Positions 1-64,000 of a stretch of DNA of 64,000 bases are shown here, piece by piece (the first letter of the stretch is position 1; every line of letters starts with the position of its first letter). Made by a program: the position numbers and the translations under genes. This DNA comes from a bacterium. Its GTDB lineage: Bacteria; RUG730; JBDRED01; JBHPKP01. The stretch spans positions 8,483 to 72,482 of the forward strand of contig JBHPKP010000001.1 in assembly GCA_042566505.1 (NCBI GenBank), given 5' to 3'. Under the pieces are notes generated by a model. That model was not told where the DNA came from. It ran no database searches and worked only from the letters and a program-made list of their open reading frames with translations.

Positions 1-26
1 ACTTTCTGGAGGAGAGTTAATAGATT

Positions 27-2198
27 TTACGCTGCCATAAATAGATTTTCAAACACTCTTATATTTGGAGTTTTCTTTTGTTTAAAAAAACCTTTCATAG
101 TAACATTGAAAACATCTAAATTTATATCACCACTCAATGAATTCGCATGCACAATGGCATCTATTAATAATTCTGCTGCTGCAGGTATAATAGATTTAAA
201 AAGCTCATTCCAACATAATGCTGATAACATATCGTTATTATGCTTTATTATTGATCCAAATACCTTGAAAGGAATTAACCAATCAGGAATGACTCCCAAA
301 CTTTCATTAAGCATATAAGAATATAGGAATAAAAATTCAATATCTGCTTTAGAAATATTATTGGAATTATCGATTAATAAAAACTTACTAGCACTGAAAA
401 CTTCCTCAAAATCTATTTCTACATAATCCTCAACATCCAAATCTTGATCCATCATACCAGCTCCAGAACTTGAATAATCTCCTTTTTCGTAAAGAAATCG
501 ATACCTTTTCACAATACAATCTGGATTTAAAATAACATACTTAATATAAAATTTAACTTTATCCCCAAAAAAACACAAAAAATGCTCCATAACACCTGTT
601 TTTTGTGGCAAGACACCATTCAGCCTATCTGAAACAAGGTTATAATTAATCTTATTCCTTATAGATTCTAAGAATAATTTGAGTGCAGTTTTTGGATTGG
701 ATGCCTTCAATCTATGATCAAAATATTTTTCCTTCCATTTCCCAGCACGTGCTTTTAATAAATCATCTCCTGTTTGAATAGATGATGGTTTGTCAATATC
801 ATAAAGTTCTGCAAATTTCACTTCTTTTTTTTCATATTCACTGTTATTCATTTCTACGTTTACTACTAATTTGTCTATTACTCTATCATCAAGTCTCGCC
901 CCATCAGCATACGCATAAACAGCTGCATAATGGGAATCAATACTTTTAGCTGATTGTAAAATTTTTGGCATAGTATTGTATAGTTCTTCAAATTTGTCAT
1001 CCTTAACAAATTCATTTAGCGTAACACGTTGATGGCTAAATTGATTATACATACCTATATCAATATTACTCTTGCCTATTAATTTTCGAGCTATATGCTC
1101 TGCATAATATTCCCTAATTAAGCTATTTGTACTATACTTTGATTGTATTAGGCAGTTATCAAAAAAATGCCCCAGTTCATGACCGGATATTTTATAGAAA
1201 AGACTTCTTAATGCAGTTTCCGGATGCTTACCTTTTTCACAAGAAAAAAAGTAACGCACGATATGCATAGGTCGAAGAATAGGAGTAACGTCCCAAGTTT
1301 CTGACTCAATATCTGTAAAGTCTATAATAATATTCAAATATTTTTTTAGGAGAGATACACATTCCTTTGGTAAATAATTTTCTTCAATCAATTTATAAAA
1401 ATCTTTCAATAATTTACTTAGCTCATCTTCAAAATCTTTAATATATAAATAACTTTGAATTGCCACATATGAAGTGCAGCGTGTATTCTTTTTTGCAAAA
1501 AAATCTTTTTCCTCATTAATACTATCTTTTATACGTTTTTTATCTTCATCACTAAGCTTAGTATATTGTTCTTTTACAGCTTCTAAATCCCTACTTATTA
1601 CTTGTTTATTTACTAACCTATCATAAATTGCATTCAATTCTTTATTCTCTGATTCTTTATTCTTTAAAAAACTTATAATCTTATTGATTATAAAATAATC
1701 AATTTCCAAAAGTGACATTATAGTTTGTTGTTCAAAGGAGTTAAGATCAGTTATGGGTTTTATATTTTCTCCTATTTCATAGAAACCATATTTTTTACCA
1801 TCAATTACAGCTATACTAATAGTTGCCCCAGATTCTTTAGTGAATTTTTCATAATATCTTTCTAAATCTTTATCAAACTCAAATACCACTCCAGAATATT
1901 CCTTTTCCCCTGTGGAATATACAACTATTGTACCCTTACCCTGTTTAGCATCAAAAATGTGCTTTATTTCTATTGGCTTTGTTTTTTTATCTTTTTCCCT
2001 AAATACAGTATAAATTGTTTCGTAAATTTCAGGATGGGATTTTAGCTCGGATAAATAATTATCATTTAAGGAAGAAGGTAATCTCAAAGTATCATAAGAA
2101 GTATACTGCGAAATAACTGGCGAACACAATGTAGTCAAGTAGACACAACACACAAATAAACTAATTATTGTAATAATAGATGAATTAAACTTTTTCAT
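27..2198 (-). CDS. large secreted protein with HExxH zinc-metallopeptidase-like motif (family unknown)
   Basis: 723-aa ORF. N-terminal hydrophobic signal-like segment. HELGH motif in the central region. No further family recognised from sequence alone. Confidence 0.5.
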   Translation of the reverse strand: MKKFNSSIITIISLFVCCVYLTTLCSPVISQYTSYDTLRLPSSLNDNYLSELKSHPEIYETIYTVFREKDKKTKPIEIKHIFDAKQGKGTIVVYSTGEKEYSGVVFEFDKDLERYYEKFTKESGATISIAVIDGKKYGFYEIGENIKPITDLNSFEQQTIMSLLEIDYFIINKIISFLKNKESENKELNAIYDRLVNKQVISRDLEAVKEQYTKLSDEDKKRIKDSINEEKDFFAKKNTRCTSYVAIQSYLYIKDFEDELSKLLKDFYKLIEENYLPKECVSLLKKYLNIIIDFTDIESETWDVTPILRPMHIVRYFFSCEKGKHPETALRSLFYKISGHELGHFFDNCLIQSKYSTNSLIREYYAEHIARKLIGKSNIDIGMYNQFSHQRVTLNEFVKDDKFEELYNTMPKILQSAKSIDSHYAAVYAYADGARLDDRVIDKLVVNVEMNNSEYEKKEVKFAELYDIDKPSSIQTGDDLLKARAGKWKEKYFDHRLKASNPKTALKLFLESIRNKINYNLVSDRLNGVLPQKTGVMEHFLCFFGDKVKFYIKYVILNPDCIVKRYRFLYEKGDYSSSGAGMMDQDLDVEDYVEIDFEEVFSASKFLLIDNSNNISKADIEFLFLYSYMLNESLGVIPDWLIPFKVFGSIIKHNNDMLSALCWNELFKSIIPAAAELLIDAIVHANSLSGDINLDVFNVTMKGFFKQKKTPNIRVFENLFMAA

Positions 2199-2260
2199 AA
2201 GCCCCCCAAAGAATAAAAAACTATTGTACCATTATATTACTGAGTTTACAATATTAACAA

Positions 2261-3121
2261 TTATTCGAACACAATGGTTTTACGACCATAGGAAAGAATC
2301 CTATGCTCCAGATGAGCTTTGACTGCATTAGCAAGCACTAAACGCTCCAAATCTCGCCCCTTGCGAACCATATCATCAACAGTGTCTTTGTGGCTAACAC
2401 GTATAACATCCTGCTCGATGATCGGACCTTCATCAAGATTTTCAGTCACATAATGACTTGTTGCTCCTATAATTTTTACACCTCGATCAAATGCTTTGCC
2501 ATATGGATTTTGACCAATAAAAGCAGGAAGGAACGAATGATGGATGTTTATGATTTGACTTTTAAAGTTATTAACAAAATCCTTACCTAAAATTTGCATA
2601 TATCTGGCAAGAACTATAAAATTAATATTATTCTTTTGTAAAAGCTCTATTTCTTTCTTCTCTTGCTCTAACTTATTTTCTTTTGTTTTTGGCAAATAGT
2701 GGAAGGGAATACTGAAATCATCTGCAATACTTTTTAAATCTTCATGATTACTAATAATCAATTTAATATGCACATCCAGTTCACCAGCTCTCTGCCTAAA
2801 AAGCAAATCCAAAAGACAATGATCATATTTTGAAACAAAAATGGCAGTATCAAAATGTTTTTCAGAAAAATAGATATTCCATTGCATATTATATTCGCCT
2901 GCAATTGGACTGAAAGCATCTGCGATTTTATCTTGCTCTATCCTAAATTTATCAAGCTCCCATTCTATTCTCATAAAAAAGTAATTATTGATTGTGTCCG
3001 AATGCTGGTTTGAATTAATAATATTCCCATTATTTTCGAAAATAAATTGTGAAATTTTTGCAACAATGCCTTTTTGATCAAGGCAGGAAAGAAGTAATAT
3101 GACTGTATTTTTTTTATTCAT
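2261..3121 (-). CDS. purU: formyltetrahydrofolate deformylase
   Basis: N-terminal ACT-like domain followed by a formyltransferase domain with the NIHHSFLPAF...GATSHYVTENLDEGPII block typical of PurU. Confidence 0.85.
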   Translation of the reverse strand: MNKKNTVILLLSCLDQKGIVAKISQFIFENNGNIINSNQHSDTINNYFFMRIEWELDKFRIEQDKIADAFSPIAGEYNMQWNIYFSEKHFDTAIFVSKYDHCLLDLLFRQRAGELDVHIKLIISNHEDLKSIADDFSIPFHYLPKTKENKLEQEKKEIELLQKNNINFIVLARYMQILGKDFVNNFKSQIINIHHSFLPAFIGQNPYGKAFDRGVKIIGATSHYVTENLDEGPIIEQDVIRVSHKDTVDDMVRKGRDLERLVLANAVKAHLEHRILSYGRKTIVFE

Positions 3122-3162
3122 GTGTTTATTATTTAAAAATGTTTGATTAAGGTCAATTTATT

Positions 3163-4101
3163 TTATTTTTCCTGCATATTTTTCATCATCTTCATATACT
3201 TCAACATTGCATCCGGATCTGATATTTCATCCACACCAAAATCCTCACCTTGCCTATACATATCTGTCATTTTTTGCATCACTTCACTTGCTTCAATTGC
3301 TTCTTTTTCGGAGAGCCCTTGCTGCATATATACAGATTTTCGTTTATCTTGCCTTGTTTCAGTTTTATACTTTGAAACATCAAATAAACTATCTTCTAAT
3401 CCCTTATTAAATTTCAAAGAAATAACCTTGCTTTCAAGAAACAGTTTATTCCCTATATACATCACTACTTTATAAGGCCACCTATATTCTCCACTTACCT
3501 TTCTATAGTCCAACATTTCCATAGTGCTATCGGCATTTTTTGATTTATCCTTTTTAAATTTAGTTCTTATCAATTGCAGCCCTTTTTTGGAAACATAAAT
3601 ACTATCATAAGGGAAATAAATACTATCATTAGGTTTTTCATTTAATTTTATTTCATAACAACTCTTGCCTCGAATTGTTTTCAAACCAATAATCCTATCT
3701 TTTTGTGGATCAACAAGATTCCACCAATTATGAAAAAAGAAATCCTGCATTTTATAATTGTCCGTTCCGGGCATAGCAGATTTTTTATTATTATCTGAAA
3801 TCATCCATTTTGTTTGCCCGTCAAAAATAGTAATATTTTTATTGTCAAAAACATCTATTTGTTCCGTTCTATATTTACTGCCCTTCACATAAGCTTTTCC
3901 TTGCTGTGGCTCTTGAGAATGCGATTCATTCACATAAAATTTTGATTCTGCAATAACTTCCATATCTTTAAAATTTTTCTTAAACTCTTTTTCAATATTT
4001 TTCCCTTTAGCTATAAGTTGTGCTAAATTTGCCCCATTTACTAAAGAACTCGCAGCCAAAACTCCCAAACAAAACATTAATAAAAATTTAATTATCCGCA
4101 T
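3163..4101 (-). CDS. secreted/periplasmic hypothetical protein (LolA-like lipoprotein-sorting fold suspected)
   Basis: 312 aa with signal peptide and a Lys-rich C-terminal tail. Overall resemblance to outer-membrane lipoprotein-sorting/LolA-like proteins is weak. Confidence 0.45.
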   Translation of the reverse strand: MRIIKFLLMFCLGVLAASSLVNGANLAQLIAKGKNIEKEFKKNFKDMEVIAESKFYVNESHSQEPQQGKAYVKGSKYRTEQIDVFDNKNITIFDGQTKWMISDNNKKSAMPGTDNYKMQDFFFHNWWNLVDPQKDRIIGLKTIRGKSCYEIKLNEKPNDSIYFPYDSIYVSKKGLQLIRTKFKKDKSKNADSTMEMLDYRKVSGEYRWPYKVVMYIGNKLFLESKVISLKFNKGLEDSLFDVSKYKTETRQDKRKSVYMQQGLSEKEAIEASEVMQKMTDMYRQGEDFGVDEISDPDAMLKYMKMMKNMQEK

Positions 4102-4113
4102 CGCACAACCTCC

Positions 4114-4821
4114 TCAATGATTAATTATAAATGATCCTATTCTGTTATTCTTATCCCCGCTTCTATAAGAAAAAAATCGATCATCACATTTTGTACAGAT
4201 TTGTGATGCATGAATGTTTTTCTTACTAATTCCAAAATTTATTAATTGATTAACATTTTCAGATTCCAAATCAAGAAAATATTTGTCTTGTCTTTCTTGA
4301 ACTTCAAAATACTTTCTAAATTCTTTTCCAACTTTATAGCAGCAACTTTTTATATGCGGTCCAAACACAAAAACTATATCCGCTTTATTTACTTTTGAAT
4401 CAATGGAGTCCAAAAATTTATGCAATATTTCTTGTTGTGTTCCCTTCCAACCAACATGCAAAAGCGCTATAAATTCTCTGTTTTTATTGACAACAAAAAC
4501 AGGCAAACAATCTGCTGTAAAAATCCCTTGAATAATATTTTTTTGAAATGAAAAGAGCCCGTCACAATTAGAAACAATAGAATCTTTTTGTATATTTTTT
4601 ACCTCACTTATATTTGATGAATGGACCTGCCTGCATTGAGCAAAAGGAAAGTCATTCCAATTAATATTGAAATATTTTTCTTTGGTTAATTTTTGAAAAA
4701 GTTCTTTGCGCTTGTTTGCATCCAGCATATTACCCGATTTTTTTGTGGTAATAAGGTGTGGAATTTTTTGAACAGTTAAGTATTCATGATAGCAATAGTG
4801 GTCTTTGATTTTCCAGGTCAT
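4114..4821 (-). CDS. pgeF: YfiH/PgeF family (DUF152) purine nucleoside phosphorylase / laccase-domain protein
   Basis: Conserved CLPV...HVGWKGT block characteristic of the YfiH/PgeF family. Size 235 aa. Confidence 0.75.
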   Translation of the reverse strand: MTWKIKDHYCYHEYLTVQKIPHLITTKKSGNMLDANKRKELFQKLTKEKYFNINWNDFPFAQCRQVHSSNISEVKNIQKDSIVSNCDGLFSFQKNIIQGIFTADCLPVFVVNKNREFIALLHVGWKGTQQEILHKFLDSIDSKVNKADIVFVFGPHIKSCCYKVGKEFRKYFEVQERQDKYFLDLESENVNQLINFGISKKNIHASQICTKCDDRFFSYRSGDKNNRIGSFIINH

Positions 4822-4961
4822 AATATTATTATTTAATTATTCTATATCCAATTTTATCTGAGAATACGTTAGAACTTTGCTTATCGTGTATGCTAGCAAT
4901 ATTTTCATCTTAAGTTTCTTCTAATATCTTTAAATCTGAACTGGTATAAAAGAACAAAAGC

Positions 4962-4998
4962 AAGCTAAAACATTGCCAAAAATAGTTATTTTCGGCAA
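4962..4998 (-). terminator. putative intrinsic terminator downstream of the csp gene
   Basis: Imperfect inverted repeat TTGCCAAAAATA/TATTTTCGGCAA directly downstream of the csp stop on the minus strand, followed by a short T-rich run. Confidence 0.4.
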
Positions 4999-5018
4999 TG
5001 TAATGCTTATTAACTTTG

Positions 5019-5213
5019 TTAGCTTATTTTTTGTACATTTACTGCTTTTTTCCCCCTATCTCCTTCTGCTGAATCGAACTCAACTTTATCCCCTTCCTCT
5101 AACACTCCTGATACGATATCATTTTTGTGAACAAAAAGATCACCGCTGTTGTCTTCTGGCGTTATAAAGCCAAAGTTTTTACTTTGATTAAAAAATTTTA
5201 CTGTACCTTTCAT
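5019..5213 (-). CDS. cold-shock protein (CspA family)
   Basis: 64 aa, MKGTVKFFNQSKNFGFITPEDNSGDLFVH..., with the canonical RNP1/RNP2 cold-shock-domain motifs. Confidence 0.9.
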   Translation of the reverse strand: MKGTVKFFNQSKNFGFITPEDNSGDLFVHKNDIVSGVLEEGDKVEFDSAEGDRGKKAVNVQKIS

Positions 5214-5322
5214 AATAACACTCTCCTTTTTAGCTAAATTTATTTTACAATTTTCAATATTTCATACAACACACACAATAACAAAATTATCATTTTCTTT
5301 AAAAGAAGACACACAATAAAAA

Positions 5323-5394
5323 AGCCGGCGAAGGGAGTTGAACCCCCGACCTGCTCATTACGAATGAGATGCTCTACCACTGAGCTACGCCGGC
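5323..5394 (-). tRNA. tRNA-Thr (anticodon CGT)
   Basis: Reverse complement folds as a cloverleaf. Perfect 7-bp acceptor stem GCCGGCG/CGCCGGC, D-arm GCTC/GAGC, anticodon loop TTCGTAA, T-loop TTCAACT. CCA not encoded. Confidence 0.75.
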
Positions 5395-5489
5395 ATTATC
5401 AACCCTCACTCCTAATCCCCTCTTCCAATTCCCGACAAGCTGCTTCGAGGATGGCAGGTAGAGGGGAACACATTAAGGATAAATTATTA

Positions 5490-7850
5490 TCATTTAAATA
5501 GTTCTTCAAGCATACGTTTGCCATTTTCTAGTACTTTATCCGAAATCAAGTATTGATATTTTGGCTCTTTTATTGTACCTGTAATTTTAAAACTTGGGCT
5601 TACGCGTCCCTTTTTGTCTTTATTAAGATCTGCAAGTGTACCACCTATGACACCCTCGGGTAGTTTCACAGTTGTTAAAAGATCCAACTTTGAGTTTACA
5701 ATATTCACCGCACCTTTTGAATATACATCCATCAGATCGCTATTCATTGTAAAATCTTGTGTTTTAAGCAGGCTATTTTTTATCTCGAATGTAGATGAAA
5801 TATTATTATAATTCACCTCATTGAATGCCGGCATTTTTAGAATATTTCCAATATTAGCTAAAACTTCAACATCCTTTAGCGTTACATTTTTTGCCTTAAT
5901 ATCTCCACGACTATATAACTTTCCCCACATCATTCCTCGTCCACGAATTTTTAGATTAGCATCTAATGTTCCACTTGTAATGTTTTTTGAATACATTCCA
6001 TACATACTCAAAAACTTATAAACATTCAGACTTTTCATATTAACATTTACTAGATAATCAACCTCATCAAGTCTAACTAATGCAACTGTGACCTTTCCTT
6101 TAATTTTGCCTTCACTTGTCCTGATCTGGATAGGATTGAGCACAACAATACTATTCTTAAATTGAATATTTCCTTCAAGCGAATCAAACAAAATATTTCT
6201 AAATGTAATATTTTTCAGATTAAAGTCCCATGAAAAATCAGCATTTCTCAAAAATTCAGGCAATAACAGCTGTTTTTTCTCGTCTACCTTTTTAGATTTT
6301 ATTGGTTTAACTTGTACTTTTTCTTCCTCGTCTGATTGAATATTGGAACGCTCCAAAACATCATCGAAATCCACACCGGTTAGATTTAGCTTTGCACTGC
6401 CAATTGGGTTTTTAAAATCATCAACACTCAAATTAAATGCAAATGGTTCGTTATTAATGAGCGCTTTAATGTAGTCAATTTTTAAGCTGTCACTTTTATA
6501 GAATATCTTGGTCTTCAAATCATCGATAATTGTATTATTGATTCTGAAATGAGTATTATTAAGAAAAACAGTTCCTTCGAACTTATTAAGATTTACGGAA
6601 TTTATATAGAAAAGCTCAAGATTCATTGAACCCTTTAAATCGTATAATTTTAATATATCTGAAAAATTTGGACACAAGGCAAGATCAACATTATCAGATG
6701 ATAGATTTAAACGCACCTTGGGTTTTTTCGCTGTATAATCAAGTGTCCCTTCGGATGAAAATTTTACTTCATGCAAGTTAGTTTTAATCTTTTTGATATT
6801 TATAACTTTCATTTGATTAACAGCAATATCAAAATCCAACTCAGAACTTGTTAAATTATTTTTATTAAAATATTTTTTATAATTAATCACTGTGTCTGTT
6901 AGATTAATATTCCCATTCAAATTCAACACTTCATTAAACATTCCTTTAACTTTAAAGTCTAAAATTGCACTTCCGCTAATATCCAGCTCTTTTGAAAGTT
7001 TAATTTGCCTCTCGAAAAGTTTTAAAAAGTCATTAATATTAAATTTTTCAGATGTTACTTTTAAATCCACCTTAAACATGTCTTCTGTAAAATCAAGTTC
7101 GCCTTTTGATTCTACTTGCACATTGTTAAGATTTATGAGTAATTGTCGTAGATTAACAATCTTATTTGCAATATCAATTTTTGCATCAAGTTTCAATGAT
7201 CCATTTAGCGCAGTTCTAAAAAATCTATTGTATTTTTGAGTTCCATCTGATTTGAGTTCGATATTAAACGGTTTTAGAATTGAAAAATTTGAAGTTTTTA
7301 GGGCAAAACCCGTTATCCTAATAGGTTTATCTTTTGTTGTTTTATCGTCGTACGAAATCTCCGCGCTGCGTATTTCTATATCCGAAGCAAGGATTGGAAT
7401 AGCTGCAAGATATTTGATGTCCCATTTATCCTCGCGTTTTTGGGCGCTGAATCCTTCTTTTCCCAAACTGTAAAAATTATATTTTGAATCTGCACTTTTT
7501 ATAATACGAATTTTTGGTGATTCTATAATAATATTGCTAGGTTTGGCTTTTTTCTTTATGAGTCCAAGAAGCTGGAACTTGACCTGAACATTTGCAGCCT
7601 CCATAAATAAGTCTTGCCCTGAATCTTCAAAAACCTTTACGCTTTTCAACTTAATCCCAATCGAATCCAAACTAACTGACCCAATTTCTACTTTTCTTGC
7701 AAACATTTCACTAGCTTTTGTTTCTATGATCTGCTTAATTTTTTCAGCAGGGAAAAATATTTTTAACGCTAATAAGCCCGCGCCAATTAAAACACCCAAA
7801 ATTAGTAATGATATAAAAATAACTTTCAGTTTCTTTTTCATTCTGTACAC
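5490..7850 (-). CDS. AsmA-family outer-membrane biogenesis protein
   Basis: 786 aa. Single N-terminal membrane anchor followed by a long repetitive beta-rich region, the architecture of AsmA/TamB-like proteins. Confidence 0.65.
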   Translation of the reverse strand: MYRMKKKLKVIFISLLILGVLIGAGLLALKIFFPAEKIKQIIETKASEMFARKVEIGSVSLDSIGIKLKSVKVFEDSGQDLFMEAANVQVKFQLLGLIKKKAKPSNIIIESPKIRIIKSADSKYNFYSLGKEGFSAQKREDKWDIKYLAAIPILASDIEIRSAEISYDDKTTKDKPIRITGFALKTSNFSILKPFNIELKSDGTQKYNRFFRTALNGSLKLDAKIDIANKIVNLRQLLINLNNVQVESKGELDFTEDMFKVDLKVTSEKFNINDFLKLFERQIKLSKELDISGSAILDFKVKGMFNEVLNLNGNINLTDTVINYKKYFNKNNLTSSELDFDIAVNQMKVINIKKIKTNLHEVKFSSEGTLDYTAKKPKVRLNLSSDNVDLALCPNFSDILKLYDLKGSMNLELFYINSVNLNKFEGTVFLNNTHFRINNTIIDDLKTKIFYKSDSLKIDYIKALINNEPFAFNLSVDDFKNPIGSAKLNLTGVDFDDVLERSNIQSDEEEKVQVKPIKSKKVDEKKQLLLPEFLRNADFSWDFNLKNITFRNILFDSLEGNIQFKNSIVVLNPIQIRTSEGKIKGKVTVALVRLDEVDYLVNVNMKSLNVYKFLSMYGMYSKNITSGTLDANLKIRGRGMMWGKLYSRGDIKAKNVTLKDVEVLANIGNILKMPAFNEVNYNNISSTFEIKNSLLKTQDFTMNSDLMDVYSKGAVNIVNSKLDLLTTVKLPEGVIGGTLADLNKDKKGRVSPSFKITGTIKEPKYQYLISDKVLENGKRMLEELFK

Positions 7851-7871
7851 TCCGGTTTATTTTAAATCTGC

Positions 7872-9461
7872 TCAATTTCCCCACGATTTATAATCAATAT
7901 GCTGAAAAATGTTATCCATTGATTCTATTTCTTTTAAATAAGTCTCATTGATTTGGTTAGATTGAATAGCATCGTAAAGTTTCAAGAATCTATTGATATG
8001 ATCCTTTGTGCGTTTGAGCGCATATTCTGTCATTGTCCCTGTACTTAGTATAAATGCCCAGTCACTGGACTGAGCAAGTAGAAGTTCACGGCCCGCCTGA
8101 TTCAATGCTCGCTTTTTCAAGCCATAAGTATCTTTATTTTGCTGCGCTAGTTCTGTCATGAGATCGCCAATTTTATGCAAATGTCTATAGACCCAATCAT
8201 TGTCGCCATTCAACCAAAATTCATTGTAACCCTTGTTTCCCCAAGACGAACAAGTTGGCTGCTGCACTTGCAATACTTGATTTTCATTGAGGTATTCACT
8301 TGGAGTTATGGTTCTAATTGTATCCTGATCATGTTGAAGTTTTCTGAATAAGAAATTCAGGAACTTAGGTCCTTCATACCACCAATGCCCAAATAGTTCT
8401 GCATCATACGGTGCCACAATAATAGGTTTACGGTCCATTGCATCATGCAAATATTCTACCTGCTTCTGCCTGTTGAATAAAAAATTACCTGCATGCTCTG
8501 CCGCTGCTTCACATGCACTAAACGGACTATACGGCTGCTTTTGACCCATACCAACTTTGCCTGTGATTTTGTGATACTTTATTCCAATGCCTCGTTTCAC
8601 TCCATCTTCATGTAAATATGGCTTAACATAATCATACTCCAAATCATAACCTGCATCCCTATAAAATTCTCTATATCTATAATCACCCGGATACCCGGTC
8701 TCTGCACTCCATACCTGCTGCGACGATTCAATATCACGCCCAAAAACAGCCACACCTGATTCACAATAGATAGGTGAATAAATTCCATACCTCGGACGAG
8801 GCGAACCATATAGGATGCCATGTGTATCTGTAAAGAAATATTTAATATCAGAGTCTTTTAAGAACTTATCATATCCAATTCTATATCCACATTCAGGCAG
8901 CCAAATACCCTTAGGCTCACGTCCAAAGTGTACTTTATAATCCTCACATGCAACCTTGATTTGCGCTTTAACATTGTTTTCATTGATCATAAGCGGCAAG
9001 AATCCATGCGTAGCGCCGCATGTAATAATTTCCAGTTTCCCAAAATCCTGGAACTTTTTGAATGCATTTAAAAGTTTGCCATTGTATTTATCATTAAAAA
9101 TATGCCAGCAACTTTTGAATTTACTCTCATACATTTTTGCAGCTTCATAGAATGGTGTATAAAACGTCCGCTCAAGCTCCTTTTCTGAAAATTCTATATT
9201 TTTTTTAAGATGCCGCGTGTAACGCTCACATAGAAGTTCATCGGAAAGCATATTACAAAGTGTAGGAGTAAGCGACATTGTGATACGAAAATCTATACCA
9301 TGATCTATCAATCCATCAAATACTTGTATTAGTGGTATATATGTTTCAGTAATAGCTTCATATAACCAATCTTCTTCTAGAAAATCATTGTATTCCGGAT
9401 GCCTGACAAATGGCAAATGCGCATGAAGCACTAAACATAAATAACCTTTTTCATTCAACAT
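7872..9461 (-). CDS. glycoside hydrolase family 57 protein, probable 1,4-alpha-glucan branching enzyme
   Basis: N-terminal LVLHAHLPFVRHPEY motif and ~530 aa length typical of GH57 branching enzymes. Confidence 0.75.
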   Translation of the reverse strand: MLNEKGYLCLVLHAHLPFVRHPEYNDFLEEDWLYEAITETYIPLIQVFDGLIDHGIDFRITMSLTPTLCNMLSDELLCERYTRHLKKNIEFSEKELERTFYTPFYEAAKMYESKFKSCWHIFNDKYNGKLLNAFKKFQDFGKLEIITCGATHGFLPLMINENNVKAQIKVACEDYKVHFGREPKGIWLPECGYRIGYDKFLKDSDIKYFFTDTHGILYGSPRPRYGIYSPIYCESGVAVFGRDIESSQQVWSAETGYPGDYRYREFYRDAGYDLEYDYVKPYLHEDGVKRGIGIKYHKITGKVGMGQKQPYSPFSACEAAAEHAGNFLFNRQKQVEYLHDAMDRKPIIVAPYDAELFGHWWYEGPKFLNFLFRKLQHDQDTIRTITPSEYLNENQVLQVQQPTCSSWGNKGYNEFWLNGDNDWVYRHLHKIGDLMTELAQQNKDTYGLKKRALNQAGRELLLAQSSDWAFILSTGTMTEYALKRTKDHINRFLKLYDAIQSNQINETYLKEIESMDNIFQHIDYKSWGN

Positions 9462-9491
9462 ATTAACCTCATAAAATTTTGGGGGAGGCAG

Positions 9492-10091
9492 CTATTTTTT
9501 CTGTAATTCAGAAGAACTAAAATTAAATTCTGTCACTCTCTGTTTTAGCATATTAACTATTTCGTCAGACGAACCAGGAGTCTTATTTTGCAATGACTCT
9601 AAAAAAGAGCGGAATTCGTCAGTTATTTGCATCCAATTTGCATCAAATTTATCAGACACCTTATCAGACGGCATATAAATCACATTTGAACGTGCCAAAA
9701 TTACAAAATGCCCTTCATCAAATAAGTAGCCCATTTCTGCACAAAAGACCTTGCAAGCACCATCATTTGAGTCCACATACCAGTTTCTTGTCTCAAAATC
9801 CACATCAACATCAAACGAATAATGTTGGTTAGTTCCATTAAACTCAATATTGGTTATATCGTAAAATCTAATTATTGCTTGAGAAGCTGCGAAAAGTTCA
9901 AAACCATAAAAATTCAAAATTTCTTGATGATGCTTATCATTAATATCCCAATAAGCAAATATTTTAGAAGGATTGCATGGCATAATTACAAGTTTAGTTT
10001 CATTATATCTAAGCGGCAAATCGTTAGTATTTTTTCCGACTTGTTTTTGAAGAGGAGTTTGACCAAAATTTGTATTTGAGTACATGTTCAA
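9492..10091 (-). CDS. hypothetical protein (possibly the DUF4912-type partner often found beside GH57 genes)
   Basis: 199-aa ORF immediately downstream of and co-oriented with the GH57 gene. Family assignment is from memory of the GH57/DUF4912 gene pair and is not verified. Confidence 0.4.
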   Translation of the reverse strand: MNMYSNTNFGQTPLQKQVGKNTNDLPLRYNETKLVIMPCNPSKIFAYWDINDKHHQEILNFYGFELFAASQAIIRFYDITNIEFNGTNQHYSFDVDVDFETRNWYVDSNDGACKVFCAEMGYLFDEGHFVILARSNVIYMPSDKVSDKFDANWMQITDEFRSFLESLQNKTPGSSDEIVNMLKQRVTEFNFSSSELQKK

Positions 10092-10203
10092 TAATTTCCT
10101 TTTGATTCATAATGAATATTAAATATAACGTTTTATTTTATTTGTTTTTAGACAAAAACACAATAAAATTTTCATGAAGTTTTGATGCATTTATGAAAGG
10201 ACT

Positions 10204-11115
10204 TCACTGTATTTTATGCTTTGCATTATAAATTAGGTTAATATTACCCAAATCACAAAATCCGTGTGTTTTGGAAACATTTTTTACGATTACATCGCAT
10301 TTTGCCATGAAAAGAAAAAATATTGGTTTCATTGCATGTGACAAAGTCTCAAAATTCCCCTGCCCCTTACTAATAACCATATCAGCCTTTCTATACACCT
10401 TCAAGAAATTGGGATCACAAAGCTTTAAAATTGTACCCGGAGCATCCGATCCACTTGATATGATTTGGCATGATTTGTCGAGCCCACAGAAAACTGCGTC
10501 TTCTAAAGTTGCATCATTAATTATTGGAGATTTTTTTACAGCATAAAATACATTTTTAATTGGATAATGCGCTTTAATATACTCGATAAGAATCCTATCA
10601 AACACTGTTTCCCCTGCATTATCCCCAATGTACAAAATATTTTTTGCTTTTTTTAATGTATGTTCAAACTCTTTAAAATCAAAAACAGCCTTTTTATTGT
10701 TTTTTACAAATTTCGTCTCTTTTGTCAGTATTTTATTGATCTCTTTTTCAACATTGAGTGTACTTTTTATACCATAGTCTATGACATTACCAATTGCTGC
10801 AAGCTCAACAGCTGTTAAAAGACTACCTTTTGAATGGCTCACTTTTCTTTTGAGATGATCATAAACCTTTAGAGCGGTTACATTACTATAATGCTTTCTA
10901 TGCTTAAAAGGGTCAGCAACTTTCGAATGTTCTTTTATAACCTTGTACATAATCCTTGCAAATTCAGGTGGTGATTTATGTTTTGGAAAAAATTGGATTT
11001 TTTGCGCAATTTCATTGATAACATTGTGTTTTTTGGCTTCACTTAAATGCAGCATATTAACAGTTTCAATTGCCTGCCTAAAAAAACACGGAATACATTC
11101 AAAATATGTTTTCAA
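10204..11115 (-). CDS. DUF89/ARMT1-like damage-control phosphatase family protein
   Basis: N-terminal Cys motif (ECIPCFF) and GDNAGETVFD block resembling the metal-binding motif of DUF89 proteins. Size 303 aa. Confidence 0.55.
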   Translation of the reverse strand: MKTYFECIPCFFRQAIETVNMLHLSEAKKHNVINEIAQKIQFFPKHKSPPEFARIMYKVIKEHSKVADPFKHRKHYSNVTALKVYDHLKRKVSHSKGSLLTAVELAAIGNVIDYGIKSTLNVEKEINKILTKETKFVKNNKKAVFDFKEFEHTLKKAKNILYIGDNAGETVFDRILIEYIKAHYPIKNVFYAVKKSPIINDATLEDAVFCGLDKSCQIISSGSDAPGTILKLCDPNFLKVYRKADMVISKGQGNFETLSHAMKPIFFLFMAKCDVIVKNVSKTHGFCDLGNINLIYNAKHKIQ

Positions 11116-11324
11116 GTTTTAGCTCCTATGATTAATGTAAAAAGTTATTATACCACGATATATACCAATTTAATATTTTAAAAAAAACCGAATTACTTAA
11201 GTGTCTCACTAATTAACAACCTGTCCGGGTTGAGGGAAGACACAAGCAACTCGGTTTAATTATGAAATTCGCATTATAAACTAACCACACAAACATAGCT
11301 TTGTCAAGAGGCTAATAATTGTTT

Positions 11325-11594
11325 TTATCGTCGAAACTTTTTCATTATATTTATTTCTTCAGCAAAAACATCTAAAACCTTCAGAGAACTATGCTCACCA
11401 CTTACTATTTGTATTTTTGACTTAGCAAGTCCCAATTGTTTTGCAAAAAAACTAATTAATTCTTCGTTCGCCTTTCCATCTTTAGCAAGTGCCTTAATCT
11501 TTACTTTATAATAAATCTTGCCATCCGCATGTTCCCACATGCCGCAAAATTCATTTTTCTTAGCATTTGCAGTAACTTTTATGTTTATTTTCAT
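11325..11594 (-). CDS. YggU/DUF167 family protein
   Basis: 89 aa, MKINIKVTANAKKNEF...IVSGEHSSLKVL pattern typical of UPF0235/YggU. Confidence 0.7.
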   Translation of the reverse strand: MKINIKVTANAKKNEFCGMWEHADGKIYYKVKIKALAKDGKANEELISFFAKQLGLAKSKIQIVSGEHSSLKVLDVFAEEINIMKKFRR

Positions 11595-12079
11595 ACCATC
11601 ATGTCATGTCTAATCTCTGATAATTCTTTAAAATGCTTGCGTTCTTCACTAATAATATCATCAATAAAGCATCTTTTATCTTCCGGGATTAGTGGTTTGA
11701 TCTCTGAATAATACCATATTGCTTCTTGCTCACTTTGAATCGCTAAATCGAGCGCAGAAAAGATATTGTTAATATCGTATGTAATCGTTCTCTTTTTATC
11801 TCTACTGAAAATTATATTGTCTGCATACGAACGAATATATGTGAAATACTCTTCCGGATAATTATCAACTGAACTATAATCAGCAACACTTTTTGCCAAC
11901 TCTTCAAAAAACTCTTTATGTTTCTGCTCTTCTTGCGCCATAAATTCAAAAAATTCTTTTAAATTTTCTTTTTTTGTATTTTTTGAAAGCTCTGTATAAA
12001 ACTTTTTTCCTTCTTCCTCGATTCTAATAGCAATTTGAAAAATCTCCGAGATATTAAATTTTTCCATAATATTCTCCAT
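11591..12079 (-). CDS. ferritin-like (rubrerythrin-like diiron) domain protein without rubredoxin domain
   Basis: Two E...EExxH-like helices (EEQKHKEFFEEL ... EERKHFKEL) typical of the ferritin-like superfamily. Size 162 aa. Confidence 0.55.
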   Translation of the reverse strand: MENIMEKFNISEIFQIAIRIEEEGKKFYTELSKNTKKENLKEFFEFMAQEEQKHKEFFEELAKSVADYSSVDNYPEEYFTYIRSYADNIIFSRDKKRTITYDINNIFSALDLAIQSEQEAIWYYSEIKPLIPEDKRCFIDDIISEERKHFKELSEIRHDMMV

Positions 12080-12087
12080 TTTTTTAG

Positions 12088-14028
12088 TTATATGCTTCTA
12101 TAAGTATCCTTTAACACTTCAACAATAAACGGATCGAATTGTAACCCTTTGCAGCGATGCATTTCCTCAATTGCGTCTTCTCTGCTAAGTGTATTTTTAT
12201 AAGTTCTATATGAAGTCATTGCATCAAAACTATCCGCCACTTGTAAAATCCTTGCAAGCAAATCAACCTTTTCCTCTTTCAATCCATCGGGATAACCTGT
12301 GCCGTCCCATTTTTCATGATGATGCCTAACAATTTTCTTTATTTCAGACAAAAAATCCATAGGGGTAATAATACTTTCACCCCGAACAGGATGTGTCTTT
12401 ATTATATTATATTCTTCATCAGATAGTTTTTCTTCTTTGTTTAATATTTTTTCATCAATAGAAATTTTTCCAATATCATGCAAAAGTGCTGCATAATTTA
12501 ATAGCTCTATATCTTTTTTGGAACAACCAACTTTTTCTGCAATCGCAATACTGATAAGCCTTACACGTTCAACATGTCCACGTGTATTAATATCCTTGAA
12601 TTCAAGAGCCTTTGATAAAGATTCAATTGTACCCAAAATATTGTGCTTAAGTTCTGTATATGAAGAAGCATTAATAAAAGTTACGCCAATTTCCAAACGT
12701 AACAAGTTTAATGCAGTTAGTTCCTGTATTGTAAATGTTTCGCACTCTTTCTTTTCACCTAAAGTCATAAAACCTATCAGTTTTTCATTTACTAAAATAG
12801 GCACACACACTTCTGCTTCCATGATTTTTAAATAATGCTCTGCTGCATGATAACCTTTTCTTGTTTCATCAAAATTTTTCTTAATATTATGTATCCAAAT
12901 CCTATTCCCCGATTTCAACCATTGAACTAGAAAGTGCTTTGAACTAAATTCCATATCTTTGCAATTGCTGCAATCTCCATGCAGACCTTTTAGTACATAT
13001 TTTTTTTTGTCTGCATCAAAAAGGAATAAAGTTACTTTTTTAACCTTAAATATCTCAGAAATATTTTTTAAAACATTTTCAACTAATTGTCCAATATCCA
13101 ACATTGAAACTATTTGCTCTTTAAATCTTCTTACATCAGCTTCATATTTATTGTCCGTCAGATACATTTTGTTAATTATTTTTTGAACATATTTCAAATA
13201 TGGAAAATAGCAAAAAGAAATGAATGCGATTGATAAAAACCTAAAAAATATTAAGTTTTTTAGATTTAATTTTACCGCAAAAAACTCAAAAACAAACATC
13301 AAAAATAAATACGTAACCGTAAAGGAGCTGCCCATAATAACATGGACAGTACTTCTTTTTACAACACTCTGAACACCAAACAAAGTATATCGAAAAACCG
13401 CATATACCGTCATTCCTAAATAAAATAACACTCCAATAAAACTATAAAAAATCAACTTGAAGCAACCATAGAATGGCAATAAAACTAAAGTAAGCAGCAA
13501 TATTATCTGCAGACCAATATGCCCAATAAATATGCATCTGGCTTGCAGCCTTAAAATACTATTAAACAGATATTGCGTTATTCCGGTCATATATAAGGTG
13601 TATAAAATCGAGTATAAGAAAAACCCTAAAAAAATAATCGAATTTAAACTAAAAACAATCGTCAACTCCGGATCATAAGTTATTCCTATCATATTTCTAT
13701 CAAAAAGGATGATCATAAATATAATAGCTCCTATTGTTAACCAATGAAAAATTTCTAATAAACTTAATTTTTTTTGATATGTAAATACTTTTATAAACAT
13801 GATATTTGCAACTAAAACAAAAACCCAGCTTGCAAATAGTATTTTGAGCAACAAAGCAGATTGAAACAAGCTGGCAACACTTAATAAGATCAACCAAAAA
13901 CTAGTAACAAATATAAAAATTAAAAAAAGTTTTCTAATATAAAGCTCCACTTTTAACTTGCTAAACAATAGTATCCCCAGTATCAAGTTTACAGATATTG
14001 ACAGTGTAATTAATATAATTTCTAACAT
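12088..14028 (-). CDS. 7TM receptor-GAF-HD-GYP phosphodiesterase (c-di-GMP)
   Basis: About 7 predicted TM helices N-terminally, a central GAF-like region, and a C-terminal HD-GYP domain (LHDIGK ... HHEKWDGTGYP). Confidence 0.8.
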   Translation of the reverse strand: MLEIILITLSISVNLILGILLFSKLKVELYIRKLFLIFIFVTSFWLILLSVASLFQSALLLKILFASWVFVLVANIMFIKVFTYQKKLSLLEIFHWLTIGAIIFMIILFDRNMIGITYDPELTIVFSLNSIIFLGFFLYSILYTLYMTGITQYLFNSILRLQARCIFIGHIGLQIILLLTLVLLPFYGCFKLIFYSFIGVLFYLGMTVYAVFRYTLFGVQSVVKRSTVHVIMGSSFTVTYLFLMFVFEFFAVKLNLKNLIFFRFLSIAFISFCYFPYLKYVQKIINKMYLTDNKYEADVRRFKEQIVSMLDIGQLVENVLKNISEIFKVKKVTLFLFDADKKKYVLKGLHGDCSNCKDMEFSSKHFLVQWLKSGNRIWIHNIKKNFDETRKGYHAAEHYLKIMEAEVCVPILVNEKLIGFMTLGEKKECETFTIQELTALNLLRLEIGVTFINASSYTELKHNILGTIESLSKALEFKDINTRGHVERVRLISIAIAEKVGCSKKDIELLNYAALLHDIGKISIDEKILNKEEKLSDEEYNIIKTHPVRGESIITPMDFLSEIKKIVRHHHEKWDGTGYPDGLKEEKVDLLARILQVADSFDAMTSYRTYKNTLSREDAIEEMHRCKGLQFDPFIVEVLKDTYRSI

Positions 14029-15977
14029 ATGACTATTTTCCTTAAAGCTTTTGACGCATAGTAAGCAATTTGGGGATCAAACCACAAACTTGAATATTTC
14101 CCAATCTCATACAATGCCTTATCAAAAGATTGGGCACCTCGATATGGGCGTGAAGATGTCATGGCATCAAATGCATCTGCAATTGCTATTATCCTCGAAA
14201 AAAACGGTATTGATTCCTTTGAAAGGTTGTCAGGGTAACCTGTCCCATCCCATTTCTCATGATGGTGTCTCACAATCTCTTTTACACTTGTTAAAAATTT
14301 TATTGGATGAATAATATTTTCACCCAAAACCGGATGTTCTTTGATTTGATCAAATTCTTTTTTATTCAGTTTGGACTCTTTGTGTAAAACCTTTGAATCA
14401 ACTGCAATCTTGCCAATATCATGTAAAAGACCTCCAAATTCCAAAAGATCCAACTCATGACGCTCCAGTCCAATTTCCTTACCAATTTCAACTGCATACC
14501 CAACTACTCGTTCAGAATGTCCACATGTATATAGGTCTTTTGCCTCTATTGCATTTGTGAGCGCTTTAACAGTTCCCAGATAATTATTTTTAAGTTCATT
14601 ATATGAAATAGCATTTGAAATACTTAATGCAGTTTCATTTGCAATAACCTGCAATAGTTTTTTTTCATTTTGACTATATGTCTGCTCATCATTTTTTTCA
14701 CTTAATACAAAAATACCTACTAATTTCTGGCTATAAAAAACCGGAACAAAAAGCTCGAGTTTATGACTTTCAATAAAATCTAATAACTTTGAATCATTTA
14801 TCCCATATTCGAATATATTACCTTTAGTTAATACCCCTTTTGATTCTTTCATAAGCTTTATGACTCTACTTTTTTCATCCAAAATAATAGGAGACTCCAA
14901 CTCATCTGAACTGGTTTGAGAGGCATCCAAATAGTAAGTTTTTTGTTTATTGTCGTACAAAAAAAGTGCAACAAAACTCATATACCATTTTGAGTCCATT
15001 GCATCCAAAATAATATCAACTAAATTTTGCAAATTTAATACAGTTAGTATTTTATTTGAAAATTTGTTTGCAACATTAAAGTTATCTATATCTGCATTAA
15101 ATATTTTATTCTCAAAAAATAATTCAATTTTACTTTTCAAAGGTAAAAATATAATCGAAATAAGTACAGACATTACAAAACGTGCAAAAATTGAATTATA
15201 CCCGGCAAGGTTTTGAAGTACATGTTCGAAAACATAAATTCCAGAGAAAAATATTGAAGTAATAATTACCACAATAGATCCATAAACAGTGCTTTTTTTA
15301 AGAATATATCTAAAATTAAATAAATTTAGATTATATGCCCAATAGTACAAAAAGATAATATTATTTATCCCGACAAAATAAAAAAGTACTTTATAATTAT
15401 TTGTATTAACATACGGCATAAAAATAAAACACAAATAATACAACCCACCTAAATAAACACAACTAAACAGAACACTCATACTTATATCTGTTTTCTCTAC
15501 ATACCAAAAATATATTTCATACAAAAAGAAAAGAGACACAAGAAAAACAAATTCCGAATAAACAATAAAAAGATTTGTATAGTTTATTGAAACAATACCC
15601 GAATCAAATGAAAGAAAATTTTTATCAAACACAATAAATGTTGTAAATATCATGCTTACTAAAAAAATTACTGATTTTATTTTGGTATTGATATCCAGAC
15701 GTTTAGAAATTTTTGAAGCAAAAAGATAAAAACTAAAAATTAGACAGGAATACACATACAAAAAAGAATAAAATAAAAATGATTTATTATAAACATGGAT
15801 AGAAATTATATTGACAAGCCATATCGCTGCAAAAAAACCAATCAATAAAAGTGGGAAAATATATTTTGATCTGTTTTTTTCAACAGCTTGGCTCGGAGAG
15901 AATAGTTTTGATAAAAGGTTTTTAAAAAGCCCTAGAAACACTATTTTAAATTTTCTTAAAAATGTACCTTTTTTCAT
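14022..15977 (-). CDS. 7TM receptor-GAF-HD-GYP phosphodiesterase (c-di-GMP), tandem paralog
   Basis: Same architecture as the downstream neighbour. The HD-GYP core (LHDIGKIAVD ... HHEKWDGTGYP) is near-identical, and the two ORFs overlap by 7 nt. Confidence 0.8.
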   Translation of the reverse strand: MKKGTFLRKFKIVFLGLFKNLLSKLFSPSQAVEKNRSKYIFPLLLIGFFAAIWLVNIISIHVYNKSFLFYSFLYVYSCLIFSFYLFASKISKRLDINTKIKSVIFLVSMIFTTFIVFDKNFLSFDSGIVSINYTNLFIVYSEFVFLVSLFFLYEIYFWYVEKTDISMSVLFSCVYLGGLYYLCFIFMPYVNTNNYKVLFYFVGINNIIFLYYWAYNLNLFNFRYILKKSTVYGSIVVIITSIFFSGIYVFEHVLQNLAGYNSIFARFVMSVLISIIFLPLKSKIELFFENKIFNADIDNFNVANKFSNKILTVLNLQNLVDIILDAMDSKWYMSFVALFLYDNKQKTYYLDASQTSSDELESPIILDEKSRVIKLMKESKGVLTKGNIFEYGINDSKLLDFIESHKLELFVPVFYSQKLVGIFVLSEKNDEQTYSQNEKKLLQVIANETALSISNAISYNELKNNYLGTVKALTNAIEAKDLYTCGHSERVVGYAVEIGKEIGLERHELDLLEFGGLLHDIGKIAVDSKVLHKESKLNKKEFDQIKEHPVLGENIIHPIKFLTSVKEIVRHHHEKWDGTGYPDNLSKESIPFFSRIIAIADAFDAMTSSRPYRGAQSFDKALYEIGKYSSLWFDPQIAYYASKALRKIVIC

Positions 15978-16152
15978 ATTGAAAGATACTCATCTATATA
16001 GATTAAAGATTACAATGCCGTGCATACATTATTATTTAGAATATTCGAATTATAACTAATTATATTTTTCAGTACAAGGATAAATGTTTTGAATACGTCT
16101 AGGATTTAGAAGGAAATAGACTTGTTAAGCTGCCATATAAATTTGTTAGTTT

Positions 16153-16500
16153 TTACTTAATCATTACAAGCAGCATCTTGAATTTTTCTTTAGCTTTTAG
16201 GGAATGAGGTTTATTGGCAGGCATTATAATCAGCTCACCATCTTTAACTTCATATAACTTACTGTCAATCATGATATTTGCAGTTCCGTCGACAATTTTC
16301 ACTAATGCATCAAATGGAGCAGTATGCTCACTTAATCCTTGACCTGCATCAAATGCAAAAACAGTTACAGTACCGGTTGGTTTATTAACCAACGTACGAC
16401 TTACAACTGATCCTTCCTGATAATTTACACTTTCTTTTATATTAATAATTTTCTCTGTCATAATATTTTTATTTTGCATATTATTTGTTAACTTGTACAT
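16153..16500 (-). CDS. cupin-domain protein
   Basis: 115 aa. Conserved small-barrel cupin_2-like sequence with H residues in motif positions (SEHTAP...KPHSL). Confidence 0.6.
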   Translation of the reverse strand: MYKLTNNMQNKNIMTEKIINIKESVNYQEGSVVSRTLVNKPTGTVTVFAFDAGQGLSEHTAPFDALVKIVDGTANIMIDSKLYEVKDGELIIMPANKPHSLKAKEKFKMLLVMIK

Positions 16501-17357
16501 TAATATTTTCCCAATGCATTCTTTCTGACTTGATCCTCTGCCATATCTAAAATATCTTCTATCAATATATTTAATTTTTTATTTTGTTCGTTTTGCAGCG
16601 CTATCCGCTTATTTTTCGACTGAACTCTTGGCTTATCAACTTCAAGCTGTTCCGTCCGAATCTGTTCTTTTAGTGAAATTGCAAAATAGCTTCTTAGTTT
16701 ACTACGTTCACTTCTACTAAGTGATGTCTTGTTCCCTGTTTGTATTTCAAAAAATATATCTTCTGCTCCAGCCGGACTTCCAACTGAATCAATTAGTTTA
16801 TCTTCCCAAACCGATCCTGAATATGTATTGGTATTTTTGTTGCGAGCTTGTACAAGCACCGTATCTTTTGTTTTTTCAAATATTGAAGTAACCAGTCTTA
16901 AAGCCTTGCTCTGCGCACTATTATATTCATTTACACCAAAAATATATAAGCCTATAAACGCTGTAATTACTGCCGCTGCCAATACTATCGACGCTATTAT
17001 CATTCTTCTGAATCTTCTTTTTCTTATTTTACTTATTTTCCACCACTCTAAAAAAAAGCCATGCCCTTTTGGGCATTCAGAAATCAAATATCGTTCTCTA
17101 AATACTTTTTTAACCAGAGTTGTATTTTCTTTACAAATCGGACACTTGTAATGCTCACTTTTGGGAATATAACTTTCATCATGAAATTTTCTTTTTATTC
17201 TTGTAGCAAACACACTGCTGTTTACTTTTAATATATCTTCAATATCATTTTTTTTTGTAAACCACACTCCTTTACAAATATTACAAACACCAAAAACATG
17301 ACCATTTGCACTTTTTCTTTGCAATAAACCAATGCATTCATTATCCGGGCATTTCAT
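16500..17357 (-). CDS. membrane protein with two N-terminal zinc-ribbon (TFIIB-type) domains
   Basis: Two CxxC...CxxCxGxWF-type zinc ribbons, one TM helix, then a Ser/Lys-rich C-terminal domain. This is an anti-sigma-factor-like topology. Start overlaps the cupin stop (ATGA). Confidence 0.5.
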   Translation of the reverse strand: MKCPDNECIGLLQRKSANGHVFGVCNICKGVWFTKKNDIEDILKVNSSVFATRIKRKFHDESYIPKSEHYKCPICKENTTLVKKVFRERYLISECPKGHGFFLEWWKISKIRKRRFRRMIIASIVLAAAVITAFIGLYIFGVNEYNSAQSKALRLVTSIFEKTKDTVLVQARNKNTNTYSGSVWEDKLIDSVGSPAGAEDIFFEIQTGNKTSLSRSERSKLRSYFAISLKEQIRTEQLEVDKPRVQSKNKRIALQNEQNKKLNILIEDILDMAEDQVRKNALGKY

Positions 17358-17628
17358 ATTTTTTCTCCATAAATAGGTTTTTGCTGTTTACAATAATAAT
17401 TAATCAGATGGCTATGTGGATTTCACGAACGGAATGCGAAAATTTTGCGAAAATAAATGTAATATTATTTTTTTGAATGGTATAGGCAGATACTATCTTT
17501 CATCCTACATAGACTGGGAACATATGCGAGATGATTATTACTAGTAGTTTTGGCGAAATAATATAGAAGCTGGAATTTAGAATATAAAATCTAGGAGAGA
17601 ATGATAAAAAAAATCAGTTCATTTTTAT

Positions 17629-18321
17629 TCAAGAAGAAACCACTTGCTCATCATCTGAAACTCGCCCATCCAAAAGATGAACTTTGCGGCTTAAATACTT
17701 TATTACCTTTTCATCATGTGTTGCAAAAATAAAAGTTGTATCCAACTCTTGATTAAGCTTTCGCATAATATCAAGAATATTATATGAATTATCCATATCC
17801 AAGTTTGCAGTAGGCTCATCTGCAAGTATCAACTTTGGCTTTTTTACAATTGCGCGCGCTATTGCAGTTCTTTGCGCTTCACCACCTGAAAGCTGAAAAG
17901 GTCTGGAATCTTTTTTATCCAAAATCCCAACATGATTTAGAGCACTAAGAACCTTATCCCTACGTTGATTGTCAGAGAAATTTTGAAGTAAAAGTGGGAA
18001 TTCTACATTTTCATAAACAGTATAAACAGGTAAAAGATTGTAAGTTTGAAAAATAAAACCCATATGCTGATTTCTAAGTTTTGCTGATTCCATATGTGAT
18101 AGAGTTTCGATTTTACAATCCAATACAGTTGCACTTCCGAAAGAAGGCACATCCAGTGCGCCAATAATATTCAAAAGTGTAGTTTTTCCTGAACCACTCG
18201 GACCTATAATTCCCGTAAACTCGCCTTTATTAAACTCCAAACTCACTTCATGTAATGCTGTAAAAAAATTCCCGCCGATTGGATAATTCTTTGTAACTTT
18301 TTTAATCTCAATAAATGCCAC
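17629..18321 (-). CDS. ABC transporter ATP-binding protein (MacB/LolD/FtsE-like), no adjacent permease
   Basis: Walker A GPSGSGKTT, signature LSGGEAQR, Walker B ILADEPT. GTG start inferred. Confidence 0.85.
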   Translation of the reverse strand: MAFIEIKKVTKNYPIGGNFFTALHEVSLEFNKGEFTGIIGPSGSGKTTLLNIIGALDVPSFGSATVLDCKIETLSHMESAKLRNQHMGFIFQTYNLLPVYTVYENVEFPLLLQNFSDNQRRDKVLSALNHVGILDKKDSRPFQLSGGEAQRTAIARAIVKKPKLILADEPTANLDMDNSYNILDIMRKLNQELDTTFIFATHDEKVIKYLSRKVHLLDGRVSDDEQVVSS

Positions 18322-18345
18322 AATAGCCTCCCAGTAAACCTTGTA

Positions 18346-18522
18346 TTATTTGAATAATCCCAAATACTCCTCGTATCCTTCTGTTTCCATTTGGTCTTTT
18401 GGGACAAATCGAAGTGCTGCAGAATTCACACAATATCGAATACCTGACGGAGAGCTTTTTTCTTTAAACACATGTCCCAAATGAGAATCAGCTTGCTTAC
18501 TACGAACTTCGGTTCTAACCAT
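18346..18522 (-). pseudogene. msrB: truncated remnant of peptide-methionine (R)-S-oxide reductase MsrB (C-terminal ~58 codons only)
   Basis: Minus-strand [42 protein letters not shown]... matches the C-terminal HLGHVF...RYCINS block of MsrB. The catalytic N-terminal half is absent and upstream sequence has stops in all frames. Confidence 0.55.
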
Positions 18523-18689
18523 AAAAAACTTTCGATCTTTCTTTTCAATCTAAATCCTCAATAGAAAGCGCCATTTCTTACAAAAAATTATAACCAATAA
18601 AGTTTTGATTTCCAATTTATTTATTCAAAAAAAAAGCAAAAAATACTAGACTAGTACATTCTTTAAAATTTATCTCAGGATTTAATAAT

Positions 18690-19583
18690 ATGCTTTATAA
18701 AATATTTTATAACCCCATAGTAAGCGGTATGCGCAGCAAAAATAATGCACTCACTAAACTTACAAAGCAACTAACCAAACACAAAATCCAATTTGAAGTC
18801 GTTGCCACAACAATTGACAATACAGATGAAAAGGAACTAATTAAAAATATCAAAAAGTTTAAAGCAATAATCGTTCTCGGTGGTGATGGAACATTAAACA
18901 AAACTCTAACATATCTCATAAAAAACAAAGTATCTATCCCCATAGGTTTATTGCCTTGCGGCACTGCAAATGTTTTTGCAATCGAAAAGAAAATCCCATT
19001 CAAAATAAATGCAGCTCTTAAAGTTATATTAAATCATAATGTAAAACTACTAGATATAGGACGAGCAGCAAACAGACGCAAGATTTATTATTTTTTATTA
19101 ATGGCAGGAATTGGTTTTGACGCAAAAGCTGTGTTTGATGTAAACCCAAAAATCAAAAAATATACAAAAAAACTAGCATACATTTTGGCAGGTTTAAAGA
19201 ATTTCATAAAAAGACCTCAAAAAATTGAGGTAGAATTGCCCCTTTTAAAAAAGAAATTCCCTACAACATATGTAGTCATAACTAACAGCAGTTATTATGC
19301 AGGTAAATTTAAAATTGCACCGGATGCGGATATGGCAGACGGTTTATTTGATATGTGCCTATTTAAAGTTAAATCTAATATCGAATACTTAAAATCCATT
19401 CTACATATCGTAAAAAAAACCCATATTACAAAAAACCATATGATGCATATACAAACCGATAAATTCATGATCCGTTCAAAGGATAAACATCCTGTTTACT
19501 TCCAACTTGATGGAGAGGCCATAGGAACACTGCCCCTAAGAATAGAAATTCTTCACAAACACTTGCCCTTTTTGCTGCCATAA
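18690..19583 (+). CDS. diacylglycerol kinase catalytic-domain lipid kinase (YegS/BmrU-like)
   Basis: AIIVLGGDGTLNKTL motif of DAGK_cat. Size 297 aa. Confidence 0.8.
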   Translation: MLYKIFYNPIVSGMRSKNNALTKLTKQLTKHKIQFEVVATTIDNTDEKELIKNIKKFKAIIVLGGDGTLNKTLTYLIKNKVSIPIGLLPCGTANVFAIEKKIPFKINAALKVILNHNVKLLDIGRAANRRKIYYFLLMAGIGFDAKAVFDVNPKIKKYTKKLAYILAGLKNFIKRPQKIEVELPLLKKKFPTTYVVITNSSYYAGKFKIAPDADMADGLFDMCLFKVKSNIEYLKSILHIVKKTHITKNHMMHIQTDKFMIRSKDKHPVYFQLDGEAIGTLPLRIEILHKHLPFLLP

Positions 19584-19609
19584 CACTTGAAACTATATAT
19601 ACACCATAA

Positions 19610-19633
19610 TCCTTGAAATTTGTCAATTTCAAG
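19610..19633. terminator. bidirectional hairpin between convergent genes
   Basis: Perfect 10-bp inverted repeat CCTTGAAATT-TGTC-AATTTCAAGG between the dgk-like (+) and cvpA-like (-) genes. The half-site recurs once more 15 bp downstream. Confidence 0.45.
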
Positions 19634-19695
19634 GAGTCCAACTCCTTGAAATTAGCCTTTTTTAAGGATTTTATTGAAATGATTTAGCAAATCTA

Positions 19696-20202
19696 CTAGA
19701 TCGATTTTGGGAAAAAAGTGCCAATTTTTTTTTCGAACCTGGAAGGAAAAATTTTCGAAAGCTTATTATTGAATTTTAAAATCATACTAAATGTTTTAGC
19801 TCTATCTAGATTTATAGAGTGTATTTCATTTGGGAAGAAATTGTTCGCAACTGAATAAACACTACCAATCGACATGAATCCAATCATTACCAAAAGCACC
19901 ATACCTAAAACCCTATCTGCAGGCTTAAGAAATAATTGTTTAATAAATTTTGATAAAAGCTTGCCTATCATTACTATGATAAATGAGGATATGAAAAAGA
20001 TTATTGCGAACGAAAATAAACGTGCCCAATCATTTTGCGGGAAAATTTTCATGCCAAACATATAGAATTTTGCAGCTACAATGCTTCCTACAAATATGGA
20101 TGCAAAAAGAAAAACAACATGGATTGCGCCCAGAAAAAACCCAACACTTGCAAATCCTAAAATTAAAATAAATACAGATACATCAATTATACTCATTTTC
20201 AA
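19696..20202 (-). CDS. CvpA-family membrane protein
   Basis: 168 aa, four hydrophobic helices. N-terminus MKMSIIDVSVFILILGFASVGFFLG typical of colicin V production protein CvpA. Confidence 0.6.
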   Translation of the reverse strand: MKMSIIDVSVFILILGFASVGFFLGAIHVVFLFASIFVGSIVAAKFYMFGMKIFPQNDWARLFSFAIIFFISSFIIVMIGKLLSKFIKQLFLKPADRVLGMVLLVMIGFMSIGSVYSVANNFFPNEIHSINLDRAKTFSMILKFNNKLSKIFPSRFEKKIGTFFPKSI

Positions 20203-21469
20203 ATCCGTTTAATACTAAACCACTCAAAAGTTTAGGATAAAAGTAAGTTGATTTTTGCGGCATAGTCTCAAGATTGAGTGCCACAGACTCAATCTGCTTT
20301 ACAGTCGGAGGATTCATCACAAATCCAACGTCAAACTTTTTTGATTTAACCATTTTTAGAGTTTGACCCAAATCTTTTACATATTTCAAATACTTCTGTT
20401 CAGCTATATCTTTTTTACTAAATTTTAGGACATCTTCAAATACCAAACTTTCCAAAACTGCAACATCCAACTCACAATAAGCCTTTGAACCTTTTATAAT
20501 TTTTTTCAAACTATTTTTATCTTTAAGAACCAAAAAATAAATCGATTTGCCATCATATAATGAGAATGAAATATTTCCTTTTGTAAATTCTTTTTTCATT
20601 AGAGTATCCATTTTGTTCCGAGCAATTTTCTTTATGTCAAAATATTCTGCAAGTTTTTCCAAAAGTACATTTAACGTCATCTTATTCAAATTCACCAATC
20701 TATGTGTCGGAAAAACAGCAAGACCCGGATTTTCCATACTGCACAAAAACATCATTACATAGTCAGATAAACCATTATTTTTGCCTTTCATTTCCTTCGA
20801 ATAATTTAACGCTGTTTCATATCTGTGGTGACCATCTGCAATAAATAGTTTTTTGTTTGTCATAAGTTTTTGAATACTCATAATAATAGAAGCATCCGAA
20901 ACTTTCCAAACTCTATTGCGTTCTTTATGGTTATCTACAAAATCTACATGAGGTTTTCGTTTTGCAATCTTCTTAATAATGGTCTCGATTTTTTTGTTTT
21001 TATCCTCGTAAAGTGAAAATACCTGTGAAAAATTTGCGCTGCATGCGCGCATGAGATTCAACCGGTCAGCCTTTGGTTTTGACAGTGTACGCTCGTGCGG
21101 ATAAACAGTTCCTTTAAAAAGAGGCTCTATCTTTACGCCGCAAATAAAACCTGTCCTGGAATATTTTTTACCTTCGAACTTGAAATCCTGACGATAAAAA
21201 TATAAACAAGGCTCACTATCCTGCTCCAAAATCCCTTTTTTTACCCAATCATGAAAATATTTTGATGCACGAGTATATTTATTGTTCTTCTTGGTATCTT
21301 TTTTGGATTCTTTACCCAAAATCAATTTCACGACATTGTTAACGCTTTTTTTATAAAGCTGATTTTGCTCTTTCGGATCAATCACATCATATGGCGGCGC
21401 TGTAACATCTTGGATATTTGCCTTTTTTTGATTGTAAGTTATTCCTTTTATTGGTACGATTTTCGCCAT
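20183..21469 (-). CDS. DUF1015 family protein
   Basis: N-terminal MAKIVPIKGITYN...APPYDVI block characteristic of DUF1015. Size 428 aa. Confidence 0.7.
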   Translation of the reverse strand: MAKIVPIKGITYNQKKANIQDVTAPPYDVIDPKEQNQLYKKSVNNVVKLILGKESKKDTKKNNKYTRASKYFHDWVKKGILEQDSEPCLYFYRQDFKFEGKKYSRTGFICGVKIEPLFKGTVYPHERTLSKPKADRLNLMRACSANFSQVFSLYEDKNKKIETIIKKIAKRKPHVDFVDNHKERNRVWKVSDASIIMSIQKLMTNKKLFIADGHHRYETALNYSKEMKGKNNGLSDYVMMFLCSMENPGLAVFPTHRLVNLNKMTLNVLLEKLAEYFDIKKIARNKMDTLMKKEFTKGNISFSLYDGKSIYFLVLKDKNSLKKIIKGSKAYCELDVAVLESLVFEDVLKFSKKDIAEQKYLKYVKDLGQTLKMVKSKKFDVGFVMNPPTVKQIESVALNLETMPQKSTYFYPKLLSGLVLNGFENEYN

Positions 21470-21618
21470 TTTTATGCTCCTAAAATAAATTTGTTTTGTA
21501 TTATATCAGAAAAAATATTGAAACATCTAATAGTTTTATTGAGCAGAAAAAAAACACTTAGTTTTTTTAAAAAAATTGTTTATTATAACAACTTATTGCT
21601 CAATTTTTTGGAGGACAC

Positions 21619-23238
21619 ATGAATAACACAAAATACAAAGAAACATGGAAAAAATTACAAAAACATTACGAAGAAATTAAAGACATACACTTAAAAGATA
21701 TTTTTAACGAAGACTCTACCCGTAGTGATAATTTTACTACAGAAGATGTAGGAATACGGCTTGATTACTCAATGAATCACCTAACAAATGAAACCATCAA
21801 ACTGCTTATTGAACTTGCAGAATCCTCTGACCTCAAAAATGAAATTGAAAAAATGTTTACAGGTGAAAAAATTAATAAAACTGAAAATCGTGCAGTATTG
21901 CACACAGCGCTTCGCAATAGGTCAAACACCCCTATCATAGTTAACGGCAAAAATGTAATGGATGATGTTAATAGGGTACTCGATAAAATGGGCGCTCTGT
22001 CCGACAAAATCCGCAGCAAAAAATGGCTCGGTCACACCGGCAAACCAATCAAGAATATCGTAAATATCGGCATTGGAGGATCCGACCTGGGACCTGTAAT
22101 GGCGTGCTATGCACTCAAAGAATACTCTGACCGCTCTCTAAACATCCGATTCGTATCAAATGTTGACAGCACACATTTTTATGAGGAAACTTACGGACTA
22201 AATCCCGAAGAAACATTGTTCATCATTGCATCCAAAACATTTACCACTCAAGAGACTATGACAAATGCTGAAACTGCAAAACAATGGGCACTTGCTACAC
22301 TAAAAGATGAAACAGCAATTGCGAAACATTTCATTGCACTCTCTACAAATGCAAAATCTGTAAGTGAATTTGGGATTGACGCTGAAAACAATATGTTCGA
22401 ATTCTGGGATTGGGTTGGCGGTAGATATTCATTGTGCAGCGCAATCGGCTTGCCGCTTATGATCAGTATTGGAAAGGAAAATTTCATCAATATGCTCGAA
22501 GGATTTCATGCAATGGATAATCATTTCCGAACTACTTCCTTCGACAAAAATATACCTCTGATCTTGGCACTGGTCGGCATCTGGTATAATAATTTCTTTG
22601 GCTCTGAAACACATGCAATTCTTCCATACGAACAATACCTCGCACGGTTTGCAGCATATTTCCAGCAAGGTGACATGGAAAGCAATGGCAAAAGCATAAA
22701 CAAAGACGGATATCCGGTACTTACCCAAACCGGTCCAATCATTTGGGGTGAGCCCGGCACAAACGGACAGCATGCATTTTACCAACTCATTCATCAGGGC
22801 ACCAAACTCATACCGTGTGACTTCATAGGTTTTGCTGAACCATTGCATAATATATCTGACCATCACGATAAACTAATGGCAAACATGTTCGCACAAACAG
22901 AAGCTTTGGCATTCGGCAAAACTTACGAACAAGCATTATTAGAAACAAACGATGAATATCTTGCAAAATTTAAAACATTCGAAGGCAACAAACCAACGAA
23001 CAAATTGCTCATACAAAAACTCACACCTTTTACACTCGGCTCACTCATCGCAACATACGAACACAAAATCTTCGTACAAGGCATACTCTGGAATATCTTC
23101 TCATTCGACCAATGGGGCGTTGAACTTGGCAAAGTGCTCGCAAAAAAGATATTGCCGAAACTATCATCCGACTCCGAGATTTCACACGATTCCTCGACGA
23201 ACAGTGCAATAAATTGGTATAGGAAAAATAAGTCTTAA
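21619..23238 (+). CDS. pgi: glucose-6-phosphate isomerase
   Basis: 539 aa with conserved PGI blocks ([26 protein letters not shown]). Confidence 0.9.
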
Positions 23239-23353
23239 TGCCTTTATATTGACAACAAAAAACAAATGGAATAAGATACTGATAAATAGAATTTTTATAC
23301 TAATAAATGAGGGGATAAAAGTTTTAAAAAATATACTAAAAGGAGCTTAGCGA

Positions 23354-25051
23354 ATGTCCCTCAAGCAAACACTCGATAGAAGAGAAAAAAAAATATTTAA
23401 TAAAAAAAACAATCCACCTTTAAAAGGTGACACTATTGCAAAAACAATTAAAAGAAGAATAGTGTCTAGATATTATGTAAATAATTTTTCTGCACAACTT
23501 TCGTCAACACAAAACGAAACTAAAACAACTGGCACGATTATAACTGTCAGTGAAGATGGTATGACAGGTCAATTTAACCATCCTTTAAACCTATTAGAAA
23601 GAATTGATATTAAATTAATAACTCCAAAAAAAGAAGAATACCTTTGTAAAGGAAGAATAATGTGGGCAAATTCAATTGATAATAATCAATTTCAATATGG
23701 TATTGGTTTTTTAGACACTAACTCCAATAAAGAAGTGGTCCTATTCCTAAAAAATTTTATAAACAAGGAACAAAAAAATCTTCCTCAAAACGAAAGAAGG
23801 ATTAACAACAGAAGAACAAAAACAAACAACAAATTGAATGACAACAAAAGGAACACTGAGAGAAGGATAAACAAAAGTATATTTAAGAAATGTATCGCTA
23901 CTTCTAAAGTTGATTACCTTCTAAAAAAAGTCAAAGGTTTTTTTAGAGAAACTTCTACTGCAGCTGCATCAAAGATAGTCACACACGGAAGAGAAATGAT
24001 AGGCTTTAGCTCTTGTAGTTATCTTGGACTAAATAATGACACTAGAGTCAAAAATCTAATGATAAAATCTATTAAACAATACGGAACAACTACTTGCAGC
24101 TCTCCACTAGCCAGTGGCACTATGGATATTCATAATAAATTGACAAAAAAAATTGCTGAGTTTCATAAAACAGAAGACAGCATTTTATATTACATGGGAT
24201 ATTTAGCAAATCAGGGATGCTTAGGTTCTATAGTAAGCAGCCATGATTATATTCTTACTGATGAGAAAAGTCATGCCAGCATAATCGAAGGTTGTTCATT
24301 AGCCAATGGAACCTTCTTGACATATAAACATAACAATATGGATGACTTAAAAAAGCAATTAAAAAAACTTCCAGATACTGGGAAACTTATAGTAACTGAT
24401 GGAGTTTTTAGTATGGATGGAAATGTTGCTAAACTAGACGATATTTATGATTTAGCACAACAATATGATGCCGGAATTATGGTAGACGATGCTCATGGTA
24501 TAGGCGTCTTGGGAAACAATGGAGGCGGTACAGCTGAACACTTTGGACTTGAAGGTAAAATTGATATCATAATGGGTACATTTAGTAAATCAATGGCTCT
24601 AATAGGAGGATATATTACAGGAAAGAAAAGTCTTATTGATTACTTAAAGTGGACAAGTAGAGCTTTTATTTTTAATTTAAGCTTGCCACCCTATATCATC
24701 GAACCTGTTTCAAAAATTATTGATATAATTCAAAAAGAACCAAAACTAAGAGAGTGTTTATGGAATAACATTCATTATATGAAGACTGGACTGCGAGATT
24801 TAGGATTTGATATTGGAAGTCCAGATGCAGCAATAATACCAATTTGGATCAAAAATAACGAAAAAACATATAAACTAGTTGAAGAACTTGAAAAACAAGG
24901 AATCTTTGCAGATACTGCAATTTATCCCATAGTAAAAAAAAAGGAAACCATGATTCGTCTTGTTATTACAGCGGAACACAGTATAGATGATTTAAAAAAA
25001 ACAATTTCTATTTTTAAAACTGTTGGCAAAAAACATAAGTTGATTCCTTAG
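23354..25051 (+). CDS. PilZ-domain / alpha-oxoamine synthase fusion (serine palmitoyltransferase/BioF/Kbl-like PLP acyltransferase)
   Basis: N-terminal ~150 aa carry PilZ-like motifs RIVSR (RxxxR) and VSEDGMTG (DxSxxG-like), then a Lys/Asn/Arg-rich linker. The C-terminal ~370 aa are a class-II aminotransferase AOS-family domain with the PLP-lysine block GTFSKS. Preceded by GGAG RBS. Confidence 0.7.
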   Translation: MSLKQTLDRREKKIFNKKNNPPLKGDTIAKTIKRRIVSRYYVNNFSAQLSSTQNETKTTGTIITVSEDGMTGQFNHPLNLLERIDIKLITPKKEEYLCKGRIMWANSIDNNQFQYGIGFLDTNSNKEVVLFLKNFINKEQKNLPQNERRINNRRTKTNNKLNDNKRNTERRINKSIFKKCIATSKVDYLLKKVKGFFRETSTAAASKIVTHGREMIGFSSCSYLGLNNDTRVKNLMIKSIKQYGTTTCSSPLASGTMDIHNKLTKKIAEFHKTEDSILYYMGYLANQGCLGSIVSSHDYILTDEKSHASIIEGCSLANGTFLTYKHNNMDDLKKQLKKLPDTGKLIVTDGVFSMDGNVAKLDDIYDLAQQYDAGIMVDDAHGIGVLGNNGGGTAEHFGLEGKIDIIMGTFSKSMALIGGYITGKKSLIDYLKWTSRAFIFNLSLPPYIIEPVSKIIDIIQKEPKLRECLWNNIHYMKTGLRDLGFDIGSPDAAIIPIWIKNNEKTYKLVEELEKQGIFADTAIYPIVKKKETMIRLVITAEHSIDDLKKTISIFKTVGKKHKLIP

Positions 25052-25069
25052 TAAATGGAGAAATAATAA

Positions 25070-27799
25070 ATGTATTTAATAATTCTATTCCCAATAGCAT
25101 TTGTAACTTTTTTTATTTTTGTTGGAATATTTAAAATACGTAAAAATTATTTTTTAAAAAATTATTTTATTTCTTTCAATGTTATAACCTTGATTTGGCT
25201 ATTAACTAACTTTTTTTGTTTGTATACAGGTGTTGGCTTTTTATGGTTTAAACTAGCCTACGCAACAGGTGCATTAGTACTCTGCACTACCTTTTTACTT
25301 ATTTTAAGTTTCTCAAAACAAGCAAAATTATCAAATTTCACATTATTAAAAATATATTTAATTGGAGGTTCCTTTTTCACATTATCTCTTTTTGACAACA
25401 TTTTTTTTAAAGGAAAATCTGAAACTTATACAGATTTATTTCTTGTATATTTTATATCACTCATAGGATTATTATTGTTTTCTTTATATAAAATATATAT
25501 CGTATCTAAAAATTTTCAAGGAATTAAAAAGTTACAAGCACGTTATATTTTCTTAGGATTATTCACATTTATTTTTGTCAGCTCACTTATGAGCTTTTGG
25601 TCACCTCTTCTTTTTGATTTTCCAGAACTAGGAAGATATGACTTTTTTGGACAACTTTTTTTCATAGGTTTTACAGGATATGCAATCATCCAGTATAAAC
25701 TTTTGGATATTGACCTTGTCTGGCGTTACACTTCCAGCTATTTACTGTACTTTTTTCTTGGTTCATCACTCTTTGTTTCTATTCTTTTTAGTGTCCGAGA
25801 TTGGTTTTATTCAATCTTAGTAGTCTGTGTCTCATTTGTAGCCTTCTTACCCTTTCTTCATAAATTGATATTGAAATTTGCAAACAACATATTATTAAAA
25901 AAATACAATAGGGTTTGGGATGACTTAAACAAACAAGGATATGAAGATGAGGTTTTTGGCACAACGAAAAAATTAATTAGTAAAAGATTAAACAACATCC
26001 TAAGGCAGCTAAAATTAGCAAATGGCAGCTTCTTTATATTTAAAGAACAAAGTGATAACTATATTTTATTTGAACATCAGGGTAACCAAGGTTCAAAAAA
26101 TATGCGGATTAACTCAAGCAATAAAATTATTGAATATTTAAAGTTTACTAAACAACCTCTAATGAAAGATTTAATTGTTAATGATGATAAAACAGATATT
26201 TTAAGTACAATGGACGAACTAAATGCTGAAATAGCATTCCCTGTTTTCTTAAGTTTTAAACTAATCGGAATACTCTTCCTTGGTCCAAAAATCACAAATA
26301 ATATTTTCAACCCAACTGATATTAACGCTATTGTAGGCATCATCAAACGAACCGAACCAAAGTTAAAGCAAACACTTTACCTAGAACAGCAAGAACAATT
26401 AATGGAAGCATCCAAGAAAATGAGCGAAATAAAAGAACTCAATAAACTTGCAAAATACATTGTTCACACTTTCATGCGTTCTTTAAATTCTGTGAATGCT
26501 TCTATTTATATTTACAATGAAAAAGAAAGTAACTATACAAAAGCTTATGAAAAAGGACTCCTGCAAAACAATAAAGACATTGCATTCAAACATGATGATC
26601 ACTTTATCAAATATCTAACACAACGAGGATCTCCATTACTTTATAATGATATACATAGATGGGCAGAAGAAACAAGATCAGAAGAACTTAAAAATGTTGC
26701 AAAAAAATCTGCCGATATACACGCACAAATAACTATTCCAATGATTTATGAAAAACTTTTAGGGTTTGTTGTATTGGGTGAAAAACGAGTTTTCAAAACA
26801 TATTCGTACGAAGAAATAAACACCTGCAATATACTTGCTTCAGCTGCATCTACAAATATCCACAACATCATCTTGGCAGAGGAAGCTATGCGTGACCCAT
26901 TAACAAATTTGTACAATAGAAAACACTTTAGCGCACTTGTAAAAGAAAGCATTCTCAAATCAATTAAAATCCAAAAACCTCTTTCGTTTATCATTATTGA
27001 CCTTGACCACTTTAAACAATACAATGATGATTTTGGACATCAATATGGTGATACAATTCTTGAAAAATTTTCAAACTATATTGTGCGAAGCATCAGACCC
27101 GCTGATATTGCAGTAAGATATGGTGGTGAAGAATTTGTGCTTATCCTACCTAACACAAACAGTGAAGGTGCGCAAGTTTTCTGCAACCGTCTGCAAGCAA
27201 GCTTAAAAGACGAACCTGTAATAAGTGACATAACAATGAGTATTGGAATTGGAAGCTTCATACCTGAAAAACGTGAAGAAGACGAAATTTATCCTCTTGA
27301 TATTGACAGAATGAAGAATCAACTCATAAAAGTAGCAGATGCAGCTGTTTATAAAGCAAAGAAAAATGGAAGAGATCAAATATACGTCGGAGAAGAACTT
27401 TTGGAACGAAGTATATTAACAAAGAAGAATGAATATAAAATAAAAATTGCAATAATAATTCCTGACGATATAACTGCTCGCAAAACCAGCCACACACTCC
27501 AATTATTAGGATGTGATACACATGTATTTAATACGGGTCGTGATGGTTTAAGATTTATGGATCAATCTAGTCCGGACATAGTTTTGATGTCCCTTGACTT
27601 GCCAGATGTAGATGGAGTTGAAATCATCAGACAAATGGCAATAAAATATATCACTACAATAAAAGCTATTCTAGCCACAACCAACAAAGCTCACCTACGC
27701 GAAGAAATGCTTGAACTTGGAGTACAAGGATTCTTCCTCGAGCCTCTCAAACCACAAGATATTGAAGCATGGATTAAGTATATTAAAGAGATGATTTAA
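25070..27799 (+). CDS. 7TM receptor-GAF-GGDEF diguanylate cyclase with C-terminal receiver domain
   Basis: N-terminal polytopic membrane domain, central GAF-like region, GGDEF domain with intact active site RYGGEEF and I-site RPAD, C-terminal REC domain (DD pair, LMSLDLPD, T, K). Starts 19 bp after the PilZ-AOS gene. Confidence 0.8.
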   Translation: MYLIILFPIAFVTFFIFVGIFKIRKNYFLKNYFISFNVITLIWLLTNFFCLYTGVGFLWFKLAYATGALVLCTTFLLILSFSKQAKLSNFTLLKIYLIGGSFFTLSLFDNIFFKGKSETYTDLFLVYFISLIGLLLFSLYKIYIVSKNFQGIKKLQARYIFLGLFTFIFVSSLMSFWSPLLFDFPELGRYDFFGQLFFIGFTGYAIIQYKLLDIDLVWRYTSSYLLYFFLGSSLFVSILFSVRDWFYSILVVCVSFVAFLPFLHKLILKFANNILLKKYNRVWDDLNKQGYEDEVFGTTKKLISKRLNNILRQLKLANGSFFIFKEQSDNYILFEHQGNQGSKNMRINSSNKIIEYLKFTKQPLMKDLIVNDDKTDILSTMDELNAEIAFPVFLSFKLIGILFLGPKITNNIFNPTDINAIVGIIKRTEPKLKQTLYLEQQEQLMEASKKMSEIKELNKLAKYIVHTFMRSLNSVNASIYIYNEKESNYTKAYEKGLLQNNKDIAFKHDDHFIKYLTQRGSPLLYNDIHRWAEETRSEELKNVAKKSADIHAQITIPMIYEKLLGFVVLGEKRVFKTYSYEEINTCNILASAASTNIHNIILAEEAMRDPLTNLYNRKHFSALVKESILKSIKIQKPLSFIIIDLDHFKQYNDDFGHQYGDTILEKFSNYIVRSIRPADIAVRYGGEEFVLILPNTNSEGAQVFCNRLQASLKDEPVISDITMSIGIGSFIPEKREEDEIYPLDIDRMKNQLIKVADAAVYKAKKNGRDQIYVGEELLERSILTKKNEYKIKIAIIIPDDITARKTSHTLQLLGCDTHVFNTGRDGLRFMDQSSPDIVLMSLDLPDVDGVEIIRQMAIKYITTIKAILATTNKAHLREEMLELGVQGFFLEPLKPQDIEAWIKYIKEMI

Positions 27800-27868
27800 C
27801 AAGTTAACACTTGACGTAACTAACACAAACTCTTTCATACGAGGAATTTCAAATGTTACTTTTGGGAA
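27799..27868 (+). repeat. intergenic repeat family copy B (3'-truncated)
   Basis: ACAAGTTAACACTTGACGTAACTAACACAAACTCTTTCATACGAGGAATTTCAAATGTTACTTTTGGG. Near-identical to copy A at 34436 and inverted copy D at 63641 but lacking ~24 nt. Confidence 0.7.
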
Positions 27869-27894
27869 TTAAGATTGGCCTTAATTTTTAATTA

Positions 27895-29970
27895 TTATCC
27901 GACTTTTATGAGTACCATATCAGTGCCGAATCGTTTGGATAGTTTGTTTTTTAGAAGTATATTTTCTTGGGAGGTTAGTTCAAAATCATTCCGAAGTACT
28001 TTTTTGCTGGCTGACCGAGCCAAACTTATGATGTGCGAATCTTGCAAAAGATCGCCTATTCGTAATTCCGGTAGGCCGTGCTGCCTGCCTCCGATAAATT
28101 CACCAGGACCGCGAAGCCTTAAATCCTCATCTGCAATCATGAATCCATCATTGTGATTCACAAGCGCTTTCAATCTTCTGACTGCATCCGGAATTTTCAC
28201 ATTGCTTACGAGGAAACACTTTGATTCATGAACCCCTCTCCCCACACGCCCTCTAAGCTGATGGAGCGTGGCAAGTCCAAAACGTTCTGCATGCTCAATA
28301 ATCATTACTGTTGCATTTGGAACATCAATGCCTACCTCAATAACAGTTGTTGCAACTAATATTTTAATTTTGCCGGATTTAAAATCACTCATTACTTGAT
28401 TTTTTTCTATAGTAGGAAGCTTTCCATGCAAAAGTCCAATTTCCACACCCGGAAAAACATTCTGCCTCAAATATTCACACATAGCAGTAGCGGCCCTCAG
28501 CTCCAACTTATTCTCATCAACTGCCGGATACACAACATATCCCTGCCTGCCTTTTGAAACCTCTTCTTGTAAGGCAGCAAATGCTTGCTTCTGAGATGCT
28601 ATTTTAGTTGCAATTTTTTTTCTACCCTTTGGGAGTTCCCGTATGGTGGATACATCCAAATCACCATAAACAGTTAATGCAAGTGTACGTGGAATTGGTG
28701 TTGCAGTCATGACCAAAACATCGGGCACAAATCCCTTACGTCTCAAGTTCAGCCTCTGATACACTCCAAATCTATGCTGTTCATCAATAATAATAAGTGC
28801 AAGATTTTTAAATTTCACGTCATCACTTATAAGTGCGTGTGTTCCAACAATAATATCTATCTCACCATTTTCAAGACGAGCCAAAATATCAGTTTTTTCT
28901 TTTTTCTTCATACTTCCAACCAAAAATCCAACTTTTACATCCAAGTCTTTGGTGTATTCTTTTATCGAAAGATAATGCTGCTCTGCCAAAACTTCTGTTG
29001 GAGCCATCAAAGCGCCCTGCAATCCATTCTCAATGCCAAGTAAAAGCGCAGAGAGCGCAACAACTGTTTTTCCGGACCCCACATCACCTTGAAGCAATCT
29101 ATTCATTGGAGCTGCGCATGCCATATCATCAAAAATTTCGTTTATTACGTGCTTTTGGCAGTTGGTAAATTCAAAAGCTAATGATTTTTTGAACGGTGTT
29201 AAAAGATTTTTTTTAATTTTATATGTGTGCGATTTTTCTTCTTTTTTCGCAAGCTGTCTTTGTCTAAGCAGCGCACATTCCAAAAGAAAAAACTCGTCGA
29301 ATACGAGCCGTTTGTAAGCCTGATTCTTTAAATCAATTGAGTCTGGGAAATGTATGTTTCGGATTGCATGTTTTAGAGGCAAAAAATTATGCTCTTGGAT
29401 TATTTGGTCCGGCAGATGGTCAATCACTTCACTCAGAGCATTTTGCTCCAACACCTGTTTCACGAGCGAACGAACAAACTTATTATCTACATTTTCTGTA
29501 AGTGAGTATACAGGAATCACTCGCCCTGTATTCGAAAGATTTTCAGCCGAATCATTTACCTCATACTCAATAACCTTTATGCCTTCCCAATCAACTGTTC
29601 CTGTTAAAAATAGTTTTATCCCGCATGCAAGTTGCTTCTTTAAATAGTGAAATACATCGTACTTATAACTTCTACGTCTGAACCAATATGCATTCAACAC
29701 ACCTGTTCCGTCATCAATCGCTGCTTTGAATATCACCATACCCGAACGAGTAGATATAACCTCATTGTGCACGATCTCACCAAAAACTGTTGCAGTCTCC
29801 GCAACTGAAATATCATTAATCTTTTGAATCGTGCTGCGATCAATCCATGTTCGTGGAAAATAGTAGAGCAAGTCCTTTACTGACAAAATGCCTAATTTCT
29901 CAAGCAACTTGGCACGTTTTGGACCAACACCCTTTAAATATTGTACATGTGTATCGAGTTTGTTCTGCAT
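27895..29970 (-). CDS. recG: ATP-dependent DNA helicase RecG
   Basis: Probable start at internal Met (MQNKLDTHVQYLKGVGPKRAKLLEKLGI). Wedge domain and DEQH helicase motifs (GDVGSGKT, DEQHRFGV) present. Confidence 0.9.
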   Translation of the reverse strand: MQNKLDTHVQYLKGVGPKRAKLLEKLGILSVKDLLYYFPRTWIDRSTIQKINDISVAETATVFGEIVHNEVISTRSGMVIFKAAIDDGTGVLNAYWFRRRSYKYDVFHYLKKQLACGIKLFLTGTVDWEGIKVIEYEVNDSAENLSNTGRVIPVYSLTENVDNKFVRSLVKQVLEQNALSEVIDHLPDQIIQEHNFLPLKHAIRNIHFPDSIDLKNQAYKRLVFDEFFLLECALLRQRQLAKKEEKSHTYKIKKNLLTPFKKSLAFEFTNCQKHVINEIFDDMACAAPMNRLLQGDVGSGKTVVALSALLLGIENGLQGALMAPTEVLAEQHYLSIKEYTKDLDVKVGFLVGSMKKKEKTDILARLENGEIDIIVGTHALISDDVKFKNLALIIIDEQHRFGVYQRLNLRRKGFVPDVLVMTATPIPRTLALTVYGDLDVSTIRELPKGRKKIATKIASQKQAFAALQEEVSKGRQGYVVYPAVDENKLELRAATAMCEYLRQNVFPGVEIGLLHGKLPTIEKNQVMSDFKSGKIKILVATTVIEVGIDVPNATVMIIEHAERFGLATLHQLRGRVGRGVHESKCFLVSNVKIPDAVRRLKALVNHNDGFMIADEDLRLRGPGEFIGGRQHGLPELRIGDLLQDSHIISLARSASKKVLRNDFELTSQENILLKNKLSKRFGTDMVLIKVG

Positions 29971-30201
29971 AATGGTATATTTATAGCAAAAAAATGTACG
30001 GTTGTAAAAAATGAGGAGAATAACATCATTTTTAAAGGTACTAAATTCGACCAGTTCACAACTAATTGATAGACAACTATAGCACATATGTGCTTTTAAG
30101 GAAGTCTGCTTCTTGTCTTGAACTGTGATTCGTGATTCGTATGATTTTTATGATGAACATGATTTTAGCCATAAGACACAAACATTACTTTCCCTACACC
30201 T

Positions 30202-30236
30202 AAAAAAACCCCGAGGCATATCACCTCGGGGTTTTT
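30202..30236. terminator. intrinsic (bidirectional) terminator downstream of groEL
   Basis: AAAAAAACCCCGAGGCATATCACCTCGGGGTTTTTAAAA: GC-rich hairpin flanked by A-run and T-run. Confidence 0.8.
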
Positions 30237-30266
30237 AAAATTACATATTTCTTATGAGTTCAGCGA

Positions 30267-31949
<1,683 letters not shown>

Positions 31950-32237
31950 TTATCCGATTATTGCAATGACATCGTCTTGGCTAACAATCATAAAATCTTC
32001 TCCATTAACCTTGACTTCTTTGCCTGCATATTTTTCATACATAACTTTATCACCAACTTTAATTTCCATTGGGATAATGCTGCCAGCTTCATTTTTTTTG
32101 CCTGCACCCACTGCAACAATTTCGCCTTCATTTGGTTTTTGTTTCGCAGTATCAGGAATAATGATACCACTTTTAGTTTTTTCTTCTCCTTTTCCCACCT
32201 TTACAATAACTCTGTCACCTAGAGGTTTTAAATTCAT
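31950..32237 (-). CDS. groS: co-chaperonin GroES
   Basis: 95 aa, MNLKPLGDRVIVK..., mobile loop present. Confidence 0.95.
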   Translation of the reverse strand: MNLKPLGDRVIVKVGKGEEKTKSGIIIPDTAKQKPNEGEIVAVGAGKKNEAGSIIPMEIKVGDKVMYEKYAGKEVKVNGEDFMIVSQDDVIAIIG

Positions 32238-32265
32238 ATTTCCCTCCTCCTTTTTAAAATTTTTA

Positions 32266-32292
32266 TTAGCACTCTGGCTATTTGAGTGCTAA
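32266..32292. promoter_or_regulatory. CIRCE operator (HrcA binding site) upstream of groES
   Basis: TTAGCACTC-N9-GAGTGCTAA, a perfect match to the CIRCE consensus, 29 bp upstream of the groES start. Confidence 0.8.
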
Positions 32293-32363
32293 TTATATTT
32301 AAAACCATTTTTTATGTCAATATTTTTTTTATCGTCGAGGAAATGTATAAAATAATGGCTGCT

Positions 32364-32390
32364 TTAGCAGTCTTGAGGTTTGAGTGCTAA
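32364..32390. promoter_or_regulatory. second, slightly degenerate CIRCE element
   Basis: TTAGCAGTC-N9-GAGTGCTAA (one mismatch), ~100 bp upstream of the first CIRCE. Confidence 0.55.
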
Positions 32391-32475
32391 TTTACTAGGC
32401 TTTTAGCAATTTAGCGATTTCTTTTGGGAATATATGCAAATTAATAACATCTCGATCTTTTGTTATTAAACCTAT

Positions 32476-34320
32476 TTATTGTTTTTGTATACCTTTTATT
32501 CTCTTATAAATCGCATCTGACGACAATCCACACGCATCTCTAACAACTTCCTGATTCCCATGTTTTACAAATTCATCAGGCAAACCAATGTTATATACAG
32601 GCAGGTCCACTTGCTCACTTATTGCGCTTCCAAACCCACCAATAATTGTATTTTCTTCCACTGTTATTATTTTTTTATAATTTTTAATTTTCCCAACAAG
32701 CTTATTAATCGGCTTTGCAAAACGAGCATTAACCAGAGCGCATTGAATGCCTTGGTTCTTTAGTTTTAAAACAGCTTCTTTTGCAGCTTCAACCATGCTG
32801 CCAATTGAAACAACAGCAATCTCACCCTTTTTTTCAATAACTTCCGGCTCACCGATTTTAATTTCAGGGATATCAGCTGTAAATAGCTCCAAACCAATCC
32901 CTTTTCCACGAGGATATCTAATAGCAACAGGTCCATTATATGAAACAGCTGTTTTCAGCATCATCTGAAGTTCCTTCTCATTAGATGGAGCCATGACAAC
33001 AAGATTTGGGATTAATCTAAGGTAAGACAAATCAAACTGACCATTGTGCGTTGCACCATCCTCTCCGACAATTCCTGCTCGATCAAGTGCAAATATAACC
33101 GGCAAATTTTGCAGACACACATCGTGAATAATATTATCGTACGCTCTATGCATAAATGTCGAATATATCGCGCACACAGGTTTCATGCCATTAGCCGCGA
33201 GACCTGCTGCAAATGTTACTGCATGTCCTTCTGCAATGCCTACATCAAAATATCTGTCCGGAAATTTTTCAGCAAATTTATCAACCCCTGTACCAACCGA
33301 CATAGCAGCTGTTATAACTACAACTTGTTTATCTTCCTCTGCAATTTTTATTAATGTATCACCAAAAACCTGCGTATATGTTGGGACCTTATCATCGGAC
33401 TTTATAACCTCGCCTGTTTCCGCATCAAACTTTCCAACACCATGAAATAATTCCGGCCTTTCTTCTGCAAATTTACAACCTTTACCTTTTTTTGTAATGA
33501 TATGCAAAAGAACAGAACCTTTTAAATTTTTTATATTCTTGAATATATCAATCAATCCCATTATATCGTGTCCATCAATAGGACCCAAATAACAAAATCC
33601 CATTTCTTCGAACATCATACCGGGTGTTAAAAGCGTTTTCACACGTTTAGCGATCCTCATAATTGTTTCACCTGCAATTTTGAATCTTTTACTTATCTTT
33701 TCAATCCGCTGCTCAACACTTACAACGAGGTCACCAGACATTGCCTTAGTCAGATATTTCCCAATTGCACCAACTCGCTTTGATATAAACATCTCATTAT
33801 CATTCAAAACAACAATTAAATCTTTTCCCAAATGACCTGCATTATTGAGCCCTTCGAATGCTAATCCACCAGTCATTGCGCCATCACCTATGACTGCAAT
33901 CACTTTCGAATCCTCGCGTTTCAAGTCCCTTGCGCTTGCGATCCCCAATGCGCTTGATATTGATGTCGACGAATGTCCGGTCCCAAATGCATCGTATTTA
34001 CTTTCGCTCATATTCGGGAACCCGCTTATACCTTTCCATTGCCTAAGTGTGTGGAACTTGCCAGATCGACCTGTCAGAATCTTGTGCGCATATGCCTGGT
34101 GCCCCACATCCCATACAATCTTATCCTTTTCAAGATCAAACACATAGTTCAGTGCCATAGTAAGTTCAACTACGCCTAACGATCCTGCAAGATGTCCGCC
34201 ATTTTTCGAAACCACGTCAATTATAAGCTTGCGAATTTGGGCAGCAAGTTCCGGGAACTTTTCAATATTTAAGTTTTTGATATCATTTGGATTTTTTATG
34301 GAATCTAATAAACCATTCAT
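32476..34320 (-). CDS. dxs: 1-deoxy-D-xylulose-5-phosphate synthase
   Basis: 614 aa, TPP-binding GDG...N motif (VIGDGAMTGG), transketolase-like domains. Confidence 0.9.
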   Translation of the reverse strand: MNGLLDSIKNPNDIKNLNIEKFPELAAQIRKLIIDVVSKNGGHLAGSLGVVELTMALNYVFDLEKDKIVWDVGHQAYAHKILTGRSGKFHTLRQWKGISGFPNMSESKYDAFGTGHSSTSISSALGIASARDLKREDSKVIAVIGDGAMTGGLAFEGLNNAGHLGKDLIVVLNDNEMFISKRVGAIGKYLTKAMSGDLVVSVEQRIEKISKRFKIAGETIMRIAKRVKTLLTPGMMFEEMGFCYLGPIDGHDIMGLIDIFKNIKNLKGSVLLHIITKKGKGCKFAEERPELFHGVGKFDAETGEVIKSDDKVPTYTQVFGDTLIKIAEEDKQVVVITAAMSVGTGVDKFAEKFPDRYFDVGIAEGHAVTFAAGLAANGMKPVCAIYSTFMHRAYDNIIHDVCLQNLPVIFALDRAGIVGEDGATHNGQFDLSYLRLIPNLVVMAPSNEKELQMMLKTAVSYNGPVAIRYPRGKGIGLELFTADIPEIKIGEPEVIEKKGEIAVVSIGSMVEAAKEAVLKLKNQGIQCALVNARFAKPINKLVGKIKNYKKIITVEENTIIGGFGSAISEQVDLPVYNIGLPDEFVKHGNQEVVRDACGLSSDAIYKRIKGIQKQ

Positions 34321-34357
34321 ATATTTAACCTCAAAAAAAATAAAGGTAGGAGAAATT

Positions 34358-34431
34358 TACGCCATATAGGACTTGAACCTATAACCTACTGATTAAGAGT
34401 CAGTTGCTCTACCAATTGAGCTAATGGCGCG
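34358..34431 (-). tRNA. tRNA-Lys (anticodon CTT)
   Basis: Reverse complement shows GCTC/GAGC D-stem, anticodon loop CTCTTAA, T-arm ATAGG-TTCAAGT-CCTAT, acceptor stem with G1-U72, A73. Ends approximate to within 1-2 nt. Confidence 0.75.
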
Positions 34432-34435
34432 AAAC

Positions 34436-34523
34436 AAATTAACACTTGACGTGACTAACACAAACTCTTTCATACGAGAAATCTCAATCGTTCCTGCGTC
34501 ACTTAAACAAATGTTACTTTTAT
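34436..34523 (+). repeat. intergenic repeat family copy A (full length), the spacer between tRNA-Arg and tRNA-Lys
   Basis: ~88-bp element TTAACACTTGACGTGACTAACACAAACTCTTTCATACGAGAAATCTCAATCGTTCCTGCGTCACTTAAACAAATGTTACTTTTATG with potential long imperfect hairpin (TTAAGTGACG...CGTCAAGTGTTAA). Confidence 0.7.
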
Positions 34524-34555
34524 GTTTTTTTCAAATTCTACAATTAATTAAAAAT

Positions 34556-34629
34556 TACGCCCGGTGCGACTCGAACGCACGACCTGCGGATTCGAAGTCC
34601 GACGCTCTATCCAACTGAGCTACGGGCGC
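34556..34629 (-). tRNA. tRNA-Arg (anticodon TCG)
   Basis: Reverse complement: acceptor GCGCCCG, D-arm GCTC-AGTTGGATA-GAGC (A20 present), anticodon loop CTTCGAA, T-arm GTGCG-TTCGAGT-CGCAC, A73. Confidence 0.7.
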
Positions 34630-34903
34630 ATAGATAATGAAAATTTATTTTTCAAAAAACGAATAACGTATATTATTTTTCTTTTATTTCTAGTTTTGCC
34701 AATGCTTTTTTTGCAAGCAACTCTCCAAACAATTCAGGATTTTCTTCCATAGTTACTTCTTTTTTTTGTGTATTTGGATAATAATAATCTTTGTATTGTT
34801 TTATAGTTCTAAATTCTTTAACTTTGTTCTGATATTTTTCATTCAATATCGGTATAATATAAAAATTAAAGTTAAAAATCCAGAGCCAATTATAATAGTA
34901 CAT

Positions 34904-36073
34904 TTATTTTCGGACCCTTATTGAACCAGCATGATGTTTCATGCCTTCTAAGTCTGCGAATTTTGCAGCATCAAGGCATTTTTTCTTTAGATAATTATGA
35001 TCCACTTCCATAACCGCGATACGCTTAAGGAATGTATGAACCGAAAGACCGGAACTGAATCGCGCACAACCTGCAGTCGGCAAAGAGTGACTTGGACCGA
35101 GCCAGTAATCGCCCAATGCAACAGGCGTATTCTTTCCTACAAAAATCGCACCTGCCGAATAAATTTTACTTAATATTTTCGATGAAGCTTTAACAACTAA
35201 TTCCAAATGTTCAGGCGCAATTTCATTCGCTTTTTTTACGCCTTCATCAATATTTTTCACGTTTATGCATTTAACACGACCTTTCAATTCCTCATCCAGT
35301 TTTGCTCTAACTTTATAAATCAGGGATTTTGAATCTGTAATCAAATATGCAATTGCCTCGGGATCATGTTCAGCCTGTGCGCCTAAATCCTCTACAATAT
35401 AATCCGTATTTGCAGTACTGTCCGCCAACACAACAACTTCACTCGGACCTGCCAAACTATCGATCCCCACGTCGCCATACACCATGCGTTTTGCCTGCGT
35501 TACATAAGCATTCCCAGGTCCAACAATGATATCAACCTTTGGAATGGTTTGCGTACCATAAGCCATAGCAGCAATTGCCTGTGCACCACCTACTGCATAC
35601 ACTTTCTCCACACCTGCAATATACATACTTGCCTTAACTACATCATTCAAATTTTTGTAAGGAGTGCAAACAACTATATCCTTAACTCCGGCAGCCATAG
35701 CAGGACATACATTTGCAAATACTGACGATGGATATGGATATCGTCCACCGGGTATGTATACACCAACTCTTTCAATTGGTTCAATCTTTTCTTTTATTGT
35801 GCTTCCTTTTTTATTGATAACTAAAGACTTAATACTTTTTCTCTGTAATTTATGATAATCCAAAATATTTTTATGTGCAGTTTCTAATATCTTCAAAGTT
35901 TCTTTATCTATTTTTGCAAATGCCCTTTTACATTCTGCACGTATGACTACTAAATTTTTGGGACTTAAACTAATTTTGTCGAATTTTTTTGTCAATATAA
36001 TAACTGCTTTATCCTTGTTTTTTTTAACATTTTCAATGATTGCTTTCACATTTTTTATAATATTTTTATCCAT
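34904..36073 (-). CDS. hisD: histidinol dehydrogenase family protein
   Basis: Blocks VGVYIPGGRYPYPSS, AGPSEV, AQAEHD, GDYWLGPSHSLPTAGCARFSSGL typical of HisD. Size 389 aa, slightly short. Confidence 0.75.
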   Translation of the reverse strand: MDKNIIKNVKAIIENVKKNKDKAVIILTKKFDKISLSPKNLVVIRAECKRAFAKIDKETLKILETAHKNILDYHKLQRKSIKSLVINKKGSTIKEKIEPIERVGVYIPGGRYPYPSSVFANVCPAMAAGVKDIVVCTPYKNLNDVVKASMYIAGVEKVYAVGGAQAIAAMAYGTQTIPKVDIIVGPGNAYVTQAKRMVYGDVGIDSLAGPSEVVVLADSTANTDYIVEDLGAQAEHDPEAIAYLITDSKSLIYKVRAKLDEELKGRVKCINVKNIDEGVKKANEIAPEHLELVVKASSKILSKIYSAGAIFVGKNTPVALGDYWLGPSHSLPTAGCARFSSGLSVHTFLKRIAVMEVDHNYLKKKCLDAAKFADLEGMKHHAGSIRVRK

Positions 36074-36143
36074 ATTTACACCTTCAATTCCATTTTACCA
36101 TGTATTTTTGGAATTTTTGCTTCCAAAAATACTATTTTTACCG

Positions 36144-37127
36144 CTATCTTAGCATATTTACAAATGCCTCAATTCTTGTTTTTGCACGTCTGGATAATTT
36201 ACCCGGTCTATCCTCTTCCAATGTTAAAACTGGCACATCCAGTTTTTTTCGAATGAGAACATCGTCCAATGCTTTATAACAAAAACTTTGCACATAATGA
36301 ATTATGCCCCTAATGTTTCGTTTCTTTATTTGATTTTCAATATCCCGGAGCCTAAAACCTATCTCATATGGATAAGTATACTCCAGAAACTGCTTAATAT
36401 AAATATCTTTAAAATTTGTTTTTGTAATTTTCTTACTTTTTAAATATGGAAATGTAAACTGTCTTGCTGACTCATGCAGCACAATTCGCGCACCAGATGA
36501 ATCAATAAACTGAAATATATCACTAACTATCGATGGGACCCCTATAAAGCCGAGCTCAACTCTATAATCATCTACTTGCCTCTTTTTGTTTATGCCTACA
36601 TCTAACTTCTTTTCAAACTTTTTGTAGTCTCCCTCAAAATCAGTACTTGCAACCTGAAAATAGTGCGAATCAAAGCTAGAGATATTTCTATCATTATCCA
36701 TTTTATAAATCTTTTCACGAACAGCTTGCATATCTCTCGCGGTCTGACACAGCTTTATCCACGAAACTTTGAATACTTTCATTAGCTTTTCAATCTCTTG
36801 TTCCATTGACTTTTTGTTCCTGTCAATCGGATAACAAAAAGGGATTATCTCCACTCCTTCATAGCCTAGAAGCTCACAAAGACCTTTTGAATTTGTACAA
36901 TCACCTTGAAAAACACTAACAACTTTTTTCATCTTATGTTTCTTAACAGCACTATAAATACCTTTTATCCAGCAGCAATAAGTCCTCGGAAGACCTTCAA
37001 GTTCTGCAAAGTCTATATACTTGTTAGGATTTTTTTGAGATATAAAAATATTATTTAAATCAAGCGGGATATTACCGGACGCAAAAAGAATTTCAACCGG
37101 TATTGTTGATGTAAAACCTATTTTCAT
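36144..37127 (-). CDS. 2-hydroxyacyl-CoA dehydratase (HgdB/BcrB/FldC) family protein
   Basis: Conserved Cys-containing segments (RTYCCW, FQGDCTNS, VQSFCYKALDD) and a C-terminal LEEDRPG...SRRAKTRIEAF segment characteristic of the family. No activator (HgdC-like) gene adjacent. Confidence 0.55.
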   Translation of the reverse strand: MKIGFTSTIPVEILFASGNIPLDLNNIFISQKNPNKYIDFAELEGLPRTYCCWIKGIYSAVKKHKMKKVVSVFQGDCTNSKGLCELLGYEGVEIIPFCYPIDRNKKSMEQEIEKLMKVFKVSWIKLCQTARDMQAVREKIYKMDNDRNISSFDSHYFQVASTDFEGDYKKFEKKLDVGINKKRQVDDYRVELGFIGVPSIVSDIFQFIDSSGARIVLHESARQFTFPYLKSKKITKTNFKDIYIKQFLEYTYPYEIGFRLRDIENQIKKRNIRGIIHYVQSFCYKALDDVLIRKKLDVPVLTLEEDRPGKLSRRAKTRIEAFVNMLR

Positions 37128-37137
37128 TGCATTCCTA

Positions 37138-37587
37138 TCACAAAATGTATTTAGAATAATTTGTTTTTATCCATTTAGTAACCAATTTTACAAATTTTTC
37201 TGTTTCTTCTATTAATTCCTCAACTTCAGTCTCCGAAACACCCCATGCATGAGTATAATCGATAATATTTCTTTTGTTTCGACAAGAATCAAAATAGTCA
37301 GCTAGATCAATATACTCTTTTCCCATAATTTCTTTCATTGCTTGAAAAACTGTAGAATGATGTCCTACACCTTTTGTTTTGTATCCGACACAATATAATA
37401 ATACTGTAGCTGTTTGTAATGCTGCATTATATGCAGTTGCAAGTCTTCTATCTTCTGATATAGCTTCAACTTTTGAATCTTTAATGTCTCTTTTAATTAG
37501 TTCCAATAAACTAATCACTTCATCTTTTGATGTAGAATGAGGAATTAATCTACCTTGGTTTAACAATATTTTTAAAGTCATCTTCAT
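37138..37587 (-). CDS. HEPN-domain protein (toxin component of HEPN/MNT pair)
   Basis: 149 aa, all-helical, RNKRNIIDYTH = Rx4-6H HEPN motif. Overlaps the upstream NTase gene by 38 nt. Confidence 0.6.
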   Translation of the reverse strand: MKMTLKILLNQGRLIPHSTSKDEVISLLELIKRDIKDSKVEAISEDRRLATAYNAALQTATVLLYCVGYKTKGVGHHSTVFQAMKEIMGKEYIDLADYFDSCRNKRNIIDYTHAWGVSETEVEELIEETEKFVKLVTKWIKTNYSKYIL

Positions 37588-38140
37588 TTCCTATAATAAA
37601 AATCTTTTTTGTTTTAAGTATGCTTAAAACAAAGTGATTTTTTTTACGTATCTTTTCTCTAAATTCTTTTTTAGTAAATACAACATAATTTATTTCACGT
37701 GCTAATTCTTTTTGAGGCTTTGATAATATTTTTGAAATCTGTCTAGATGTTACAGTGCCAATTACAAAAATATCTATATCACTTGATTTTTGTATGGCTC
37801 CTTTTGCATATGAACCATAAACAAACACTACTTCAATATCTTGTGTTTTTTTAAGGTGATTTTTTAATTCTTCGGCAATCCCTGCACTTTTTATAAATAT
37901 ATTTTTTAAATCTTCATAAATAATAAAAGATTCATTAACTCTATAATAAACACTTTTACCTTGTATTGATTTTGATAAGAATCCTATTTCCTCAAGTTTT
38001 TTAACCTCTCTTTGTACAGAACGAATACTTTCGTTTGTGAGAGACGAAATCTCTCTTTGGTAAAAGCTGCCTTTAGGATTTAATAGTAAAAGTTTTAATA
38101 TATTTACACGTGCTTTTGATGAGAATAAGGTTTGCAGCAT
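37550..38140 (-). CDS. minimal nucleotidyltransferase (MNT) with N-terminal winged-helix domain (antitoxin component)
   Basis: N-terminal ArsR/wHTH-like segment, then NTase motif VYGSYAKGAIQKSSDIDIFVIG (GS...DxD). Confidence 0.65.
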   Translation of the reverse strand: MLQTLFSSKARVNILKLLLLNPKGSFYQREISSLTNESIRSVQREVKKLEEIGFLSKSIQGKSVYYRVNESFIIYEDLKNIFIKSAGIAEELKNHLKKTQDIEVVFVYGSYAKGAIQKSSDIDIFVIGTVTSRQISKILSKPQKELAREINYVVFTKKEFREKIRKKNHFVLSILKTKKIFIIGNEDDFKNIVKPR

Positions 38141-38153
38141 TTTTCATACTCCT

Positions 38154-38191
38154 GACTACAATTTGTAGTCAATTGTATACAATTTGTAGTC
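38154..38191. promoter_or_regulatory. palindromic putative operator upstream of the MNT/HEPN operon
   Basis: GACTACAATTTGTAGTC, a 17-bp near-perfect palindrome, followed by a second ACAATTTGTAGTC half-site copy 7 bp later. Lies 14-50 bp upstream of the wHTH-NTase start. Confidence 0.5.
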
Positions 38192-38214
38192 AATCGTCAA
38201 GATGATTCTTTTCA

Positions 38215-38248
38215 ACAAAAAAGGACGCAAAGAATAATCCTTGCGCCC
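38215..38248 (-). terminator. intrinsic terminator of pckG
   Basis: Minus strand: hairpin GGGCGCAAGG-ATTATTCT-TTGCGTCC followed by TTTTTTGTTG, 27 bp after the pckG stop. Confidence 0.7.
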
Positions 38249-38274
38249 TAATTTATGAAGCAATTAACTTAAAG

Positions 38275-40080
38275 TTAGATTTTTGAAATCTCTGCCTTCA
38301 AGCTTTGCAATTCTTCTTCCAATTCTTTTGGCAATCTATCACCAAATTTATTGTAGAATTCTTCGATTGAAGCTATTTCTTTTAGCCAGCCGTCTTTATC
38401 AATTTCCGAAAGTTTTTTCATAACTTCTATTGAAACATCAAGTCCGGAAACATCAATTCCATGTTCCTTTGGAATTATGCCAATCGGAGTTTTATTTCCA
38501 ATATCTTTGCCTTCAACTCTTTCTGTAACATATTTAAGAATTCGGCTATTTTCTCCATAACCCGGCCACATGAATTTTCCATTTTCATCTTTTCTGAACC
38601 AGTTAACAAAGAAAATCTTTGGCGCTTTATCACCAAGCTTTTTACCCATATTTATCCAATGCTTGAAATAATCACCCATGTTGTATCCGCAGAATGGAAG
38701 CATTGCAAACGGGTCACGTCTTACAACACCAACTGCTCCAATATTTGCAGCTGTTGTTTCAGAACCTGTTGCAGAACCCATAAATACACCATGTATCCAG
38801 TTGATTGCTTCATTTACTAATGGAACAGTTCCTGCACGTCTACCACCAAAAAGGATTGCAGAAATCGGAACACCATTTGGGTTTTCCCAATTAGGATCAA
38901 TTACAGGACATTGACTTGCAGGTGCAGTAAATCTTGCATTTGGATGAGCGCCTTTTCGTCCACTTTCCGGTGTCCATTCATTACCTTCCCAGTCTATACC
39001 TTTTTTTGGAGGATCAATTCCCATATCTTCCCACCAAACATCATTATCTTCAGTTAACACAACATTTGTAAAAATACTGTTTCTATCGATACTTTTCATT
39101 GCATTCGGGTTTGTTTCCATTGATGTACCGGGTGCTACTCCAAAGAAACCCGCTTCCGGATTTACAGCATACAATTTGCCATTTTCACCGATTCTCATCC
39201 ATGCAATATCATCACCAATACATTTTACAGTCCAACCCGGAATAGTTGGTTCCATCATTGCCAGGTTAGTTTTTCCACATGCACTTGGGAATGCAGCTGC
39301 AACATAATATGTTTTTCCTTCAGGACTGGTTAATGCAAGAATAAGCATATGCTCAGCTAACCAACCTTCGTCTCTTGCTTGTGCAGATGCAATTCTTAAT
39401 GCAAGACACTTTTTACCCAAAAGGGCATTTCCACCATATCCTGATCCATATGACCAAATCATTCTTTCTTCGGGAAAATGTGTAATATATTTTTTTTCGA
39501 TTGGAGCACAAGGCCATGCAGCATCTTCTTGTCCGTCAGCTAATGGCGCGCCAATAGAATGTATACACGGAATAAATTCGCCATTATCACCCAATTGCTC
39601 CAAAACAGCTTTTCCCATTCTGGTCATGATTCTCATATTTACAACAACATATGCAGAATCTGTTATTTCGATCCCTATTTTAGAAATCCGCGAACCAATT
39701 GGTCCCATTGAAAATGGAATCACATACATTGTTCTACCCTTCATACAGCCATCATAAAGCTCTGTCATTGTTTTTTTAATTTCGCTAGGATCAATCCAGT
39801 TATTAGTTGGACCAGCTTCATCCTGAGTTTTTGAACTAATGTACGTTCTTTTTTCTACACGTGCCACATCACTTGGGTCTGATCTAAAAAGATAGCTGCC
39901 CGGTCTTTTGTCTTCGTTTAATTTTGTTGCAGCGCCTTTTGCAACCATTTCATCTAAAAGTCTTTGGTTCTCTTGTTCTGAACCATCAACCCAATAAACC
40001 TCGTCCGGTCTACAAAGATCTTTTACCTCTTCTACCCATGTTAAAAGTTTTTTGTTGTTCGTCATTTTAATATCCTCCAT
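38275..40080 (-). CDS. pckG: phosphoenolpyruvate carboxykinase (GTP)
   Basis: 601 aa. GTP-PEPCK-specific blocks (P-loop [14 protein letters not shown], kinase motifs) throughout. Confidence 0.9.
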
Positions 40081-40288
40081 GAAATAAATTTAATTTTGAT
40101 TTTGAATCCGCGAAAGGTTTTACGGATCGTGAAAATTATGGCAAGAGATCTGATTTTGTCGGACCTTTAAGCGATACAATCAAACTGGTAAGTTTTGTAT
40201 CTTATAAATGTACTCGCTCACACTTTCGAGCGTTAGTATATATAATGTTTTTTCAAAATGCAAGCCTTGTAGTATTAAATTAAGTGAA

Positions 40289-41554
40289 TCAGAATAGCAG
40301 ACTTGCTCCAAAAATCGTTTGATTTAGCTTCATTATAACAATATCTTCTTCATCTTCAAGATTTCGATCAAAAGTAAATCTATTCATCATAACTCTGGCT
40401 TCTGCAAAAACTGACAATACATCACCCAACATCAGCCGCATTCCGGCAAATCCTTTTACCACTAAACCTACTGCTATATCATCCAATTCCTGCTGATATA
40501 TTCCATCTATATATGACCAAATATATGGAGATGTAACTGTATTTACACTAAAACCCAAACCACCACCAAAATATGGAAATAAAACTTTACTATGGCTTTT
40601 AAAAAATAAATCGATTGTAAATAGAAAAGAATTTATATCTAAATAATCATCAACAATAAATGTAAGTCGTTTATCTATTGTATCATTCACCGTATAATTT
40701 GTGTCCTGCTGTTCTAAACTGTGTTTCATAGTTGATAATTCAAAATCTAACCCAACATATTTATCATAGAAACCAAATCTAAAACCTCTTGGAGGTGCAG
40801 CTTGAACTATCTCTAAATCAGTAAAATTATAATTATCATATAAAACATAATTACTAAAAAGCCCTAATCTAGAAGCACTAACTCCTTGAACTATATTCTC
40901 AAATGTCAAATCCATTTTACCGGCTGTGTTGCCTGTAAAGAAATCAAAAAATATTGTAGGTTTCGGACCTTTCCGCGCTGAAACAGGTTTGTGAAAGACA
41001 GAAGCAGGTTCTTGAACTTGCTGTTGAACCTGAGGTTGGGTTTGCGGCATGGAAACCATTGAACTTGTGTCTTGATCAGGATACATTAAATAATATGCAA
41101 GCCTATCAACAGACTCTGCAAGCTTAGACTCTTGCACCACCTTTGCTCTTTTTGAAACTTTTATTTCAGCTGTTTCTACATCTATAATATTCGCAGTTAT
41201 ATAATAAACACCCATAAGTTTACTCAAACTTCCCATGACCATTTCCTTCACATTCAATATTTTACCGATCTTCGCAACACACTCCTGGTCAGTACAATCT
41301 GTTAGTCCCGACACTTGCAGCCCTTGCTCTTGTAAAAGCACTTCCATGTTTTTTCGATCGATAACTTTATACACATTCAGATTCACAAGTGCAGTTCTGA
41401 AAAAATCTGCTACAACTACAGCATCCATTTTTGACACATTTTGCGCATCAAAATCTATGACTGCAATGCTCTCCTTAGTTGCCTGCGCGCCTTGTAAGCC
41501 CATACTTAAAAATGTTGTTAAAAGCGAAATCATGATAATTTTTTTAATCATCAC
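40289..41554 (-). CDS. secreted/outer-membrane protein with CsgG/LpoB-like N-terminal domain
   Basis: Signal peptide. Residues ~25-150 resemble the CsgG-like alpha/beta domain (IAVIDF...YKVIDR...GSL...YYITANIIDVETAEI). Gln-rich linker, then a C-terminal beta-rich domain ending in an aromatic residue. Confidence 0.4.
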   Translation of the reverse strand: MMIKKIIMISLLTTFLSMGLQGAQATKESIAVIDFDAQNVSKMDAVVVADFFRTALVNLNVYKVIDRKNMEVLLQEQGLQVSGLTDCTDQECVAKIGKILNVKEMVMGSLSKLMGVYYITANIIDVETAEIKVSKRAKVVQESKLAESVDRLAYYLMYPDQDTSSMVSMPQTQPQVQQQVQEPASVFHKPVSARKGPKPTIFFDFFTGNTAGKMDLTFENIVQGVSASRLGLFSNYVLYDNYNFTDLEIVQAAPPRGFRFGFYDKYVGLDFELSTMKHSLEQQDTNYTVNDTIDKRLTFIVDDYLDINSFLFTIDLFFKSHSKVLFPYFGGGLGFSVNTVTSPYIWSYIDGIYQQELDDIAVGLVVKGFAGMRLMLGDVLSVFAEARVMMNRFTFDRNLEDEEDIVIMKLNQTIFGASLLF

Positions 41555-41619
41555 CTTCTCCTTAAGTTTATTTTATATTCATTATAATAGGCAAAAATAG
41601 AATGTTCAATCATTATGTT

Positions 41620-42831
41620 TTAGTATAAAAATCCAAATAAATATAACGGTATTTTATTAAGATATCCTATCTCAATATTGTCCTGCACTAAATAAGCATT
41701 TTTAATATCCGTTATTTGTTTACTGGTTTTTGAATTGCCGCCTAACTCAAATACTATTTTATTATTTACCAAAAAATCTGCTTTTTCATGAGTAGTAACA
41801 ATTAACCCTTTATTTCTTAATTGATTAACAAAAAAAGTTTCTCTGAGGCTTCCAATATCAAAACTCAAATTAATTGCCCCTGTTATTGCACTTATTAAAT
41901 TCGTATTTTCAATATAAACTTTTGCAGGTTTTCTAATTAGTTTAAAGCCCTCAGCTTCATACCTCAAATTCATAACCAACCCTGTAGTTTCAAGATAATT
42001 TAAATAATTATACACATATTCCTTTGATATTTTTAATTCTCTACTCATTTTATCTATATTTGGAATAAATGGGGATGATGAACTAATAAGCCAAAGAATT
42101 TTTTTTAATGTAGGGATATGTGTCTGTTTAACATTGTAGATAGTTCCAATATCTTCGAATAATATTTTTTCAATAACATTGTTTACCCTATTAAAAAAAG
42201 CATTTTTACCTTCAAGATAAAACGGATAATATCCTATTCTCAAATATTCTTTAAAATACTTAAAAACCGAAATTTTACTTGCAATATCTTCTGCACACTT
42301 TACATGGTTTTTAATTAAGTGCTGAAAATCTATTTTTTCAAAATGACTTTTAGTTTCAAAATTCAAAAACTCTCTAAATGACAATCCTCCAAGCTCATAA
42401 TAAACAACTCTTCTTGATAAATCATATTTCCCCTTAACAAGACTAAACTGTGAACTACCTGACAAGATTATCTTCTTTTCTTTATAAATATCTATTATAT
42501 TTTTTACTTCTTGCGCCCAATTCGGATACTTGTGAACTTCATCTATAATTATTGATTCGCCGCCATGCTTAAAGTATTCCTTAGCAATATTATACAGTCC
42601 ATAATTTATCGTACTAACATGATCCCCTGAAAAATAGAGACACTTTTCCGGATTTCCATCATATTTTTCAATACAATATTGCAAAAGCATAGTGGTCTTG
42701 CCAACACCTCTAGAACCAAATATACAAAGAGCTTGTAAATTAAAATCTATCTGTTTATATAGATACCTTTTTGTTTTGTTTGATGTATCTTTTATATGTT
42801 TTCTATGCACTGTAAAAAGCTCTTCTAACAT
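41620..42831 (-). CDS. AAA-family ATPase with DUF4143 (COG1373)
   Basis: P-loop GSRGVGKTT. 403 aa, domain order typical of COG1373 ATPases. Confidence 0.65.
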   Translation of the reverse strand: MLEELFTVHRKHIKDTSNKTKRYLYKQIDFNLQALCIFGSRGVGKTTMLLQYCIEKYDGNPEKCLYFSGDHVSTINYGLYNIAKEYFKHGGESIIIDEVHKYPNWAQEVKNIIDIYKEKKIILSGSSQFSLVKGKYDLSRRVVYYELGGLSFREFLNFETKSHFEKIDFQHLIKNHVKCAEDIASKISVFKYFKEYLRIGYYPFYLEGKNAFFNRVNNVIEKILFEDIGTIYNVKQTHIPTLKKILWLISSSSPFIPNIDKMSRELKISKEYVYNYLNYLETTGLVMNLRYEAEGFKLIRKPAKVYIENTNLISAITGAINLSFDIGSLRETFFVNQLRNKGLIVTTHEKADFLVNNKIVFELGGNSKTSKQITDIKNAYLVQDNIEIGYLNKIPLYLFGFLY

Positions 42832-42976
42832 TTTAATTTCCTTAAAATTGATATTTTCAATAAGTTTAGTTTACTGTTTTAATTGAATTTAGTCAAGTAT
42901 AATTTTCTCTTTAATACTTTAATAGGAGTGTGTACTTTTCTATTTGTGATAATTATAGCAAACTGTACTTTACTAT

Positions 42977-44149
42977 TTAAAATATATTGTTCGCCAAAAT
43001 GCCAAGCAAAACTACTTGCGGGACAGTAATCACCGGAAGCCAAAGCGCTGTTCTTTTGCCAATATTTGACCACAAAAGTCCAATCTCCGTATAGTCCGTT
43101 ACAACTCCACCCATCAAAAACACAAACGCATTACCAAATGCGCCTGACTGTCTGTATATTTCGAATGCCAGAGGAGATGTGGACTCTGAGCAAACCTCTA
43201 GGATAGCAGCAAGACCAAGCGTCACAAAAACGCCAAGAATATTCGGACCCATATAACTTTGGAAAATACCCTGCGGTACATATGCAGCTGACAAACTCGC
43301 AAGCCCTATTCCCAATAAAATCCACCACAAAATCATATCACCAAGTGAGATCGCGCCTTTTATTATTCCGACAAATTCTTTTTTCATCTGCTGTTTTGTA
43401 AACTTGTAAGCTTTATATCTTTCTTTAAAGTCACCTACTATAGTAAAACTCTCATGCAACTCCACTGTATTTGGATTATGCTCAATAAGTTTTTCCCGGT
43501 CAAGAAACTGATAAATCAAACCCGTTATAACAGCTATTGCAATTGCGCACACAACAATAAAAATAGCCTTCATCCCAAAGAAACTGAAAAACAATATCGT
43601 CAAAGGAAGATTGGCCCATGGACTAGCAAGCAGAAAACTTATTACAGACGGCACTGACGCACCTTTTTTGTAAAGCTGGATAGCAATCGCCAAAATCCCA
43701 TGGCTGCATGCGCTCATGGCAAAACCTAAAATTACCGAATAAAAAATTGTACGCTTTTTCTTTTGTGAAAGAATTTTCGAAATATACTCACGAGGAATGA
43801 ATTCATTTATAACACCACCAACTACTAACCCTAAAATTACAGCAATATAAATTCTCTTAAAATACATCCAAATATTTTCACGAAATGGAATAAGAAATTC
43901 AAAATAAAATGACAAAACAATAATCAGTATCAAAATATATGCAATAATAAAAACCTTATGCAAATACCACTTGGCTTCCTTTGCCTCACACACATTACAC
44001 ATTGCAAGTTCTTCATCGGAAATATTATTCTGCTCTATAAATTTTTCCATACAGTGATTTGAACAAAAATAATATTTTTGACCTTTATAATCCAAGTGCA
44101 AACCAGTTTTTTCATTTACATCCATACCACAAATAATATCTTTTGCCAT
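42977..44149 (-). CDS. DUF318/ArsP-like permease with N-terminal YHS/TRASH metal-binding domain
   Basis: N-terminal CGMDV...YYFCSNHC (YHS/TRASH), then polytopic membrane domain with the CxC-containing EVCSESTSP motif seen in PF03773 permeases. Confidence 0.6.
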   Translation of the reverse strand: MAKDIICGMDVNEKTGLHLDYKGQKYYFCSNHCMEKFIEQNNISDEELAMCNVCEAKEAKWYLHKVFIIAYILILIIVLSFYFEFLIPFRENIWMYFKRIYIAVILGLVVGGVINEFIPREYISKILSQKKKRTIFYSVILGFAMSACSHGILAIAIQLYKKGASVPSVISFLLASPWANLPLTILFFSFFGMKAIFIVVCAIAIAVITGLIYQFLDREKLIEHNPNTVELHESFTIVGDFKERYKAYKFTKQQMKKEFVGIIKGAISLGDMILWWILLGIGLASLSAAYVPQGIFQSYMGPNILGVFVTLGLAAILEVCSESTSPLAFEIYRQSGAFGNAFVFLMGGVVTDYTEIGLLWSNIGKRTALWLPVITVPQVVLLGILANNIF

Positions 44150-44167
44150 TTAATTCTCCCAAATATG

Positions 44168-44195
44168 TAGAGACGCATTACAATGCGTCTCTACA
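44168..44195. terminator. perfect hairpin downstream of the desulforedoxin-like ORF
   Basis: GTAGAGACGCATT-GT-AATGCGTCTCTAC, a 13-bp perfect inverted repeat. Lies 19 bp after the small ORF's stop and overlaps the 5' end of the permease ORF. Confidence 0.5.
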
Positions 44196-44213
44196 TCAAA
44201 CAAAACCAAATCT

Positions 44214-44344
44214 TATTCGCCTTCTAAGATTCGTTCCATTGGCTGCTCACAGCAAACAAGCTCACCACCGCCGACAATTGTCACAACAACTTCATTGCCG
44301 CAAACATTGCACTTGTACTTTTCACCTACTTTTTCTGTGTTCAT
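44214..44344 (-). CDS. desulforedoxin-like small protein (43 aa), not in the ORF track
   Basis: Minus-strand ORF MNTEKVGEKYKCNVCGNEVVVTIVGGGELVCCEQPMERILEGE with the CxxC...CC motif of desulforedoxin. A perfect AGGAGG Shine-Dalgarno lies 8 nt upstream of the ATG. Confidence 0.55.
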
Positions 44345-44363
44345 AAACACCTCCTGATATTTT

Positions 44364-45332
44364 TTAAAGACCCACGAAATACATGTATAATCCCATCATA
44401 ACCGGGATAGTAAAAAGACTAATAATATAAATATAAAACGTAACCTGCCCAATAAATGCAGAATTTCCACCGAATTTTTCAGAGATTGCTGTAAGCGATG
44501 TTGCAGGTGGCATAGCTGCCTGCAACATGATAATAAAACCTAAACTTCTAAAATTCACCGGAAAATTTTTTACAATAAAAAAAGCAATAAGCGGCAATAA
44601 AATCAGTTTTACTAAAGCTAATTCAATAACAATTTTAGGACTGATTTTTAGTTTATTCGAAAAGTTTAAACAAATAATACCGCCTAAAATTATCATTGCT
44701 AGCGGCACAGTACAAGCCCCTAAAAGCTTCATAGGATTTAACAGTATATTTGGAATGTAACTAGTTAAACCGAAATAAGCTATGAAAAGTGAAGATAGAA
44801 TTGCAAAAAGCGGTGGATTAAAAATGTCTTTTATATTTTCTTTATTGAATTTTTTTCCGGCAGCTAACATCACACCAAATGATGCCATGAAAGGAATGAA
44901 TCCCAACAAAAACAAAAATACATAAACAAAATAAGTTTCAGCTTGCTCTTTTGGGAACATAGCTGCAATTAGTGGAATAGGAAGGTAGTTTGCATTATTA
45001 AATGTAAACAAACTGATATATTCTCGTTTCTCTGCCAGGTTTTTATTAAATTTAGTTATGATCAAACCAAACATCGAAGCTGCGCACATAAGAAGAATTG
45101 CACATATTGGATATATCCACCAAGATGGATATTTTTCCGTAGAGAACCTCGTAACCACACTTGTGAAAATCAAACACGGCAAAGTTACATTTATTACCAA
45201 TGTACTTAATGTGCTAATACAAACTTTGCCCAACATTTTTCTTTGAACTAAGAAAAAACCTGTTAACCCAAGTAAAAAAATTTCAAGGGTTCCAAGTCCT
45301 ATAACTTTAAATGATACAAGAAAATTTGACAT
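44364..45332 (-). CDS. AEC-family (auxin efflux carrier / malate permease-like) transporter
   Basis: 322 aa, ~10 TM helices, family-typical N-terminal topology. Confidence 0.65.
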   Translation of the reverse strand: MSNFLVSFKVIGLGTLEIFLLGLTGFFLVQRKMLGKVCISTLSTLVINVTLPCLIFTSVVTRFSTEKYPSWWIYPICAILLMCAASMFGLIITKFNKNLAEKREYISLFTFNNANYLPIPLIAAMFPKEQAETYFVYVFLFLLGFIPFMASFGVMLAAGKKFNKENIKDIFNPPLFAILSSLFIAYFGLTSYIPNILLNPMKLLGACTVPLAMIILGGIICLNFSNKLKISPKIVIELALVKLILLPLIAFFIVKNFPVNFRSLGFIIMLQAAMPPATSLTAISEKFGGNSAFIGQVTFYIYIISLFTIPVMMGLYMYFVGL

Positions 45333-45338
45333 AAAAAA

Positions 45339-45500
45339 TTACGCCTCTATTTCGAATTGATCTTTTCCAACTCCACAAACCGGACACACCCAATCCTCTG
45401 GCAAATCATTGAATAAAGTGCCTGGTTCAATATCTGCAGATGCATCTCCATCAACCGGATTGTAAACATAACCACAAATTTTACAAATGTATTTTTCCAT
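45339..45500 (-). CDS. rubredoxin
   Basis: [15 protein letters not shown]...[15 protein letters not shown] with two CxxCG knuckles. Start placed at the internal Met preceded by GGAGG. Confidence 0.85.
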
Positions 45501-45604
45501 TTTCCACCTCCAATCCTCACTCCGCTTTCTCCCAATCCCCAATCAAGTTGAGGATAACAAAGGAAAGGAGAATTCAGTGAGGATAAATTTTTTATTTCAG
45601 AAGT

Positions 45605-45680
45605 TAGTAACTTGCAACTTTTTAACATGAACTCTTTCATACGAGCCGCAAAAATCGCTCCTGCGTCGCTCAGTTCGTGA
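45605..45680 (+). repeat. diverged copy C of the intergenic repeat family
   Basis: Shares the cores GAACTCTTTCATACGAG and TCGCTCCTGCGTCGCT with copies A/B/D. Flanks diverged. Confidence 0.45.
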
Positions 45681-45704
45681 TAAAAACAACAGTTTTTCAA
45701 ATTT

Positions 45705-46226
45705 CTATACAAGTAAATTACCTGTTTTTATAAATGTTGGTGCGCTCGACGGTGACTTTCCTTTTTTTACATGATGATAATATGCATAGGTCATTGGTGA
45801 AACATTTTTTAAAATTTCAGCATTTACAATTTTGCCAAAAAACACAGTGTGCGTAACTGCATCCGCACTACCCGAAACCTCCACTTCCAAATAAGCTGCT
45901 GAATTTTCCACAACAATTGGCGCACCTGTAACCCCAAGTTTATGTTCCGTACCTTCAAACTTATCAAACTCTCTGCCGCACCTAAATCCAAACTTCCCAA
46001 TAAATGTCATCGGAGTTTCTTCTTCCAAAATTGATACTGTAAACAATTTACTCTTTTCAATATATTCATGTGTACAATTTTTTTTATTGATACTGATTGC
46101 GAGTATTGCCGGATCTGCTGCAACCTGAAAAACAGAATTCGCAATTTGACCATTATATTTATCGTCGGATATTGAACTCACAATATACATTCCATAACTT
46201 AATAAATTTAATGCTTCTACGTTCAT
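45705..46226 (-). CDS. flavin reductase-like (FMN-binding split-barrel) domain protein
   Basis: 173 aa. Flavin_Reduct-like N-terminal signature (LSYGMYIVSS...GQIANSV) and size. Confidence 0.6.
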   Translation of the reverse strand: MNVEALNLLSYGMYIVSSISDDKYNGQIANSVFQVAADPAILAISINKKNCTHEYIEKSKLFTVSILEEETPMTFIGKFGFRCGREFDKFEGTEHKLGVTGAPIVVENSAAYLEVEVSGSADAVTHTVFFGKIVNAEILKNVSPMTYAYYHHVKKGKSPSSAPTFIKTGNLLV

Positions 46227-46237
46227 AAAATCTCTCC

Positions 46238-46885
46238 CTACTTAAAAACCTTTCTTGTTTCCTTGTACCAAAAAACAAAATCCAAATCCTGAAGCGGTAC
46301 ATTTATCTCTTGTGAAAATTTTAGCATTTTTTCTTCAATCGCAAGATATTTTCTTTCGGTTAATGTTTTTGGTATTTCTTTGATTACACCAAACTTTTTT
46401 AAATTTTTTAGAATATGCCGATCAAGTATTGATATTTTTTTTCCTAAACCTATATTTCGCAAATAATGGCTCGCTTCCTTGTACCCTATCCCTTGTATTA
46501 GTTTCACCAAATACTTTCTAATTTTCTTAACATCCTTTGATTTCAAGATATCCGGCAAAAGAGTTCCCATCCTCAAAAAATCTCTAGCTTCACAAATGTA
46601 TCTTGCTTTCTTATTGTGAAACCTCACTTCTTTTAGATGGACTTTAATATCGTCGGGTTGTGCTTTAAAAAGCAACTTTGTCTGAGTTAAATATCGAATA
46701 GCTTTGTCTGCATTTACTGCTTTTGATTGTGGAGTACACAAACAAAAACAAAGTTCAGTAAAAAGTTCTTTTGCATCTAATCTTTGTTTTTTTTGTAAAA
46801 ATTTTTTTAAACGAGTTTTTATTTGTGGTTTGATTTCTTTATAAATATCTAAAATTTCAGAATATTTATGAGTTTGTTTTTGCAT
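46238..46885 (-). CDS. ogg: 8-oxoguanine DNA glycosylase / N-glycosylase-DNA lyase (archaeal-type Ogg)
   Basis: 215 aa, helix-hairpin-helix region with the catalytic Lys/Asp spacing typical of the Ogg family. Confidence 0.65.
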   Translation of the reverse strand: MQKQTHKYSEILDIYKEIKPQIKTRLKKFLQKKQRLDAKELFTELCFCLCTPQSKAVNADKAIRYLTQTKLLFKAQPDDIKVHLKEVRFHNKKARYICEARDFLRMGTLLPDILKSKDVKKIRKYLVKLIQGIGYKEASHYLRNIGLGKKISILDRHILKNLKKFGVIKEIPKTLTERKYLAIEEKMLKFSQEINVPLQDLDFVFWYKETRKVFK

Positions 46886-46889
46886 GATA

Positions 46890-48053
46890 TTATTTTAAGC
46901 CTGTGAGTAAATTCTTAACTTCAGTAAGCTGATCTTCAGATGGCACATAATTAACTCTTATAGGATCTATTACTTTTTCAAATCCCATACCAGATAAAAT
47001 TTCATCAATCTGTTTCACACTTTGACCACCCCAGCCATATGAACCAAATGCCAGATATTTCCGATCTTTAGGAGCAAGCCCTTTCAGGTATGTTAAGAAC
47101 GATGCAACCGTTGGCAGCATATTATTATTCAGTGTAGGCGAACCCACACAAATATATTCTGCATCCAAAACCTCAGTCATCGCGTCTGAAATGTGGCTGC
47201 TCTTAAGATCAATAAGAACTGCCTTAATATTTTTATCCTCAAATGCATCATAAATCGATTTTGCAATCTTTTCCGTTGAATGCCACATGCTATCATAAAC
47301 TATAACAGCTTTTCGGACCGTATCGTTATTTGCCCATGCAGTATACCTGGAAACTATCTCACTAATATTTTTTCGCCAAATTATTCCATGGCTTGGTGCA
47401 ATCATATCAATAGCCAGCCCACCAACTACAGTAAGTGCTTTTTGCACCTGTTGCCCAAACGGCAACACAATATTTGCATAATATTTTGCAGCCTGCTCCA
47501 TGATGATTCCCAAATCCAATTCATCATCAAATCTTTCATAGCTTGCAATATGCTGACCAAATGCATCGTTTGGAATGAGCAGTTTATCCTCTGGAATATA
47601 TGTAACCATAGAGTCCGGCCAATGAACCATCGGGATTTGTACGAAATTCAGATTACGTTTGCCAATATTAAATGTAGAACCTGTTGAAACTATTTCTGCA
47701 TCAAAATCCTGTTTATAGTGAATCTTGAGTCCATCAAGTCCTTTTTGTGATGTAATAATCTTTGCATTTGGGACAAGCTCTAAAAACTCTGGCAGACTGC
47801 CTGAATGATCCATCTCAACATGGTTCACAACTACATAATCAATCTTACTCAGATCAATCACACTTTTGATACGCTCGAGCATCTCATCATATTTATAGTC
47901 CTTAACCGTATCCACCAAAACTACTTTTTCATCGATAAGTAAATACGAATTGTATGTCGAACCTTTTTGAGTCTTATATCCATGAAACTCTCTCAAATTC
48001 CAATCAATTCCGCCAACCCAAAAAATATTATCTTTTATCTCAACTGCCTTCAC
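46890..48053 (-). CDS. fprA: flavodiiron protein (rubredoxin:oxygen/NO oxidoreductase, FprA family)
   Basis: Metallo-beta-lactamase-like diiron motif HVEMDHSG plus C-terminal flavodoxin domain. Size 387 aa. Confidence 0.85.
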   Translation of the reverse strand: MKAVEIKDNIFWVGGIDWNLREFHGYKTQKGSTYNSYLLIDEKVVLVDTVKDYKYDEMLERIKSVIDLSKIDYVVVNHVEMDHSGSLPEFLELVPNAKIITSQKGLDGLKIHYKQDFDAEIVSTGSTFNIGKRNLNFVQIPMVHWPDSMVTYIPEDKLLIPNDAFGQHIASYERFDDELDLGIIMEQAAKYYANIVLPFGQQVQKALTVVGGLAIDMIAPSHGIIWRKNISEIVSRYTAWANNDTVRKAVIVYDSMWHSTEKIAKSIYDAFEDKNIKAVLIDLKSSHISDAMTEVLDAEYICVGSPTLNNNMLPTVASFLTYLKGLAPKDRKYLAFGSYGWGGQSVKQIDEILSGMGFEKVIDPIRVNYVPSEDQLTEVKNLLTGLK

Positions 48054-48065
48054 TATCTTACTCCT

Positions 48066-48416
48066 TTAAACTGTTACTGCTATTGCATTCTCCCACATAC
48101 CGTGCACATTACACATTGACAATGCTATCAAACTTTTAAACTTCCCCTTCACAACATGTGTCTTCACATATGGAACTGTATTTTCACCGCCAAGTACAAA
48201 CCTTGTTAAAAACACTAATTTACCTGTTTCATCTAATCCAAACAAATCTATAAATTGTATATGATGTTCCGGTGTATGTGGATGCAGCACAGTTTCGCCA
48301 ACCTTTATAACAACACTCACTTCATTACATGTTGAACATGCAGTTACATTTATAAATGGAACATGTTTCTCTTTTCCTTCCTCACTTCCTTTTTTGATCA
48401 AGCCTCCAAATTCCAT
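48066..48416 (-). CDS. superoxide reductase (neelaredoxin/desulfoferrodoxin centre II type)
   Basis: 116 aa, EKHVPF motif and the His/Cys ligand pattern of 1Fe-SOR. Confidence 0.8.
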   Translation of the reverse strand: MEFGGLIKKGSEEGKEKHVPFINVTACSTCNEVSVVIKVGETVLHPHTPEHHIQFIDLFGLDETGKLVFLTRFVLGGENTVPYVKTHVVKGKFKSLIALSMCNVHGMWENAIAVTV

Positions 48417-48450
48417 AATGACCCTCCAAGTTTTATATGCTTTCCAATTA

Positions 48451-49026
48451 CTAACAGATGCACACTACCTCATAATAGCTTTGTGGATGCTCACATGCCG
48501 GACATTTTTTTGGCGCTTCATTGCCTTTTTGTATATATCCACAGTTTCTACATTTCCATTTCACTTCATGATCTTTTTTGAATACTTCACCCTTTTCAAT
48601 CTCTGCTAATAGTTTTAAGTAACGTGCTTCATGCTCTCTTTCAACATCTGCAATAAACTTAAAAGTATCTGCAACATCTTTAAAACCCTCTTCGAGCGCT
48701 GTATTTGCACCTTCAAGATATAGCTTACCCCATTCTTCATGCTCACCTTCTGCAGCAGCTTTTAAATTCGACTTCGTGTCTAAAATTTTACCGGCAGGAT
48801 ACATTGCAGTTATTTCAACTGCTCCACCTTCTAAATATTTGAAAAACTTTTTTGCATGTTCTTTTTCATTTTCAGCAGTTTCCAAAAATACAGCAGAGAT
48901 ATGCTCATACCCTTCTTTTTTTGCAGCACTTGCAAAATAGGTATATCTATTTCTTGCCTGTGACTCACCTGCAAATGAAGCTAATAAATTCTTTTCTGTT
49001 TTTGTTCCTTTTAAACTTTTTGACAT
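48451..49026 (-). CDS. rbr: rubrerythrin
   Basis: N-terminal diiron ferritin-like domain plus C-terminal rubredoxin-like CRNCGY...CPACEH. Confidence 0.9.
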   Translation of the reverse strand: MSKSLKGTKTEKNLLASFAGESQARNRYTYFASAAKKEGYEHISAVFLETAENEKEHAKKFFKYLEGGAVEITAMYPAGKILDTKSNLKAAAEGEHEEWGKLYLEGANTALEEGFKDVADTFKFIADVEREHEARYLKLLAEIEKGEVFKKDHEVKWKCRNCGYIQKGNEAPKKCPACEHPQSYYEVVCIC

Positions 49027-49098
49027 TTTTCTCTCCTATAATAAATTCCCCCCTCTTCCATCAGCTTATTGGAGAGGGAGTTAGAATTAGAATGAGGA

Positions 49099-49617
49099 CT
49101 ATTTCACCTGTAGTAGCGATGGCACAGTAAATACCCTCAGAGCAAGTTCACTATCAAATGCTAAAAGTGCCTGACCTGCATCACCGAATGTATCCAGCTT
49201 TTGCAATAAGCCGCTTGCATTTGCTTCTTCTTCAACCTGCTCTTTTATAAACCATTCTAAGAAATTTTCAGTAGCAAAGTCATTCTCAGTTCTTGCCAAT
49301 GCAGAAAGTGAATGAATCAATCCTGTAACTTTTTGCTCATGCTCAAGTGTGTGTTTAAACAAATTACGGACAGATGTAAAATCATTTTTTGGAGCTTCAA
49401 TTGCATCCAAAATAACACGCGCACCCTGCTGACTCATGTAATTGTAAAGTATCCTCGCATGCGCAAGCTCTTCCTCAACCTGTACCCCAAACCAGTTTGC
49501 AGTTCCCTTCAATCCAATTGATTCTGCATAACTTGCCATTGAAAGATATAGATAACTCGAGAAAATCTCTCGATTAATCTGAAAATTAATACTCGTTGCC
49601 ATCTTATCACTAATCAT
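49099..49617 (-). CDS. ftn: non-haem ferritin
   Basis: YLYLSMASYAE...EEELAH...TLEHEQ...ENFLEWFIKEQVEEEANA typical of bacterial Ftn. Confidence 0.85.
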   Translation of the reverse strand: MISDKMATSINFQINREIFSSYLYLSMASYAESIGLKGTANWFGVQVEEELAHARILYNYMSQQGARVILDAIEAPKNDFTSVRNLFKHTLEHEQKVTGLIHSLSALARTENDFATENFLEWFIKEQVEEEANASGLLQKLDTFGDAGQALLAFDSELALRVFTVPSLLQVK

Positions 49618-49644
49618 TATTCCCCCTATACTCTGTATTCTAAA

Positions 49645-49911
49645 TTACTTTTGTTTCTCTAATTTCAAATCTACTAATTTAGCAGCTACTCCCTCGAGTA
49701 AGTTCAATTTATGCTGCATATCTTCTTGCTTTTGAGTGTCCCCGACCAGTTCCAAAATCACCAAACCACTATTCGAGCAATTGTCCAAGACTCCATCGTG
49801 AATACCGAGTCTTGTCTTAATTAAGCAACCCCAAGCTGTCAAAATTTTCTGAACCATTACAGCTTCTTCCGATCTTTTGTCGATCAAAATCAACATTAAA
49901 GTTTTACCCAT
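49645..49911 (-). CDS. small ACT/NikR-C-like regulatory protein (resembles the TM1266 'iron-only hydrogenase system regulator' family)
   Basis: 88 aa. Pattern LILIDKRSEEA...ILTAWGCLIKTRLGIH...LVILELVGD...LEGV fits that small-protein family from memory. Not verified. Confidence 0.35.
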   Translation of the reverse strand: MGKTLMLILIDKRSEEAVMVQKILTAWGCLIKTRLGIHDGVLDNCSNSGLVILELVGDTQKQEDMQHKLNLLEGVAAKLVDLKLEKQK

Positions 49912-49936
49912 TGAACCCTCCTGGTATAATCCTCAC

Positions 49937-49952
49937 TACAAATATTTGTAGA
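49937..49952. promoter_or_regulatory. 16-bp perfect palindrome immediately upstream of the small regulator gene
   Basis: CTACAAATATTTGTAG, 26 bp upstream of the ORF start, adjacent to the shared AGTGAGGATT motif. Confidence 0.35.
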
Positions 49953-49954
49953 TA

Positions 49955-51590
49955 GAATTATTTATTATTTTTATAATTTAAAAGTTCTTTTAAGCTAGGA
50001 AGACAGCTTGCATCCCTCCTTATAGAGCCTTCGGCTACTATTCAAGAAAGACTGTTGCTTCCTACTAAGCTAACTGGGAATATTTATTTAGGATGATATG
50101 GGGTTCGGTTGCTACCAAATTACCATTTATTACCCAGGCTATATTGAGTTAGTTCTTGTAGGAATTTCTTCCAAAACTTTTAAAGATCAATTTTAATTTT
50201 AGGAGGCAAAAACTATGTTTTATCTTGGCATTGATATTGCTAAATCTTCCGCTCGCTATGTCTTACTCGACAATGACGGCGAAAAAGCTCACAAAGCTTT
50301 CACTCTCCGAAACTCTAACGATGATTTTGAGAAACTTCTTAGTTTTCTAAAAAAGTTTAATCTTGATCATCAAAATTTATTAATCGGCATCGAAGCTACT
50401 GGCATTTGGTGGGAAAATATTTTTTCCTTTTTAACACAAAACAATTTTAAAATTGTTTTGTTAAATCCTCACCAAACTAAAAAATTCAGAGAAGCTCTCA
50501 GATTAAAAGCTAAAACCGACGACATTGATGCCTTTGTTATCGCAGGTCTATTGCGTTCTAATCAATTTTCTGCAAGCTTTATTCCTGAAGAAAATATTCA
50601 AACTTTAAGAGAAACCACTAAACTTCGTTATCAACTTATGCAAAATTTAAAAAATTATGAGCGACAAGTTTTTAGTTTACTCGGTCTAATTTTTCCTGAA
50701 TATGAAAAATCTCCTCTTAAAAATCCTTTTTCTATTTCAGCAATCTCTATTTTTAAAGCTTTTCCAACTGCCAAACATCTAGCAGATGCTAAACCTAAAC
50801 AAATTGAAAAAATTGTTCGTTCAATAAAAGGCAATACACTTAATATCGATCGTATTCAAGAACTTATTAATATTGCCAAAAAATCTATTTATTCCGGTCG
50901 AGCTAAAATTTCTCGTGGCATGAATTTGAATATTTTGCTTGCTCAAATCCAACAACTTTTCAAATCCATTGCTCAACTCGATTCTGAAATTGATTCAATT
51001 TTATCGCCAAACAATGACGATGATTTAAATTTTCCCGGTGCCAATCTTTTAACGATTCCAGGAGTTGGACCAAAAACCGTTGCAGCTATTTTATCTGCTG
51101 TCGGGATTGATGGAAAAACTTTTAAATCTGTTACACAATTTATTGGCCACATTGGTTTTTATCCACAAATTTATCAATCCGGCGAAACTAAACGTGACAA
51201 CAAAATTTCTAAACAAGGACCCTCTTATTTACGGCATGCTCTTTATATTTCTGCTGTCGCATGTCTAAGACATAATCCTGAATTTAAAAATTTGTACAAC
51301 AAAAAATGTTCGCAAGGTAAAAAACCTAAACAAGCTCTAATTTGTGTCGCTAAAAAAATTGCAGAGCTTTGTTTAAGTATGCTTAAAAGCGGTGAAGTTT
51401 ATCTTCCTCAACGCGTTTTTATGCAAACTTAATTTCTGTACACTTTACTCGTTCTTTGACATGTTTCTATTTTAAAAGAGCAATTTTTTGCTTTACTTCT
51501 TATAGGATGTCTTTGTAACGAGAATTTTTTTATTAAATTTAATTTATTCTAAGGGATAAGTGAGATAAGAGCAAGCAAAAATTCATTTAC
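49955..51590 (+). mobile_element. IS110-family insertion sequence (ends approximate)
   Basis: Single transposase ORF with ~300-bp upstream and ~160-bp downstream non-coding flanks, the usual IS110 layout. No terminal inverted repeats are evident, as expected for the family. Confidence 0.55.
50215..51432 (+). CDS. IS110-family transposase
   Basis: N-terminal DEDD RuvC-like domain (MFYLGIDIAKSS..., IGIEATG, DDIDA) and C-terminal HhH transposase_20-like region. Strong RBS AGGAGG. Confidence 0.85.
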   Translation: MFYLGIDIAKSSARYVLLDNDGEKAHKAFTLRNSNDDFEKLLSFLKKFNLDHQNLLIGIEATGIWWENIFSFLTQNNFKIVLLNPHQTKKFREALRLKAKTDDIDAFVIAGLLRSNQFSASFIPEENIQTLRETTKLRYQLMQNLKNYERQVFSLLGLIFPEYEKSPLKNPFSISAISIFKAFPTAKHLADAKPKQIEKIVRSIKGNTLNIDRIQELINIAKKSIYSGRAKISRGMNLNILLAQIQQLFKSIAQLDSEIDSILSPNNDDDLNFPGANLLTIPGVGPKTVAAILSAVGIDGKTFKSVTQFIGHIGFYPQIYQSGETKRDNKISKQGPSYLRHALYISAVACLRHNPEFKNLYNKKCSQGKKPKQALICVAKKIAELCLSMLKSGEVYLPQRVFMQT

Positions 51591-51593
51591 ATT

Positions 51594-53216
51594 CTACTGA
51601 CGAGAGGATGCTATTGTATTTTTCCCTAGAATTCTCTCAATTCTTACTATCAATTCTTCAGGATAAAAAGGTTTGGTAATATATTCAACTGCACCTTTTT
51701 TAAACCCTTGTACTATATCACCTTCCTGATTCTTGGCAGAAAGTATCAAAACAGGGATATTCATTGTAGATTCTGTTTTTTTTATATTTTTCAAAACCTG
51801 CATGCCGTCTACTTTTGGCATCATCACATCTAGTATTATTAAAGCCGGAGGTGTACTATTAACAACTTCCAAACCCGATTCTCCATCGAAACTGCACATT
51901 ACTTCATAACCTTTTTCTTCAAGTTTAGCTTTGACCAAATTGCAAATATCTTCATCATCATCAATAATAGTAATCATATTTGATTTAGTTCTTTTTTTAG
52001 ATTTTTTATCTTCATACATATTGACATCTGCAATCTCAAAAACACGTTCTTCACTATTAACTTCTTTACTAAACGTTGAGCTGCCAACACTTATTGAAAA
52101 GTTTATTTTTTTGCCAGTCTTATCGATAATTGATAATTCATTTTTATTAATACTTTTTAATTTTTTCTCAACAATTGTCGCATTTTCCTTGTCACATTCC
52201 GAGAGAATTATTACAAATTCATCACCACCAAACCTTGCAATAATATCACTTTGCCTAAGCTCGCTGTTCAAAATTTGCGCAATTTTCTGGATTGCAAGAT
52301 CACCTGCAAAATGTCCAAATGTATCATTTATAACCTTCAAGTTGTCCATATCAACAATAAGGAGTGAATAAACTTTTTCATATCTTTTTGCTATATCATT
52401 GAAAAGTTTTATTTGTTTCTTAAAATAATCTTTATTGTGCAAACCCGTAAGTCCATCTGTCATTGAGATACATTCATACATTTTTTTCTTCTTAAGAATG
52501 GCTTTCACACGCGCCAAAAGCTCTTCTTCCTCGAACGGTTTGGTCATGTAATCGTCAGCACCTAATTCAAGCGCTGCTACTTTATCCTTTACAGCGTCCT
52601 TTGCAGTCAAAAATAATACAGGGATACCTTGAGTCATCTCATCTTGATTCAATTTCGCCTTTAGCTCTATTCCATCCAAACCTGGCATATCAATATCCAA
52701 AATAGCAATATCAGGCACAATTTGCTTGATCATTTCAAATGCGTTCAATCCATCAGAAGCTTCATATACATTGTACCCATCATCTCTTAACAACTGTTCT
52801 AAAACCAATAAAATATCAGGTTCATCATCTGCTATAAGAATCCTACTTTTAACAGGATTTAATTCGCTGCTATTTGAATTCACGAATTTCTCTTTTGTAC
52901 TTTCTGATTTATTATGGTCTATAGATTGCTGTACTTTTACAATGTACTCTATTAATTTTTCATTTAATTTTTCAATTTTTTGTATATCCTTGTCTTGAGC
53001 AGCTTGTTCCATTTCTTGACCGATTCTTGTAATTTCACCTAAACCATACATTCCACCGGAACCACGCATTTTGTGTGCAAGATGCTTAATATTTTCTGTA
53101 TCACCGACTTTTAAATTTTCATTAATTGTATTGCAGTCCTCGTTTCTATGTTTAATATAGGCTGCAATAAATTTTTCAAGTTTTGGATTGATATGTATTG
53201 TTCCTGACTGACTCAT
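51594..53216 (-). CDS. Hpt-REC-GGDEF-REC diguanylate cyclase / phosphorelay protein
   Basis: N-terminal Hpt (HKMRGSGGMYG), first receiver (ILIADDEPD...ILDIDMPGLDG), GGDEF with I-site RQSD and active site RFGGDEF, second receiver (IIDDDEDI...ILDVMMPKVDG...TKPF). Confidence 0.8.
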   Translation of the reverse strand: MSQSGTIHINPKLEKFIAAYIKHRNEDCNTINENLKVGDTENIKHLAHKMRGSGGMYGLGEITRIGQEMEQAAQDKDIQKIEKLNEKLIEYIVKVQQSIDHNKSESTKEKFVNSNSSELNPVKSRILIADDEPDILLVLEQLLRDDGYNVYEASDGLNAFEMIKQIVPDIAILDIDMPGLDGIELKAKLNQDEMTQGIPVLFLTAKDAVKDKVAALELGADDYMTKPFEEEELLARVKAILKKKKMYECISMTDGLTGLHNKDYFKKQIKLFNDIAKRYEKVYSLLIVDMDNLKVINDTFGHFAGDLAIQKIAQILNSELRQSDIIARFGGDEFVIILSECDKENATIVEKKLKSINKNELSIIDKTGKKINFSISVGSSTFSKEVNSEERVFEIADVNMYEDKKSKKRTKSNMITIIDDDEDICNLVKAKLEEKGYEVMCSFDGESGLEVVNSTPPALIILDVMMPKVDGMQVLKNIKKTESTMNIPVLILSAKNQEGDIVQGFKKGAVEYITKPFYPEELIVRIERILGKNTIASSRQ

Positions 53217-53228
53217 ATTTTTAATCCT

Positions 53229-53600
53229 TTAAGATTGCGTATATTTTTGTGCCATTCCCAACAAACCATCCTCTTCAAATGGTTTTGTTAAGAATGCATT
53301 CCCACCAGCTTCTGCAACCTTTGTTTCAATATTATCCACACTTGCACTAACAATTACAACCGGAATGTGTTTTAAATCATCATCGGTTTTTATAGCTGCA
53401 CACACTTCATCACCTGTCATTATTGGTATCTGTATATCAAGAAATACCATGTCCGGTTTTTCACTTCTAACTTTTTCCATAGCTATTTGTCCGTTTTCAG
53501 CATGAATCACTTCATAGCCCGCATCTTCGAGCCAATAGATCGCAACATTCGCAATATCCGGTTCATCCTCAACCAATAATATTCTTTTCCTTTCACTCAT
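53229..53600 (-). CDS. single-domain response regulator (CheY-like)
   Basis: LLVEDEPDIA...VFLDIQIPIMTGDE...TKPF, 123 aa. Confidence 0.85.
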   Translation of the reverse strand: MSERKRILLVEDEPDIANVAIYWLEDAGYEVIHAENGQIAMEKVRSEKPDMVFLDIQIPIMTGDEVCAAIKTDDDLKHIPVVIVSASVDNIETKVAEAGGNAFLTKPFEEDGLLGMAQKYTQS

Positions 53601-53626
53601 CTTACATCCTCCTTAAACTGGATTAA

Positions 53627-55159
53627 TTAATTACAAGTTTGCAATGGCAGTGTAAAAATAAATTTGCTTCCTTTTCCAAGTACAGATTCTGCCCATATTT
53701 TCCCCTCATGCCCAGCAACTATTTCTCTACATATTGCAAGTCCCAAACCGCTGCTGCCGGGTTTTCTATAGTTCCCGTCAACAATCTGCTGATATTCAGC
53801 AAAGATTTTGTCCAAATCTTCATCTTTCATACCCGGACCAGTATCTTCAACGAATACTTTTAAAGCATTTGCTTCTTTAACTGTTCCGACTGTTATACCA
53901 CCAACTTCAGTAAACTTTTGCGCATTATTCATAAGATTAATTAATACTTGTGTAATCTTGTCAGCATCACAATTAATATCAGAAATATTTTCCTGTAAAT
54001 CTGTTTTTAAATAAAGTCCTTTAGAGTTCACAGCTACTTCCTGCATTGAAACAGCTTTTTCAATTATTGGATTTATACTTTGCTTTCTATGAAAATACTC
54101 CATGTTCCCGGATTCAAGTTTACTAAAATCAAGTACTTCATTTATCAATCTATGTAATCTTTCAACATTATTTTGGGCAACAACCAAAAAATTCCGCATT
54201 TTTTCATCCAATTCCAACCCTGCTTTTTTTATCACAATATTAAGATTTCCTTTTATGGAAGTGAGTGGTGTTCTAAGTTCATGAGAAACCATAGAAGTGA
54301 ATTTGGATTTAGCATCCATTGCATCACGCAGTTTTTCCTCAACGATTTTTCGTTCTTTAACTTCAGTATGGAGTTGTGTAATTGAGGTTGTTGAATTTTG
54401 TATGTATCTAACCATCTTGTCGAATGACCTGGAAAGCTGACCAATTTCATCCTTTGCCTTTGTTCCCACTCTGTGCGCAAAATCACCTTTTTCAACTATT
54501 TCTGTTCCTTCATGGAGAGCACGTAGTGGTCGTGTAATTGATCGTGCAATGAAAAGCGATATAAAAATTGCTAATAGAATGGACATAAATGATGCTATAT
54601 TTGCAGTGTTACTTCCCAGTTTACTCATATATGCAATTTTTCTCATGTCTGTATTTATTTGGCTTATATGCTCTGCTTTATCATACTCTAGTTCTTCCAA
54701 CAAAATTGCAAGTGGCTCATGCAGCGTTTGCTTTGCTTCTTGCACTAATTTATCTAAGGAAATACCCCTTTTTTTCATATCAACTATTGTGCCAATTGCA
54801 AGTTCAAATTCCTGCACTTTTCTTTGAACGCTTTGCGCACGAAACTTCTCAATATTCGTCGCATTAACTGCACTTTTGACATGCTCATATGACCTTGCAT
54901 TTAATTGCTGCAGACTAGCCATTAATTCTTTTTCGGTTACGGCATCTCCATCCAGCATATACTCTTTTGTCAAATGAGCTGTTTTATTCGCAGTCCTAGC
55001 CATTTCAACAACTGAAATCCCTTCCGGAATTATTTCTTGCTGCAACTCTACAAACACATTGTTCATCTCTCCAATTTTTAAGTTGATATAATAAAGCGAT
55101 GCAATTGTTACAAGAATTACAAGCACAAATCCTGCATTTAATCTCGTTCTTACTTTCAC
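53627..55159 (-). CDS. sensor histidine kinase (two TM segments, HAMP, HisKA, HATPase_c)
   Basis: H-box SHELRTPL, N/G1/G2 boxes (NLMNNAQKF, EDTGPGM, GLGLAICREIV). ~150-aa extracytoplasmic loop between the TM helices. Confidence 0.85.
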   Translation of the reverse strand: MKVRTRLNAGFVLVILVTIASLYYINLKIGEMNNVFVELQQEIIPEGISVVEMARTANKTAHLTKEYMLDGDAVTEKELMASLQQLNARSYEHVKSAVNATNIEKFRAQSVQRKVQEFELAIGTIVDMKKRGISLDKLVQEAKQTLHEPLAILLEELEYDKAEHISQINTDMRKIAYMSKLGSNTANIASFMSILLAIFISLFIARSITRPLRALHEGTEIVEKGDFAHRVGTKAKDEIGQLSRSFDKMVRYIQNSTTSITQLHTEVKERKIVEEKLRDAMDAKSKFTSMVSHELRTPLTSIKGNLNIVIKKAGLELDEKMRNFLVVAQNNVERLHRLINEVLDFSKLESGNMEYFHRKQSINPIIEKAVSMQEVAVNSKGLYLKTDLQENISDINCDADKITQVLINLMNNAQKFTEVGGITVGTVKEANALKVFVEDTGPGMKDEDLDKIFAEYQQIVDGNYRKPGSSGLGLAICREIVAGHEGKIWAESVLGKGSKFIFTLPLQTCN

Positions 55160-55363
55160 CGTGCCTCCTAATTAATATAAAAATTAATTACTTTATTTTT
55201 ATATATTTCGCACGATTATTGCAAGTAATTAAGTAAAAAAGGAAGAATTGGAAAGGAAAGGAAAAACTATACAAACACCACAAACAAAAAAATTAATTGT
55301 CACATAAAACTAAAAAGATATTCAATTTTTAATCTTTATCCCCTTAATTTTTAATTAAATAAA

Positions 55364-55754
55364 TGGTGGAGGTGGCGGGAATTGAACCCGCGTCCAGAAA
55401 TACGTCAGCAGCAACATCTACAAGCTTAGCTAAAATGTTTATCTCACTGCCAGTCCCACATTTAGCAAAGGAACATCTGACAGCCAGCCGAAAATGTCCA
55501 TTTTATGTCCGGCACATAAAATGTAAGTCCTCTGCTTTAGACCTTATTCCCATCCGAAGACAAAACGGAAAGGGCCCGCTGCTTAAATTAAGCAGCTATT
55601 GCCATAGGCATTACCATTGTTGGCGCAACCTGCGGCATTACGTTGAATACTTTGTTTTCAGCGTTTACTGTTTTAGGCGATTTTTAACGAGTTTATCGAC
55701 TAACCTCGACCTGCATTACTACCTCTATTATCCCTGTCGAAACCGATCACCCCC
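55364..55754 (-). ncRNA. ssrA: tmRNA (ssrA)
   Basis: Minus strand 5' end GGGGGTGATCGGTTTCGACAGGG and 3' end GCGGGTTCAATTCCCGCCACCTCCACCA (tRNA-like domain, CCA encoded). Internal tag reading frame ends ...MAIAA-TAA. smpB lies immediately downstream. Confidence 0.8.
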
Positions 55755-55794
55755 ATAAGATTGTGATCTGTGTACAGTTCTTTTCAAATAACAA

Positions 55795-56262
55795 TTATGC
55801 TTTAAAACCTTTAATGTTTTTCATTTCACGTTCAAGGTCTCGTTTTTTTATTGTTTCACGTTTATCGTACAGTTTTTTTCCTTTTACCAATGCAATCTTC
55901 ATTTTCGCATATCCGCGTTTATTGAAGAAAATCTCAAGCGGAACAACAGATAATCCTTTTTCTTTTACCTTGCCCATGAGCTTTGAAATCTCACGTTTAT
56001 GCAAAAGAATCTTTCGAGTCCGCTCAGGCTCGTAATCATCATCTCTTGTTGCATGTGAGTATCTGCTTATATGCATCTTCACTATGAACGCTTCTTCATT
56101 CTTGAAACGTACATAACTGTCCTTTAAGTTTGCCTTACCTGCTCTAAGTGATTTCACTTCCTGTCCAATAAGTTGTATGCCAGCTTCGAAATCTTCAACT
56201 ATAAAATAATCATGATATGCTTTTCTATTTGATGCAACTGCTTTCATTATATTATACCACAC
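55795..56262 (-). CDS. smpB: SsrA-binding protein SmpB
   Basis: 155 aa, conserved SmpB sequence (NRKAYHDY...KMHISRYSH... C-terminal basic tail). Confidence 0.9.
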   Translation of the reverse strand: MWYNIMKAVASNRKAYHDYFIVEDFEAGIQLIGQEVKSLRAGKANLKDSYVRFKNEEAFIVKMHISRYSHATRDDDYEPERTRKILLHKREISKLMGKVKEKGLSVVPLEIFFNKRGYAKMKIALVKGKKLYDKRETIKKRDLEREMKNIKGFKA

Positions 56263-56295
56263 TTTTAGTAGCTTTACTATGTCATGCTTTAGTTA

Positions 56296-57366
56296 TTATT
56301 TTGCCACATTTTTTAATTTTTGTTTATAATCATCATGTAAAAGCTCGTCAATTAATTTATCAATATCACCATCCAAAAAGCCATTCAAATTATGCTGTGT
56401 ATATGCAATCCTGTGGTCAGTCACTCGATCCTGTGGGAAATTGTATGTACGAATTTTTTCACTACGGTCACCCGTACCCACCTGCTGCTTTCTGTCAGAC
56501 GCTATTAAACTGCTCTGCTCATCTTGAATTTTCTGCATGAGCCTTGAACGCAAAATCTTCATTGCCTTATGTTTGTTCTTTAGCTGAGAACGTTCATCTT
56601 GGCACGAAACTACAAAACCGGTTGGCAAGTGTGTAATTCGTACAGCAGAATGAGTCGTATTCACACTTTGTCCACCTTTTCCGGAAGAGCAAAATGTATC
56701 GATCCGAATATCCTCACTTTTGATTTCCACATCAACATCGTCAGCTTCCGGAAGTACTGCAACTGTTATGGCAGATGTATGAACCCTGCCGCTTGATTCA
56801 GTTGTTGGCACTCTTTGAACTCTATGTCCACCACTTTCAAACCTCAAACGATTATAAACCTGCTCCCCATTAATCTGAAATATCACTTCCTTGAAACCGC
56901 CAAGTTCAGTTGCATTTGCATCAATCACCTCAAGCTTCCAACCCTTCCGTTCTGTATATCGCGTATACATTCTGAAAAGATCGCCTGCAAAAAGCGCAGC
57001 CTCTTCACCACCTGTGCCTGCTCGAATCTCAATGATCGTATTTTTGTCAGCAAAAGGATGCTTTGGAACAAGCATCATCTTCAAAACTTCTCCACATTTT
57101 TCTTTTTTCCGAGAAAACTCATCAAGTTCCTCTTGCGCCATTTCCCTAAGCGATTCATCTTTTTCATTTTCAGCCATATGTTTCAAATCTTCTATCTGTT
57201 TTAGAATATCTTTATATTCTTTGTATTTATTAACCTTTTCGGAACATTCAGAATGTTCTTTTGTATATTCTTTGAATCTTTTCATATCCTTTATAATTTC
57301 AGGATCTGAAATCAATTTTTCTAATTCTTTTAATCTATTCTCGAACAATTCAAATTTCTTAAACAT
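56296..57366 (-). CDS. prfA: peptide chain release factor 1
   Basis: GGQ motif (SSGKGGQSVNTT) and RF1-type tripeptide region RVQRVPTTESSGRVHTS. Confidence 0.9.
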   Translation of the reverse strand: MFKKFELFENRLKELEKLISDPEIIKDMKRFKEYTKEHSECSEKVNKYKEYKDILKQIEDLKHMAENEKDESLREMAQEELDEFSRKKEKCGEVLKMMLVPKHPFADKNTIIEIRAGTGGEEAALFAGDLFRMYTRYTERKGWKLEVIDANATELGGFKEVIFQINGEQVYNRLRFESGGHRVQRVPTTESSGRVHTSAITVAVLPEADDVDVEIKSEDIRIDTFCSSGKGGQSVNTTHSAVRITHLPTGFVVSCQDERSQLKNKHKAMKILRSRLMQKIQDEQSSLIASDRKQQVGTGDRSEKIRTYNFPQDRVTDHRIAYTQHNLNGFLDGDIDKLIDELLHDDYKQKLKNVAK

Positions 57367-58300
57367 TTACAGGTTCCTCGTTTGTTTCAGATGCTTCTGC
57401 AATCACAACTGCATTCAGCGCGTTTATTGCAACTTCTATTTGCTCATTGTCCGGCTCTTTTGTTGTAAGTTTTTGCAAAAACAATCCCGGCCAAAGTAAT
57501 ATTTTTGCCCACTTTTTATGGTGATGTTTACCCAAAAACCTTATCACTTCATAGGACAAACTCGCAACAAGCGGCAAAACCACAAGCCTAACAAGAAATT
57601 TATGCAAAAACGTATCAAATTTAAAAACCGAAATAACAAATATGCTCAGCACAATAACAACCAGCATAAAGTTTGTACCGCATCTAGGATGCAGAGTTCC
57701 ATATTTCTTAACATTTTCAACATTAAGCTCAAGTCCATTTTCATATGCAAAAACTGATTTATGTTCAGCACCATGATACTGAAATACTCTTTGAATATCT
57801 TTTAGAAATGAAATCGCAACAACATATATCAAGAAAACCAAGAGCCTCATGATACCGTCAATAGCATTGTAAACAATATAATGTGAACTCTGCTGCCAAA
57901 AACCTTTTATTATATTTGCTAAAAATAACGGCAATGCAACAAATAATGCAATCCCGAATGCAAAAGAAGTAATAATCGTAAGCGTAAGCTCCCAATTAAT
58001 TTTTCCCTCTTTTTTTGGTTTAACCTCTTTCTTTTCATCCTCTTCATAATCTTTCATGTATTCGTCTGCTGAAAAAGATAATGTTTTTACACCCAAAACA
58101 ATTGTCTCAAAAAGTGCAATAATCCCCCGAATAAATGCCTTATCCAAAAACTTTTTTTTCTGAGTAATGCTCTTAAATGGTTCAAGTTTTGTAATTATTG
58201 TTCCATCTTTTTTTCGCAAAGCTATTGAATAATACTTTGGGGAACGCATCATCACCCCTTCTATAACTGCCTGACCACCGATATTAAGTTTCTTTGACAT
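57359..58300 (-). CDS. DUF1385 family protein
   Basis: N-terminal IGGQAVIEGVMMRSP signature of DUF1385, membrane-anchored middle region. Overlaps prfA start by 8 nt. Confidence 0.7.
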   Translation of the reverse strand: MSKKLNIGGQAVIEGVMMRSPKYYSIALRKKDGTIITKLEPFKSITQKKKFLDKAFIRGIIALFETIVLGVKTLSFSADEYMKDYEEDEKKEVKPKKEGKINWELTLTIITSFAFGIALFVALPLFLANIIKGFWQQSSHYIVYNAIDGIMRLLVFLIYVVAISFLKDIQRVFQYHGAEHKSVFAYENGLELNVENVKKYGTLHPRCGTNFMLVVIVLSIFVISVFKFDTFLHKFLVRLVVLPLVASLSYEVIRFLGKHHHKKWAKILLWPGLFLQKLTTKEPDNEQIEVAINALNAVVIAEASETNEEPVNV

Positions 58301-58422
58301 ATTTTCACCTCATCTCTCTTTTACCACTACAAAATCTAAATACCTCAACTAGTTCCCCCCTCTCACAAGTTTGGGAGAAGGACGAGGTACGGGTAAGGTA
58401 AATGAACCCACCTCATAAAGAT

Positions 58423-58460
58423 AAAAAAAAATGGCAGCCCCTTTTATGTGGAACTGCCAT
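58423..58460 (-). terminator. intrinsic terminator of rpmE
   Basis: Minus strand: ATGGCAG-TTCCACATAAAAGGGG-CTGCCAT followed by TTTTTTTT, 22 bp after the rpmE stop. Confidence 0.7.
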
Positions 58461-58481
58461 AGGAAATTTAAACATTTATAG

Positions 58482-58778
58482 CTATTCAGCTTTTTTCTTT
58501 TTTGCAGGTGCTTTCTTTTTTGTTGTTCTTGCAAGCTTTCTAGCTGTTTGTTTTGTAACCTTTCTAACTGTTTTACCTTCGGTCTTTTTGTATTTCTTTG
58601 CAAATCTATCAACTCGACCGGCTGTATCAATAAGTTTCTGAGTTCCTGTATAAAATGGATGGCATGCTGAACAAATTTCTACTCTCACATTCTCTTGTGT
58701 AGACATAATCTTGAACACCTTGCCGCATGCACATGTAGCAGTTGTCTCAATATATTTTGGATGTATTTCTTTTTTCAT
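58482..58778 (-). CDS. rpmE: 50S ribosomal protein L31 (zinc-ribbon type) with Lys/Ala-rich C-terminal extension
   Basis: [22 protein letters not shown]...[10 protein letters not shown] core (~66 aa) followed by a ~30-aa [35 protein letters not shown] tail. Confidence 0.85.
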
Positions 58779-58860
58779 TATCTTACTCCTGAAAATTTAG
58801 AATTTTAAAAAGTATTATACTATTTTGAATTTAGGATTGTCAATTGTAATATTAGGATTT

Positions 58861-59106
58861 TTATTTAGGGGCAGGTAAATCTTGCAGAACCACTTGATCA
58901 TCGAGCTGAGGCTCACCAAATGGATACCCGGGCTTTGCCGTTCTACATTGGAATTTACTTTTATCAAGTTTGCTATGTTTTAATACAAGAGGTTTTTCTG
59001 TTTTTGTTTGTGTCATTATACTACTGTCTTTGCAGGCATATACAGATAAAAAAATAAAAAGACTGAAAAGAATTTTGAGCATATTTTTATTATTTAACAT
59101 ATACAA
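58861..59106 (-). CDS. small putative lipoprotein, unknown function
   Basis: 81 aa, signal peptide ending in a Cys (FLSVYAC) lipobox-like motif. No recognisable domain. Confidence 0.35.
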   Translation of the reverse strand: MYMLNNKNMLKILFSLFIFLSVYACKDSSIMTQTKTEKPLVLKHSKLDKSKFQCRTAKPGYPFGEPQLDDQVVLQDLPAPK

Positions 59107-59123
59107 TCACTTTTCGTCAGTCT

Positions 59124-60083
59124 CTACAGACAGACATCCTTAGATAGGTAATTTTTGACATAGTCAGCTACTGCATTTTCCAGAGTAAATAAATCCCCTG
59201 TGCACTCAGCTTCTTGAATTTTCGAAGTGTCAGCTTTTGTATGATATTGGTACTTTTCTTTGAGATAATCCGGCATGTCAACATATTCAATCTTTGGTTT
59301 CATGTCCATTGCCTTGAATATGCATTCAGCAAGCTTATTCCATGTATTGGCTCTCCCACTACCAATATTAAAAATCCCCGATACATTTTTTTTACTCATA
59401 AAAGATACAGTCATTTTTACAGCATCTTTTACATACAAGAAATCACGCATTTGTTCACCGTATTTATATTCACTTTTGTATGATTTGAAAAGTTTCAGTT
59501 TCCCGGTTTCTTTTATCTGACAATAAGCTTTATTAACGAGACTTCGCATATCACCCTTATGATATTCATTCGGACCATACACATTAAAATATTTTAAGCC
59601 CACGATTTTATCCAAATATCCTTTTTTTTGCGCCCACAAATCAAACAAATGTTTTGAATAGCCATACATATTTAAAGGTTTCAGATTGTCGATAGAGCTA
59701 TCTGAATACCCCAAACTTCCATCGCCATATGTTGCAGCGCTTGAAGCATAAATAAATCTGATGTTGTTTTTGACCGAGTATTCTGCAAGTTTCTTTGTGT
59801 ATTCAAAATTATTTTCAATCAGATATGTTGCATCATATTCCTGGGTATTTGAACATGCACCCATATGGAAAATTGTATCTATCTTTTTAAAATCACCCTT
59901 TAAGAGTTTCTCGAGAAATTCGCCTTTTTCATAGTAATCTGCAAATTTTCGATTTACTAAATTCTTCCATTTCTCGGAATCTCCAAGATGATCAACAACA
60001 ATAATATCATCAATACCTCTATTATTTAGTTCCCAAACTATTGCACTACCTATTAAACCAGCGCCACCTGTAACAACTATCAT
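59124..60083 (-). CDS. hldD: ADP-L-glycero-D-manno-heptose 6-epimerase
   Basis: N-terminal MIVVTGGAGLIGSAIVWELNNRGIDDIIVVD Rossmann motif and overall SDR-extended pattern matching HldD/RfaD. Size 319 aa. Confidence 0.8.
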   Translation of the reverse strand: MIVVTGGAGLIGSAIVWELNNRGIDDIIVVDHLGDSEKWKNLVNRKFADYYEKGEFLEKLLKGDFKKIDTIFHMGACSNTQEYDATYLIENNFEYTKKLAEYSVKNNIRFIYASSAATYGDGSLGYSDSSIDNLKPLNMYGYSKHLFDLWAQKKGYLDKIVGLKYFNVYGPNEYHKGDMRSLVNKAYCQIKETGKLKLFKSYKSEYKYGEQMRDFLYVKDAVKMTVSFMSKKNVSGIFNIGSGRANTWNKLAECIFKAMDMKPKIEYVDMPDYLKEKYQYHTKADTSKIQEAECTGDLFTLENAVADYVKNYLSKDVCL

Positions 60084-60097
60084 ATTATCTCCAATTA

Positions 60098-60349
60098 CTA
60101 TTTGTTATTGTCCTCTTTTGTATGCTCAACGTCAATAATACCTTTTTCAGTATCAGGCGGCATAATAAACCATGCAACAAGATACATAAAGATAAACGGA
60201 AAAAACCCGGTCGTAACAGCGCCAAGCACAAAAATCAAACGAAGCAATGTTGCATTTATTCCATACGTATCTGAAAATCCTGCCAAAACACCAGCAATCA
60301 TTTTCCCTTTTGTTGATCTATAAATTTGTTTCATCATATCCTCCTGCAA
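60098..60349 (-). CDS. PspC-domain membrane protein
   Basis: GKMIAGVLAGFSDTYGINATLLRLIFVL PspC signature plus one TM helix. Size 83 aa. Confidence 0.6.
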   Translation of the reverse strand: MQEDMMKQIYRSTKGKMIAGVLAGFSDTYGINATLLRLIFVLGAVTTGFFPFIFMYLVAWFIMPPDTEKGIIDVEHTKEDNNK

Positions 60350-60351
60350 AG

Positions 60352-60660
60352 TTATATACCTGAAAAGTACTCTTCAAGTTTATTCATTGTTTTAAAAATT
60401 ATTTTGGATTGCTCAATTATTTCAGAATAAATCTCTTTCAATTGTTCTGGTAAATACGCATATGCAATTTTATTTCTTAATAAACGTGCCTGCATCCAAA
60501 ATTCAATATCATCAATAAATTCAAGTTTTTGCATTTTATGTAATCTATCTCTCAAAACATCACTCGCCTCAGAATGCAAATACAATTTTTAATACTTCCT
60601 TACAAAATTCATTCCCATATCTTTAAGCGCAAATTTTAATGCTTCTGTTTCTTGTTTATC
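60352..60660 (-). pseudogene. degenerate HepT/DUF86-like (HEPN) remnant with frameshift
   Basis: The track ORF (TTG start) encodes ...ARLLRNKIAYAY, resembling the HepT RNxxxHxY motif with catalytic His replaced by Tyr. A short upstream ORF (VRLDKQETEALKFALKDMGMNFVRKY) continues the same protein in the -1 frame. No MntA partner present. Confidence 0.3.
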
Positions 60661-60669
60661 TAATCTCAC

Positions 60670-61272
60670 TTAGAACGTTGCCCTTACAAAATTCATACCA
60701 AAAATTGGTCTGTTTTTTTCAGTTGTTTTTACCCAAAAGATTGGTGGTGTATTTGGATTGTATGCATATTTACGAACAACCTTTGGTCCTTCGTAAATAC
60801 CAATAAGGAGACCTGCAACTGCACCGATTATTGAACCCCATGCAGCACCAATCACTATATCCTCACCTTTTTCAGTATCAATCATTTTTATAAGACCAAG
60901 ACATGCTCCTAATGCAGTTCCAAGATATGCACCGGATCTAACATCCTGCAAAATTATTGAGCCCATACCTGTTTCAGGTCTGCTCAAGTCATAAATACCA
61001 ATCCCAAGCCCAACAAATGTACCGATCAACGCGCCATATGCAGGACCTTTTAAAAGTATTTTTTTATCGTCACTTGTTCCGTCTGTGTCTTTATATGCAA
61101 GATATCCACCTGCAAGCCCAAGTATCAATCCTATATTAAAACCTTTTCCTGCATAATTTAGAACAGTAGGATTCTTTTCGATATTGTCATGCCCAATAAA
61201 ACCTCTTGCAAACACATTTGAAAACATGCTCACCACAATCAACACTGTTAAGATCATTCTAATTTTTTTCAT
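60670..61272 (-). CDS. glycine-zipper membrane/secreted protein, unknown function
   Basis: Signal peptide, repeated GxxxG stretches (GLILGLAGG, GALIGTFVGLGIGI, GAAWGSIIGAVAGLLIGI). Confidence 0.45.
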   Translation of the reverse strand: MKKIRMILTVLIVVSMFSNVFARGFIGHDNIEKNPTVLNYAGKGFNIGLILGLAGGYLAYKDTDGTSDDKKILLKGPAYGALIGTFVGLGIGIYDLSRPETGMGSIILQDVRSGAYLGTALGACLGLIKMIDTEKGEDIVIGAAWGSIIGAVAGLLIGIYEGPKVVRKYAYNPNTPPIFWVKTTEKNRPIFGMNFVRATF

Positions 61273-61438
61273 CTTTTTTACTCCTATTTATTTTTTCTAT
61301 TAACTTTTTAATTCTTATTATTTTATTTTTTCTTGCCATGATTTTCAACTAATAAAATCTCACTGAGAAGTAATGATTCTTTTTCAAAGGTAAGATTGAA
61401 TGGACTCCTGCAAAACCACAAGAGCCCATTACAACTAT

Positions 61439-63508
61439 TTACGATAAGATTCCAAGCAATTTATATAACCAAATGTTTATACTTTCAATATTAACTGCGA
61501 ACACAAGCGATACAACTGCCATAAGCTTAAGAAGAATATTTAGTGACGGACCGGATGTATCTTTGAAAGGATCACCGACTGTATCTCCAATAACTGTAGC
61601 TTTGTGAACATCACTGCCTTTACCGCCAAGATTTCCTTCTTCAACATGTTTTTTTGCATTATCCCAAGCACCACCTGCATTTGAAAGAACAAGCGCAAGA
61701 GGTACACCGGTTATAAGTGAACCTGCCAAAAACCCCCCAAGCGCAGTTTTGCCAAGTACAACACCAATCAATACCGGAAACAAGACTGCCATAATACCCG
61801 GCAAAATCATTTCTTTCAATGCACCCTGAGTTGTGATATCAACACAACGCTCTGCATCAGGTTGTGCAGTTCCTTCCATCAGTCCTGTGATTTCTCTAAA
61901 CTGACGACGCACTTCTTCGACTATCTGAAACGCAGCCCTGCCAACAGCTTCCATAGTCATCGCACAGAATATAAATGGAACAGCTCCACCAATAAATGCA
62001 CCTGCAATAACCTTTGCATTAAGCATATTGATCATTTCGATATTTACTGTTTGAGCGTATGCTGTAAAAAGTGCAAGCGCTGTTAATGCAGCTGACCCGA
62101 TTGCAAAACCTTTTCCGATTGCAGCTGTTGTATTACCAACCGCATCAAGCCGTTCTGCACGAGTTCTAGCCTCTTGCCCAAGTCCTGCCATCTCAGCAAG
62201 TCCTGCAGCATTGTCAGCAATTGGTCCATATGCATCAACTGCAACTGTCATTCCTGTTATAGAAAGCATTCCAATAGCTGCAAGCGCTATTCCAAAAACA
62301 CCTGCACAGTAATATGAAATAATTGTAGCAGTTCCAATCACAATAATCGGAATAAGCACACTATGCATACTAGCTGCAAAACCCTGAATTATAAGTGTAG
62401 CAGGTCCTGTTTTTGCGCTTTCTGCAATATTTTTCACAACTTTTCCGGATGTATAATATTCAGCAACAAATCCAACAATCATACCTGCAACAAGTCCACA
62501 CAAAATTGCAATAAAGAAATACATGTTTTTCAACCAAAAAGTACTTAATATAAAAGCACCTATCAAAAGCAATACCGCACTAGATATCATTCCCATACGC
62601 AATGCTTTTTGAGGGTCCGAATTTTCATTTGTTCTTACAAAAAACACTCCAACTATCGAACTGATAATTCCCCAAGCTGAAAGAATCAAAATAAACATTG
62701 CTGCTTTAATTCCATTTGTAGTTGCGCCTGCAGTTGCAAGTATTAATGCAGAAATTATTGCCCCAACATATGATTCGAAAAGGTCAGCGCCCATGCCAGC
62801 AACATCACCCACATTGTCACCAACATTGTCAGCAATAACAGCTGGATTTCGAGGATCGTCTTCCGGTATTCCAGCTTCTACTTTTCCAACGAGATCCGCA
62901 CCAACGTCAGCTGCCTTTGTATATATTCCACCACCTACACGTCCAAATAGCGCAACACTCGAAGCACCCATACTGAATCCAACAATCAATTTAATTGCCT
63001 GAGACATAGTTACTACAACATCTGCATTCTGTTTTAAACCTAATAACACATACATTATTAATAACGAAGTAATTCCCAAAAGCCCCAAACTCACAACACT
63101 GATTCCCATAACAGCTCCACCTGGAAATGCAATTGTTAAAGCACTGTTAAAACTTTTGGATGCTGCTTGCGCTGTACGTGAGTTTGCACGTGTTGCAATG
63201 CTCATACCTATATAACCAGCGAGTGATGAGCAAAATGCACCAAATACAAATGCAATTGCTGTTTTTGGTGAAATGACCAAAAATATTACAATTGCAACAA
63301 TCAAAGCAAAAATACCGATATATCGATATTCTCTGAACAAAAATGCCATTGCACCTTTGTGAATCATACCCGCGATTTGCTTCATTTTGTCATTACCTTG
63401 GTCCTGTTTGAGAATACGAATTGACATGAGCCAAATAACAACAAGTCCCAAAAGCGAAACTCCGAGTGCAAAAATTGGAATCTTAAGTGATGAGAAGATT
63501 TCAGCCAT
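61439..63508 (-). CDS. hppA: membrane-bound proton/sodium-translocating pyrophosphatase
   Basis: 689 aa, 15-16 TM helices, conserved [19 protein letters not shown] and DNVGDNVGD motifs of H+-PPases. Confidence 0.9.
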
Positions 63509-63640
63509 AGTTTTTTCCTCCTATTTTTTTAAAAATTCTTCAAAATTTATCAGTAGCTGGTAGATTTGTCAAGTTGATAATTTTTCTATTTAGTTTGCTT
63601 TTTATTAATTTGTTGCAAGAGGAATTTGAAAAAAACATAA

Positions 63641-63728
63641 AAGTAACATTTGTTTAAGTGACGCAGGAACGACTGAAATTCTTCGCATGAAAGAGTTTGT
63701 GTTAGTCACGTCAAGTGTTAACTTGTTT
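63641..63728 (-). repeat. intergenic repeat family copy D (full length, inverted)
   Basis: Reverse complement ACAAGTTAACACTTGACGTGACTAACACAAACTCTTTCATGCGAAGAATTTCAGTCGTTCCTGCGTCACTTAAACAAATGTTACTTT is ~95% identical to copy A. Confidence 0.7.
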
Positions 63729-63828
63729 TAATTGAGTCTTGTTTGGATTATTGAGTCGATAACAATATATAATTCAATACTTATTTATTTTTTGCTGTTA
63801 TATAATCTAACAGCAACTGTTAAATATG

Positions 63829-64000
63829 TCAGAATTGCATTTGAATTTTTCTTAATCTTTTGAAACGATCTGCAACTATTTTCAATAATGTTTCTTTTTC
63901 CAGATTAGAAAGAATCGAGCTATCTATTAAATTTCCTTTCACAACTTTTTTTGGAATTTCTAAATATTCAGCAAATTTTTGAAAATCTCTTCCTGTTATC
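63829..64000 (-). CDS. 3' end of an unidentified CDS (5' part lies beyond the window)
   Basis: Minus strand is open from the window edge to a TGA at 63829: ...ITGRDFQKFAEYLEIPKKVVKGNLIDSSILSNLEKETLLKIVADRFKRLRKIQMQF*. Convergent with hppA. Confidence 0.35.
   Translation of the reverse strand, partial: ITGRDFQKFAEYLEIPKKVVKGNLIDSSILSNLEKETLLKIVADRFKRLRKIQMQF

Follow-up and report, generated by a model that had tools for sequence, protein, structure and literature searches.

A tandem pair of TM-GAF-HD-GYP genes predicted to encode membrane-bound c-di-GMP phosphodiesterases

Gene content and domain layout of the locus

Within the window, meaning the whole 64,000-nt stretch of DNA analysed here, six genes lie on the minus strand between 17357 and 11325. 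The four ORFs named in an earlier interpretation made from the letters alone (the sequence-only reading) are all present: a zinc-ribbon membrane protein (16500..17357, 285 aa), a small single-domain cupin (16153..16500, 115 aa; Cupin_2 E 1e-7, 32 bits against a cut-off of 27.2), and two HD-GYP genes, HD-GYP-1 (14022..15977, 651 aa) and HD-GYP-2 (12088..14028, 646 aa), referred to below as the 'a' and 'b' types. A gene for a rubrerythrin/ferritin-like protein (11591..12079, minus strand, 162 aa; Pfam Rubrerythrin E 5.9e-13), a four-helix-bundle protein with two ExxH motifs, starts 8 nt past the HD-GYP-2 stop, and is followed by a DUF167/YggU-family gene (11325..11594, minus strand, 89 aa; Pfam DUF167 E 1.1e-22). 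The 7-nt overlap reported for the two HD-GYP genes was seen in the sequence as ATGTTAG (14022..14028, minus strand). It places the HD-GYP-2 start codon inside the last codons of HD-GYP-1, an arrangement that suggests translational coupling, and the two proteins are probably co-translated. The zinc-ribbon and cupin ORFs had been said to share ATGA, but their junction is TAATG, with a 1-nt overlap; an ATGA overlap is found instead between the rubrerythrin-like and DUF167 genes, at 11591-11594.

The two HD-GYP genes encode paralogous TM-GAF-HD-GYP proteins. HD-GYP-2 has nine TM helices (aa 2-289), with the GAF domain at 312-457 and the HD-GYP domain at 459-646; a beta-hairpin at 114-126 faces outside, and a cytoplasmic motif, YAVFRYTLFG, lies at ~209-218. 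In HD-GYP-1 a hydrophilic N-terminus, modelled as a low-confidence amphipathic helix, precedes eight confident TM helices; its GAF domain covers ~aa 316-459 and its HD-GYP domain aa 461-651. The AlphaFold models (pLDDT 89.8 and pTM 0.77 for HD-GYP-2, pLDDT 83.9 for HD-GYP-1) have the same layout of helices, hairpin and GAF domain. Both catalytic domains match Pfam HD_5 (PF13487; E 4.9e-38 for HD-GYP-1 and 3.7e-37 for HD-GYP-2), scoring 131 and 128 bits, well past the curated cut-off of 27.2. The GAF regions fall just below the Pfam GAF_2 threshold (25 bits in HD-GYP-1 and 27.7 in the other copy, cut-off 28.6). In the models these parts exceed pLDDT 90 and reach a Foldseek TM-score of 0.75 to 3CI6, and the GAF part of HD-GYP-2 matches solved GAF domains with a Foldseek probability of 1.0.

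The zinc-ribbon protein carries two zinc-ribbon-like motifs of the Cys4 and Cys3His kind (aa 3-28 and 72-99), a basic KIRKRRFRR stretch, one TM helix (119-137) and a charged C-terminal tail of 145 aa that matches no family. The proposal of two zinc ribbons holds for the ligand patterns, CxxxxC...CxxC (C3/C8/C25/C28) and CxxC...CxxxH (C72/C75/C95/H99), but the matches to PF13453 are below its cut-off of 22 bits (19.9 for the whole protein, 14.8 and 13.6 for its halves). Its description as anti-sigma-like is not supported. Zinc-binding anti-sigma (ZAS) proteins are recognised by HxxxCxxC and an adjacent ECF sigma-factor gene; the 285-aa protein lacks this motif, and its gene is flanked by those for an ABC ATPase and the cupin, with no sigma-factor gene nearby. 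The window resembles ChrR and zinc anti-sigma factors in pairing a zinc-binding N-terminal part with a cupin, but here the two are separate proteins and no homology was detected. When 5.8 billion proteins were searched through a word index, which is not exhaustive, the zinc-ribbon protein itself was the sole match, no relative was found in 185,579 species genomes (genome_contigs), and the contig index held no exact record of it.

The membrane module and the age of the duplication

Pfam assigned no family to the TM regions of the three module-bearing proteins of the window, even at E<=10, and none reached the gathering score of HisKA_7TM (PF16927). A profile of the three regions nevertheless aligned with PF16927-bearing TM regions over 236 columns, with an hhalign probability of 97.8% and E 8.7e-13. 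PF16927 is also carried by the homologs P0003, P0019, P0020, P0002 and P0078. The nearest homologs, P0003 and P0078, have weak PF16927 matches that span the whole model, and 14 of 21 module-bearing proteins match the family. Compared with HisKA_7TM histidine kinases, the module can be aligned over TM1-TM7 and the RYxLFD motif. The "7TM" label was right as to seven HisKA_7TM-like helices and short by two, nine being present in the HD-GYP-2 model; the module is a divergent HisKA_7TM domain with two further TM helices. MASE9-12, considered from the literature as the identity of the membrane domain, do not fit.

The same front end is indeed reused ahead of a GGDEF domain, as had been proposed. The diguanylate cyclase gene (25070..27799, plus strand) encodes 909 aa, with the 9TM+GAF module at aa 3-440, a second GAF domain at 440-605, a GGDEF domain at 606-770 (GGEEF, I-site RPAD) and a REC domain at 797-902. 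Its module matches HD-GYP-2 at BLASTP E 5e-23 and HD-GYP-1 at 1e-5, in alignments that extend across the TM region, so that similarity among the membrane parts, on which the sequence-only reading depended, is detectable. The further idea of a modular family that toggles synthesis against hydrolysis was overstated: the module serves as a widespread, general-purpose front end. Its full length is matched by 95 cluster representatives, of which the majority are histidine kinases and smaller numbers have HD-GYP, GGDEF, PP2C phosphatase or class III cyclase outputs. The 7TM+2TM+GAF arrangement occurs mostly on histidine kinases, while in the window its output is HD-GYP or GGDEF. Similar modularity is seen in the MASE9-, MASE10- and MASE12-HD-GYP proteins (TM1467, VC1295, CdgM), where integral-membrane sensors shared with other outputs are joined to HD-GYP; these use other membrane domains, with 8, 6 or another number of TM helices, and HAMP instead of GAF, and none of the domains matched the window proteins in Pfam.

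The sequence-only reading took the pair for a recent tandem duplication with near-identical catalytic cores and fast-diversifying sensor halves. The genes are adjacent and overlapping, and the HD-GYP domain is better kept (48% identity) than the TM (29%) or GAF (26%) regions, as that account would have it, although a catalytic domain should be the better conserved part whatever the age of the pair. However, 48% identity in protein and 60% in DNA is not near-identical, and the HD-GYP-coding parts of the two genes share no direct DNA repeat of at least 18 nt. An Elusimicrobiota MAG (locus L084) also contains a separate ortholog of each copy, in matching order; there a PilZ-fused α-oxoamine synthase gene is followed by HD-GYP a and HD-GYP b. 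HD-GYP-1 pairs with gene a (L084 6577-8538; 39% identity, 434 bits) and HD-GYP-2 with gene b, which encodes P0078 (44% identity, ~550 bits). Both values are above those between the two neighbours (32%, ~270 bits). The pairs are reciprocal best hits, with bootstrap support of 97.5% and 97% in an NJ tree. This pairing places the duplication before the split of lineages whose orthologs are now ~40% identical. We consider a recent origin extremely unlikely; as judged from these comparisons, the a-b pair is an old duplication that has been kept in at least two distant genomes.

The two L084 genes are 74 nt apart, and a further related locus, L085, has a single TM-GAF-HD-GYP gene. In both genomes with a pair, the 'a' copy lacks the hydrophobic first helix and the cytoplasmic YAxxRYxLFD motif. 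Given these losses, the inputs of the two copies are probably different. A scan of genome_contigs with PGI as a synteny anchor gave a best identity of 67%, with matches in many phyla, and found no close relative and no synteny.

Catalytic residues and predicted chemistry

Both copies have the metal ligands and the GYP motif of the family, in the order GH...LHDIGK...HP...HHHEKWDGTGYP...D(S/A)FDA. The best solved HD-GYP relative is PmGH of Persephonella marina (PDB 4MCW, E 1.3e-37), in which, as in the window proteins, a GAF-like domain precedes the HD-GYP domain. They have the HD, HHE..GYP, Asp and RxYK residues in common, and alignment to the structure shows that H189, H221/D222, H250, H276/H277 and D305 are all retained. 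PmGH is soluble, and the window proteins differ from it by the addition of the nine-helix membrane module and by a degenerate KPG motif. They also differ at the third metal site: an acidic residue at the position of PmGH Glu185 defines the trinuclear-iron subclass (10.1101/2021.11.05.467447), and HD-GYP-2 has N there (KDINTRGH) while HD-GYP-1 has Y (KDLYTCGH), which places both copies in the binuclear class. The RTYK and RPYR sequences of the two copies fit RxY[K/R], the c-di-GMP-specificity motif of HD-GYPs (10.1101/2021.11.05.467447). With the metal ligands and RxY[K/R] kept and the third-site Glu absent, both proteins are predicted to be active binuclear-class HD-GYPs that would cut c-di-GMP mainly to pGpG. 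KPG, which contacts the second guanine, is replaced by KEE in HD-GYP-2 and KES in HD-GYP-1, and substrate preference could differ as a result.

Ligand gating through a GAF domain has a precedent in Tlr0485 of Thermosynechococcus, a cAMP-activated GAF-HD-GYP protein (10.1101/2021.11.05.467447) which, unlike the window proteins, is soluble. The likeness of the window GAF domains to the cAMP-bound GAF domain of Lcd1 is structural and at the level of the fold only.

A PilZ-fused neighbour, alternative readings and a possible circuit

The gene for a PilZ-fused α-oxoamine synthase (PilZ-AOS; 23354..25051, plus strand, 565 aa) ends 18 nt upstream of the cyclase gene. Pfam PilZ scores 26.7 bits (cut-off 22.5) and Aminotran_1_2 E 1e-49. 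The closest solved relative is the serine palmitoyltransferase of Sphingobacterium multivorum (3A2B, E 6e-96), and the best family is the corresponding NCBIfam NF047600, at 402 bits, below the equivalog cut-off of 640. No other neighbour is conserved in all three related loci: such a fusion lies 18 nt (window), 19 nt (L085) and 48 nt (L084) upstream of a gene that bears the module, which encodes a TM-GAF-HD-GYP protein in L084 and L085 and the GGDEF cyclase in the window. The HD-GYP pair of the window is 7 kb away from PilZ-AOS and on the opposite strand, and the association rests on three loci. Of the motifs that mark PilZ c-di-GMP receptors, RxxxR and [D/N]xSxxG, the first occurs as an invariant RRxxxR in the three fusions, and the second reads TVSEDG in the window protein, NISCNG in that of L085 and DLSIIS in that of L084. 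The L084 fusion has no PLP lysine or histidine in its AOS part, so an enzymatic reading cannot hold there.

Searches for further examples were negative. A metagenome scan with a PilZ+linker profile found no additional PilZ-AOS loci, and a full-length profile recovered 80 AOS genes, all of them stand-alone and lacking a PilZ extension; the one apparent extension, in L159, proved to be untranslated read-through. The 824 kb surrounding those 80 relatives contained no TM-GAF, HD-GYP or GGDEF ORFs. Two distant TM-GAF-GAF-HD-GYP representatives, P0158 (on a short contig) and P0115 (within a pur/pyr operon), have no PilZ-AOS, which confines the association to the closest relatives. A literature search on PilZ with α-oxoamine synthase or aminotransferase returned nothing relevant and no description of such a fusion. 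PilZ-AOS is the likely c-di-GMP reader of the circuit. PilZ domains are fused to or partnered with biosynthetic enzymes in cellulose synthase BcsA and in Alg44, where c-di-GMP controls catalysis post-translationally. The same logic is proposed for PilZ-AOS, with the difference that its partner is a PLP-dependent α-oxoamine synthase nearest to bacterial serine palmitoyltransferase.

Hydrolysis of another cyclic dinucleotide, for example 3'3'-cGAMP, in place of c-di-GMP would be in keeping with the second-best solved relative, the cGAMP-specific V-cGAP3 (5Z7C, E 1.4e-36), and with the loss of the KPG contact to the second base. We regard it as very unlikely, given that RxY[K/R] is intact in both copies while cGAMP-preferring HD-GYPs have RxxQ or RxxN, and that the conserved neighbour is a PilZ protein, a reader of c-di-GMP. 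Hypr-type cyclases are marked by a Ser signature, and the neighbouring cyclase has the canonical DPLT...GGEEF instead. An obligate heterodimer, in which 'b' senses through its intact HisKA_7TM domain and a degenerate 'a' modulates or scaffolds it, has a better claim, and we rate it as a minority possibility. GAF and HD-GYP proteins are dimers as a rule, the start/stop overlap suggests coupled translation in a fixed proportion, the a-b order is also kept in L084, and in both genomes the 'a' type has a TM1 that is no longer hydrophobic and has lost the YAxxRYxLFD motif. Against it, the 'a' copy retains every catalytic residue, the L084 genes are separated rather than overlapping, and L085 manages with one copy.

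A broader reading would make the six genes from 17357 to 11325 one functional unit, with the zinc-ribbon protein and cupin controlling the iron-dependent HD-GYPs as a ChrR- or anti-sigma-like sensor of redox state or metal, and the rubrerythrin-like protein protecting them. All six genes share a strand, the genes of each of the two blocks adjoin closely (TAATG, ATGTTAG, the 8-nt gap and ATGA), and HD-GYPs depend on Fe2+ and lose their activity on oxidation. The blocks are separated by an AT-rich intergenic gap of 175 nt between the cupin and HD-GYP-1 (15978..16152, minus strand), which contains no terminator-like site and no promoter-like site that passed our scan. These scans have no bearing on the operon question, because the numbers of promoters and terminators equalled those of the shuffled background or came close to them (36 promoter-like sites in the whole region against 39.8 expected). 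A TATAAT with TTGTAC 17 nt before it is visible in the gap, as a candidate only. The gap may hold an internal promoter, a point against a single unit. Rfam found nothing in 11000-18800 at the gathering threshold or at E<=1, and so no riboswitch or structured RNA. Conservation also speaks against it: none of the four accessory genes lies with the orthologous genes in L084 or L085. The cupin, rubrerythrin-like and DUF167 genes are absent from both related loci, and so is the zinc-ribbon protein, which the sequence-only reading had proposed to look for in relatives as a conserved partner and which, besides, has neither detectable relatives in the word-indexed search nor the anti-sigma hallmarks. 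We consider the six-gene unit improbable, and the four genes are, from these comparisons, lineage-specific neighbours and not conserved partners.

The explanation that we favour, and hold to be probable as a whole, is that the tandem genes encode translationally coupled inner-membrane c-di-GMP phosphodiesterases, an old a-b pair, opposed by the cyclase at 25070 and with PilZ-AOS as the likely reader. Each protein joins the nine-helix membrane module through a linker helix to a GAF domain in the cytoplasm and the HD-GYP catalytic domain. The helical module would perceive a signal in or at the membrane, the GAF pocket may take a small ligand, and the signal passing down the linker helix would set HD-GYP activity. 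The pair would thereby counteract the diguanylate cyclase that bears the same module, and the resulting c-di-GMP level would most likely be read by the PilZ-fused serine-palmitoyltransferase-like enzyme encoded at 23354. A more specific proposal, in which the pair and the cyclase supply the inputs to a dedicated c-di-GMP circuit centred on the membrane, with PilZ-gated AOS as its output, is speculative, and we put it forward tentatively.

Taken alone, the pair adds little to what is known, being one more HD-GYP phosphodiesterase set behind a membrane sensor domain, of a known kind. It does offer a clean case of anciently duplicated a/b genes whose order has been conserved, and the systematic loss of the first helix and signature motif from the 'a' copy is a natural contrast for the study of HisKA_7TM sensing. 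If the circuit is real, intramembrane HisKA_7TM-GAF sensors would adjust c-di-GMP to turn sphingoid-base or amino-lipid synthesis on or off, forming a second-messenger loop for membrane-lipid homeostasis. Gating of PilZ-AOS by c-di-GMP would make a direct link between this second messenger and the synthesis of membrane lipids, in a little-studied lineage related to Elusimicrobiota.

Gene layout and age of the HD-GYP pair

Six ORFs lie on the minus strand across 11325-17357. A zinc-ribbon membrane protein (17357-16500, 285 aa) and a cupin (16500-16153, 115 aa; Pfam Cupin_2) are followed by two genes encoding multi-TM, GAF and HD-GYP proteins, HD-GYP-1 (15977-14022, 651 aa; Pfam HD_5, E 5e-38) and HD-GYP-2 (14028-12088, 646 aa; HD_5, E 4e-37), each with a sub-threshold Pfam GAF match, and then by a rubrerythrin-like protein (12079-11591; Pfam Rubrerythrin) and a DUF167 protein (11594-11325; Pfam DUF167). 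Read from the sequence, the HD-GYP genes overlap by 7 nt (ATGTTAG), as the sequence-only reading stated, and an 8-nt gap precedes the rubrerythrin-like gene. The ATGA which that reading placed between the zinc-ribbon and cupin genes belongs to the rubrerythrin-like/DUF167 junction; the zinc-ribbon/cupin junction is TAATG, a 1-nt overlap. The 175-nt gap between the cupin and HD-GYP-1 contains neither a predicted terminator nor an Rfam element, and the genes evidently form two tight blocks. The zinc-ribbon gene is preceded, at a distance of 270 nt, by an ABC-transporter ATPase gene (17629-18321, minus strand) that has no permease gene alongside.

The two HD-GYP proteins had been taken for a recent duplication with near-identical cores. 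By BLASTP they are 32% identical overall; compared domain by domain, they share 29% in the TM region, 26% in GAF, and 48% in HD-GYP. The DNA coding for their HD-GYP domains is 60% identical, and those parts hold no direct repeats of 18 nt or more, so the cores are not near-identical. The TM+GAF module (the sensor front end), used as a profile in an exhaustive search, recovered P0078, 44% identical to HD-GYP-2, on contig L084 of an NCBI Elusimicrobiota MAG, which carries the nearest orthologs of the pair. The gene order on this contig is a PilZ-aminotransferase gene, a 653-aa HD-GYP protein (the first, or a, copy), and P0078 (the second, or b, copy). In reciprocal comparisons, HD-GYP-1 pairs with the L084 a protein (39%, 434 bits) and HD-GYP-2 with the b protein (44%, about 550 bits), whereas paralogs inside one genome reach only about 270 and 379 bits, below the orthologous pairs. 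Both orthologous pairs had 97% support in a neighbor-joining tree with 200 bootstraps. Furthermore, a hydrophilic N-terminus replaces the hydrophobic first helix in the a-type proteins of the window and L084, and the family motif YAxxRYxLFD is degenerate in both; the two b-type proteins keep helix and motif. The ortholog pairing, the tree support, and these type-specific features argue against recent duplication and for an ancient, order-conserved a/b pair whose sensor halves have differentiated.

The proposal that the zinc-ribbon protein is a conserved partner of this pair found no support. Searched by word index against 5.8 billion proteins, this protein retrieved only itself, and it had no relatives in 185,579 species genomes. 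Its PF13453 signals are weak, and it has neither the motif of zinc-binding anti-sigma factors nor a sigma-factor neighbor. None of the zinc-ribbon, cupin, rubrerythrin-like, or DUF167 proteins was present in L084 or in L085, another relative's contig.

Membrane module and its reuse

Pfam gave no match to the TM regions of the three window proteins that carry the module, the third being a cyclase at 25070. Their nearest homologs, however, bear HisKA_7TM (PF16927) at residues about 9-220, and a profile of the three regions matched PF16927-bearing regions with an hhalign probability of 97.8% (E 8.7e-13). On these two grounds, we assign the TM regions to a divergent HisKA_7TM domain. An alignment of 57 sequences served as input for the AlphaFold models. 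The HD-GYP-2 model (pLDDT 89.8) contains nine TM helices, the fourth and fifth separated by a beta-hairpin, together with a long linker helix and the GAF domain; HD-GYP-1 (pLDDT 83.9) is laid out in the same way, except that its first helix is amphipathic and of low confidence. Judged from the basic residues in alternate loops, the hairpin is predicted to face the outside of the cell and the GAF domain to lie in the cytoplasm. In a Foldseek search of the PDB, the GAF part alone was matched.

The cyclase at 25070 bears this module too (BLASTP E 5e-23 to HD-GYP-2; residues 3-440 by hmmsearch). After it come another GAF domain, a GGDEF domain with GGEEF and the I-site RPAD, and finally REC. The earlier suggestion of a modular sensor family was correct, but modularity of this kind is long known, with HisKA_7TM listed among described sensor domains (PMC5847659). 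At E<=1e-30, 7,545 cluster representatives match the module profile, a count that takes in multi-GAF giant proteins matched in their GAF part only. Outputs were tallied on the 95 end-to-end matches among the top 150, at least 56 of which have a histidine kinase output; the others include HD-GYP, GGDEF, GGDEF plus HD-GYP, PP2C phosphatase, and class III cyclases. The module is not special to c-di-GMP enzymes. In L087, from a different MAG of the same study, a HisKA_7TM-GAF-GAF-HD-GYP gene (8001-10466) sits mid-way in a long pyr/pur nucleotide-biosynthesis operon.

Predicted activity of the HD-GYP proteins

The nearest solved relative of the two HD-GYPs is PmGH (4MCW, E 1.3e-37), followed by the cGAMP-specific V-cGAP3. 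The binuclear metal ligands are complete and the GYP motif is present in both proteins, and their RTYK and RPYR fit the RxY[K/R] motif for c-di-GMP specificity. Because HD-GYP-2 has N, and HD-GYP-1 has Y, where PmGH has Glu185, both are assigned to the binuclear class, for which the usual product is pGpG. From these features, we expect that both are active c-di-GMP phosphodiesterases. The KPG motif is degenerate in both. This otherwise highly conserved motif contacts the second guanine; it reads KEE, KES, KKE, or KQG in the clade formed by the window, L084, and L085 proteins, and is kept by their more distant relatives.

A PilZ-fused synthase beside module-bearing genes

The window is chromosomal, with housekeeping genes (GroEL, Dxs, HisD, PEPCK, PGI, RecG), a full-length tmRNA (55364-55754, minus strand; Rfam 171 bits), and tRNAs (5323-5394, 34358-34430, 34556-34629). 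A 723-aa ORF (27-2198, minus strand) had no Pfam match at E<=1e-5. With a second GGDEF plus REC protein (51594-53216, minus strand, 540 aa), the 64 kb hold two cyclases, two HD-GYPs, and one PilZ protein.

That PilZ protein is fused to an α-oxoamine synthase (23354-25051, plus strand) and is encoded 18 nt ahead of the module-bearing cyclase. Equivalent fusions lie 19 nt ahead of a single TM-GAF-HD-GYP gene in L085 (2527-4197) and 48 nt ahead of the a/b pair in L084 (4936-6528), where carA, a purF-like gene, and carB are found just upstream. A HisKA_7TM-GAF c-di-GMP enzyme gene is thus directly downstream in all three genomes. The RRxxxR motif is invariant in the three fusions, and in all of them PilZ and synthase are joined by a basic linker that contains the (D/E)RRxxxRR repeat twice. 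None of 80 stand-alone synthase relatives from metagenomes has the PilZ extension, and the 824 kb around them contained no TM-GAF, HD-GYP, or GGDEF ORFs. Our literature search turned up no description of a fusion of this type.

The catalytic domain of the window fusion is nearest to a Sphingobacterium serine palmitoyltransferase (E 6e-96), under the NCBIfam equivalog cut-off. The L084 fusion has GNFERG for GTFSK and DETYA for DDAHG, so that neither the PLP-binding lysine nor the stacking histidine is present; this copy may have been kept beside the HD-GYP pair as a pseudoenzyme. About 4 kb from the serine palmitoyltransferase-like enzyme is a YegS/DAGK-type lipid kinase (18690-19583, plus strand), which, speculatively, could act in the same lipid pathway. 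The placement of the PilZ-fused synthase next to a module-bearing gene is offered as a lead from three loci.

Follow-up and report, generated by a model that had tools for sequence, protein, structure and literature searches.

The question raised by this locus is what a PilZ domain does at the N-terminus of an alpha-oxoamine synthase (AOS), and why the gene for such a fusion should be followed directly by one coding for a membrane diguanylate cyclase. Both ORFs were found at the coordinates given by the initial annotation, within a window (the whole stretch of DNA analysed) of 64,000 nt. The product of ORF1 is identical to a MAG protein at the NCBI named only [quoted passage not shown], and that of ORF2 is named there "diguanylate cyclase [bacterium]". 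We describe the pair as a putative bicistronic cassette, in which a c-di-GMP-responsive AOS would be followed by a co-inherited membrane sensor, and give this description about an even chance of being right. The features of the first gene and its surroundings are these:

23249..23277, + strand: sigma-70-like promoter candidate TTGACA-17-TAAGAT, 5' of ORF1 (10/12 consensus match)
23340..23345, + strand: RBS AAGGAG, 8 nt 5' of the ORF1 ATG (direct sequence reading)
23354..25051, + strand: ORF1, PilZ / Arg-rich tether / AOS fusion, 565 aa (domain and homology searches)
23453..23470, + strand: PilZ motif 1 RRIVSR (RRxxxR, residues 34-39; kept in 26/27 fusion proteins)
23474..23773, + strand: PilZ beta-barrel and C-terminal helix (residues 41-140; PF07238, AF2, Foldseek)
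23543..23560, + strand: PilZ motif 2 TVSEDG (residues 64-69; sequence, Thr replaces the canonical D/N)
23774..23875, + strand: flexible basic tether (residues 141-174; pLDDT <50 in the full-length AF2 model)
23792..23815, + strand: ERRINNRR of the tether, a second RRxxxR-type motif (sequence)
23858..23875, + strand: ERRINK of the tether (sequence)
23876..25048, + strand: AOS domain (residues 175-565; Aminotran_1_2 and PDB matches)
24587..24589, + strand: PLP-Lys K412, within the GTFSKS block (sequence)
25057..25060, + strand: RBS GGAG for ORF2, within the 18-nt intergenic gap (sequence reading)

The N-terminal domain of ORF1 was confirmed as a genuine PilZ. The Pfam model PF07238 matches residues 44-125 with 26.7 bits, or with 29.9 bits when residues 1-160 are searched alone (gathering cut-off 22.5 bits), and the AF2 model of residues 1-195 consists of six strands and a C-terminal helix, with pLDDT >90 at positions 41-140. 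The best 39 Foldseek matches in the PDB are all PilZ proteins, among them BcsA, which matches best (E = 1.8e-5), YcgR, MrkH, Alg44 and MapZ, and a profile of the N-terminal module recovers 10,035 PilZ-type proteins. The motifs reported initially as RIVSR, VSEDGMTG and GIGF were recovered as RRIVSR, TVSEDG and YGIGF (residues 115-119); the second is present, although its first position is occupied by Thr and not by the canonical Asp or Asn. The PilZ-AOS fusion forms a rare but genuine family: a search of 1.84 billion representatives gave ca. 14 clusters when the limit was set at 50% identity (Pfam-verified). Fusion homologues were found with 38–50% identity, and all sequences come from MAGs or metagenomes without settled taxonomy. 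R34, R35 and R39 of the first motif are nearly invariant among them, and the second, [D/N]hSxxG, is canonical in 21 of 27 relatives and not recognisable in P0035, P0124, P0190 and P0258. The same PilZ module is also fused to KAS I/II and FabH condensing enzymes in other proteins. As to novelty, a search of the literature found no description of a PilZ-AOS fusion, in agreement with the initial annotation, which knew of none.

Between the two domains lies the basic linker already noticed there, in which R148, R149, R170 and R171 are nearly invariant in the family. A [DE]RRxxxRR tail is found in about 19 of the 27 fusions and also where a PilZ is joined to a different acyl enzyme. The full-length AF2 model (pTM 0.65, linker pLDDT <50) has no confident docking of the PilZ on the enzyme, so that the allosteric control proposed earlier finds no confidently predicted interface and is a route that we infer.

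The AOS domain begins at SIFKKC, a motif common to unfused relatives, and Aminotran_1_2 matches ORF1 residues 214-551 (1e-49). H307, D378, H381, K412 and R535 do not vary within the family; with every catalytic residue kept, the domain is predicted to be catalytically intact, and the complete PLP-dependent enzyme with its PLP-lysine block was thus borne out. By its predicted chemistry, it would join an amino acid to an acyl-thioester to give an alpha-amino-ketone. The best solved structure is the SPT of Sphingobacterium multivorum (PDB 3A2B/8GUH; NF047600), with 326 bits against 246 for KBL, and the GTFSKS, HASII and DDAH blocks align with it residue for residue. However, the substrate loop reads YPIVKKKE in ORF1 and SPAVPAEE in that SPT. 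SPT-CFB is also the best NCBIfam model (402 bits), followed by a Kbl-related family (388), Kbl (373) and BioF (361), and ORF1 falls under the equivalog cut-off of each. For SPT-CFB this cut-off is 640 bits, and a true SPT scores 664 on it and about 407 on the next-best model. In the family member P0005, Kbl (424 bits) and SPT (422) are about level. The CqsA/LqsA model gives 209 bits (cut-off 428), far under the SPT, Kbl and BioF scores. The AOS therefore fits none of the characterised subfamilies and belongs to one of its own, about equidistant from SPT, Kbl and BioF, and since these three models are near-level and each below its cut-off the earlier assignment to sphingolipid-like or biotin-like synthesis is not supported.

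The second gene was resolved as follows:

25070..27799, + strand: ORF2, multi-TM / GAF / GGDEF / receiver-like protein, 909 aa (domain searches)
25070..25879, + strand: membrane sensor module (residues 1-270; hydropathy, homology to partners)
25967..26860, + strand: cytoplasmic GAF-type region (residues ~300-597; GAF_2 at 457-597, 25.4 bits)
26885..27379, + strand: GGDEF diguanylate cyclase domain (residues 606-770; Pfam GGDEF 9e-37)
27095..27106, + strand: I-site RPAD (residues 676-679; aligned with WspR RSSD)
27122..27136, + strand: active site GGEEF (residues 685-689; aligned with WspR GGEEF)
27458..27775, + strand: receiver-like domain (residues 797-902; Response_reg 45 bits, cut-off 30.2)

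The membrane module has some 7–9 hydrophobic segments by hydropathy and, by homology, is a divergent relative of HisKA_7TM; the window copy gave no Pfam match, and PF16927 matches the modules of relatives (L093 with 22.2 bits, P0271 with 34.8). We know of no ligand for a HisKA_7TM-like module. The GAF_2 score lies below its cut-off of 28.6 bits, GAF models matching four of six aligned partner proteins, and an extra stretch of ca. 130 residues (~300-440) is common only to the L006 cyclase. The GGDEF domain aligns with those of WspR and PleD, including GGEEF and an RxxD I-site five residues upstream, both intact as had been stated for this membrane cyclase. Unlike WspR and PleD, in which the receiver is N-terminal, ORF2 has its receiver-like domain C-terminal to the GGDEF, and its input is provided by a 7TM module in the membrane together with a GAF. 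The C-terminal receiver originally described is there as a domain, but in the alignment with WspR Ser841 takes the canonical phospho-acceptor position, with Asp843 two residues on, so it may not be a standard phosphorylatable one. It is not kept in the other GGDEF-type partners.

The two genes are probably bicistronic. ORF2 starts 18 nt past the ORF1 stop codon, no terminator-like site was found between them, and the promoter candidate, a consensus match only and of a kind without enrichment in the region, sits within the 115-nt gap 3' of pgi; together with the RBS of ORF1, the layout looks like the co-transcription claimed before. The flanking genes are unrelated housekeeping ones and therefore the cassette, as first proposed, is self-contained. 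A gene for a lipid kinase of the YegS/BmrU type is found 3.8 kb upstream, and a YhdP-like gene indicates a diderm organism. The window also holds two TM-GAF-HD-GYP genes and one Hpt-REC-REC-GGDEF gene, by which the organism is predicted to use c-di-GMP.

Relatives keep the gene pair: the same orthologous 7TM-GAF sensor is found 3' of the AOS gene in 9/9 fusion loci with downstream sequence. It follows immediately in the window, L006, the P0003 locus, L009, L093, L098/L003 and L008, and in L001 and L094 genes for an SDR and a SAM-methyltransferase lie between, which suggests that these organisms convert the amino-ketone by reduction into an amino-alcohol and methylate it. The TM module is homologous in every AOS-linked partner (25 invariant columns; BLASTP E 1e-9 to 1e-33), and AOS-linked modules are closer across genomes than to the window's own paralogues (40% identity to L001, E = 1e-32, against 29%, 3e-10, to the window's HD-GYP paralogue). 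Pairwise AOS and sensor-TM scores correlate with r = 0.91 (9 pairs), a value that vertical co-inheritance alone could explain. The output domain, by contrast, has been swapped: five fusion loci have HisKA/HATPase in this place and three (window, L006, P0003 locus) have GGDEF. A PilZ-less AOS nested within the fusion clade (P0017) keeps the same sensor. With the output varying and the input kept, the conserved link is that of AOS to sensor input. Locally made c-di-GMP, central to the initial annotation, is not the conserved principle. For the kinase partners, i.e., most of them, no response regulator or c-di-GMP link was identified.

The best reading of the cassette is a putative synthase-receptor unit gated by c-di-GMP. 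The nucleotide would bind the PilZ via RRxxxR and xhSxxG, perhaps with a share taken by the second RRxxxRR motif of the tether, and binding would order the tether leading to the N-terminal helix of the AOS and so change its activity. The 7TM-GAF sensor would read the amphiphilic product, or a membrane change caused by it, which would account for the input, and not the output, remaining linked to the enzyme; we infer this product sensing solely from the conserved linkage. In the window genome the sensor would act by making c-di-GMP, to an extent set by its I-site, and so close a feedback loop from product through sensor, c-di-GMP and PilZ to synthase, whereas in the kinase variants the loop would run via a phosphorelay and the PilZ would read the general c-di-GMP pool of the cell. 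A parallel exists in the alpha-hydroxyketone systems CqsA/CqsS (Vibrio) and LqsA/LqsS (Legionella), in which a PLP enzyme of the AOS superfamily is inherited as a cassette beside a multi-pass sensor, as autoinducer synthases and cognate sensors usually are, being adjacent and co-evolving (PMC3376566). The histidine kinase output of most ORF2 relatives adds to the likeness. However, the ORF1 AOS is not an equivalog of CqsA/LqsA and carries a PilZ, and the sensor, HisKA_7TM-like with a GAF and here a c-di-GMP output, is compared by architecture and not by homology.

A different view would have the AOS catalyse the committed step in making long-chain bases, sphingolipid-like lipids or aminolipids, with a sensor that reads a physical or chemical property of the envelope rather than the product. 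Lipid remodelling would be switched on or off by c-di-GMP, for example when cells pass between a surface-attached and a free-living way of life. We consider this possible but rather doubtful. It accords with the Bacteroidota-type SPT as nearest structure and top model, with the lipid kinase gene and diderm envelope, and with the same PilZ module on fatty-acid-type condensing enzymes elsewhere. The model of KdsR (3-ketodihydrosphingosine reductase) scores the inserted SDRs of L094 and L001 with 177 and 146 bits, although they match generic SDR families above any specific reductase and stay far under its cut-off of 400. The shortfall on SPT-CFB and the level Kbl score of P0005 speak against it, as does the family loop YP[AI]V[KR]K[KR]E where SPT-CFB has SPAVPP. 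Among the genes annotated in the ca. 40 kb around the cassette, or in related loci, none for a ceramide synthase, an ACP or an acyl-ACP synthetase was found, and the constant adjacency of one particular sensor lineage is left unexplained. That the enzyme is a housekeeping Kbl or BioF with a chance extra domain and a chance signalling neighbour seems very improbable: relatives are annotated as 8-amino-7-oxononanoate synthase or 2-amino-3-ketobutyrate CoA ligase and the Kbl and BioF models reach 361–424 bits, but none attains an equivalog cut-off, neither tdh nor bioA/bioD/bioB lies beside the AOS in any of the loci, and chance fits poorly with the unbroken adjacency and co-inheritance of the sensor.

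The role of c-di-GMP could also be otherwise. The cyclase might only feed the PilZ of the enzyme, as a private circuit with an external cue unrelated to the product for input; the operon-like arrangement, the intact catalytic and inhibitory sites and the three GGDEF-paired loci are in its favour. We judge it unlikely, given the kinases on the orthologous sensor in five loci, the sensor retained by the PilZ-less relative, and the other c-di-GMP enzymes of the window, at least one more cyclase and two phosphodiesterases of the HD-GYP type, with no sign of a private pool. Some degenerate PilZ proteins act as docking or tethering modules, and the window PilZ might likewise bind no c-di-GMP and only attach the enzyme, e.g., to the sensor or the membrane. 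The Thr of motif 2, seen only in the window copy, the four relatives without recognisable motif 2, and an Arg-rich tether that might interact with anionic lipid or with a partner of acidic character would fit. Yet RRxxxR and the Ser and Gly of motif 2 are intact, most relatives are fully canonical and the adjoining gene is predicted to make c-di-GMP, all of which make such a role quite improbable; PilZ domains in fusion proteins keep c-di-GMP binding according to a review (10.1101/814665).

To our knowledge, known SPTs carry no PilZ, and ORF1 differs from them also in having no ceramide-pathway neighbours. BcsA (C-terminal PilZ) and Alg44 (N-terminal, as in ORF1) share with it a canonical PilZ fold, in which a barrel of six strands and a helix carry RxxxR and xhSxxG, placed covalently on a biosynthetic protein. 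In ORF1, however, the PilZ is attached to a soluble enzyme, PLP-dependent and of the Claisen-type condensing kind, rather than to a glycosyltransferase of the membrane or a component of secretion, and the two are joined by a disordered Arg-rich tether of ca. 35 residues; c-di-GMP binding is predicted only, and no gating-loop mechanism can be deduced. The cassette looks like an undescribed link of c-di-GMP to the synthesis of a lipid or signal molecule.

The unit lies between unrelated housekeeping genes (pgi, recG, groEL, dxs, hisD, PEPCK, DUF1015 and a YhdP-like gene) and consists of two genes, ORF1 and ORF2, which were both found as the initial annotation had described them:

23354..25051, forward strand: ORF1, 565 aa, with Pfam matches to PilZ and Aminotran_1_2
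25070..27799, forward strand: ORF2, 909 aa, with Pfam matches to GGDEF, Response_reg and, weakly, GAF_2
27584..27616, within ORF2: receiver segment LMSLDLPDVDG, residues 839-849

The expression signals fit the co-transcription proposed for this pair, i.e., a two-gene operon, and are consensus matches only: a TTGACA-17-TAAGAT site in the gap after pgi, AAGGAG ahead of the ATG of ORF1, GGAG ahead of that of ORF2, a gap of 18 nt between the two genes and no terminator-like site within it. The recG ORF (27895..30087, reverse strand) opens with about 40 residues (MCYSCLSISCELVEF...) that resemble an over-extension of the reading frame, and translation probably begins at the internal Met of ...YTIMQNKLDT....

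The N-terminal part of ORF1 is a PilZ domain. PF07238 matched residues 44-125, scoring 26.7 bits on full-length ORF1 and 29.9 bits when residues 1-160 were taken alone, above the gathering cut-off of 22.5 bits, and the scores of relatives reach 60 bits. AF2 modelling of residues 1-195, for which the N-termini of 15 fusions were aligned, gave six strands (46-51, 57-65, 69-74, 83-89, 95-108 and 112-119) followed by a long helix (123-139), with pLDDT >90 for residues 41-140. This corresponds to the definition of the canonical PilZ domain as a six-stranded beta-barrel and then one long C-terminal helix (10.1101/814665). When the PDB was searched with Foldseek the best 39 matches were all PilZ, including BcsA (E = 1.8e-5), YcgR, Alg44, MrkH and MapZ, and a profile of the N-terminal module found 10,035 proteins at E <= 1e-3 among 1.84 billion representative proteins, those checked being PilZ proteins. 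The assignment is sound. The first PilZ motif, RRIVSR (residues 34-39), fits RRxxxR / RxxxR, and RRxxxR is present in 26 of 27 fusion proteins. The second, TVSEDG, keeps the hydrophobic residue, the Ser and the Gly and has Thr at the D/N position, a replacement found only in the window protein; the canonical [D/N]hSxxG occurs in 21 of the 27. The family is therefore likely to bind c-di-GMP, and binding by the window copy is plausible, with less certainty than for the family.

The AOS (alpha-oxoamine synthase) domain starts at SIFKKC (residues 175-180), a motif that unfused relatives likewise carry at their N-terminus. Between the two domains, residues 141-174 approximately have pLDDT <50 in the full-length AF2 model (pTM 0.65), and therefore the mutual orientation of PilZ and AOS is not confident in AF2; a docked interface between them was rejected for lack of AF2 confidence. 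Within this tether R148, R149, R170 and R171 are nearly invariant, and directly after the PilZ helix about 19 of the 27 fusions carry [DE]RRxxxRR, which repeats the RRxxxR pattern.

The C-terminal 390 residues are a complete AOS, as the initial annotation had stated: PF00155 (Aminotran_1_2) matched residues 214-551 at 1e-49, and all the catalytic residues are present, including the PLP-lysine. K412 (in GTFSKS), H307, D378 and H381 (both in DDAH) and R535 show no variation among 18 sequences and align with their counterparts in the serine palmitoyltransferase (SPT) of Sphingobacterium multivorum. The annotation had also suggested, as a possibility, the first step of sphingolipid-like or biotin-like synthesis, and this part was not supported. 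The best PDB match of the domain was indeed the S. multivorum SPT (326 bits, with KBL at 246, BioF at about 173 and CqsA at about 111). However, an SPT identity drawn from it was rejected, since the NCBIfam scores of ORF1 were flat across the subfamilies and below every cut-off: 402 bits for the Bacteroidota-type serine palmitoyltransferase SPT-CFB (NF047600, cut-off 640), 388 for the Kbl-related TIGR01825 (cut-off 535), 373 for the glycine C-acetyltransferase Kbl (NF005394, cut-off 460), 361 for the 8-amino-7-oxononanoate synthase BioF (TIGR00858, cut-off 426) and 209 for the CqsA/LqsA autoinducer synthase (NF005526, cut-off 428). The same flatness was seen in another fusion, P0005 (Kbl 424 against SPT-CFB 422 bits), and in P0017, the nearest AOS relative devoid of PilZ. 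Genuine members separate cleanly: an SPT (P0119; Muribaculum SPT) scored 664 bits, with the next-best model at about 407, and Bacillus-type enzymes reached 515-630 bits on Kbl-type models, with 545-630 on TIGR01825. The scores do not allow a subfamily to be assigned. The loop before the C-terminal Arg also differs: the fusions have YP[AI]V[KR]K[KR]E, SPT-CFB types SPAVP and KBL FPVVPKG. From these sequence comparisons we conclude that the AOS of ORF1 probably represents a distinct subfamily. The next-closest unfused clade is that of P0043, a Thermodesulfovibrio-type AOS (locus L096, 7078..9221), which falls just short of the SPT-CFB cut-off with 589 bits. Upstream, its gene overlaps with one of the NAD-dependent epimerase/3-beta-HSD family, with which it could form a reductase-AOS pair of the Tdh/Kbl type or of the SPT/reductase type. 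P0043 was rejected as a functional guide because it adjoins an epimerase-family reductase and is without the sensor, and so belongs to a different clade.

In ORF2 the GGDEF domain (PF00990) extends over residues 606-770 (9e-37; TIGR00254 148 bits), and the GGEEF at 685-689 and the RPAD I-site at 676-679 both align with WspR, in agreement with the intact active site and I-site already described. From these motifs ORF2 is predicted to make c-di-GMP in the window genome. A weak GAF_2 match covers residues 457-597. The C-terminal receiver stood only in part: Response_reg (PF00072) matched residues 797-902 with 45 bits (cut-off 30.2), but Ser841 aligns with the phospho-Asp position of WspR, Asp843 being two residues further on. 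The domain may thus be a pseudo-receiver, and it is not kept in the other GGDEF-type partners. The membrane module is probably a divergent HisKA_7TM. ORF2 itself gave no match to PF16927 at E <= 5 (cut-off 28.6 bits), its orthologue at locus L093 scored 22.2 bits over the whole profile and a distant homologue, P0271, 34.8 bits; a search with residues 1-600 returned only ORF2 and one distant HisKA_7TM kinase.

The window encodes further proteins of c-di-GMP turnover, which makes clear that the organism uses this messenger, together with a lipid kinase:

12088..14028 and 14022..15977, reverse strand: two tandem overlapping paralogues, multi-TM + GAF + HD-GYP (HD_5), 646 and 651 aa
18690..19583, forward strand: YegS/BmrU-family lipid kinase (DAGK_cat), TIGR00147 147 bits, above cut-off
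51594..53216 and 53627..55159, reverse strand: Hpt-REC-REC-GGDEF protein adjoining a HAMP-HisKA-HATPase kinase

The first HD-GYP paralogue has a membrane module of the ORF2 type (29% identity, E = 3e-10), so that related input modules would drive the synthesis of c-di-GMP and, presumably, its degradation in one genome. The Hpt-REC-REC-GGDEF protein and its kinase are predicted to be a second c-di-GMP-producing two-component unit of the window. The lipid kinase gene is located 3.8 kb upstream of the cassette, with no evident connection to it; the DAGK_cat catalytic domain is common to eukaryotic sphingosine and ceramide kinases.

The arrangement in relatives indicates what is conserved. The loci compared were the following:

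L006: fusion, then a 917-aa TM-GAF-GGDEF protein
P0003 locus: fusion, then an 815-aa GAF-GGDEF protein
L009: 718-aa TM-GAF-HisKA-HATPase protein directly downstream of the fusion
L093: 699-aa kinase directly downstream of the fusion
L098: kinase of at least 708 aa directly downstream of the fusion
L001 and L094: fusion, methyltransferase and SDR (either order), then a TM-GAF kinase of about 720 aa
L003 and L008: truncated ORF after the fusion, aligning with the same TM module
L001 9713..11238 and L094 2787..4306: SDR and methyltransferase insert, gene order opposite in the two loci

A 7TM-GAF sensor is encoded with the AOS in all nine fusion loci and in one relative devoid of PilZ, P0017, which falls inside the fusion clade by similarity and has the same sensor, with a kinase output, encoded downstream. 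The N-terminal membrane modules of all partners are homologous (25 invariant alignment columns; BLASTP E 1e-9 to 1e-58), and those linked to an AOS resemble one another, even between genomes, more closely than they resemble the paralogues of the window itself: the module of ORF2 is 40% identical to that of L001 (E = 1e-32) and 29% to its own HD-GYP paralogue (3e-10). Pairwise similarities of AOS domains and sensor TM modules correlate with r = 0.91 over nine pairs, which shows that AOS and sensor are stably co-inherited and by itself is no proof of co-evolution. The conserved partnership is that of the AOS with the input side of one sensor lineage, and not that of PilZ with a cyclase. The gene pair is conserved in so far as the sensor always follows the AOS in the fusion loci, but its output is often a kinase and not a GGDEF domain (L009, L093, L098, L001 and L094). 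A local supply of c-di-GMP, as first proposed, consequently fails as a conserved principle; in the window genome, where GGEEF and RPAD are intact, such a loop is plausible as one version of a broader scheme. The inserted SDR (adh_short, 285 aa) and SAM methyltransferase (UbiE/Methyltransf_11 type, 210-217 aa), located between fusion and sensor, suggest that an amino-ketone is reduced and methylated in the L001 and L094 organisms. The KdsR (3-ketodihydrosphingosine reductase) model gave 177 and 146 bits on the SDRs of L094 and L001, respectively, for which generic SDR models score higher, and tblastn with both enzymes of L094 and L001 found no homologues in the window. On a single metagenomic contig, the fusion-kinase pair is closely followed by genes for a REC-TIR (CAP12-PCTIR_TIR) protein and a Cas4-like nuclease (L093 4901..5698), probably an unrelated defence island.

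The PilZ-AOS fusion is rare but real. Its homologues show 38-50% full-length identity and make up about 14 clusters at 50% identity in the library of 1.84 billion representatives; all come from MAGs or metagenomes (labelled 'bacterium', Endomicrobiales, 'Clostridia' or subsurface metagenome), with no annotation beyond generic aminotransferase, BioF or Kbl. A scan of genome contigs with the full alignment gave no fusion among the matches listed, and AOS enzymes of many phyla, 35-42% identical to ORF1, were among them. The PilZ-plus-Arg-tail module is also joined to KAS I/II, to FabH/KAS III, to a LuxD-like acyltransferase with a methyltransferase, to a methyltransferase and to a radical-SAM protein, the [DE]RRxxxRR tail being frequent, not universal, in the fusions to other acyl or lipid enzymes. 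Acyl-condensing enzymes may thus share a c-di-GMP module that is portable. The proteins with these fusions are P0137, P0155 and P0168 (about 570 aa), P0145 (486), P0152 (836), P0170 (702), P0130 (388) and P0247 (545 aa). In the lineage of P0005 and P0275 a stand-alone PilZ gene lies between mutS and mutL, directly upstream of the PilZ-AOS gene:

L097 7554..8003 and L098 2218..2667: stand-alone PilZ gene, 149 aa

Domain identities, motif conservation, synteny, sensor orthology and output swapping are the evidence-backed parts of the model that we tentatively prefer. In it, c-di-GMP would bind the PilZ domain of ORF1 and change AOS activity through the Arg-rich tether, which runs into the AOS N-terminal helix; the 7TM-GAF sensor would read the amphiphilic product of the AOS, or its effect on the membrane; and the window sensor would respond by c-di-GMP synthesis, closing a feedback loop of either sign. 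On the boldest reading the unit would be the first example of an unrecognised class of synthase-receptor cassettes for small molecules or lipids, in which the AOS makes an amphiphilic amino-ketone or amino-alcohol, a dedicated 7TM-GAF receptor reads it and PilZ closes the loop via c-di-GMP. In a wider sense, a portable cassette (RRxxxR, PilZ barrel, helix and [DE]RRxxxRR), carried among others by AOS, KAS I/II, FabH and LuxD-like acyltransferase with methyltransferase, would bring several acyl-condensing enzymes directly under c-di-GMP. We hold this reading as possible, short of probable.

Membrane-lipid homeostasis by an SPT-like synthase of long-chain bases, towards which the structural match to S. 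multivorum and the KdsR scores point, is rather doubtful in view of the flat subfamily scores. A strictly private circuit from cyclase to PilZ agrees with the motifs of ORF2 and is unlikely given the kinase outputs elsewhere. It is less likely still that the PilZ domain of the window copy is a non-binding adaptor, as its Thr might suggest; RRIVSR and the remaining positions of the second motif are kept. A housekeeping Kbl or BioF, in line with the database annotations, is very improbable: both models score below their cut-offs, and bio genes are absent from every fusion locus examined. The nearest functional precedent for the synthase-receptor reading is CqsA/CqsS and LqsA/LqsS, where a PLP enzyme of the same superfamily has its membrane sensor encoded next to it (PMC3376566). 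The likeness lies in an AOS gene that neighbours a membrane sensor gene and is inherited together with it; the difference is that ORF1 fails the CqsA/LqsA family HMM.

The initial annotation knew of no fusion of PilZ to an AOS, and our literature search likewise found neither such a fusion nor c-di-GMP control of an AOS; searches for PilZ with SPT, BioF or aminotransferase, for c-di-GMP with sphingolipid and for c-di-GMP with ketoacyl synthase gave nothing relevant. A review of PilZ architectures describes fusions to BcsA, Alg44 and signalling domains and none to PLP or acyl-condensing enzymes (10.1101/814665). Enzymes under PilZ regulation, AOS enzymes and cassettes of synthase and sensor are already known singly, and it is their combination in PilZ-AOS that appears to be new. 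The invariant pairing with the sensor, together with the flip between kinase and cyclase output, offers a testable handle on the ligand of HisKA_7TM-type sensors and on the product of an orphan AOS, and reconstitution in a heterologous host is feasible since the cassette comprises only two genes. The known direct enzyme targets of c-di-GMP via PilZ are mainly exopolysaccharide synthases, along with motility proteins. If PilZ governs a PLP-dependent acyl-condensing enzyme, the biosynthesis of lipids or signal molecules would join the processes under direct c-di-GMP control, and the reach could be wider still, given that condensing enzymes of the fatty-acid type bear the same module in other proteins.

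Follow-up and report, generated by a model that had tools for sequence, protein, structure and literature searches.

Internal-indel variants are known among the ERIC sequences, whose copy numbers are also known and are conserved across genera, and we know of no dedicated transposase for them. ERIC, or enterobacterial RU-1, sequences are 127-bp imperfect palindromes located in transcribed intergenic regions (see PMC2759123; PMC3184786). REPINs are doublets of REP sequences that form hairpins and are mobilised by RAYT (PMC3116915). Prokaryotic MITEs are <500 bp, AT-rich and intergenic, give stem-loop transcripts and occur in size variants, which in Correia and QMITE carry internal deletions and keep the outer arms (PMC10969869).

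In this report, a repeat family from a deep-branching Elusimicrobiota MAG is described and compared with these systems. The analysis covers a window, the whole 64,000-nt stretch of DNA, in which four related copies are found. By its sequence the repeat forms a family without a match to anything searched here. On balance we consider the copies to be probably small, non-coding, non-autonomous mobile elements of the MITE/ERIC/REPIN type that are specific to this Elusimicrobiota lineage.

Host and genomic background

The Dxs protein encoded in the window is identical to NCBI MFC1566246.1, encoded on a contig of 83,734 bp, and the next best Dxs matches, which are annotated as Elusimicrobiota or Endomicrobia, are at most 64% identical. 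The genome is AT-rich (30-38% G+C in the window). Along 1-64000 the GC skew is negative in 15 of 16 4-kb intervals and is ~0 at 24001-28000, and the minus strand carries nearly all of the genes. This makes it probable that the window belongs to a single replichore in which the minus strand is the leading one.

Several other features of the window were recorded. Two inverted repeats, TTAGCACTC-N9-GAGTGCTAA, which we take to be of the CIRCE type (HrcA operator consensus), are located 98 nt apart at 32266-32294 and 32364-32392, upstream of groES (31950-32237, minus strand) and groEL (30267-31916, minus strand). The HEPN (37138-37587) and nucleotidyltransferase (37550-38140) genes overlap on the minus strand (37138-38140) and are a typical HEPN/MNT toxin-antitoxin pair. 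The tmRNA gene (55364-55754, minus strand, tag AENKVFNVMPQVAPTMVMPMAIAA) is directly downstream of smpB (55795-56262, minus strand). Additionally, a 30-nt inverted repeat that is 80% complementary and has a 3-nt loop (19608-19670) lies between convergent genes (18690-19583, plus strand; 19696-20202, minus strand) and is possibly a bidirectional terminator.

Copies of the repeat

Exactly four related copies of the repeat are present in the window, at 27.8, 34.4, 45.6 and 63.6 kb. The method by which each was delimited is given in brackets.

27798..27870, minus strand: internal-deletion variant with the tail lost (repeat finder, HMM, alignment)
34432..34554, minus strand: full-length copy (repeat finder, HMM, alignment)
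about 45595..45709, minus strand: diverged, full-length copy (HMM, alignment)
63602..63728, plus strand: full-length copy, inverted relative to the other three (repeat finder, HMM, alignment)

A profile HMM of the four copies run on the window with nhmmer gave E-values of 9e-32, 1e-31, 6e-26 and 1e-21, with the next match at E>2, and sub-motif searches of the window recovered no additional fragments. The 16-mer AACTCTTTCATACGAG occurs three times exactly (27828, 34463 and 45630) and once with two mismatches (63682-63697, minus strand), a count that was reached in none of 100 dinucleotide-preserving shuffles. An earlier, sequence-only reading of this DNA had placed the repeat at the same four sites; the HMM finds exactly these, and the shuffles place the repeat far beyond chance. 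The same reading described a core that is identical in all copies, which does not hold since the 63.6-kb copy reads AACTCTTTCATGCGAA.

The unit had also been given as 88 bp, which is too short. Local alignment of the 34.4-kb and 63.6-kb copies extends over 107 nt without a gap and over ~123-127 nt with one indel (34432-34554 and 63602-63728). The repeat finder reported the same two copies as an inverted pair (34432-34538 and 63622-63728) of 107 nt that is 94% complementary, in which all six differences are transitions and five of them fall within 17 nt at the apex. It also reported a direct pair (27798-27860 and 34433-34495) of 63 nt with 89% identity. The 45.6-kb copy has kept the blocks GAAATTTGAAAAAC, GCGACGCAGGAGCGATT, CTCGTATGAAAGAGTT and TAACTT (minus strand), and weak similarity may reach ~45722. 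In the 27.8-kb copy 22-23 internal nucleotides (GTCGTTCCTGCGTCACTTAAAC) are missing, while the outer arms are kept; the similarity resumes at AAATGTTACTTTT and then diverges, which identifies this copy as an internal-deletion variant whose tail has also been lost. It had been called 3'-truncated, and the tail is indeed gone, but the internal deletion means that it is not a simple truncation.

The repeat unit is thus ~107-127 bp long and AT-rich, within the size of <500 bp that characterizes MITEs. As is also characteristic of MITEs, the copies are dispersed and intergenic, occur in both orientations (three of the four in the same one) and have unrelated flanks.

A strand-specific hairpin

The proposal that the full element folds into a long imperfect hairpin was confirmed for one strand only. 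The minus (tRNA) strand of the 34.4-kb copy folds at -23.2 kcal/mol (z -2.25) and its plus strand at -9.1 kcal/mol (z +0.19). For the inverted 63.6-kb copy the plus strand folds at -22.2 kcal/mol (z -1.36) and the complement at -11.2 kcal/mol. Shuffled sequence folds as well as the complementary strand, and the asymmetry arises because several of the pairs are G-U. Below, the hairpin-competent sequence is called the minus form and the poorly folding one the plus form.

The inner domain of the 34.4-kb, 63.6-kb and 45.6-kb copies has the same closing helices, of 5+3+4 pairs, in each single-sequence minimum-energy fold, and RNAalifold on a hand alignment returned the same helices. When the pairs were counted, with four bulge A's removed from the 45.6-kb copy so that MAFFT kept the register, all 12 closing pairs were formed in the three sequences; one of them has changed in a compensatory way (U-A to C-G) and three have become wobbles by a change on one side. 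In the apical mini-helix the 34.4-kb and 63.6-kb copies differ by another compensatory change (G-C to A-U), made up of two of their six transitions. Covariation across the copies had been put forward as a check on the element. The helix is maintained with compensatory changes, but the covariation score was reached by 57 of 500 shuffles and, with three sequences, is not significant. The apical blocks of the 45.6-kb copy are kept at 16/16 and 15/17 positions and its arms have drifted. The 27.8-kb copy is without the 5' arm of the inner helix.

The tRNA-Arg/tRNA-Lys spacer

The 34.4-kb copy fills the spacer between two tRNA genes located upstream of dxs.

34555..34630, minus strand: tRNA-Arg(TCG), upstream flank of the copy
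34358..34430, minus strand: tRNA-Lys(CTT), downstream flank of the copy

Both tRNA genes are on the minus strand, as had been read from the sequence, and the copy stops 1 nt short of the tRNA-Lys 5' end. No promoter-like site was found between the two tRNA genes, so transcription of tRNA-Lys most likely runs through the repeat.

The nearest relative with DNA to compare (L015, GCA_043820025.1) has the same order of tRNA-Arg(TCG), tRNA-Lys(CTT) and dxs, and its spacer is 12 nt compared with 124 nt here. This spacer looks like an empty orthologous site, as would be expected for a MITE insertion, in a relative whose Dxs is 64% identical. In the relatives L018/L019 the same spacer is 85 nt, AT-rich and unrelated to the repeat, which indicates that the length of the spacer is labile in this group. 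Given this and the 64% identity of the Dxs proteins, other routes by which the spacer could have grown are conceivable.

It had been suggested that the repeat might turn out to be a locally duplicated tRNA spacer. Towards tRNA-Lys the similarity between copies ends 1 nt short of the 5' end of the tRNA, and towards tRNA-Arg it ends at about the 3' end of that tRNA. The other three copies carry no tRNA sequence with them, and both observations argue against a simple duplication of the spacer.

A different stretch of ~500 bp was seen in L015 at 9140-9640, just upstream of tRNA-Arg. Long inverted repeats (gcggcacccccgctgtaaaatag ... ctattttacagcgggggtgtcgc) bound this stretch and more palindromes lie inside it; it probably represents another kind of mobile or repeat element that occupies this tRNA locus.

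Gene context of the other copies

The 27.8-kb copy is located between the convergent GGDEF-REC gene (plus strand) and recG (minus strand), at the GGDEF-REC stop and facing the 3' end of recG, which agrees with the context originally described. It begins within the GGDEF-REC stop codon TAA (27797-27799), whose two A's are the first bases of the copy. The 63.6-kb copy is located between hppA and the gene upstream of it, 100 nt downstream of that gene's TGA (63829-63831) and upstream of an hppA promoter-like sequence, TTGACA-17-TAAATT (63572-63544); the hppA start codon is at 63508. These two genes had been described as convergent, but both are on the minus strand, and the transcribed strand of this copy is the poorly folding one.

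The 45.6-kb copy is inside an operon, between the flavin reductase and rubredoxin genes as reported before. Both genes are on the minus strand and the copy overlaps the TAG stop codon of flavin reductase (45705-45707).

45339-45500, minus strand: rubredoxin, with the classic CxxCG...CPxCG sequence

Thus two of the four copies abut a stop codon (TAA of GGDEF-REC, TAG of flavin reductase), which indicates that insertions either extend right up to the end of a gene or provide its stop. The repeat had been said to sit at convergent junctions, but only one of the four copies does so. The last six codons and the stop of flavin reductase (TGNLLV*) lie in sequence that is weakly similar to the flank of the repeat.

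Most homologues of the 173-aa flavin reductase (region 45339-46226) are ~229-aa fusions with a C-terminal rubredoxin ('high molecular weight rubredoxin'), and the repeat lies exactly between the two genes that encode these domains separately here. Fission of such a fused gene by the repeat was considered. The syntenic orthologues in relatives, in which Ogg is followed by flavin reductase, are 168-171 aa long, stand alone and end 4-5 residues past APTF(V/I)K, and separate 53-aa rubredoxin genes are also found in such flavin reductase clusters. Because the orthologues stand alone and separate rubredoxin genes are common, the fission reading is not preferred. In the 5' untranslated stretch of rubredoxin (45503-45595, minus strand) a 9-bp perfect inverted repeat, ATCCTCACT ... 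AGTGAGGAT, was observed, together with pyrimidine-rich CCTC/CTCC runs that face a strong Shine-Dalgarno sequence, GGAGGTGG. This stretch may be a translational control structure.

Searches for homologues, coding capacity and signals

Across the window only the tRNAs and the tmRNA pass the Rfam gathering thresholds, with none at the repeat, and at E<=10 nothing meaningful overlaps the repeat around the tRNA spacer. The core pattern TAACANNAACTCTTTCATNCGA matched five times in 185,579 species genomes and nine times in the JGI metagenomes, all by chance as judged from the flanks, and neither collection included the window's own genome; in IMG/VR there were no matches. Blastn against plasmids and phages gave no match to the repeat, and an HMM search of the relatives' loci gave nothing below E=1.

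A single frame is open across the plus form for 35-40 codons, and it has no word triplets in common with any of 5.8 billion proteins. The small peptide MKEFVLVTSSVNLF was rejected as a product, as it has no Shine-Dalgarno sequence and is not conserved in the 45.6-kb copy. No copy has coding capacity. Scans for promoter-like and terminator-like sites found none inside any of the four copies. Readings as a DGR, a CRISPR or an att site were likewise discarded, as there is neither a reverse transcriptase nor an array, and the copies contain no tRNA fragment.

One transposase was found among the ORFs examined, which were 50 of the 57 ORFs of at least 120 aa in the window and two shorter ones (the seven omitted overlap longer ORFs on the opposite strand). 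It belongs to the IS110 family, and no RAYT was found in this set.

50215-51432, plus strand: IS110-family transposase (PF01548 + PF02371)

The region around this element (49930-51593) includes a ~285-nt non-coding 5' region before the transposase gene that could encode a bridge RNA; Rfam gave no match to it. A link of the repeat to the IS110 element or to the putative bridge-RNA region was examined and rejected, as only chance 8-9-mers are shared.

A probable small non-autonomous mobile element

The dispersed copies in both orientations, the unrelated flanks, the hairpin on one strand, the deletion variant and the 12-nt spacer of the relative favor a MITE-like reading of the repeat. The open frame without relatives, the lack of an Rfam match and the lack of an own promoter or terminator count for it as well. 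The repeat had previously been likened to a REP/MITE or small-RNA element. The former likeness is favored here. As to the latter, no promoter-like or terminator-like site was found in the copies and the covariation is only suggestive.

A single long, imperfect palindrome would make up the unit, its outer arms being GTAACATTTG / CAAGTGTTAAC and its inner arms GTGACGCA.GAAC / GTTT.TGT..GTCAC, and the unit would also carry a leader, GAATTTGAAAAAAAC, that is asymmetric and A-rich. A transposase whose gene lies outside the window, elsewhere in the genome, would recognize the hairpin or the inverted arms and copy the unit in trans into AT-rich gene ends and spacers in either orientation. Single-stranded DNA recognition by a Y1/HUH enzyme would suit a hairpin that is strand-specific and tolerates wobble pairs. 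Having no promoter or terminator of its own, the inserted unit would be passively read through. The 34.4-kb copy would be transcribed within the tRNA-Arg/tRNA-Lys precursor and excised as the tRNA ends mature (RNase P and 3'-end processing), such that its hairpin RNA would exist at least transiently, and the 45.6-kb copy would form a hairpin inside the flavin reductase/rubredoxin mRNA. We infer these steps of transposition in trans, co-transcription and processing from the arrangement of the copies.

Several observations count against a mobile element. Clean terminal inverted repeats are absent: the inverted arms TTAACACTTG / CAAATGTTAC agree at 8 of 10 positions and are sub-terminal, with conserved sequence 25-40 nt past the right arm. 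No convincing target-site duplication is present at the copies. A TTAAYTTGT-like direct repeat is found near both ends of the 34.4-kb, 63.6-kb and 45.6-kb copies; it is the same motif in all of them and its 3' occurrence is part of a hairpin arm. No related autonomous IS or cognate transposase, the usual partner of a MITE, was found in the window, and only four copies are visible there. Additionally, the internal blocks of the 45.6-kb copy are better kept than neutral decay predicts.

Alternative explanations

One alternative is that the repeat is a functional structured RNA family, a small RNA or cis-acting element whose active form is the hairpin-competent minus form. RNase P and 3'-end processing would free the hairpin from the tRNA-Arg/tRNA-Lys precursor, or the hairpin would act within mRNAs, and a protein or a second RNA would be bound by its conserved apical blocks, GACGCAGGARCGAUU and CUCGUAUGAAAGAGUU. 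The strand-specific fold with several G-U pairs is consistent with this, as are the 12-bp closing helix that is 100% paired in three distinct sequences with compensatory and wobble changes, the same helices found independently in the single-sequence minimum-energy fold of the 45.6-kb copy, the apical blocks that this copy has kept while its arms drift, and the near certainty that the 34.4-kb copy is transcribed in its tRNA spacer. Against these stand the lack of significance of the covariation in three sequences, the 63.6-kb copy that is antisense to local transcription, the 27.8-kb copy that has lost the 5' arm of the inner helix, and the absence of a promoter or terminator of its own from every copy, of an Rfam match and of a homologue in the relatives' loci or the collections scanned. 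We regard this explanation as rather unlikely. It is distinctly unlikely that the hairpin is a selected structured RNA or a domesticated mobile hairpin in which the apical blocks and the covarying closing helix are functional; examples would be a stable small RNA from the tRNA precursor or a processing or stability signal in the flavin reductase-rubredoxin operon.

The plus form ends in a T-rich run, and the repeat could in principle be a terminator-like element of the SPRITE-like kind in which the plus-form hairpin followed by ACTTTTATGTTTTTTT ends transcription of the upstream gene. The positions of the 27.8-kb copy, directly after the GGDEF-REC stop, and of the 63.6-kb copy, after the upstream gene and before the hppA promoter-like site, would fit such a role. 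The plus-form hairpin is, however, weak (-9 to -11 kcal/mol, z>0), no copy was picked out by the terminator scan, and most of the T-run is lost in the 27.8-kb copy. The orientation fits in two of the four copies, the plus form being antisense to the sole local transcription in the 34.4-kb and 45.6-kb copies, and we consider this explanation very unlikely. Mobility could be dispensed with if the copies were a few local duplications or gene conversions of the tRNA spacer, or an operator shared upstream of the genes of a regulon. Only four copies are seen and all are within 36 kb, no transposase or target duplication has been demonstrated, and the 63.6-kb and 45.6-kb copies are upstream of hppA and rubredoxin, respectively. 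A non-mobile origin is nonetheless highly improbable in view of the remaining evidence: neither tRNA nor other flanking sequence travels with the copies, both orientations are present, the sites differ in kind (the 3' end of a gene, a tRNA spacer, a position within an operon and one upstream of a promoter), a unit of 110-125 bp far exceeds the size of an operator, and its core is not palindromic.

Significance

Intergenic regions are shaped by small hairpin repeats, which can provide stop codons and processing sites and act as markers of genome dynamics. To our knowledge almost no such repeats have been described for Elusimicrobiota. The family provides a concrete case of a repeat inside a tRNA operon, which must be transcribed and then removed, and the 45.6-kb copy provides a second case inside an oxidative-stress operon. 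If many genomic copies and a matching transposase exist, the family would extend the catalogue of MITEs in a routine way; if selection acts on the apical blocks, it would illustrate the recruitment of a mobile hairpin as an RNA element.

Comparison with known repeat systems

The repeat shares with intrinsic-terminator-like (SPRITE-like) repeats a hairpin and a T-run at gene ends on one strand. It differs from them in its weak stem of A-U pairs, in not scoring as terminator-like and in that two of the four copies run antisense to transcription.

Like REPINs, the repeat is a hairpin unit of ~100 nt that is strand-specific and tolerates G-T/G-U wobbles. Unlike in REPINs, its arms do not each correspond to a 20-40-nt REP that has a palindrome of its own, and they align only as one long imperfect palindrome with indels. 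There is also no conserved GTAG-type tetranucleotide, as the bases 5' of the leader vary (GTAG, ATAG, AGAG), and the window has no RAYT gene. Typical REPs are G+C-rich whereas the genome here is AT-rich.

ERIC is unrelated to the repeat in sequence and in phylum, and the copies visible here are four in one contig. The two are alike in size, in forming a single long imperfect palindrome, in their transcribed intergenic sites and in having internal-indel variants.

In comparison with prokaryotic MITEs (such as Correia/NEMIS of Neisseria, RUP of S. pneumoniae, QMITE1/2 of Coxiella and Chunjie of Geobacter), the repeat has no sequence similarity to anything searched, was seen in one Elusimicrobiota MAG only and has arms that are sub-terminal and imperfect, no clear target-site duplication and no parent IS in the window. 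Like them, the repeat is <500 bp, AT-rich and non-coding, is located at intergenic and gene-end sites in both orientations and would be transcribed as a long stem-loop (PMC10969869). It also shares with them size variants that arise by internal deletion or end loss and copies that abut or supply stop codons (PMC10969869; PMC3184786). The family is new, and it is best filed under a kind that is well known, the small hairpin-forming intergenic mobile repeats.

What the first reader, a model, noticed from the sequence alone, without database searches (positions are those of the whole stretch)
51594..55159. Histidine kinase - CheY-like REC - Hpt-REC-GGDEF-REC phosphorelay
Three co-oriented genes separated by 12 and 26 bp encode a membrane sensor kinase, a stand-alone receiver, and a cyclase that carries its own Hpt domain between two receivers. 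This looks like a multistep His-Asp-His-Asp relay ending in c-di-GMP synthesis. Hpt fused directly to a GGDEF protein is uncommon. An IS110 element sits immediately downstream and may affect termination or expression.
Basis: partly seen in the sequence, partly recalled or inferred. Interest (0 to 1): 0.55.

Follow-up and report, generated by a model that had tools for sequence, protein, structure and literature searches.

The report
Kinase–receiver–Hpt-cyclase c-di-GMP phosphorelay operon
Three tightly packed genes in an uncultivated Elusimicrobiota-like anaerobe encode a membrane sensor kinase, a small receiver protein and a c-di-GMP-making enzyme with its own phosphotransfer domain; the set recurs in distant bacteria but has not been studied.

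Summary
On the minus strand lie a TM-HAMP-HisKA-HATPase kinase (55159..53627), a 123-aa receiver (53600..53229) and a 540-aa Hpt-REC-GGDEF-REC protein (53216..51594). The gaps are 26 and 12 bp, and each downstream gene has its own ribosome-binding site.

The Hpt call holds by Pfam score, by PDB sequence matches with the phospho-His aligned, and by predicted fold. Every phospho-acceptor, the GGDEF motif and the RxxD I-site are intact.

At least 99 cluster representatives (50% identity) share the exact four-domain layout. Across them the Hpt His is kept in 91/99, the REC1 Asp in 83/99 and the REC2 Asp in 96/99.

In 7 of 11 genomic contexts a single-domain receiver lies beside the cyclase, and a kinase (hybrid or not) lies beside it wherever the contig reaches far enough. 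In 4 of 11 an exopolysaccharide-type glycosyltransferase follows.

The best reading is a multistep phosphorelay that switches on c-di-GMP synthesis. The order of transfer is inferred, not shown.

The IS110 transposase gene is real, single-copy in the window and convergent. Its ends and its effect could not be tested, because no close relative was found.

This is a moderately interesting, uncharacterised variant built from known parts.

The parts
53627..55159 (-). Sensor histidine kinase, 510 aa, GTG start. Layout: TM1, an outside loop of about 150 aa, TM2, HAMP, HisKA (H-box HELRTP, His293), HATPase_c. It has no fused receiver.
   Evidence: ORF; Pfam; hydrophobic segments and H-box; RBS AGGAGG
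54398..54553 (-). HAMP domain of the kinase (aa 203-254)
   Evidence: Pfam PF00672, 51.9 bits
54107..54313 (-). HisKA (DHp) domain with the phospho-His293 (aa 283-351)
   Evidence: Pfam PF00512, 70.8 bits; H-box
53639..53968 (-). HATPase_c catalytic domain of the kinase (aa 398-507)
   Evidence: Pfam PF02518, 89.5 bits
53229..53600 (-). Stand-alone receiver (sREC), 123 aa. Acid pair E11/D12, acceptor D55, S85, F103, K106.
   Evidence: Pfam PF00072, 87 bits; residues read from the sequence; orthologue in L001 is 44% identical
51594..53216 (-). Hpt-REC-GGDEF-REC diguanylate cyclase, 540 aa
   Evidence: Pfam; alignments; AF2 model with pLDDT 91.6
52899..53186 (-). Hpt four-helix bundle (aa 11-106). 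Phospho-His48 lies in the motif AHKMRGSGG.
   Evidence: Pfam 36.2 bits against a cut-off of 24.6; PDB sequence hits 7c1i and 1a0b with the His aligned; AF2 pLDDT 87 and Foldseek top hits are Hpt domains
52494..52847 (-). REC1 (aa 124-241). D130/D131, acceptor D174, T204, Y223, K226. Helix alpha-5 runs on (aa 230-251) into the GGDEF domain.
   Evidence: Pfam; conservation; secondary structure
51993..52463 (-). GGDEF catalytic domain (aa 252-408). GGDEF is at 330-334, and the I-site R321-x-x-D324 lies five residues upstream.
   Evidence: Pfam 132 bits; TIGR00254 148 bits; conservation
51621..51980 (-). REC2 (aa 413-532). D419/D420, acceptor D463, S493, Y512, K515. Only about 4 residues separate it from the last GGDEF helix.
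   Evidence: Pfam; conservation; model
50215..51432 (+). IS110-family transposase gene (405 aa), convergent with the operon. A neighbour, not a component. Element ends are undefined.
   Evidence: Pfam and NCBIfam; single copy in the window
55364..55754 (-). tmRNA gene (ssrA), 204 bp upstream of the kinase start. Context only.
   Evidence: ARAGORN; Rfam RF00023 171 bits

Best explanation
The three genes form one operon that encodes a multistep phosphorelay switching on c-di-GMP synthesis.

Proposed path (inferred):
1. An extracytoplasmic signal, sensed by the kinase's outside loop and passed through HAMP, sets autophosphorylation on His293.
2. The phosphoryl group goes to Asp55 of the stand-alone receiver.
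3. It then goes to His48 of the Hpt domain, which is tethered to the cyclase by a flexible linker of about 18 residues.
4. From there it goes to the cyclase's own receivers.

Phosphorylation of REC1 (Asp174), whose last helix continues into the GGDEF domain as in DgcR, WspR and PleD, would promote the dimer arrangement that lets two GGDEF domains make c-di-GMP. The RxxD I-site would give product inhibition. REC2 (Asp463) would act as a second acceptor that tunes or drains the signal.

The likely downstream target, judged from relatives, is an exopolysaccharide synthase. None is encoded in this window.

Shown here: the domains, the motifs, the operon structure, and the conservation of residues and of gene neighbourhood. 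Inferred: every phosphotransfer step and its order, the activation mechanism and the output.
For: Domains and operon:
- All domains score above curated cut-offs.
- The gaps are 26 and 12 bp, each with its own RBS.
- The Hpt is verified by HMM, by PDB sequence alignment to the ArcB phospho-His, and by predicted fold.

Conservation in the family:
- In 99 representatives the Hpt His is kept in 91, the REC1 Asp in 83, the REC1 Lys in 93, the REC2 Asp in 96 and the REC2 Lys in 99. GG[DE]EF is kept in at least 96, the I-site R in 94 and the I-site D in 97.
- Pfam Hpt is detected in 75 of 92 members.

Gene neighbourhood:
- The same three parts occur together in L001/L002 (same gene order; sREC 44%, REC1 51%, REC2 54% and kinase core 50% identical), L167, L168, L169 and L172. 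L170 also has them, but the contig is cut at the kinase.
- All five sRECs examined keep the acceptor residues.

Core resembles known cyclases:
- The REC1-GGDEF core best matches the solved REC-GGDEF cyclases DgcR (31-32% identity over about 291 columns), WspR and PleD.
- REC1 alpha-5 continues as one helix (aa 230-251) towards GGDEF.

Precedent and output:
- Relays that end on REC-GGDEF cyclases are shown experimentally elsewhere: Silicibacter HK-Hpt-DGC (PMC4436077) and Anabaena CdgK-CdgS (PMC9927289).
- For output, a BcsA-like cellulose synthase follows the cyclase in L001, and PgaC/IcaA-like GT2 genes follow it in L166, L171 and L172.
Against: - No phosphotransfer was or could be tested.
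- In L168, L169 and L172 the kinase already carries a receiver, yet the stand-alone receiver is still there. The stand-alone receiver is therefore not obviously 'the' intermediate.
- The REC2 acceptor (96/99) is better conserved than the REC1 acceptor (83/99). REC2 could be the main acceptor or the intermediate.
- All three receivers have canonical T/S and aromatic switch residues. None carries the FATGUY-type motif seen in some intermediary receivers, and no general sequence rule separates intermediary from terminal receivers (PMC9981736).
- Four of 11 family contexts lack the neighbouring receiver.
- Only 64 kb of the genome is visible, so other kinases or Hpt partners may exist.
Confidence: 0.55

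Rival explanations
1. This is a direct two-component system with an internal redistribution device. The kinase phosphorylates one of the cyclase's own receivers directly (REC2 or REC1). The tethered Hpt then shuttles phosphate reversibly between REC2, REC1 and the stand-alone receiver. The stand-alone receiver serves as a phosphate sink or timer rather than as the obligatory intermediate.
For: - The stand-alone receiver persists beside hybrid kinases that already have an intermediary receiver.
- The REC2 acceptor is the best conserved in the family, at 96/99 against 83/99 for REC1.
- The Hpt sits on a flexible linker (pLDDT about 50 at residues 107-124), which suits contact with several receivers.
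- Hpt transfers are reversible in general (established knowledge of phosphorelays).
Against: - A kinase without a fused receiver, next to a single receiver and an Hpt, is the minimal complete set for a linear relay.
- Nothing in the sequences marks the stand-alone receiver as a sink.
- Gene order in the window and in L001 (kinase, receiver, cyclase) follows the linear order.
Confidence: 0.27
2. The Hpt domain is an entry port for other kinases. Hybrid kinases encoded elsewhere in the genome feed the cyclase through its Hpt, while the adjacent kinase pairs only with the stand-alone receiver or with one cyclase receiver. The protein would then integrate several inputs.
For: - In L165 a family member lies among hybrid kinases that carry REC and Hpt domains, without a single receiver.
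- Orphan family members exist, in Paenibacillus (L003) and in L171.
- A second cyclase with a C-terminal receiver lies in the same window at 25070..27799, so the signalling network is larger than this operon.
Against: - The neighbourhood is conserved in 7 of 11 contexts, which argues that the adjacent proteins are the main partners.
- No hybrid kinase is visible in the 64-kb window.
Confidence: 0.12
3. The N-terminal helical bundle is a degenerate Hpt used only for dimerisation or docking, and the gene adjacency has no relay meaning.
For: - 8 of 99 family members lack the His, for example P0033 with Gln.
- 17 of 92 fail the Pfam Hpt model at E <= 0.01.
Against: - His48 and Gly52 of the HxxKG motif are kept in 91/99.
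- The window protein passes the Pfam cut-off and aligns His-to-His with ArcB.
- Synteny is conserved across phyla.
Confidence: 0.04

Closest known systems
Multistep phosphorelays ending on REC-GGDEF cyclases (Silicibacter SiliHK-SiliHpt-SiliDGC, PMC4436077; Anabaena CdgK-CdgS, PMC9927289)
   Same: They use His-Asp-His-Asp logic whose last acceptor is the receiver of a diguanylate cyclase. Phosphorylation changes cyclase activity.
   Different: In those systems the intermediary receiver is fused to the kinase. The Hpt is either a separate protein or is also part of the kinase. Here the kinase is plain, the intermediary receiver is (putatively) a separate protein, the Hpt is fused to the N-terminus of the cyclase, and the cyclase has an extra C-terminal receiver.
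Bacillus subtilis sporulation relay KinA-Spo0F-Spo0B-Spo0A (own knowledge; Spo0F is discussed in PMC9981736)
   Same: It has a non-hybrid kinase, a single-domain receiver as intermediary, a histidine phosphotransferase and a terminal response regulator, all as separable modules.
   Different: Spo0B is a dimeric DHp-like protein, not a monomeric Hpt bundle, and it is not fused to Spo0A. The output is DNA binding, not c-di-GMP.
REC-GGDEF cyclases DgcR (6zxb), WspR (3bre) and PleD (1w25, 2v0n)
   Same: The REC1-helix-GGDEF core is the best structural match. It has the GGDEF active site and the RxxD I-site. Activation by phosphorylation-driven dimer rearrangement is expected by analogy.
   Different: None of them has an Hpt domain or a receiver after GGDEF. 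The window protein scores below the curated NCBIfam cut-offs for PleD (314.8 against 474) and DgcR (187.7 against 500).
Unorthodox kinases ArcB, BarA, TorS and the RcsC-RcsD pair
   Same: They carry the same kind of Hpt four-helix bundle with an HxxKG phospho-His. ArcB, YojN/RcsD and HptB are the best sequence and fold matches.
   Different: There the Hpt travels with the kinase side of the pathway. Here it travels with the output side.

Membership tests
Hpt domain (PF01627) | Profile score above the curated cut-off | tested here: met
   36.2 bits against a cut-off of 24.6, residues 22-86
Hpt domain (PF01627) | Four-helix bundle fold | tested here: met
   AF2 model of residues 1-118 has pLDDT 87.3 and four helices. 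The Foldseek top hits are YojN/RcsD, ArcB, fungal Hpt, HptB and Shewanella Hpt, with probability 1.0 and TM 0.6-0.7. The E-values are only 0.02-0.05, as expected for a small bundle.
Hpt domain (PF01627) | Solvent-exposed phospho-His in an HxxKG-type motif, conserved in relatives | tested here: met
   His48 lies in AHKMRGSGG and aligns with the phospho-His of ArcB Hpt. His is kept in 91/99 and Gly in 91/99 of the family.
Hpt domain (PF01627) | Actual phosphotransfer to and from receivers | not testable with these tools
   Needs biochemistry
Receiver domains (PF00072), three copies | Acid pair, phospho-Asp, T/S, aromatic switch residue and Lys all present | tested here: met
   sREC has E11/D12, D55, S85, F103, K106. 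REC1 has D130/D131, D174, T204, Y223, K226. REC2 has D419/D420, D463, S493, Y512, K515.
GGDEF diguanylate cyclase (PF00990 / TIGR00254) | Intact GG[DE]EF motif and conserved metal- and GTP-binding positions | tested here: met
   GGDEF is at 330-334. D289, D291, N297, D298 and D306 are invariant or nearly invariant. Scores are 132 bits and 148 bits.
GGDEF diguanylate cyclase (PF00990 / TIGR00254) | RxxD inhibitory site five residues before GGDEF | tested here: met
   R321-Q-S-D324. R is kept in 94/99 and D in 97/99.
GGDEF diguanylate cyclase (PF00990 / TIGR00254) | c-di-GMP synthesis | not testable with these tools
   Needs an enzyme assay
PleD family (NCBIfam NF007135) | Score above the equivalog cut-off; REC-REC-GGDEF layout | tested here: not met
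   314.8 bits against a cut-off of 474, and the layout differs
DgcR (NCBIfam NF047654) | Score above the equivalog cut-off; REC-GGDEF only | tested here: not met
   187.7 bits against a cut-off of 500, with extra Hpt and REC2. Nevertheless it is the best structural match for the core.
Class I transmembrane sensor histidine kinase | HisKA with H-box His, HATPase_c, HAMP, two TM segments | tested here: met
Multistep His-Asp-His-Asp phosphorelay | All four phospho-acceptor modules are present and intact | tested here: met
Multistep His-Asp-His-Asp phosphorelay | Components are genetically linked across lineages | tested here: met
   A single receiver is adjacent in 7 of 11 contexts. A kinase is adjacent in 7 of 11: six of the seven sREC contexts, plus L166, which has no sREC. 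In the seventh sREC context, L170, the contig is cut.
Multistep His-Asp-His-Asp phosphorelay | Order and direction of phosphotransfer | not testable with these tools
   Needs phosphotransfer profiling. The sequence features of the receivers do not discriminate.
IS110 family insertion sequence | DEDD (RuvC-like) N-terminal domain and Transposase_20 C-terminal domain; NCBIfam equivalog | tested here: met
   116.3 and 78.8 bits; NF033542 scores 235.5 against a cut-off of 140
IS110 family insertion sequence | Defined element ends and a structured non-coding (bridge/guide) RNA beside the gene | tested here: inconclusive
   There is no second copy in the window. The 255 nt upstream fold no better than shuffles, z = 0.13. 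There is no Rfam match. No relatives are available to show an empty site.

The most novel reading that the evidence does not exclude
The Hpt-REC-GGDEF-REC protein, with its ever-present single-receiver partner, is a distinct and widespread class of self-contained phosphorelay hub. The tethered Hpt moves phosphate back and forth between three receivers (sREC, REC1, REC2). Cyclase output would then depend on how phosphate is partitioned among them, as a timer or threshold device for exopolysaccharide production, and not on a simple linear chain.
Probability: 0.2. Interest if true: 0.55.

Novelty: new variant of a known kind. Interest (0 to 1): 0.35.

Why it matters
Phosphorelays that control c-di-GMP are known. 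In every characterised case found here, however, the Hpt step belongs to the kinase side or is a free protein.

Here the Hpt is fused to the output enzyme, which also carries a second, C-terminal receiver. A single-domain receiver accompanies it from Elusimicrobiota-like bacteria to Bacillota, often next to exopolysaccharide synthase genes.

This is a conserved, untested wiring plan for biofilm-type decisions. It offers a compact three-protein system for asking how phosphate is routed among several receivers. For this window itself it is a plausible regulator of surface polysaccharide in an uncultivated anaerobe, and nothing more exotic.

Tried and rejected
(1) Genomic island at the tmRNA gene. 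The operon starts 204 bp after the ssrA 3' end, but the last 22 nt of tmRNA have no second copy in the window, even allowing 3 mismatches. No integrase is adjacent. Rejected.

(2) A second IS copy, to define the element's ends. None was found in the window or in the loci held at the time. The exact transposase is not on record.

(3) Bridge or guide RNA upstream of the transposase. The fold is no better than shuffles (z = 0.13), and Rfam gives nothing meaningful. Left open.

(4) Close relatives, to look for an IS-free site. The genome-contig scan gave best matches of 33-35% identity over the REC-GGDEF-REC region, with higher percentages only on short single-domain segments. The metagenome-contig scan was similar. 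The source contig is not in those collections, and the exact cyclase has no record in the contig index.

(5) Telling intermediary from terminal receivers by sequence. No general rule exists (PMC9981736). The FxSGY/'FATGUY' motif is absent from all three receivers, read directly from the sequences.

(6) A receiver tree, to test for orthology of the single receivers across phyla. Only the window-L001 pairs group clearly. The deeper branches are unresolved.

(7) An exopolysaccharide synthase in the window. tblastn with the L001 and L166 neighbours found nothing.

(8) Literature strings 'Hpt-REC-GGDEF', 'Hpt-GGDEF', 'REC-GGDEF-REC' and 'N-terminal Hpt' plus GGDEF. No paper in the held library describes the architecture. 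The library is incomplete, so this is absence of evidence only.

It was repeated on 92.


Full report
OBSERVATION

- 55159..53627, 510 aa, GTG start.
- 53600..53229, 123 aa.
- 53216..51594, 540 aa.

They are separated by 26 and 12 bp. Each downstream gene has its own Shine-Dalgarno sequence. AAGGAGG lies before the receiver ATG, and AAGGA overlaps the receiver stop before the cyclase ATG. The kinase GTG is preceded by AGGAGG. This is operon-like packing.

Pfam places all domains above the curated cut-offs:
- Kinase: HAMP, HisKA and HATPase_c.
- Small protein: one Response_reg.
- Large protein: Hpt (36.2 bits against 24.6), Response_reg, GGDEF, Response_reg.

The kinase has two hydrophobic segments around an outside loop of about 150 residues. 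It has no fused receiver.

One correction to the finding's wording: the Hpt is N-terminal, and the GGDEF domain lies between the two receivers.

IS THE HPT REAL?

Three independent lines agree.
- The Pfam score is above the gathering cut-off.
- phmmer against PDB sequences finds P. aeruginosa HptB (7c1i, E = 0.002) and the ArcB Hpt (1a0b). His48 of the motif AHKMRGSGG aligns to the ArcB phospho-histidine.
- An AlphaFold2 model of residues 1-118 (pLDDT 87.3) is a four-helix bundle. Its Foldseek top matches in the PDB are almost all Hpt domains (YojN/RcsD, ArcB, a fungal Hpt, HptB, Shewanella Hpt), with probability 1.0 and TM 0.6-0.7. The E-values are modest, as expected for a small bundle.

ARE THE ACCEPTOR RESIDUES CONSERVED?

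This was the second refutation test. A profile of eight full-length relatives was run against 1.84 billion cluster representatives. Among the best 150 hits, 99 proteins match the whole profile in a single stretch; 92 of them are 500-599 aa long.

In their alignment:

| Position | Kept in |
|---|---|
| Hpt His | 91/99 |
| Hpt Gly (HxxKG) | 91/99 |
| REC1 Asp | 83/99 |
| REC1 Lys | 93/99 |
| REC2 Asp | 96/99 |
| REC2 Lys | 99/99 |
| GG[DE]EF | at least 96/99 |
| I-site Arg | 94/99 |
| I-site Asp | 97/99 |

Pfam detects Hpt in 75 of 92 of these proteins, and REC and GGDEF in all 92.

So the window protein belongs to a populated family with a fixed four-domain layout. 'Uncommon' is true relative to the hundreds of thousands of REC-GGDEF proteins, but the layout is not rare in absolute terms. 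Named members come from Paenibacillus, Mesobacillus and an Acidobacteriota MAG.

The window itself comes from an uncultivated bacterium. Its GroEL is closest (77-80% identity) to Endomicrobiales and Elusimicrobiota MAGs. The neighbouring genes mark it as a strict anaerobe: ferritin, rubrerythrin, desulfoferrodoxin and a flavodiiron protein.

GENE NEIGHBOURHOOD

Eleven distinct contexts of family members could be read.

| Context | Source | Arrangement |
|---|---|---|
| Window | this window | kinase - single receiver - cyclase |
| L001/L002 | nearest relative, cyclase 47% identical | PAS kinase - single receiver - cyclase, then HlyD-like and BcsA-like genes |
| L167 | | cyclase - single receiver - non-hybrid HAMP-GAF-PAS kinase |
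| L168 | complete genome with CotJB and Mn-catalase genes nearby, consistent with a spore-forming Bacillota | cyclase - single receiver - hybrid kinase |
| L169 | | cyclase - single receiver - hybrid kinase |
| L170 | | cyclase - single receiver, then the contig ends |
| L172 | | single receiver - hybrid kinase - cyclase - HEAT-repeat protein - PgaC/IcaA-like GT2 |
| L166 | | divergent 5TMR-LYT kinase, cyclase, HEAT + GT2, no single receiver |
| L171 | | cyclase, HEAT + GT2 only |
| L003 | Paenibacillus | orphan |
| L165 | Acidobacteriota; Hpt His replaced by Gln | cyclase among hybrid REC-Hpt kinases |

In L001 the sREC is 44% identical to the window's, REC1 51%, REC2 54% and the kinase core 50%. 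Its BcsA-like gene scores 389 bits to the CelA catalytic-subunit model.

The single receiver is a neighbour in 7 of 11 contexts. A kinase is a neighbour in 7: the six sREC contexts in which the contig extends far enough, plus L166. A polysaccharide-type glycosyltransferase follows in 4. All five single receivers examined keep the acceptor residues.

MECHANISM

The minimal reading is a linear relay:
1. Kinase His293.
2. sREC Asp55.
3. Hpt His48.
4. The cyclase receivers.

The full-length model (pLDDT 91.6, pTM 0.74) shows three things:
- A disordered linker (residues about 107-124) between the Hpt and REC1, so the Hpt is tethered but mobile.
- REC1 helix alpha-5 continuing as one helix (230-251) into the GGDEF domain.
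- REC2 joined to the last GGDEF helix by only about four residues.

The closest solved structures are the REC-GGDEF cyclases DgcR (31-32% identity), WspR and PleD. By analogy, phosphorylation of REC1 should drive the dimer rearrangement that activates catalysis, with RxxD product inhibition. These steps are inference.

Two observations argue against taking the linear order for granted.
- The single receiver is retained next to hybrid kinases that already have an intermediary receiver.
- The REC2 acceptor is more conserved than the REC1 acceptor.

A branched or reversible scheme therefore remains a serious rival. In it, the Hpt redistributes phosphate among three receivers and the single receiver acts as a sink. 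Sequence features do not decide between them. All three receivers have canonical switch residues, and no general signature separates intermediary from terminal receivers (PMC9981736).

COMPARISON WITH KNOWN SYSTEMS

Relays ending on REC-GGDEF cyclases have been demonstrated in Silicibacter (hybrid kinase, free Hpt, cyclase) and in Anabaena (CdgK with REC and Hpt, then CdgS).

The modular layout resembles KinA-Spo0F-Spo0B-Spo0A. The novelty here lies in where the parts are placed:
- The Hpt is on the output protein.
- There is an extra receiver after GGDEF.
- A stand-alone receiver is a constant companion.

The protein scores below the curated NCBIfam cut-offs for PleD and DgcR, and NCBI names it only 'response regulator'. 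Full-text searches for the architecture found no description. The library is incomplete, so this is not proof of absence.

THE IS110 GENE

A 405-aa IS110-family transposase gene (50215..51432, plus strand) converges on the operon, with 161 bp between the two stops.
- The cyclase C-terminus aligns to the end of its relatives, so the gene is not truncated.
- The IS lies between the cyclase and a co-directional CPF_0552-family gene that is followed by the oxidative-stress cluster.
- In four relatives the corresponding position, immediately downstream of the cyclase, holds polysaccharide synthase genes. None is present in the window.
- The element is single-copy here.
- Its ends, any guide RNA, and its presence or absence in relatives could not be determined.
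- No convincing terminator was found after the cyclase.

Any effect on expression is speculation.

VERDICT

The system is an uncharacterised but recurrent variant of a known signalling scheme, built entirely from standard parts. Interest is moderate.

Noticed in passing
window 23354..25051 (+): A 565-aa protein has an N-terminal PilZ domain (residues 44-125, 26.7 bits against a cut-off of 22.5). It is fused to a PLP-dependent alpha-oxoamine synthase of the serine palmitoyltransferase/BioF/Kbl type (402 bits to the SPT model, below its cut-off of 640). A c-di-GMP-binding domain on a lipid or amino-acid condensing enzyme is unusual.
   Followed up: partly
window 25070..27799 (+): Immediately downstream of the PilZ fusion lies a 909-aa protein with about 8-10 hydrophobic segments, then GGDEF (606-770) and a C-terminal receiver (797-902). 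It is a second cyclase in the window with a receiver after GGDEF.
   Followed up: partly
L001 3302..6098; L166 6613..9065; L171 6696..9232; L172 6708..9242: In relatives the Hpt-REC-GGDEF-REC gene is followed either by HlyD-like plus BcsA-like cellulose-synthase genes or by a HEAT-repeat protein plus a PgaC/IcaA-like GT2. This suggests an uncharacterised c-di-GMP-linked exopolysaccharide locus.
   Followed up: partly
window 49912..50214 and 51433..51593: These are the non-coding flanks of the IS110-family ('RNA-guided') transposase gene. No structured RNA could be detected by folding or by Rfam, and the element ends are undefined. The left flank must also hold the promoter of the neighbouring minus-strand CPF_0552-family gene.
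   Followed up: partly
window 55364..55754 (-) and 55795..56262 (-): The tmRNA gene has an unusually long predicted tag, AENKVFNVMPQVAPTMVMPMAIAA. It lies directly downstream of the 155-aa ORF at 55795..56262 (read as smpB from its sequence; not scanned). The signalling operon starts 204 bp after the tmRNA 3' end, but there is no att-like repeat or integrase.
   Followed up: yes
window 44364..49617 (-): A run of genes for coping with oxygen and oxidative damage: ferritin, rubrerythrin, desulfoferrodoxin, a flavodiiron protein, an Ogg-type 8-oxoguanine glycosylase and a flavin reductase. This fits a strict anaerobe.
   Followed up: no
L172 9288..11133: Downstream of the relay-plus-GT2 cluster in this relative lie an 80-aa EAL fragment and a chemoreceptor with a CZB zinc-binding domain.
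   Followed up: no
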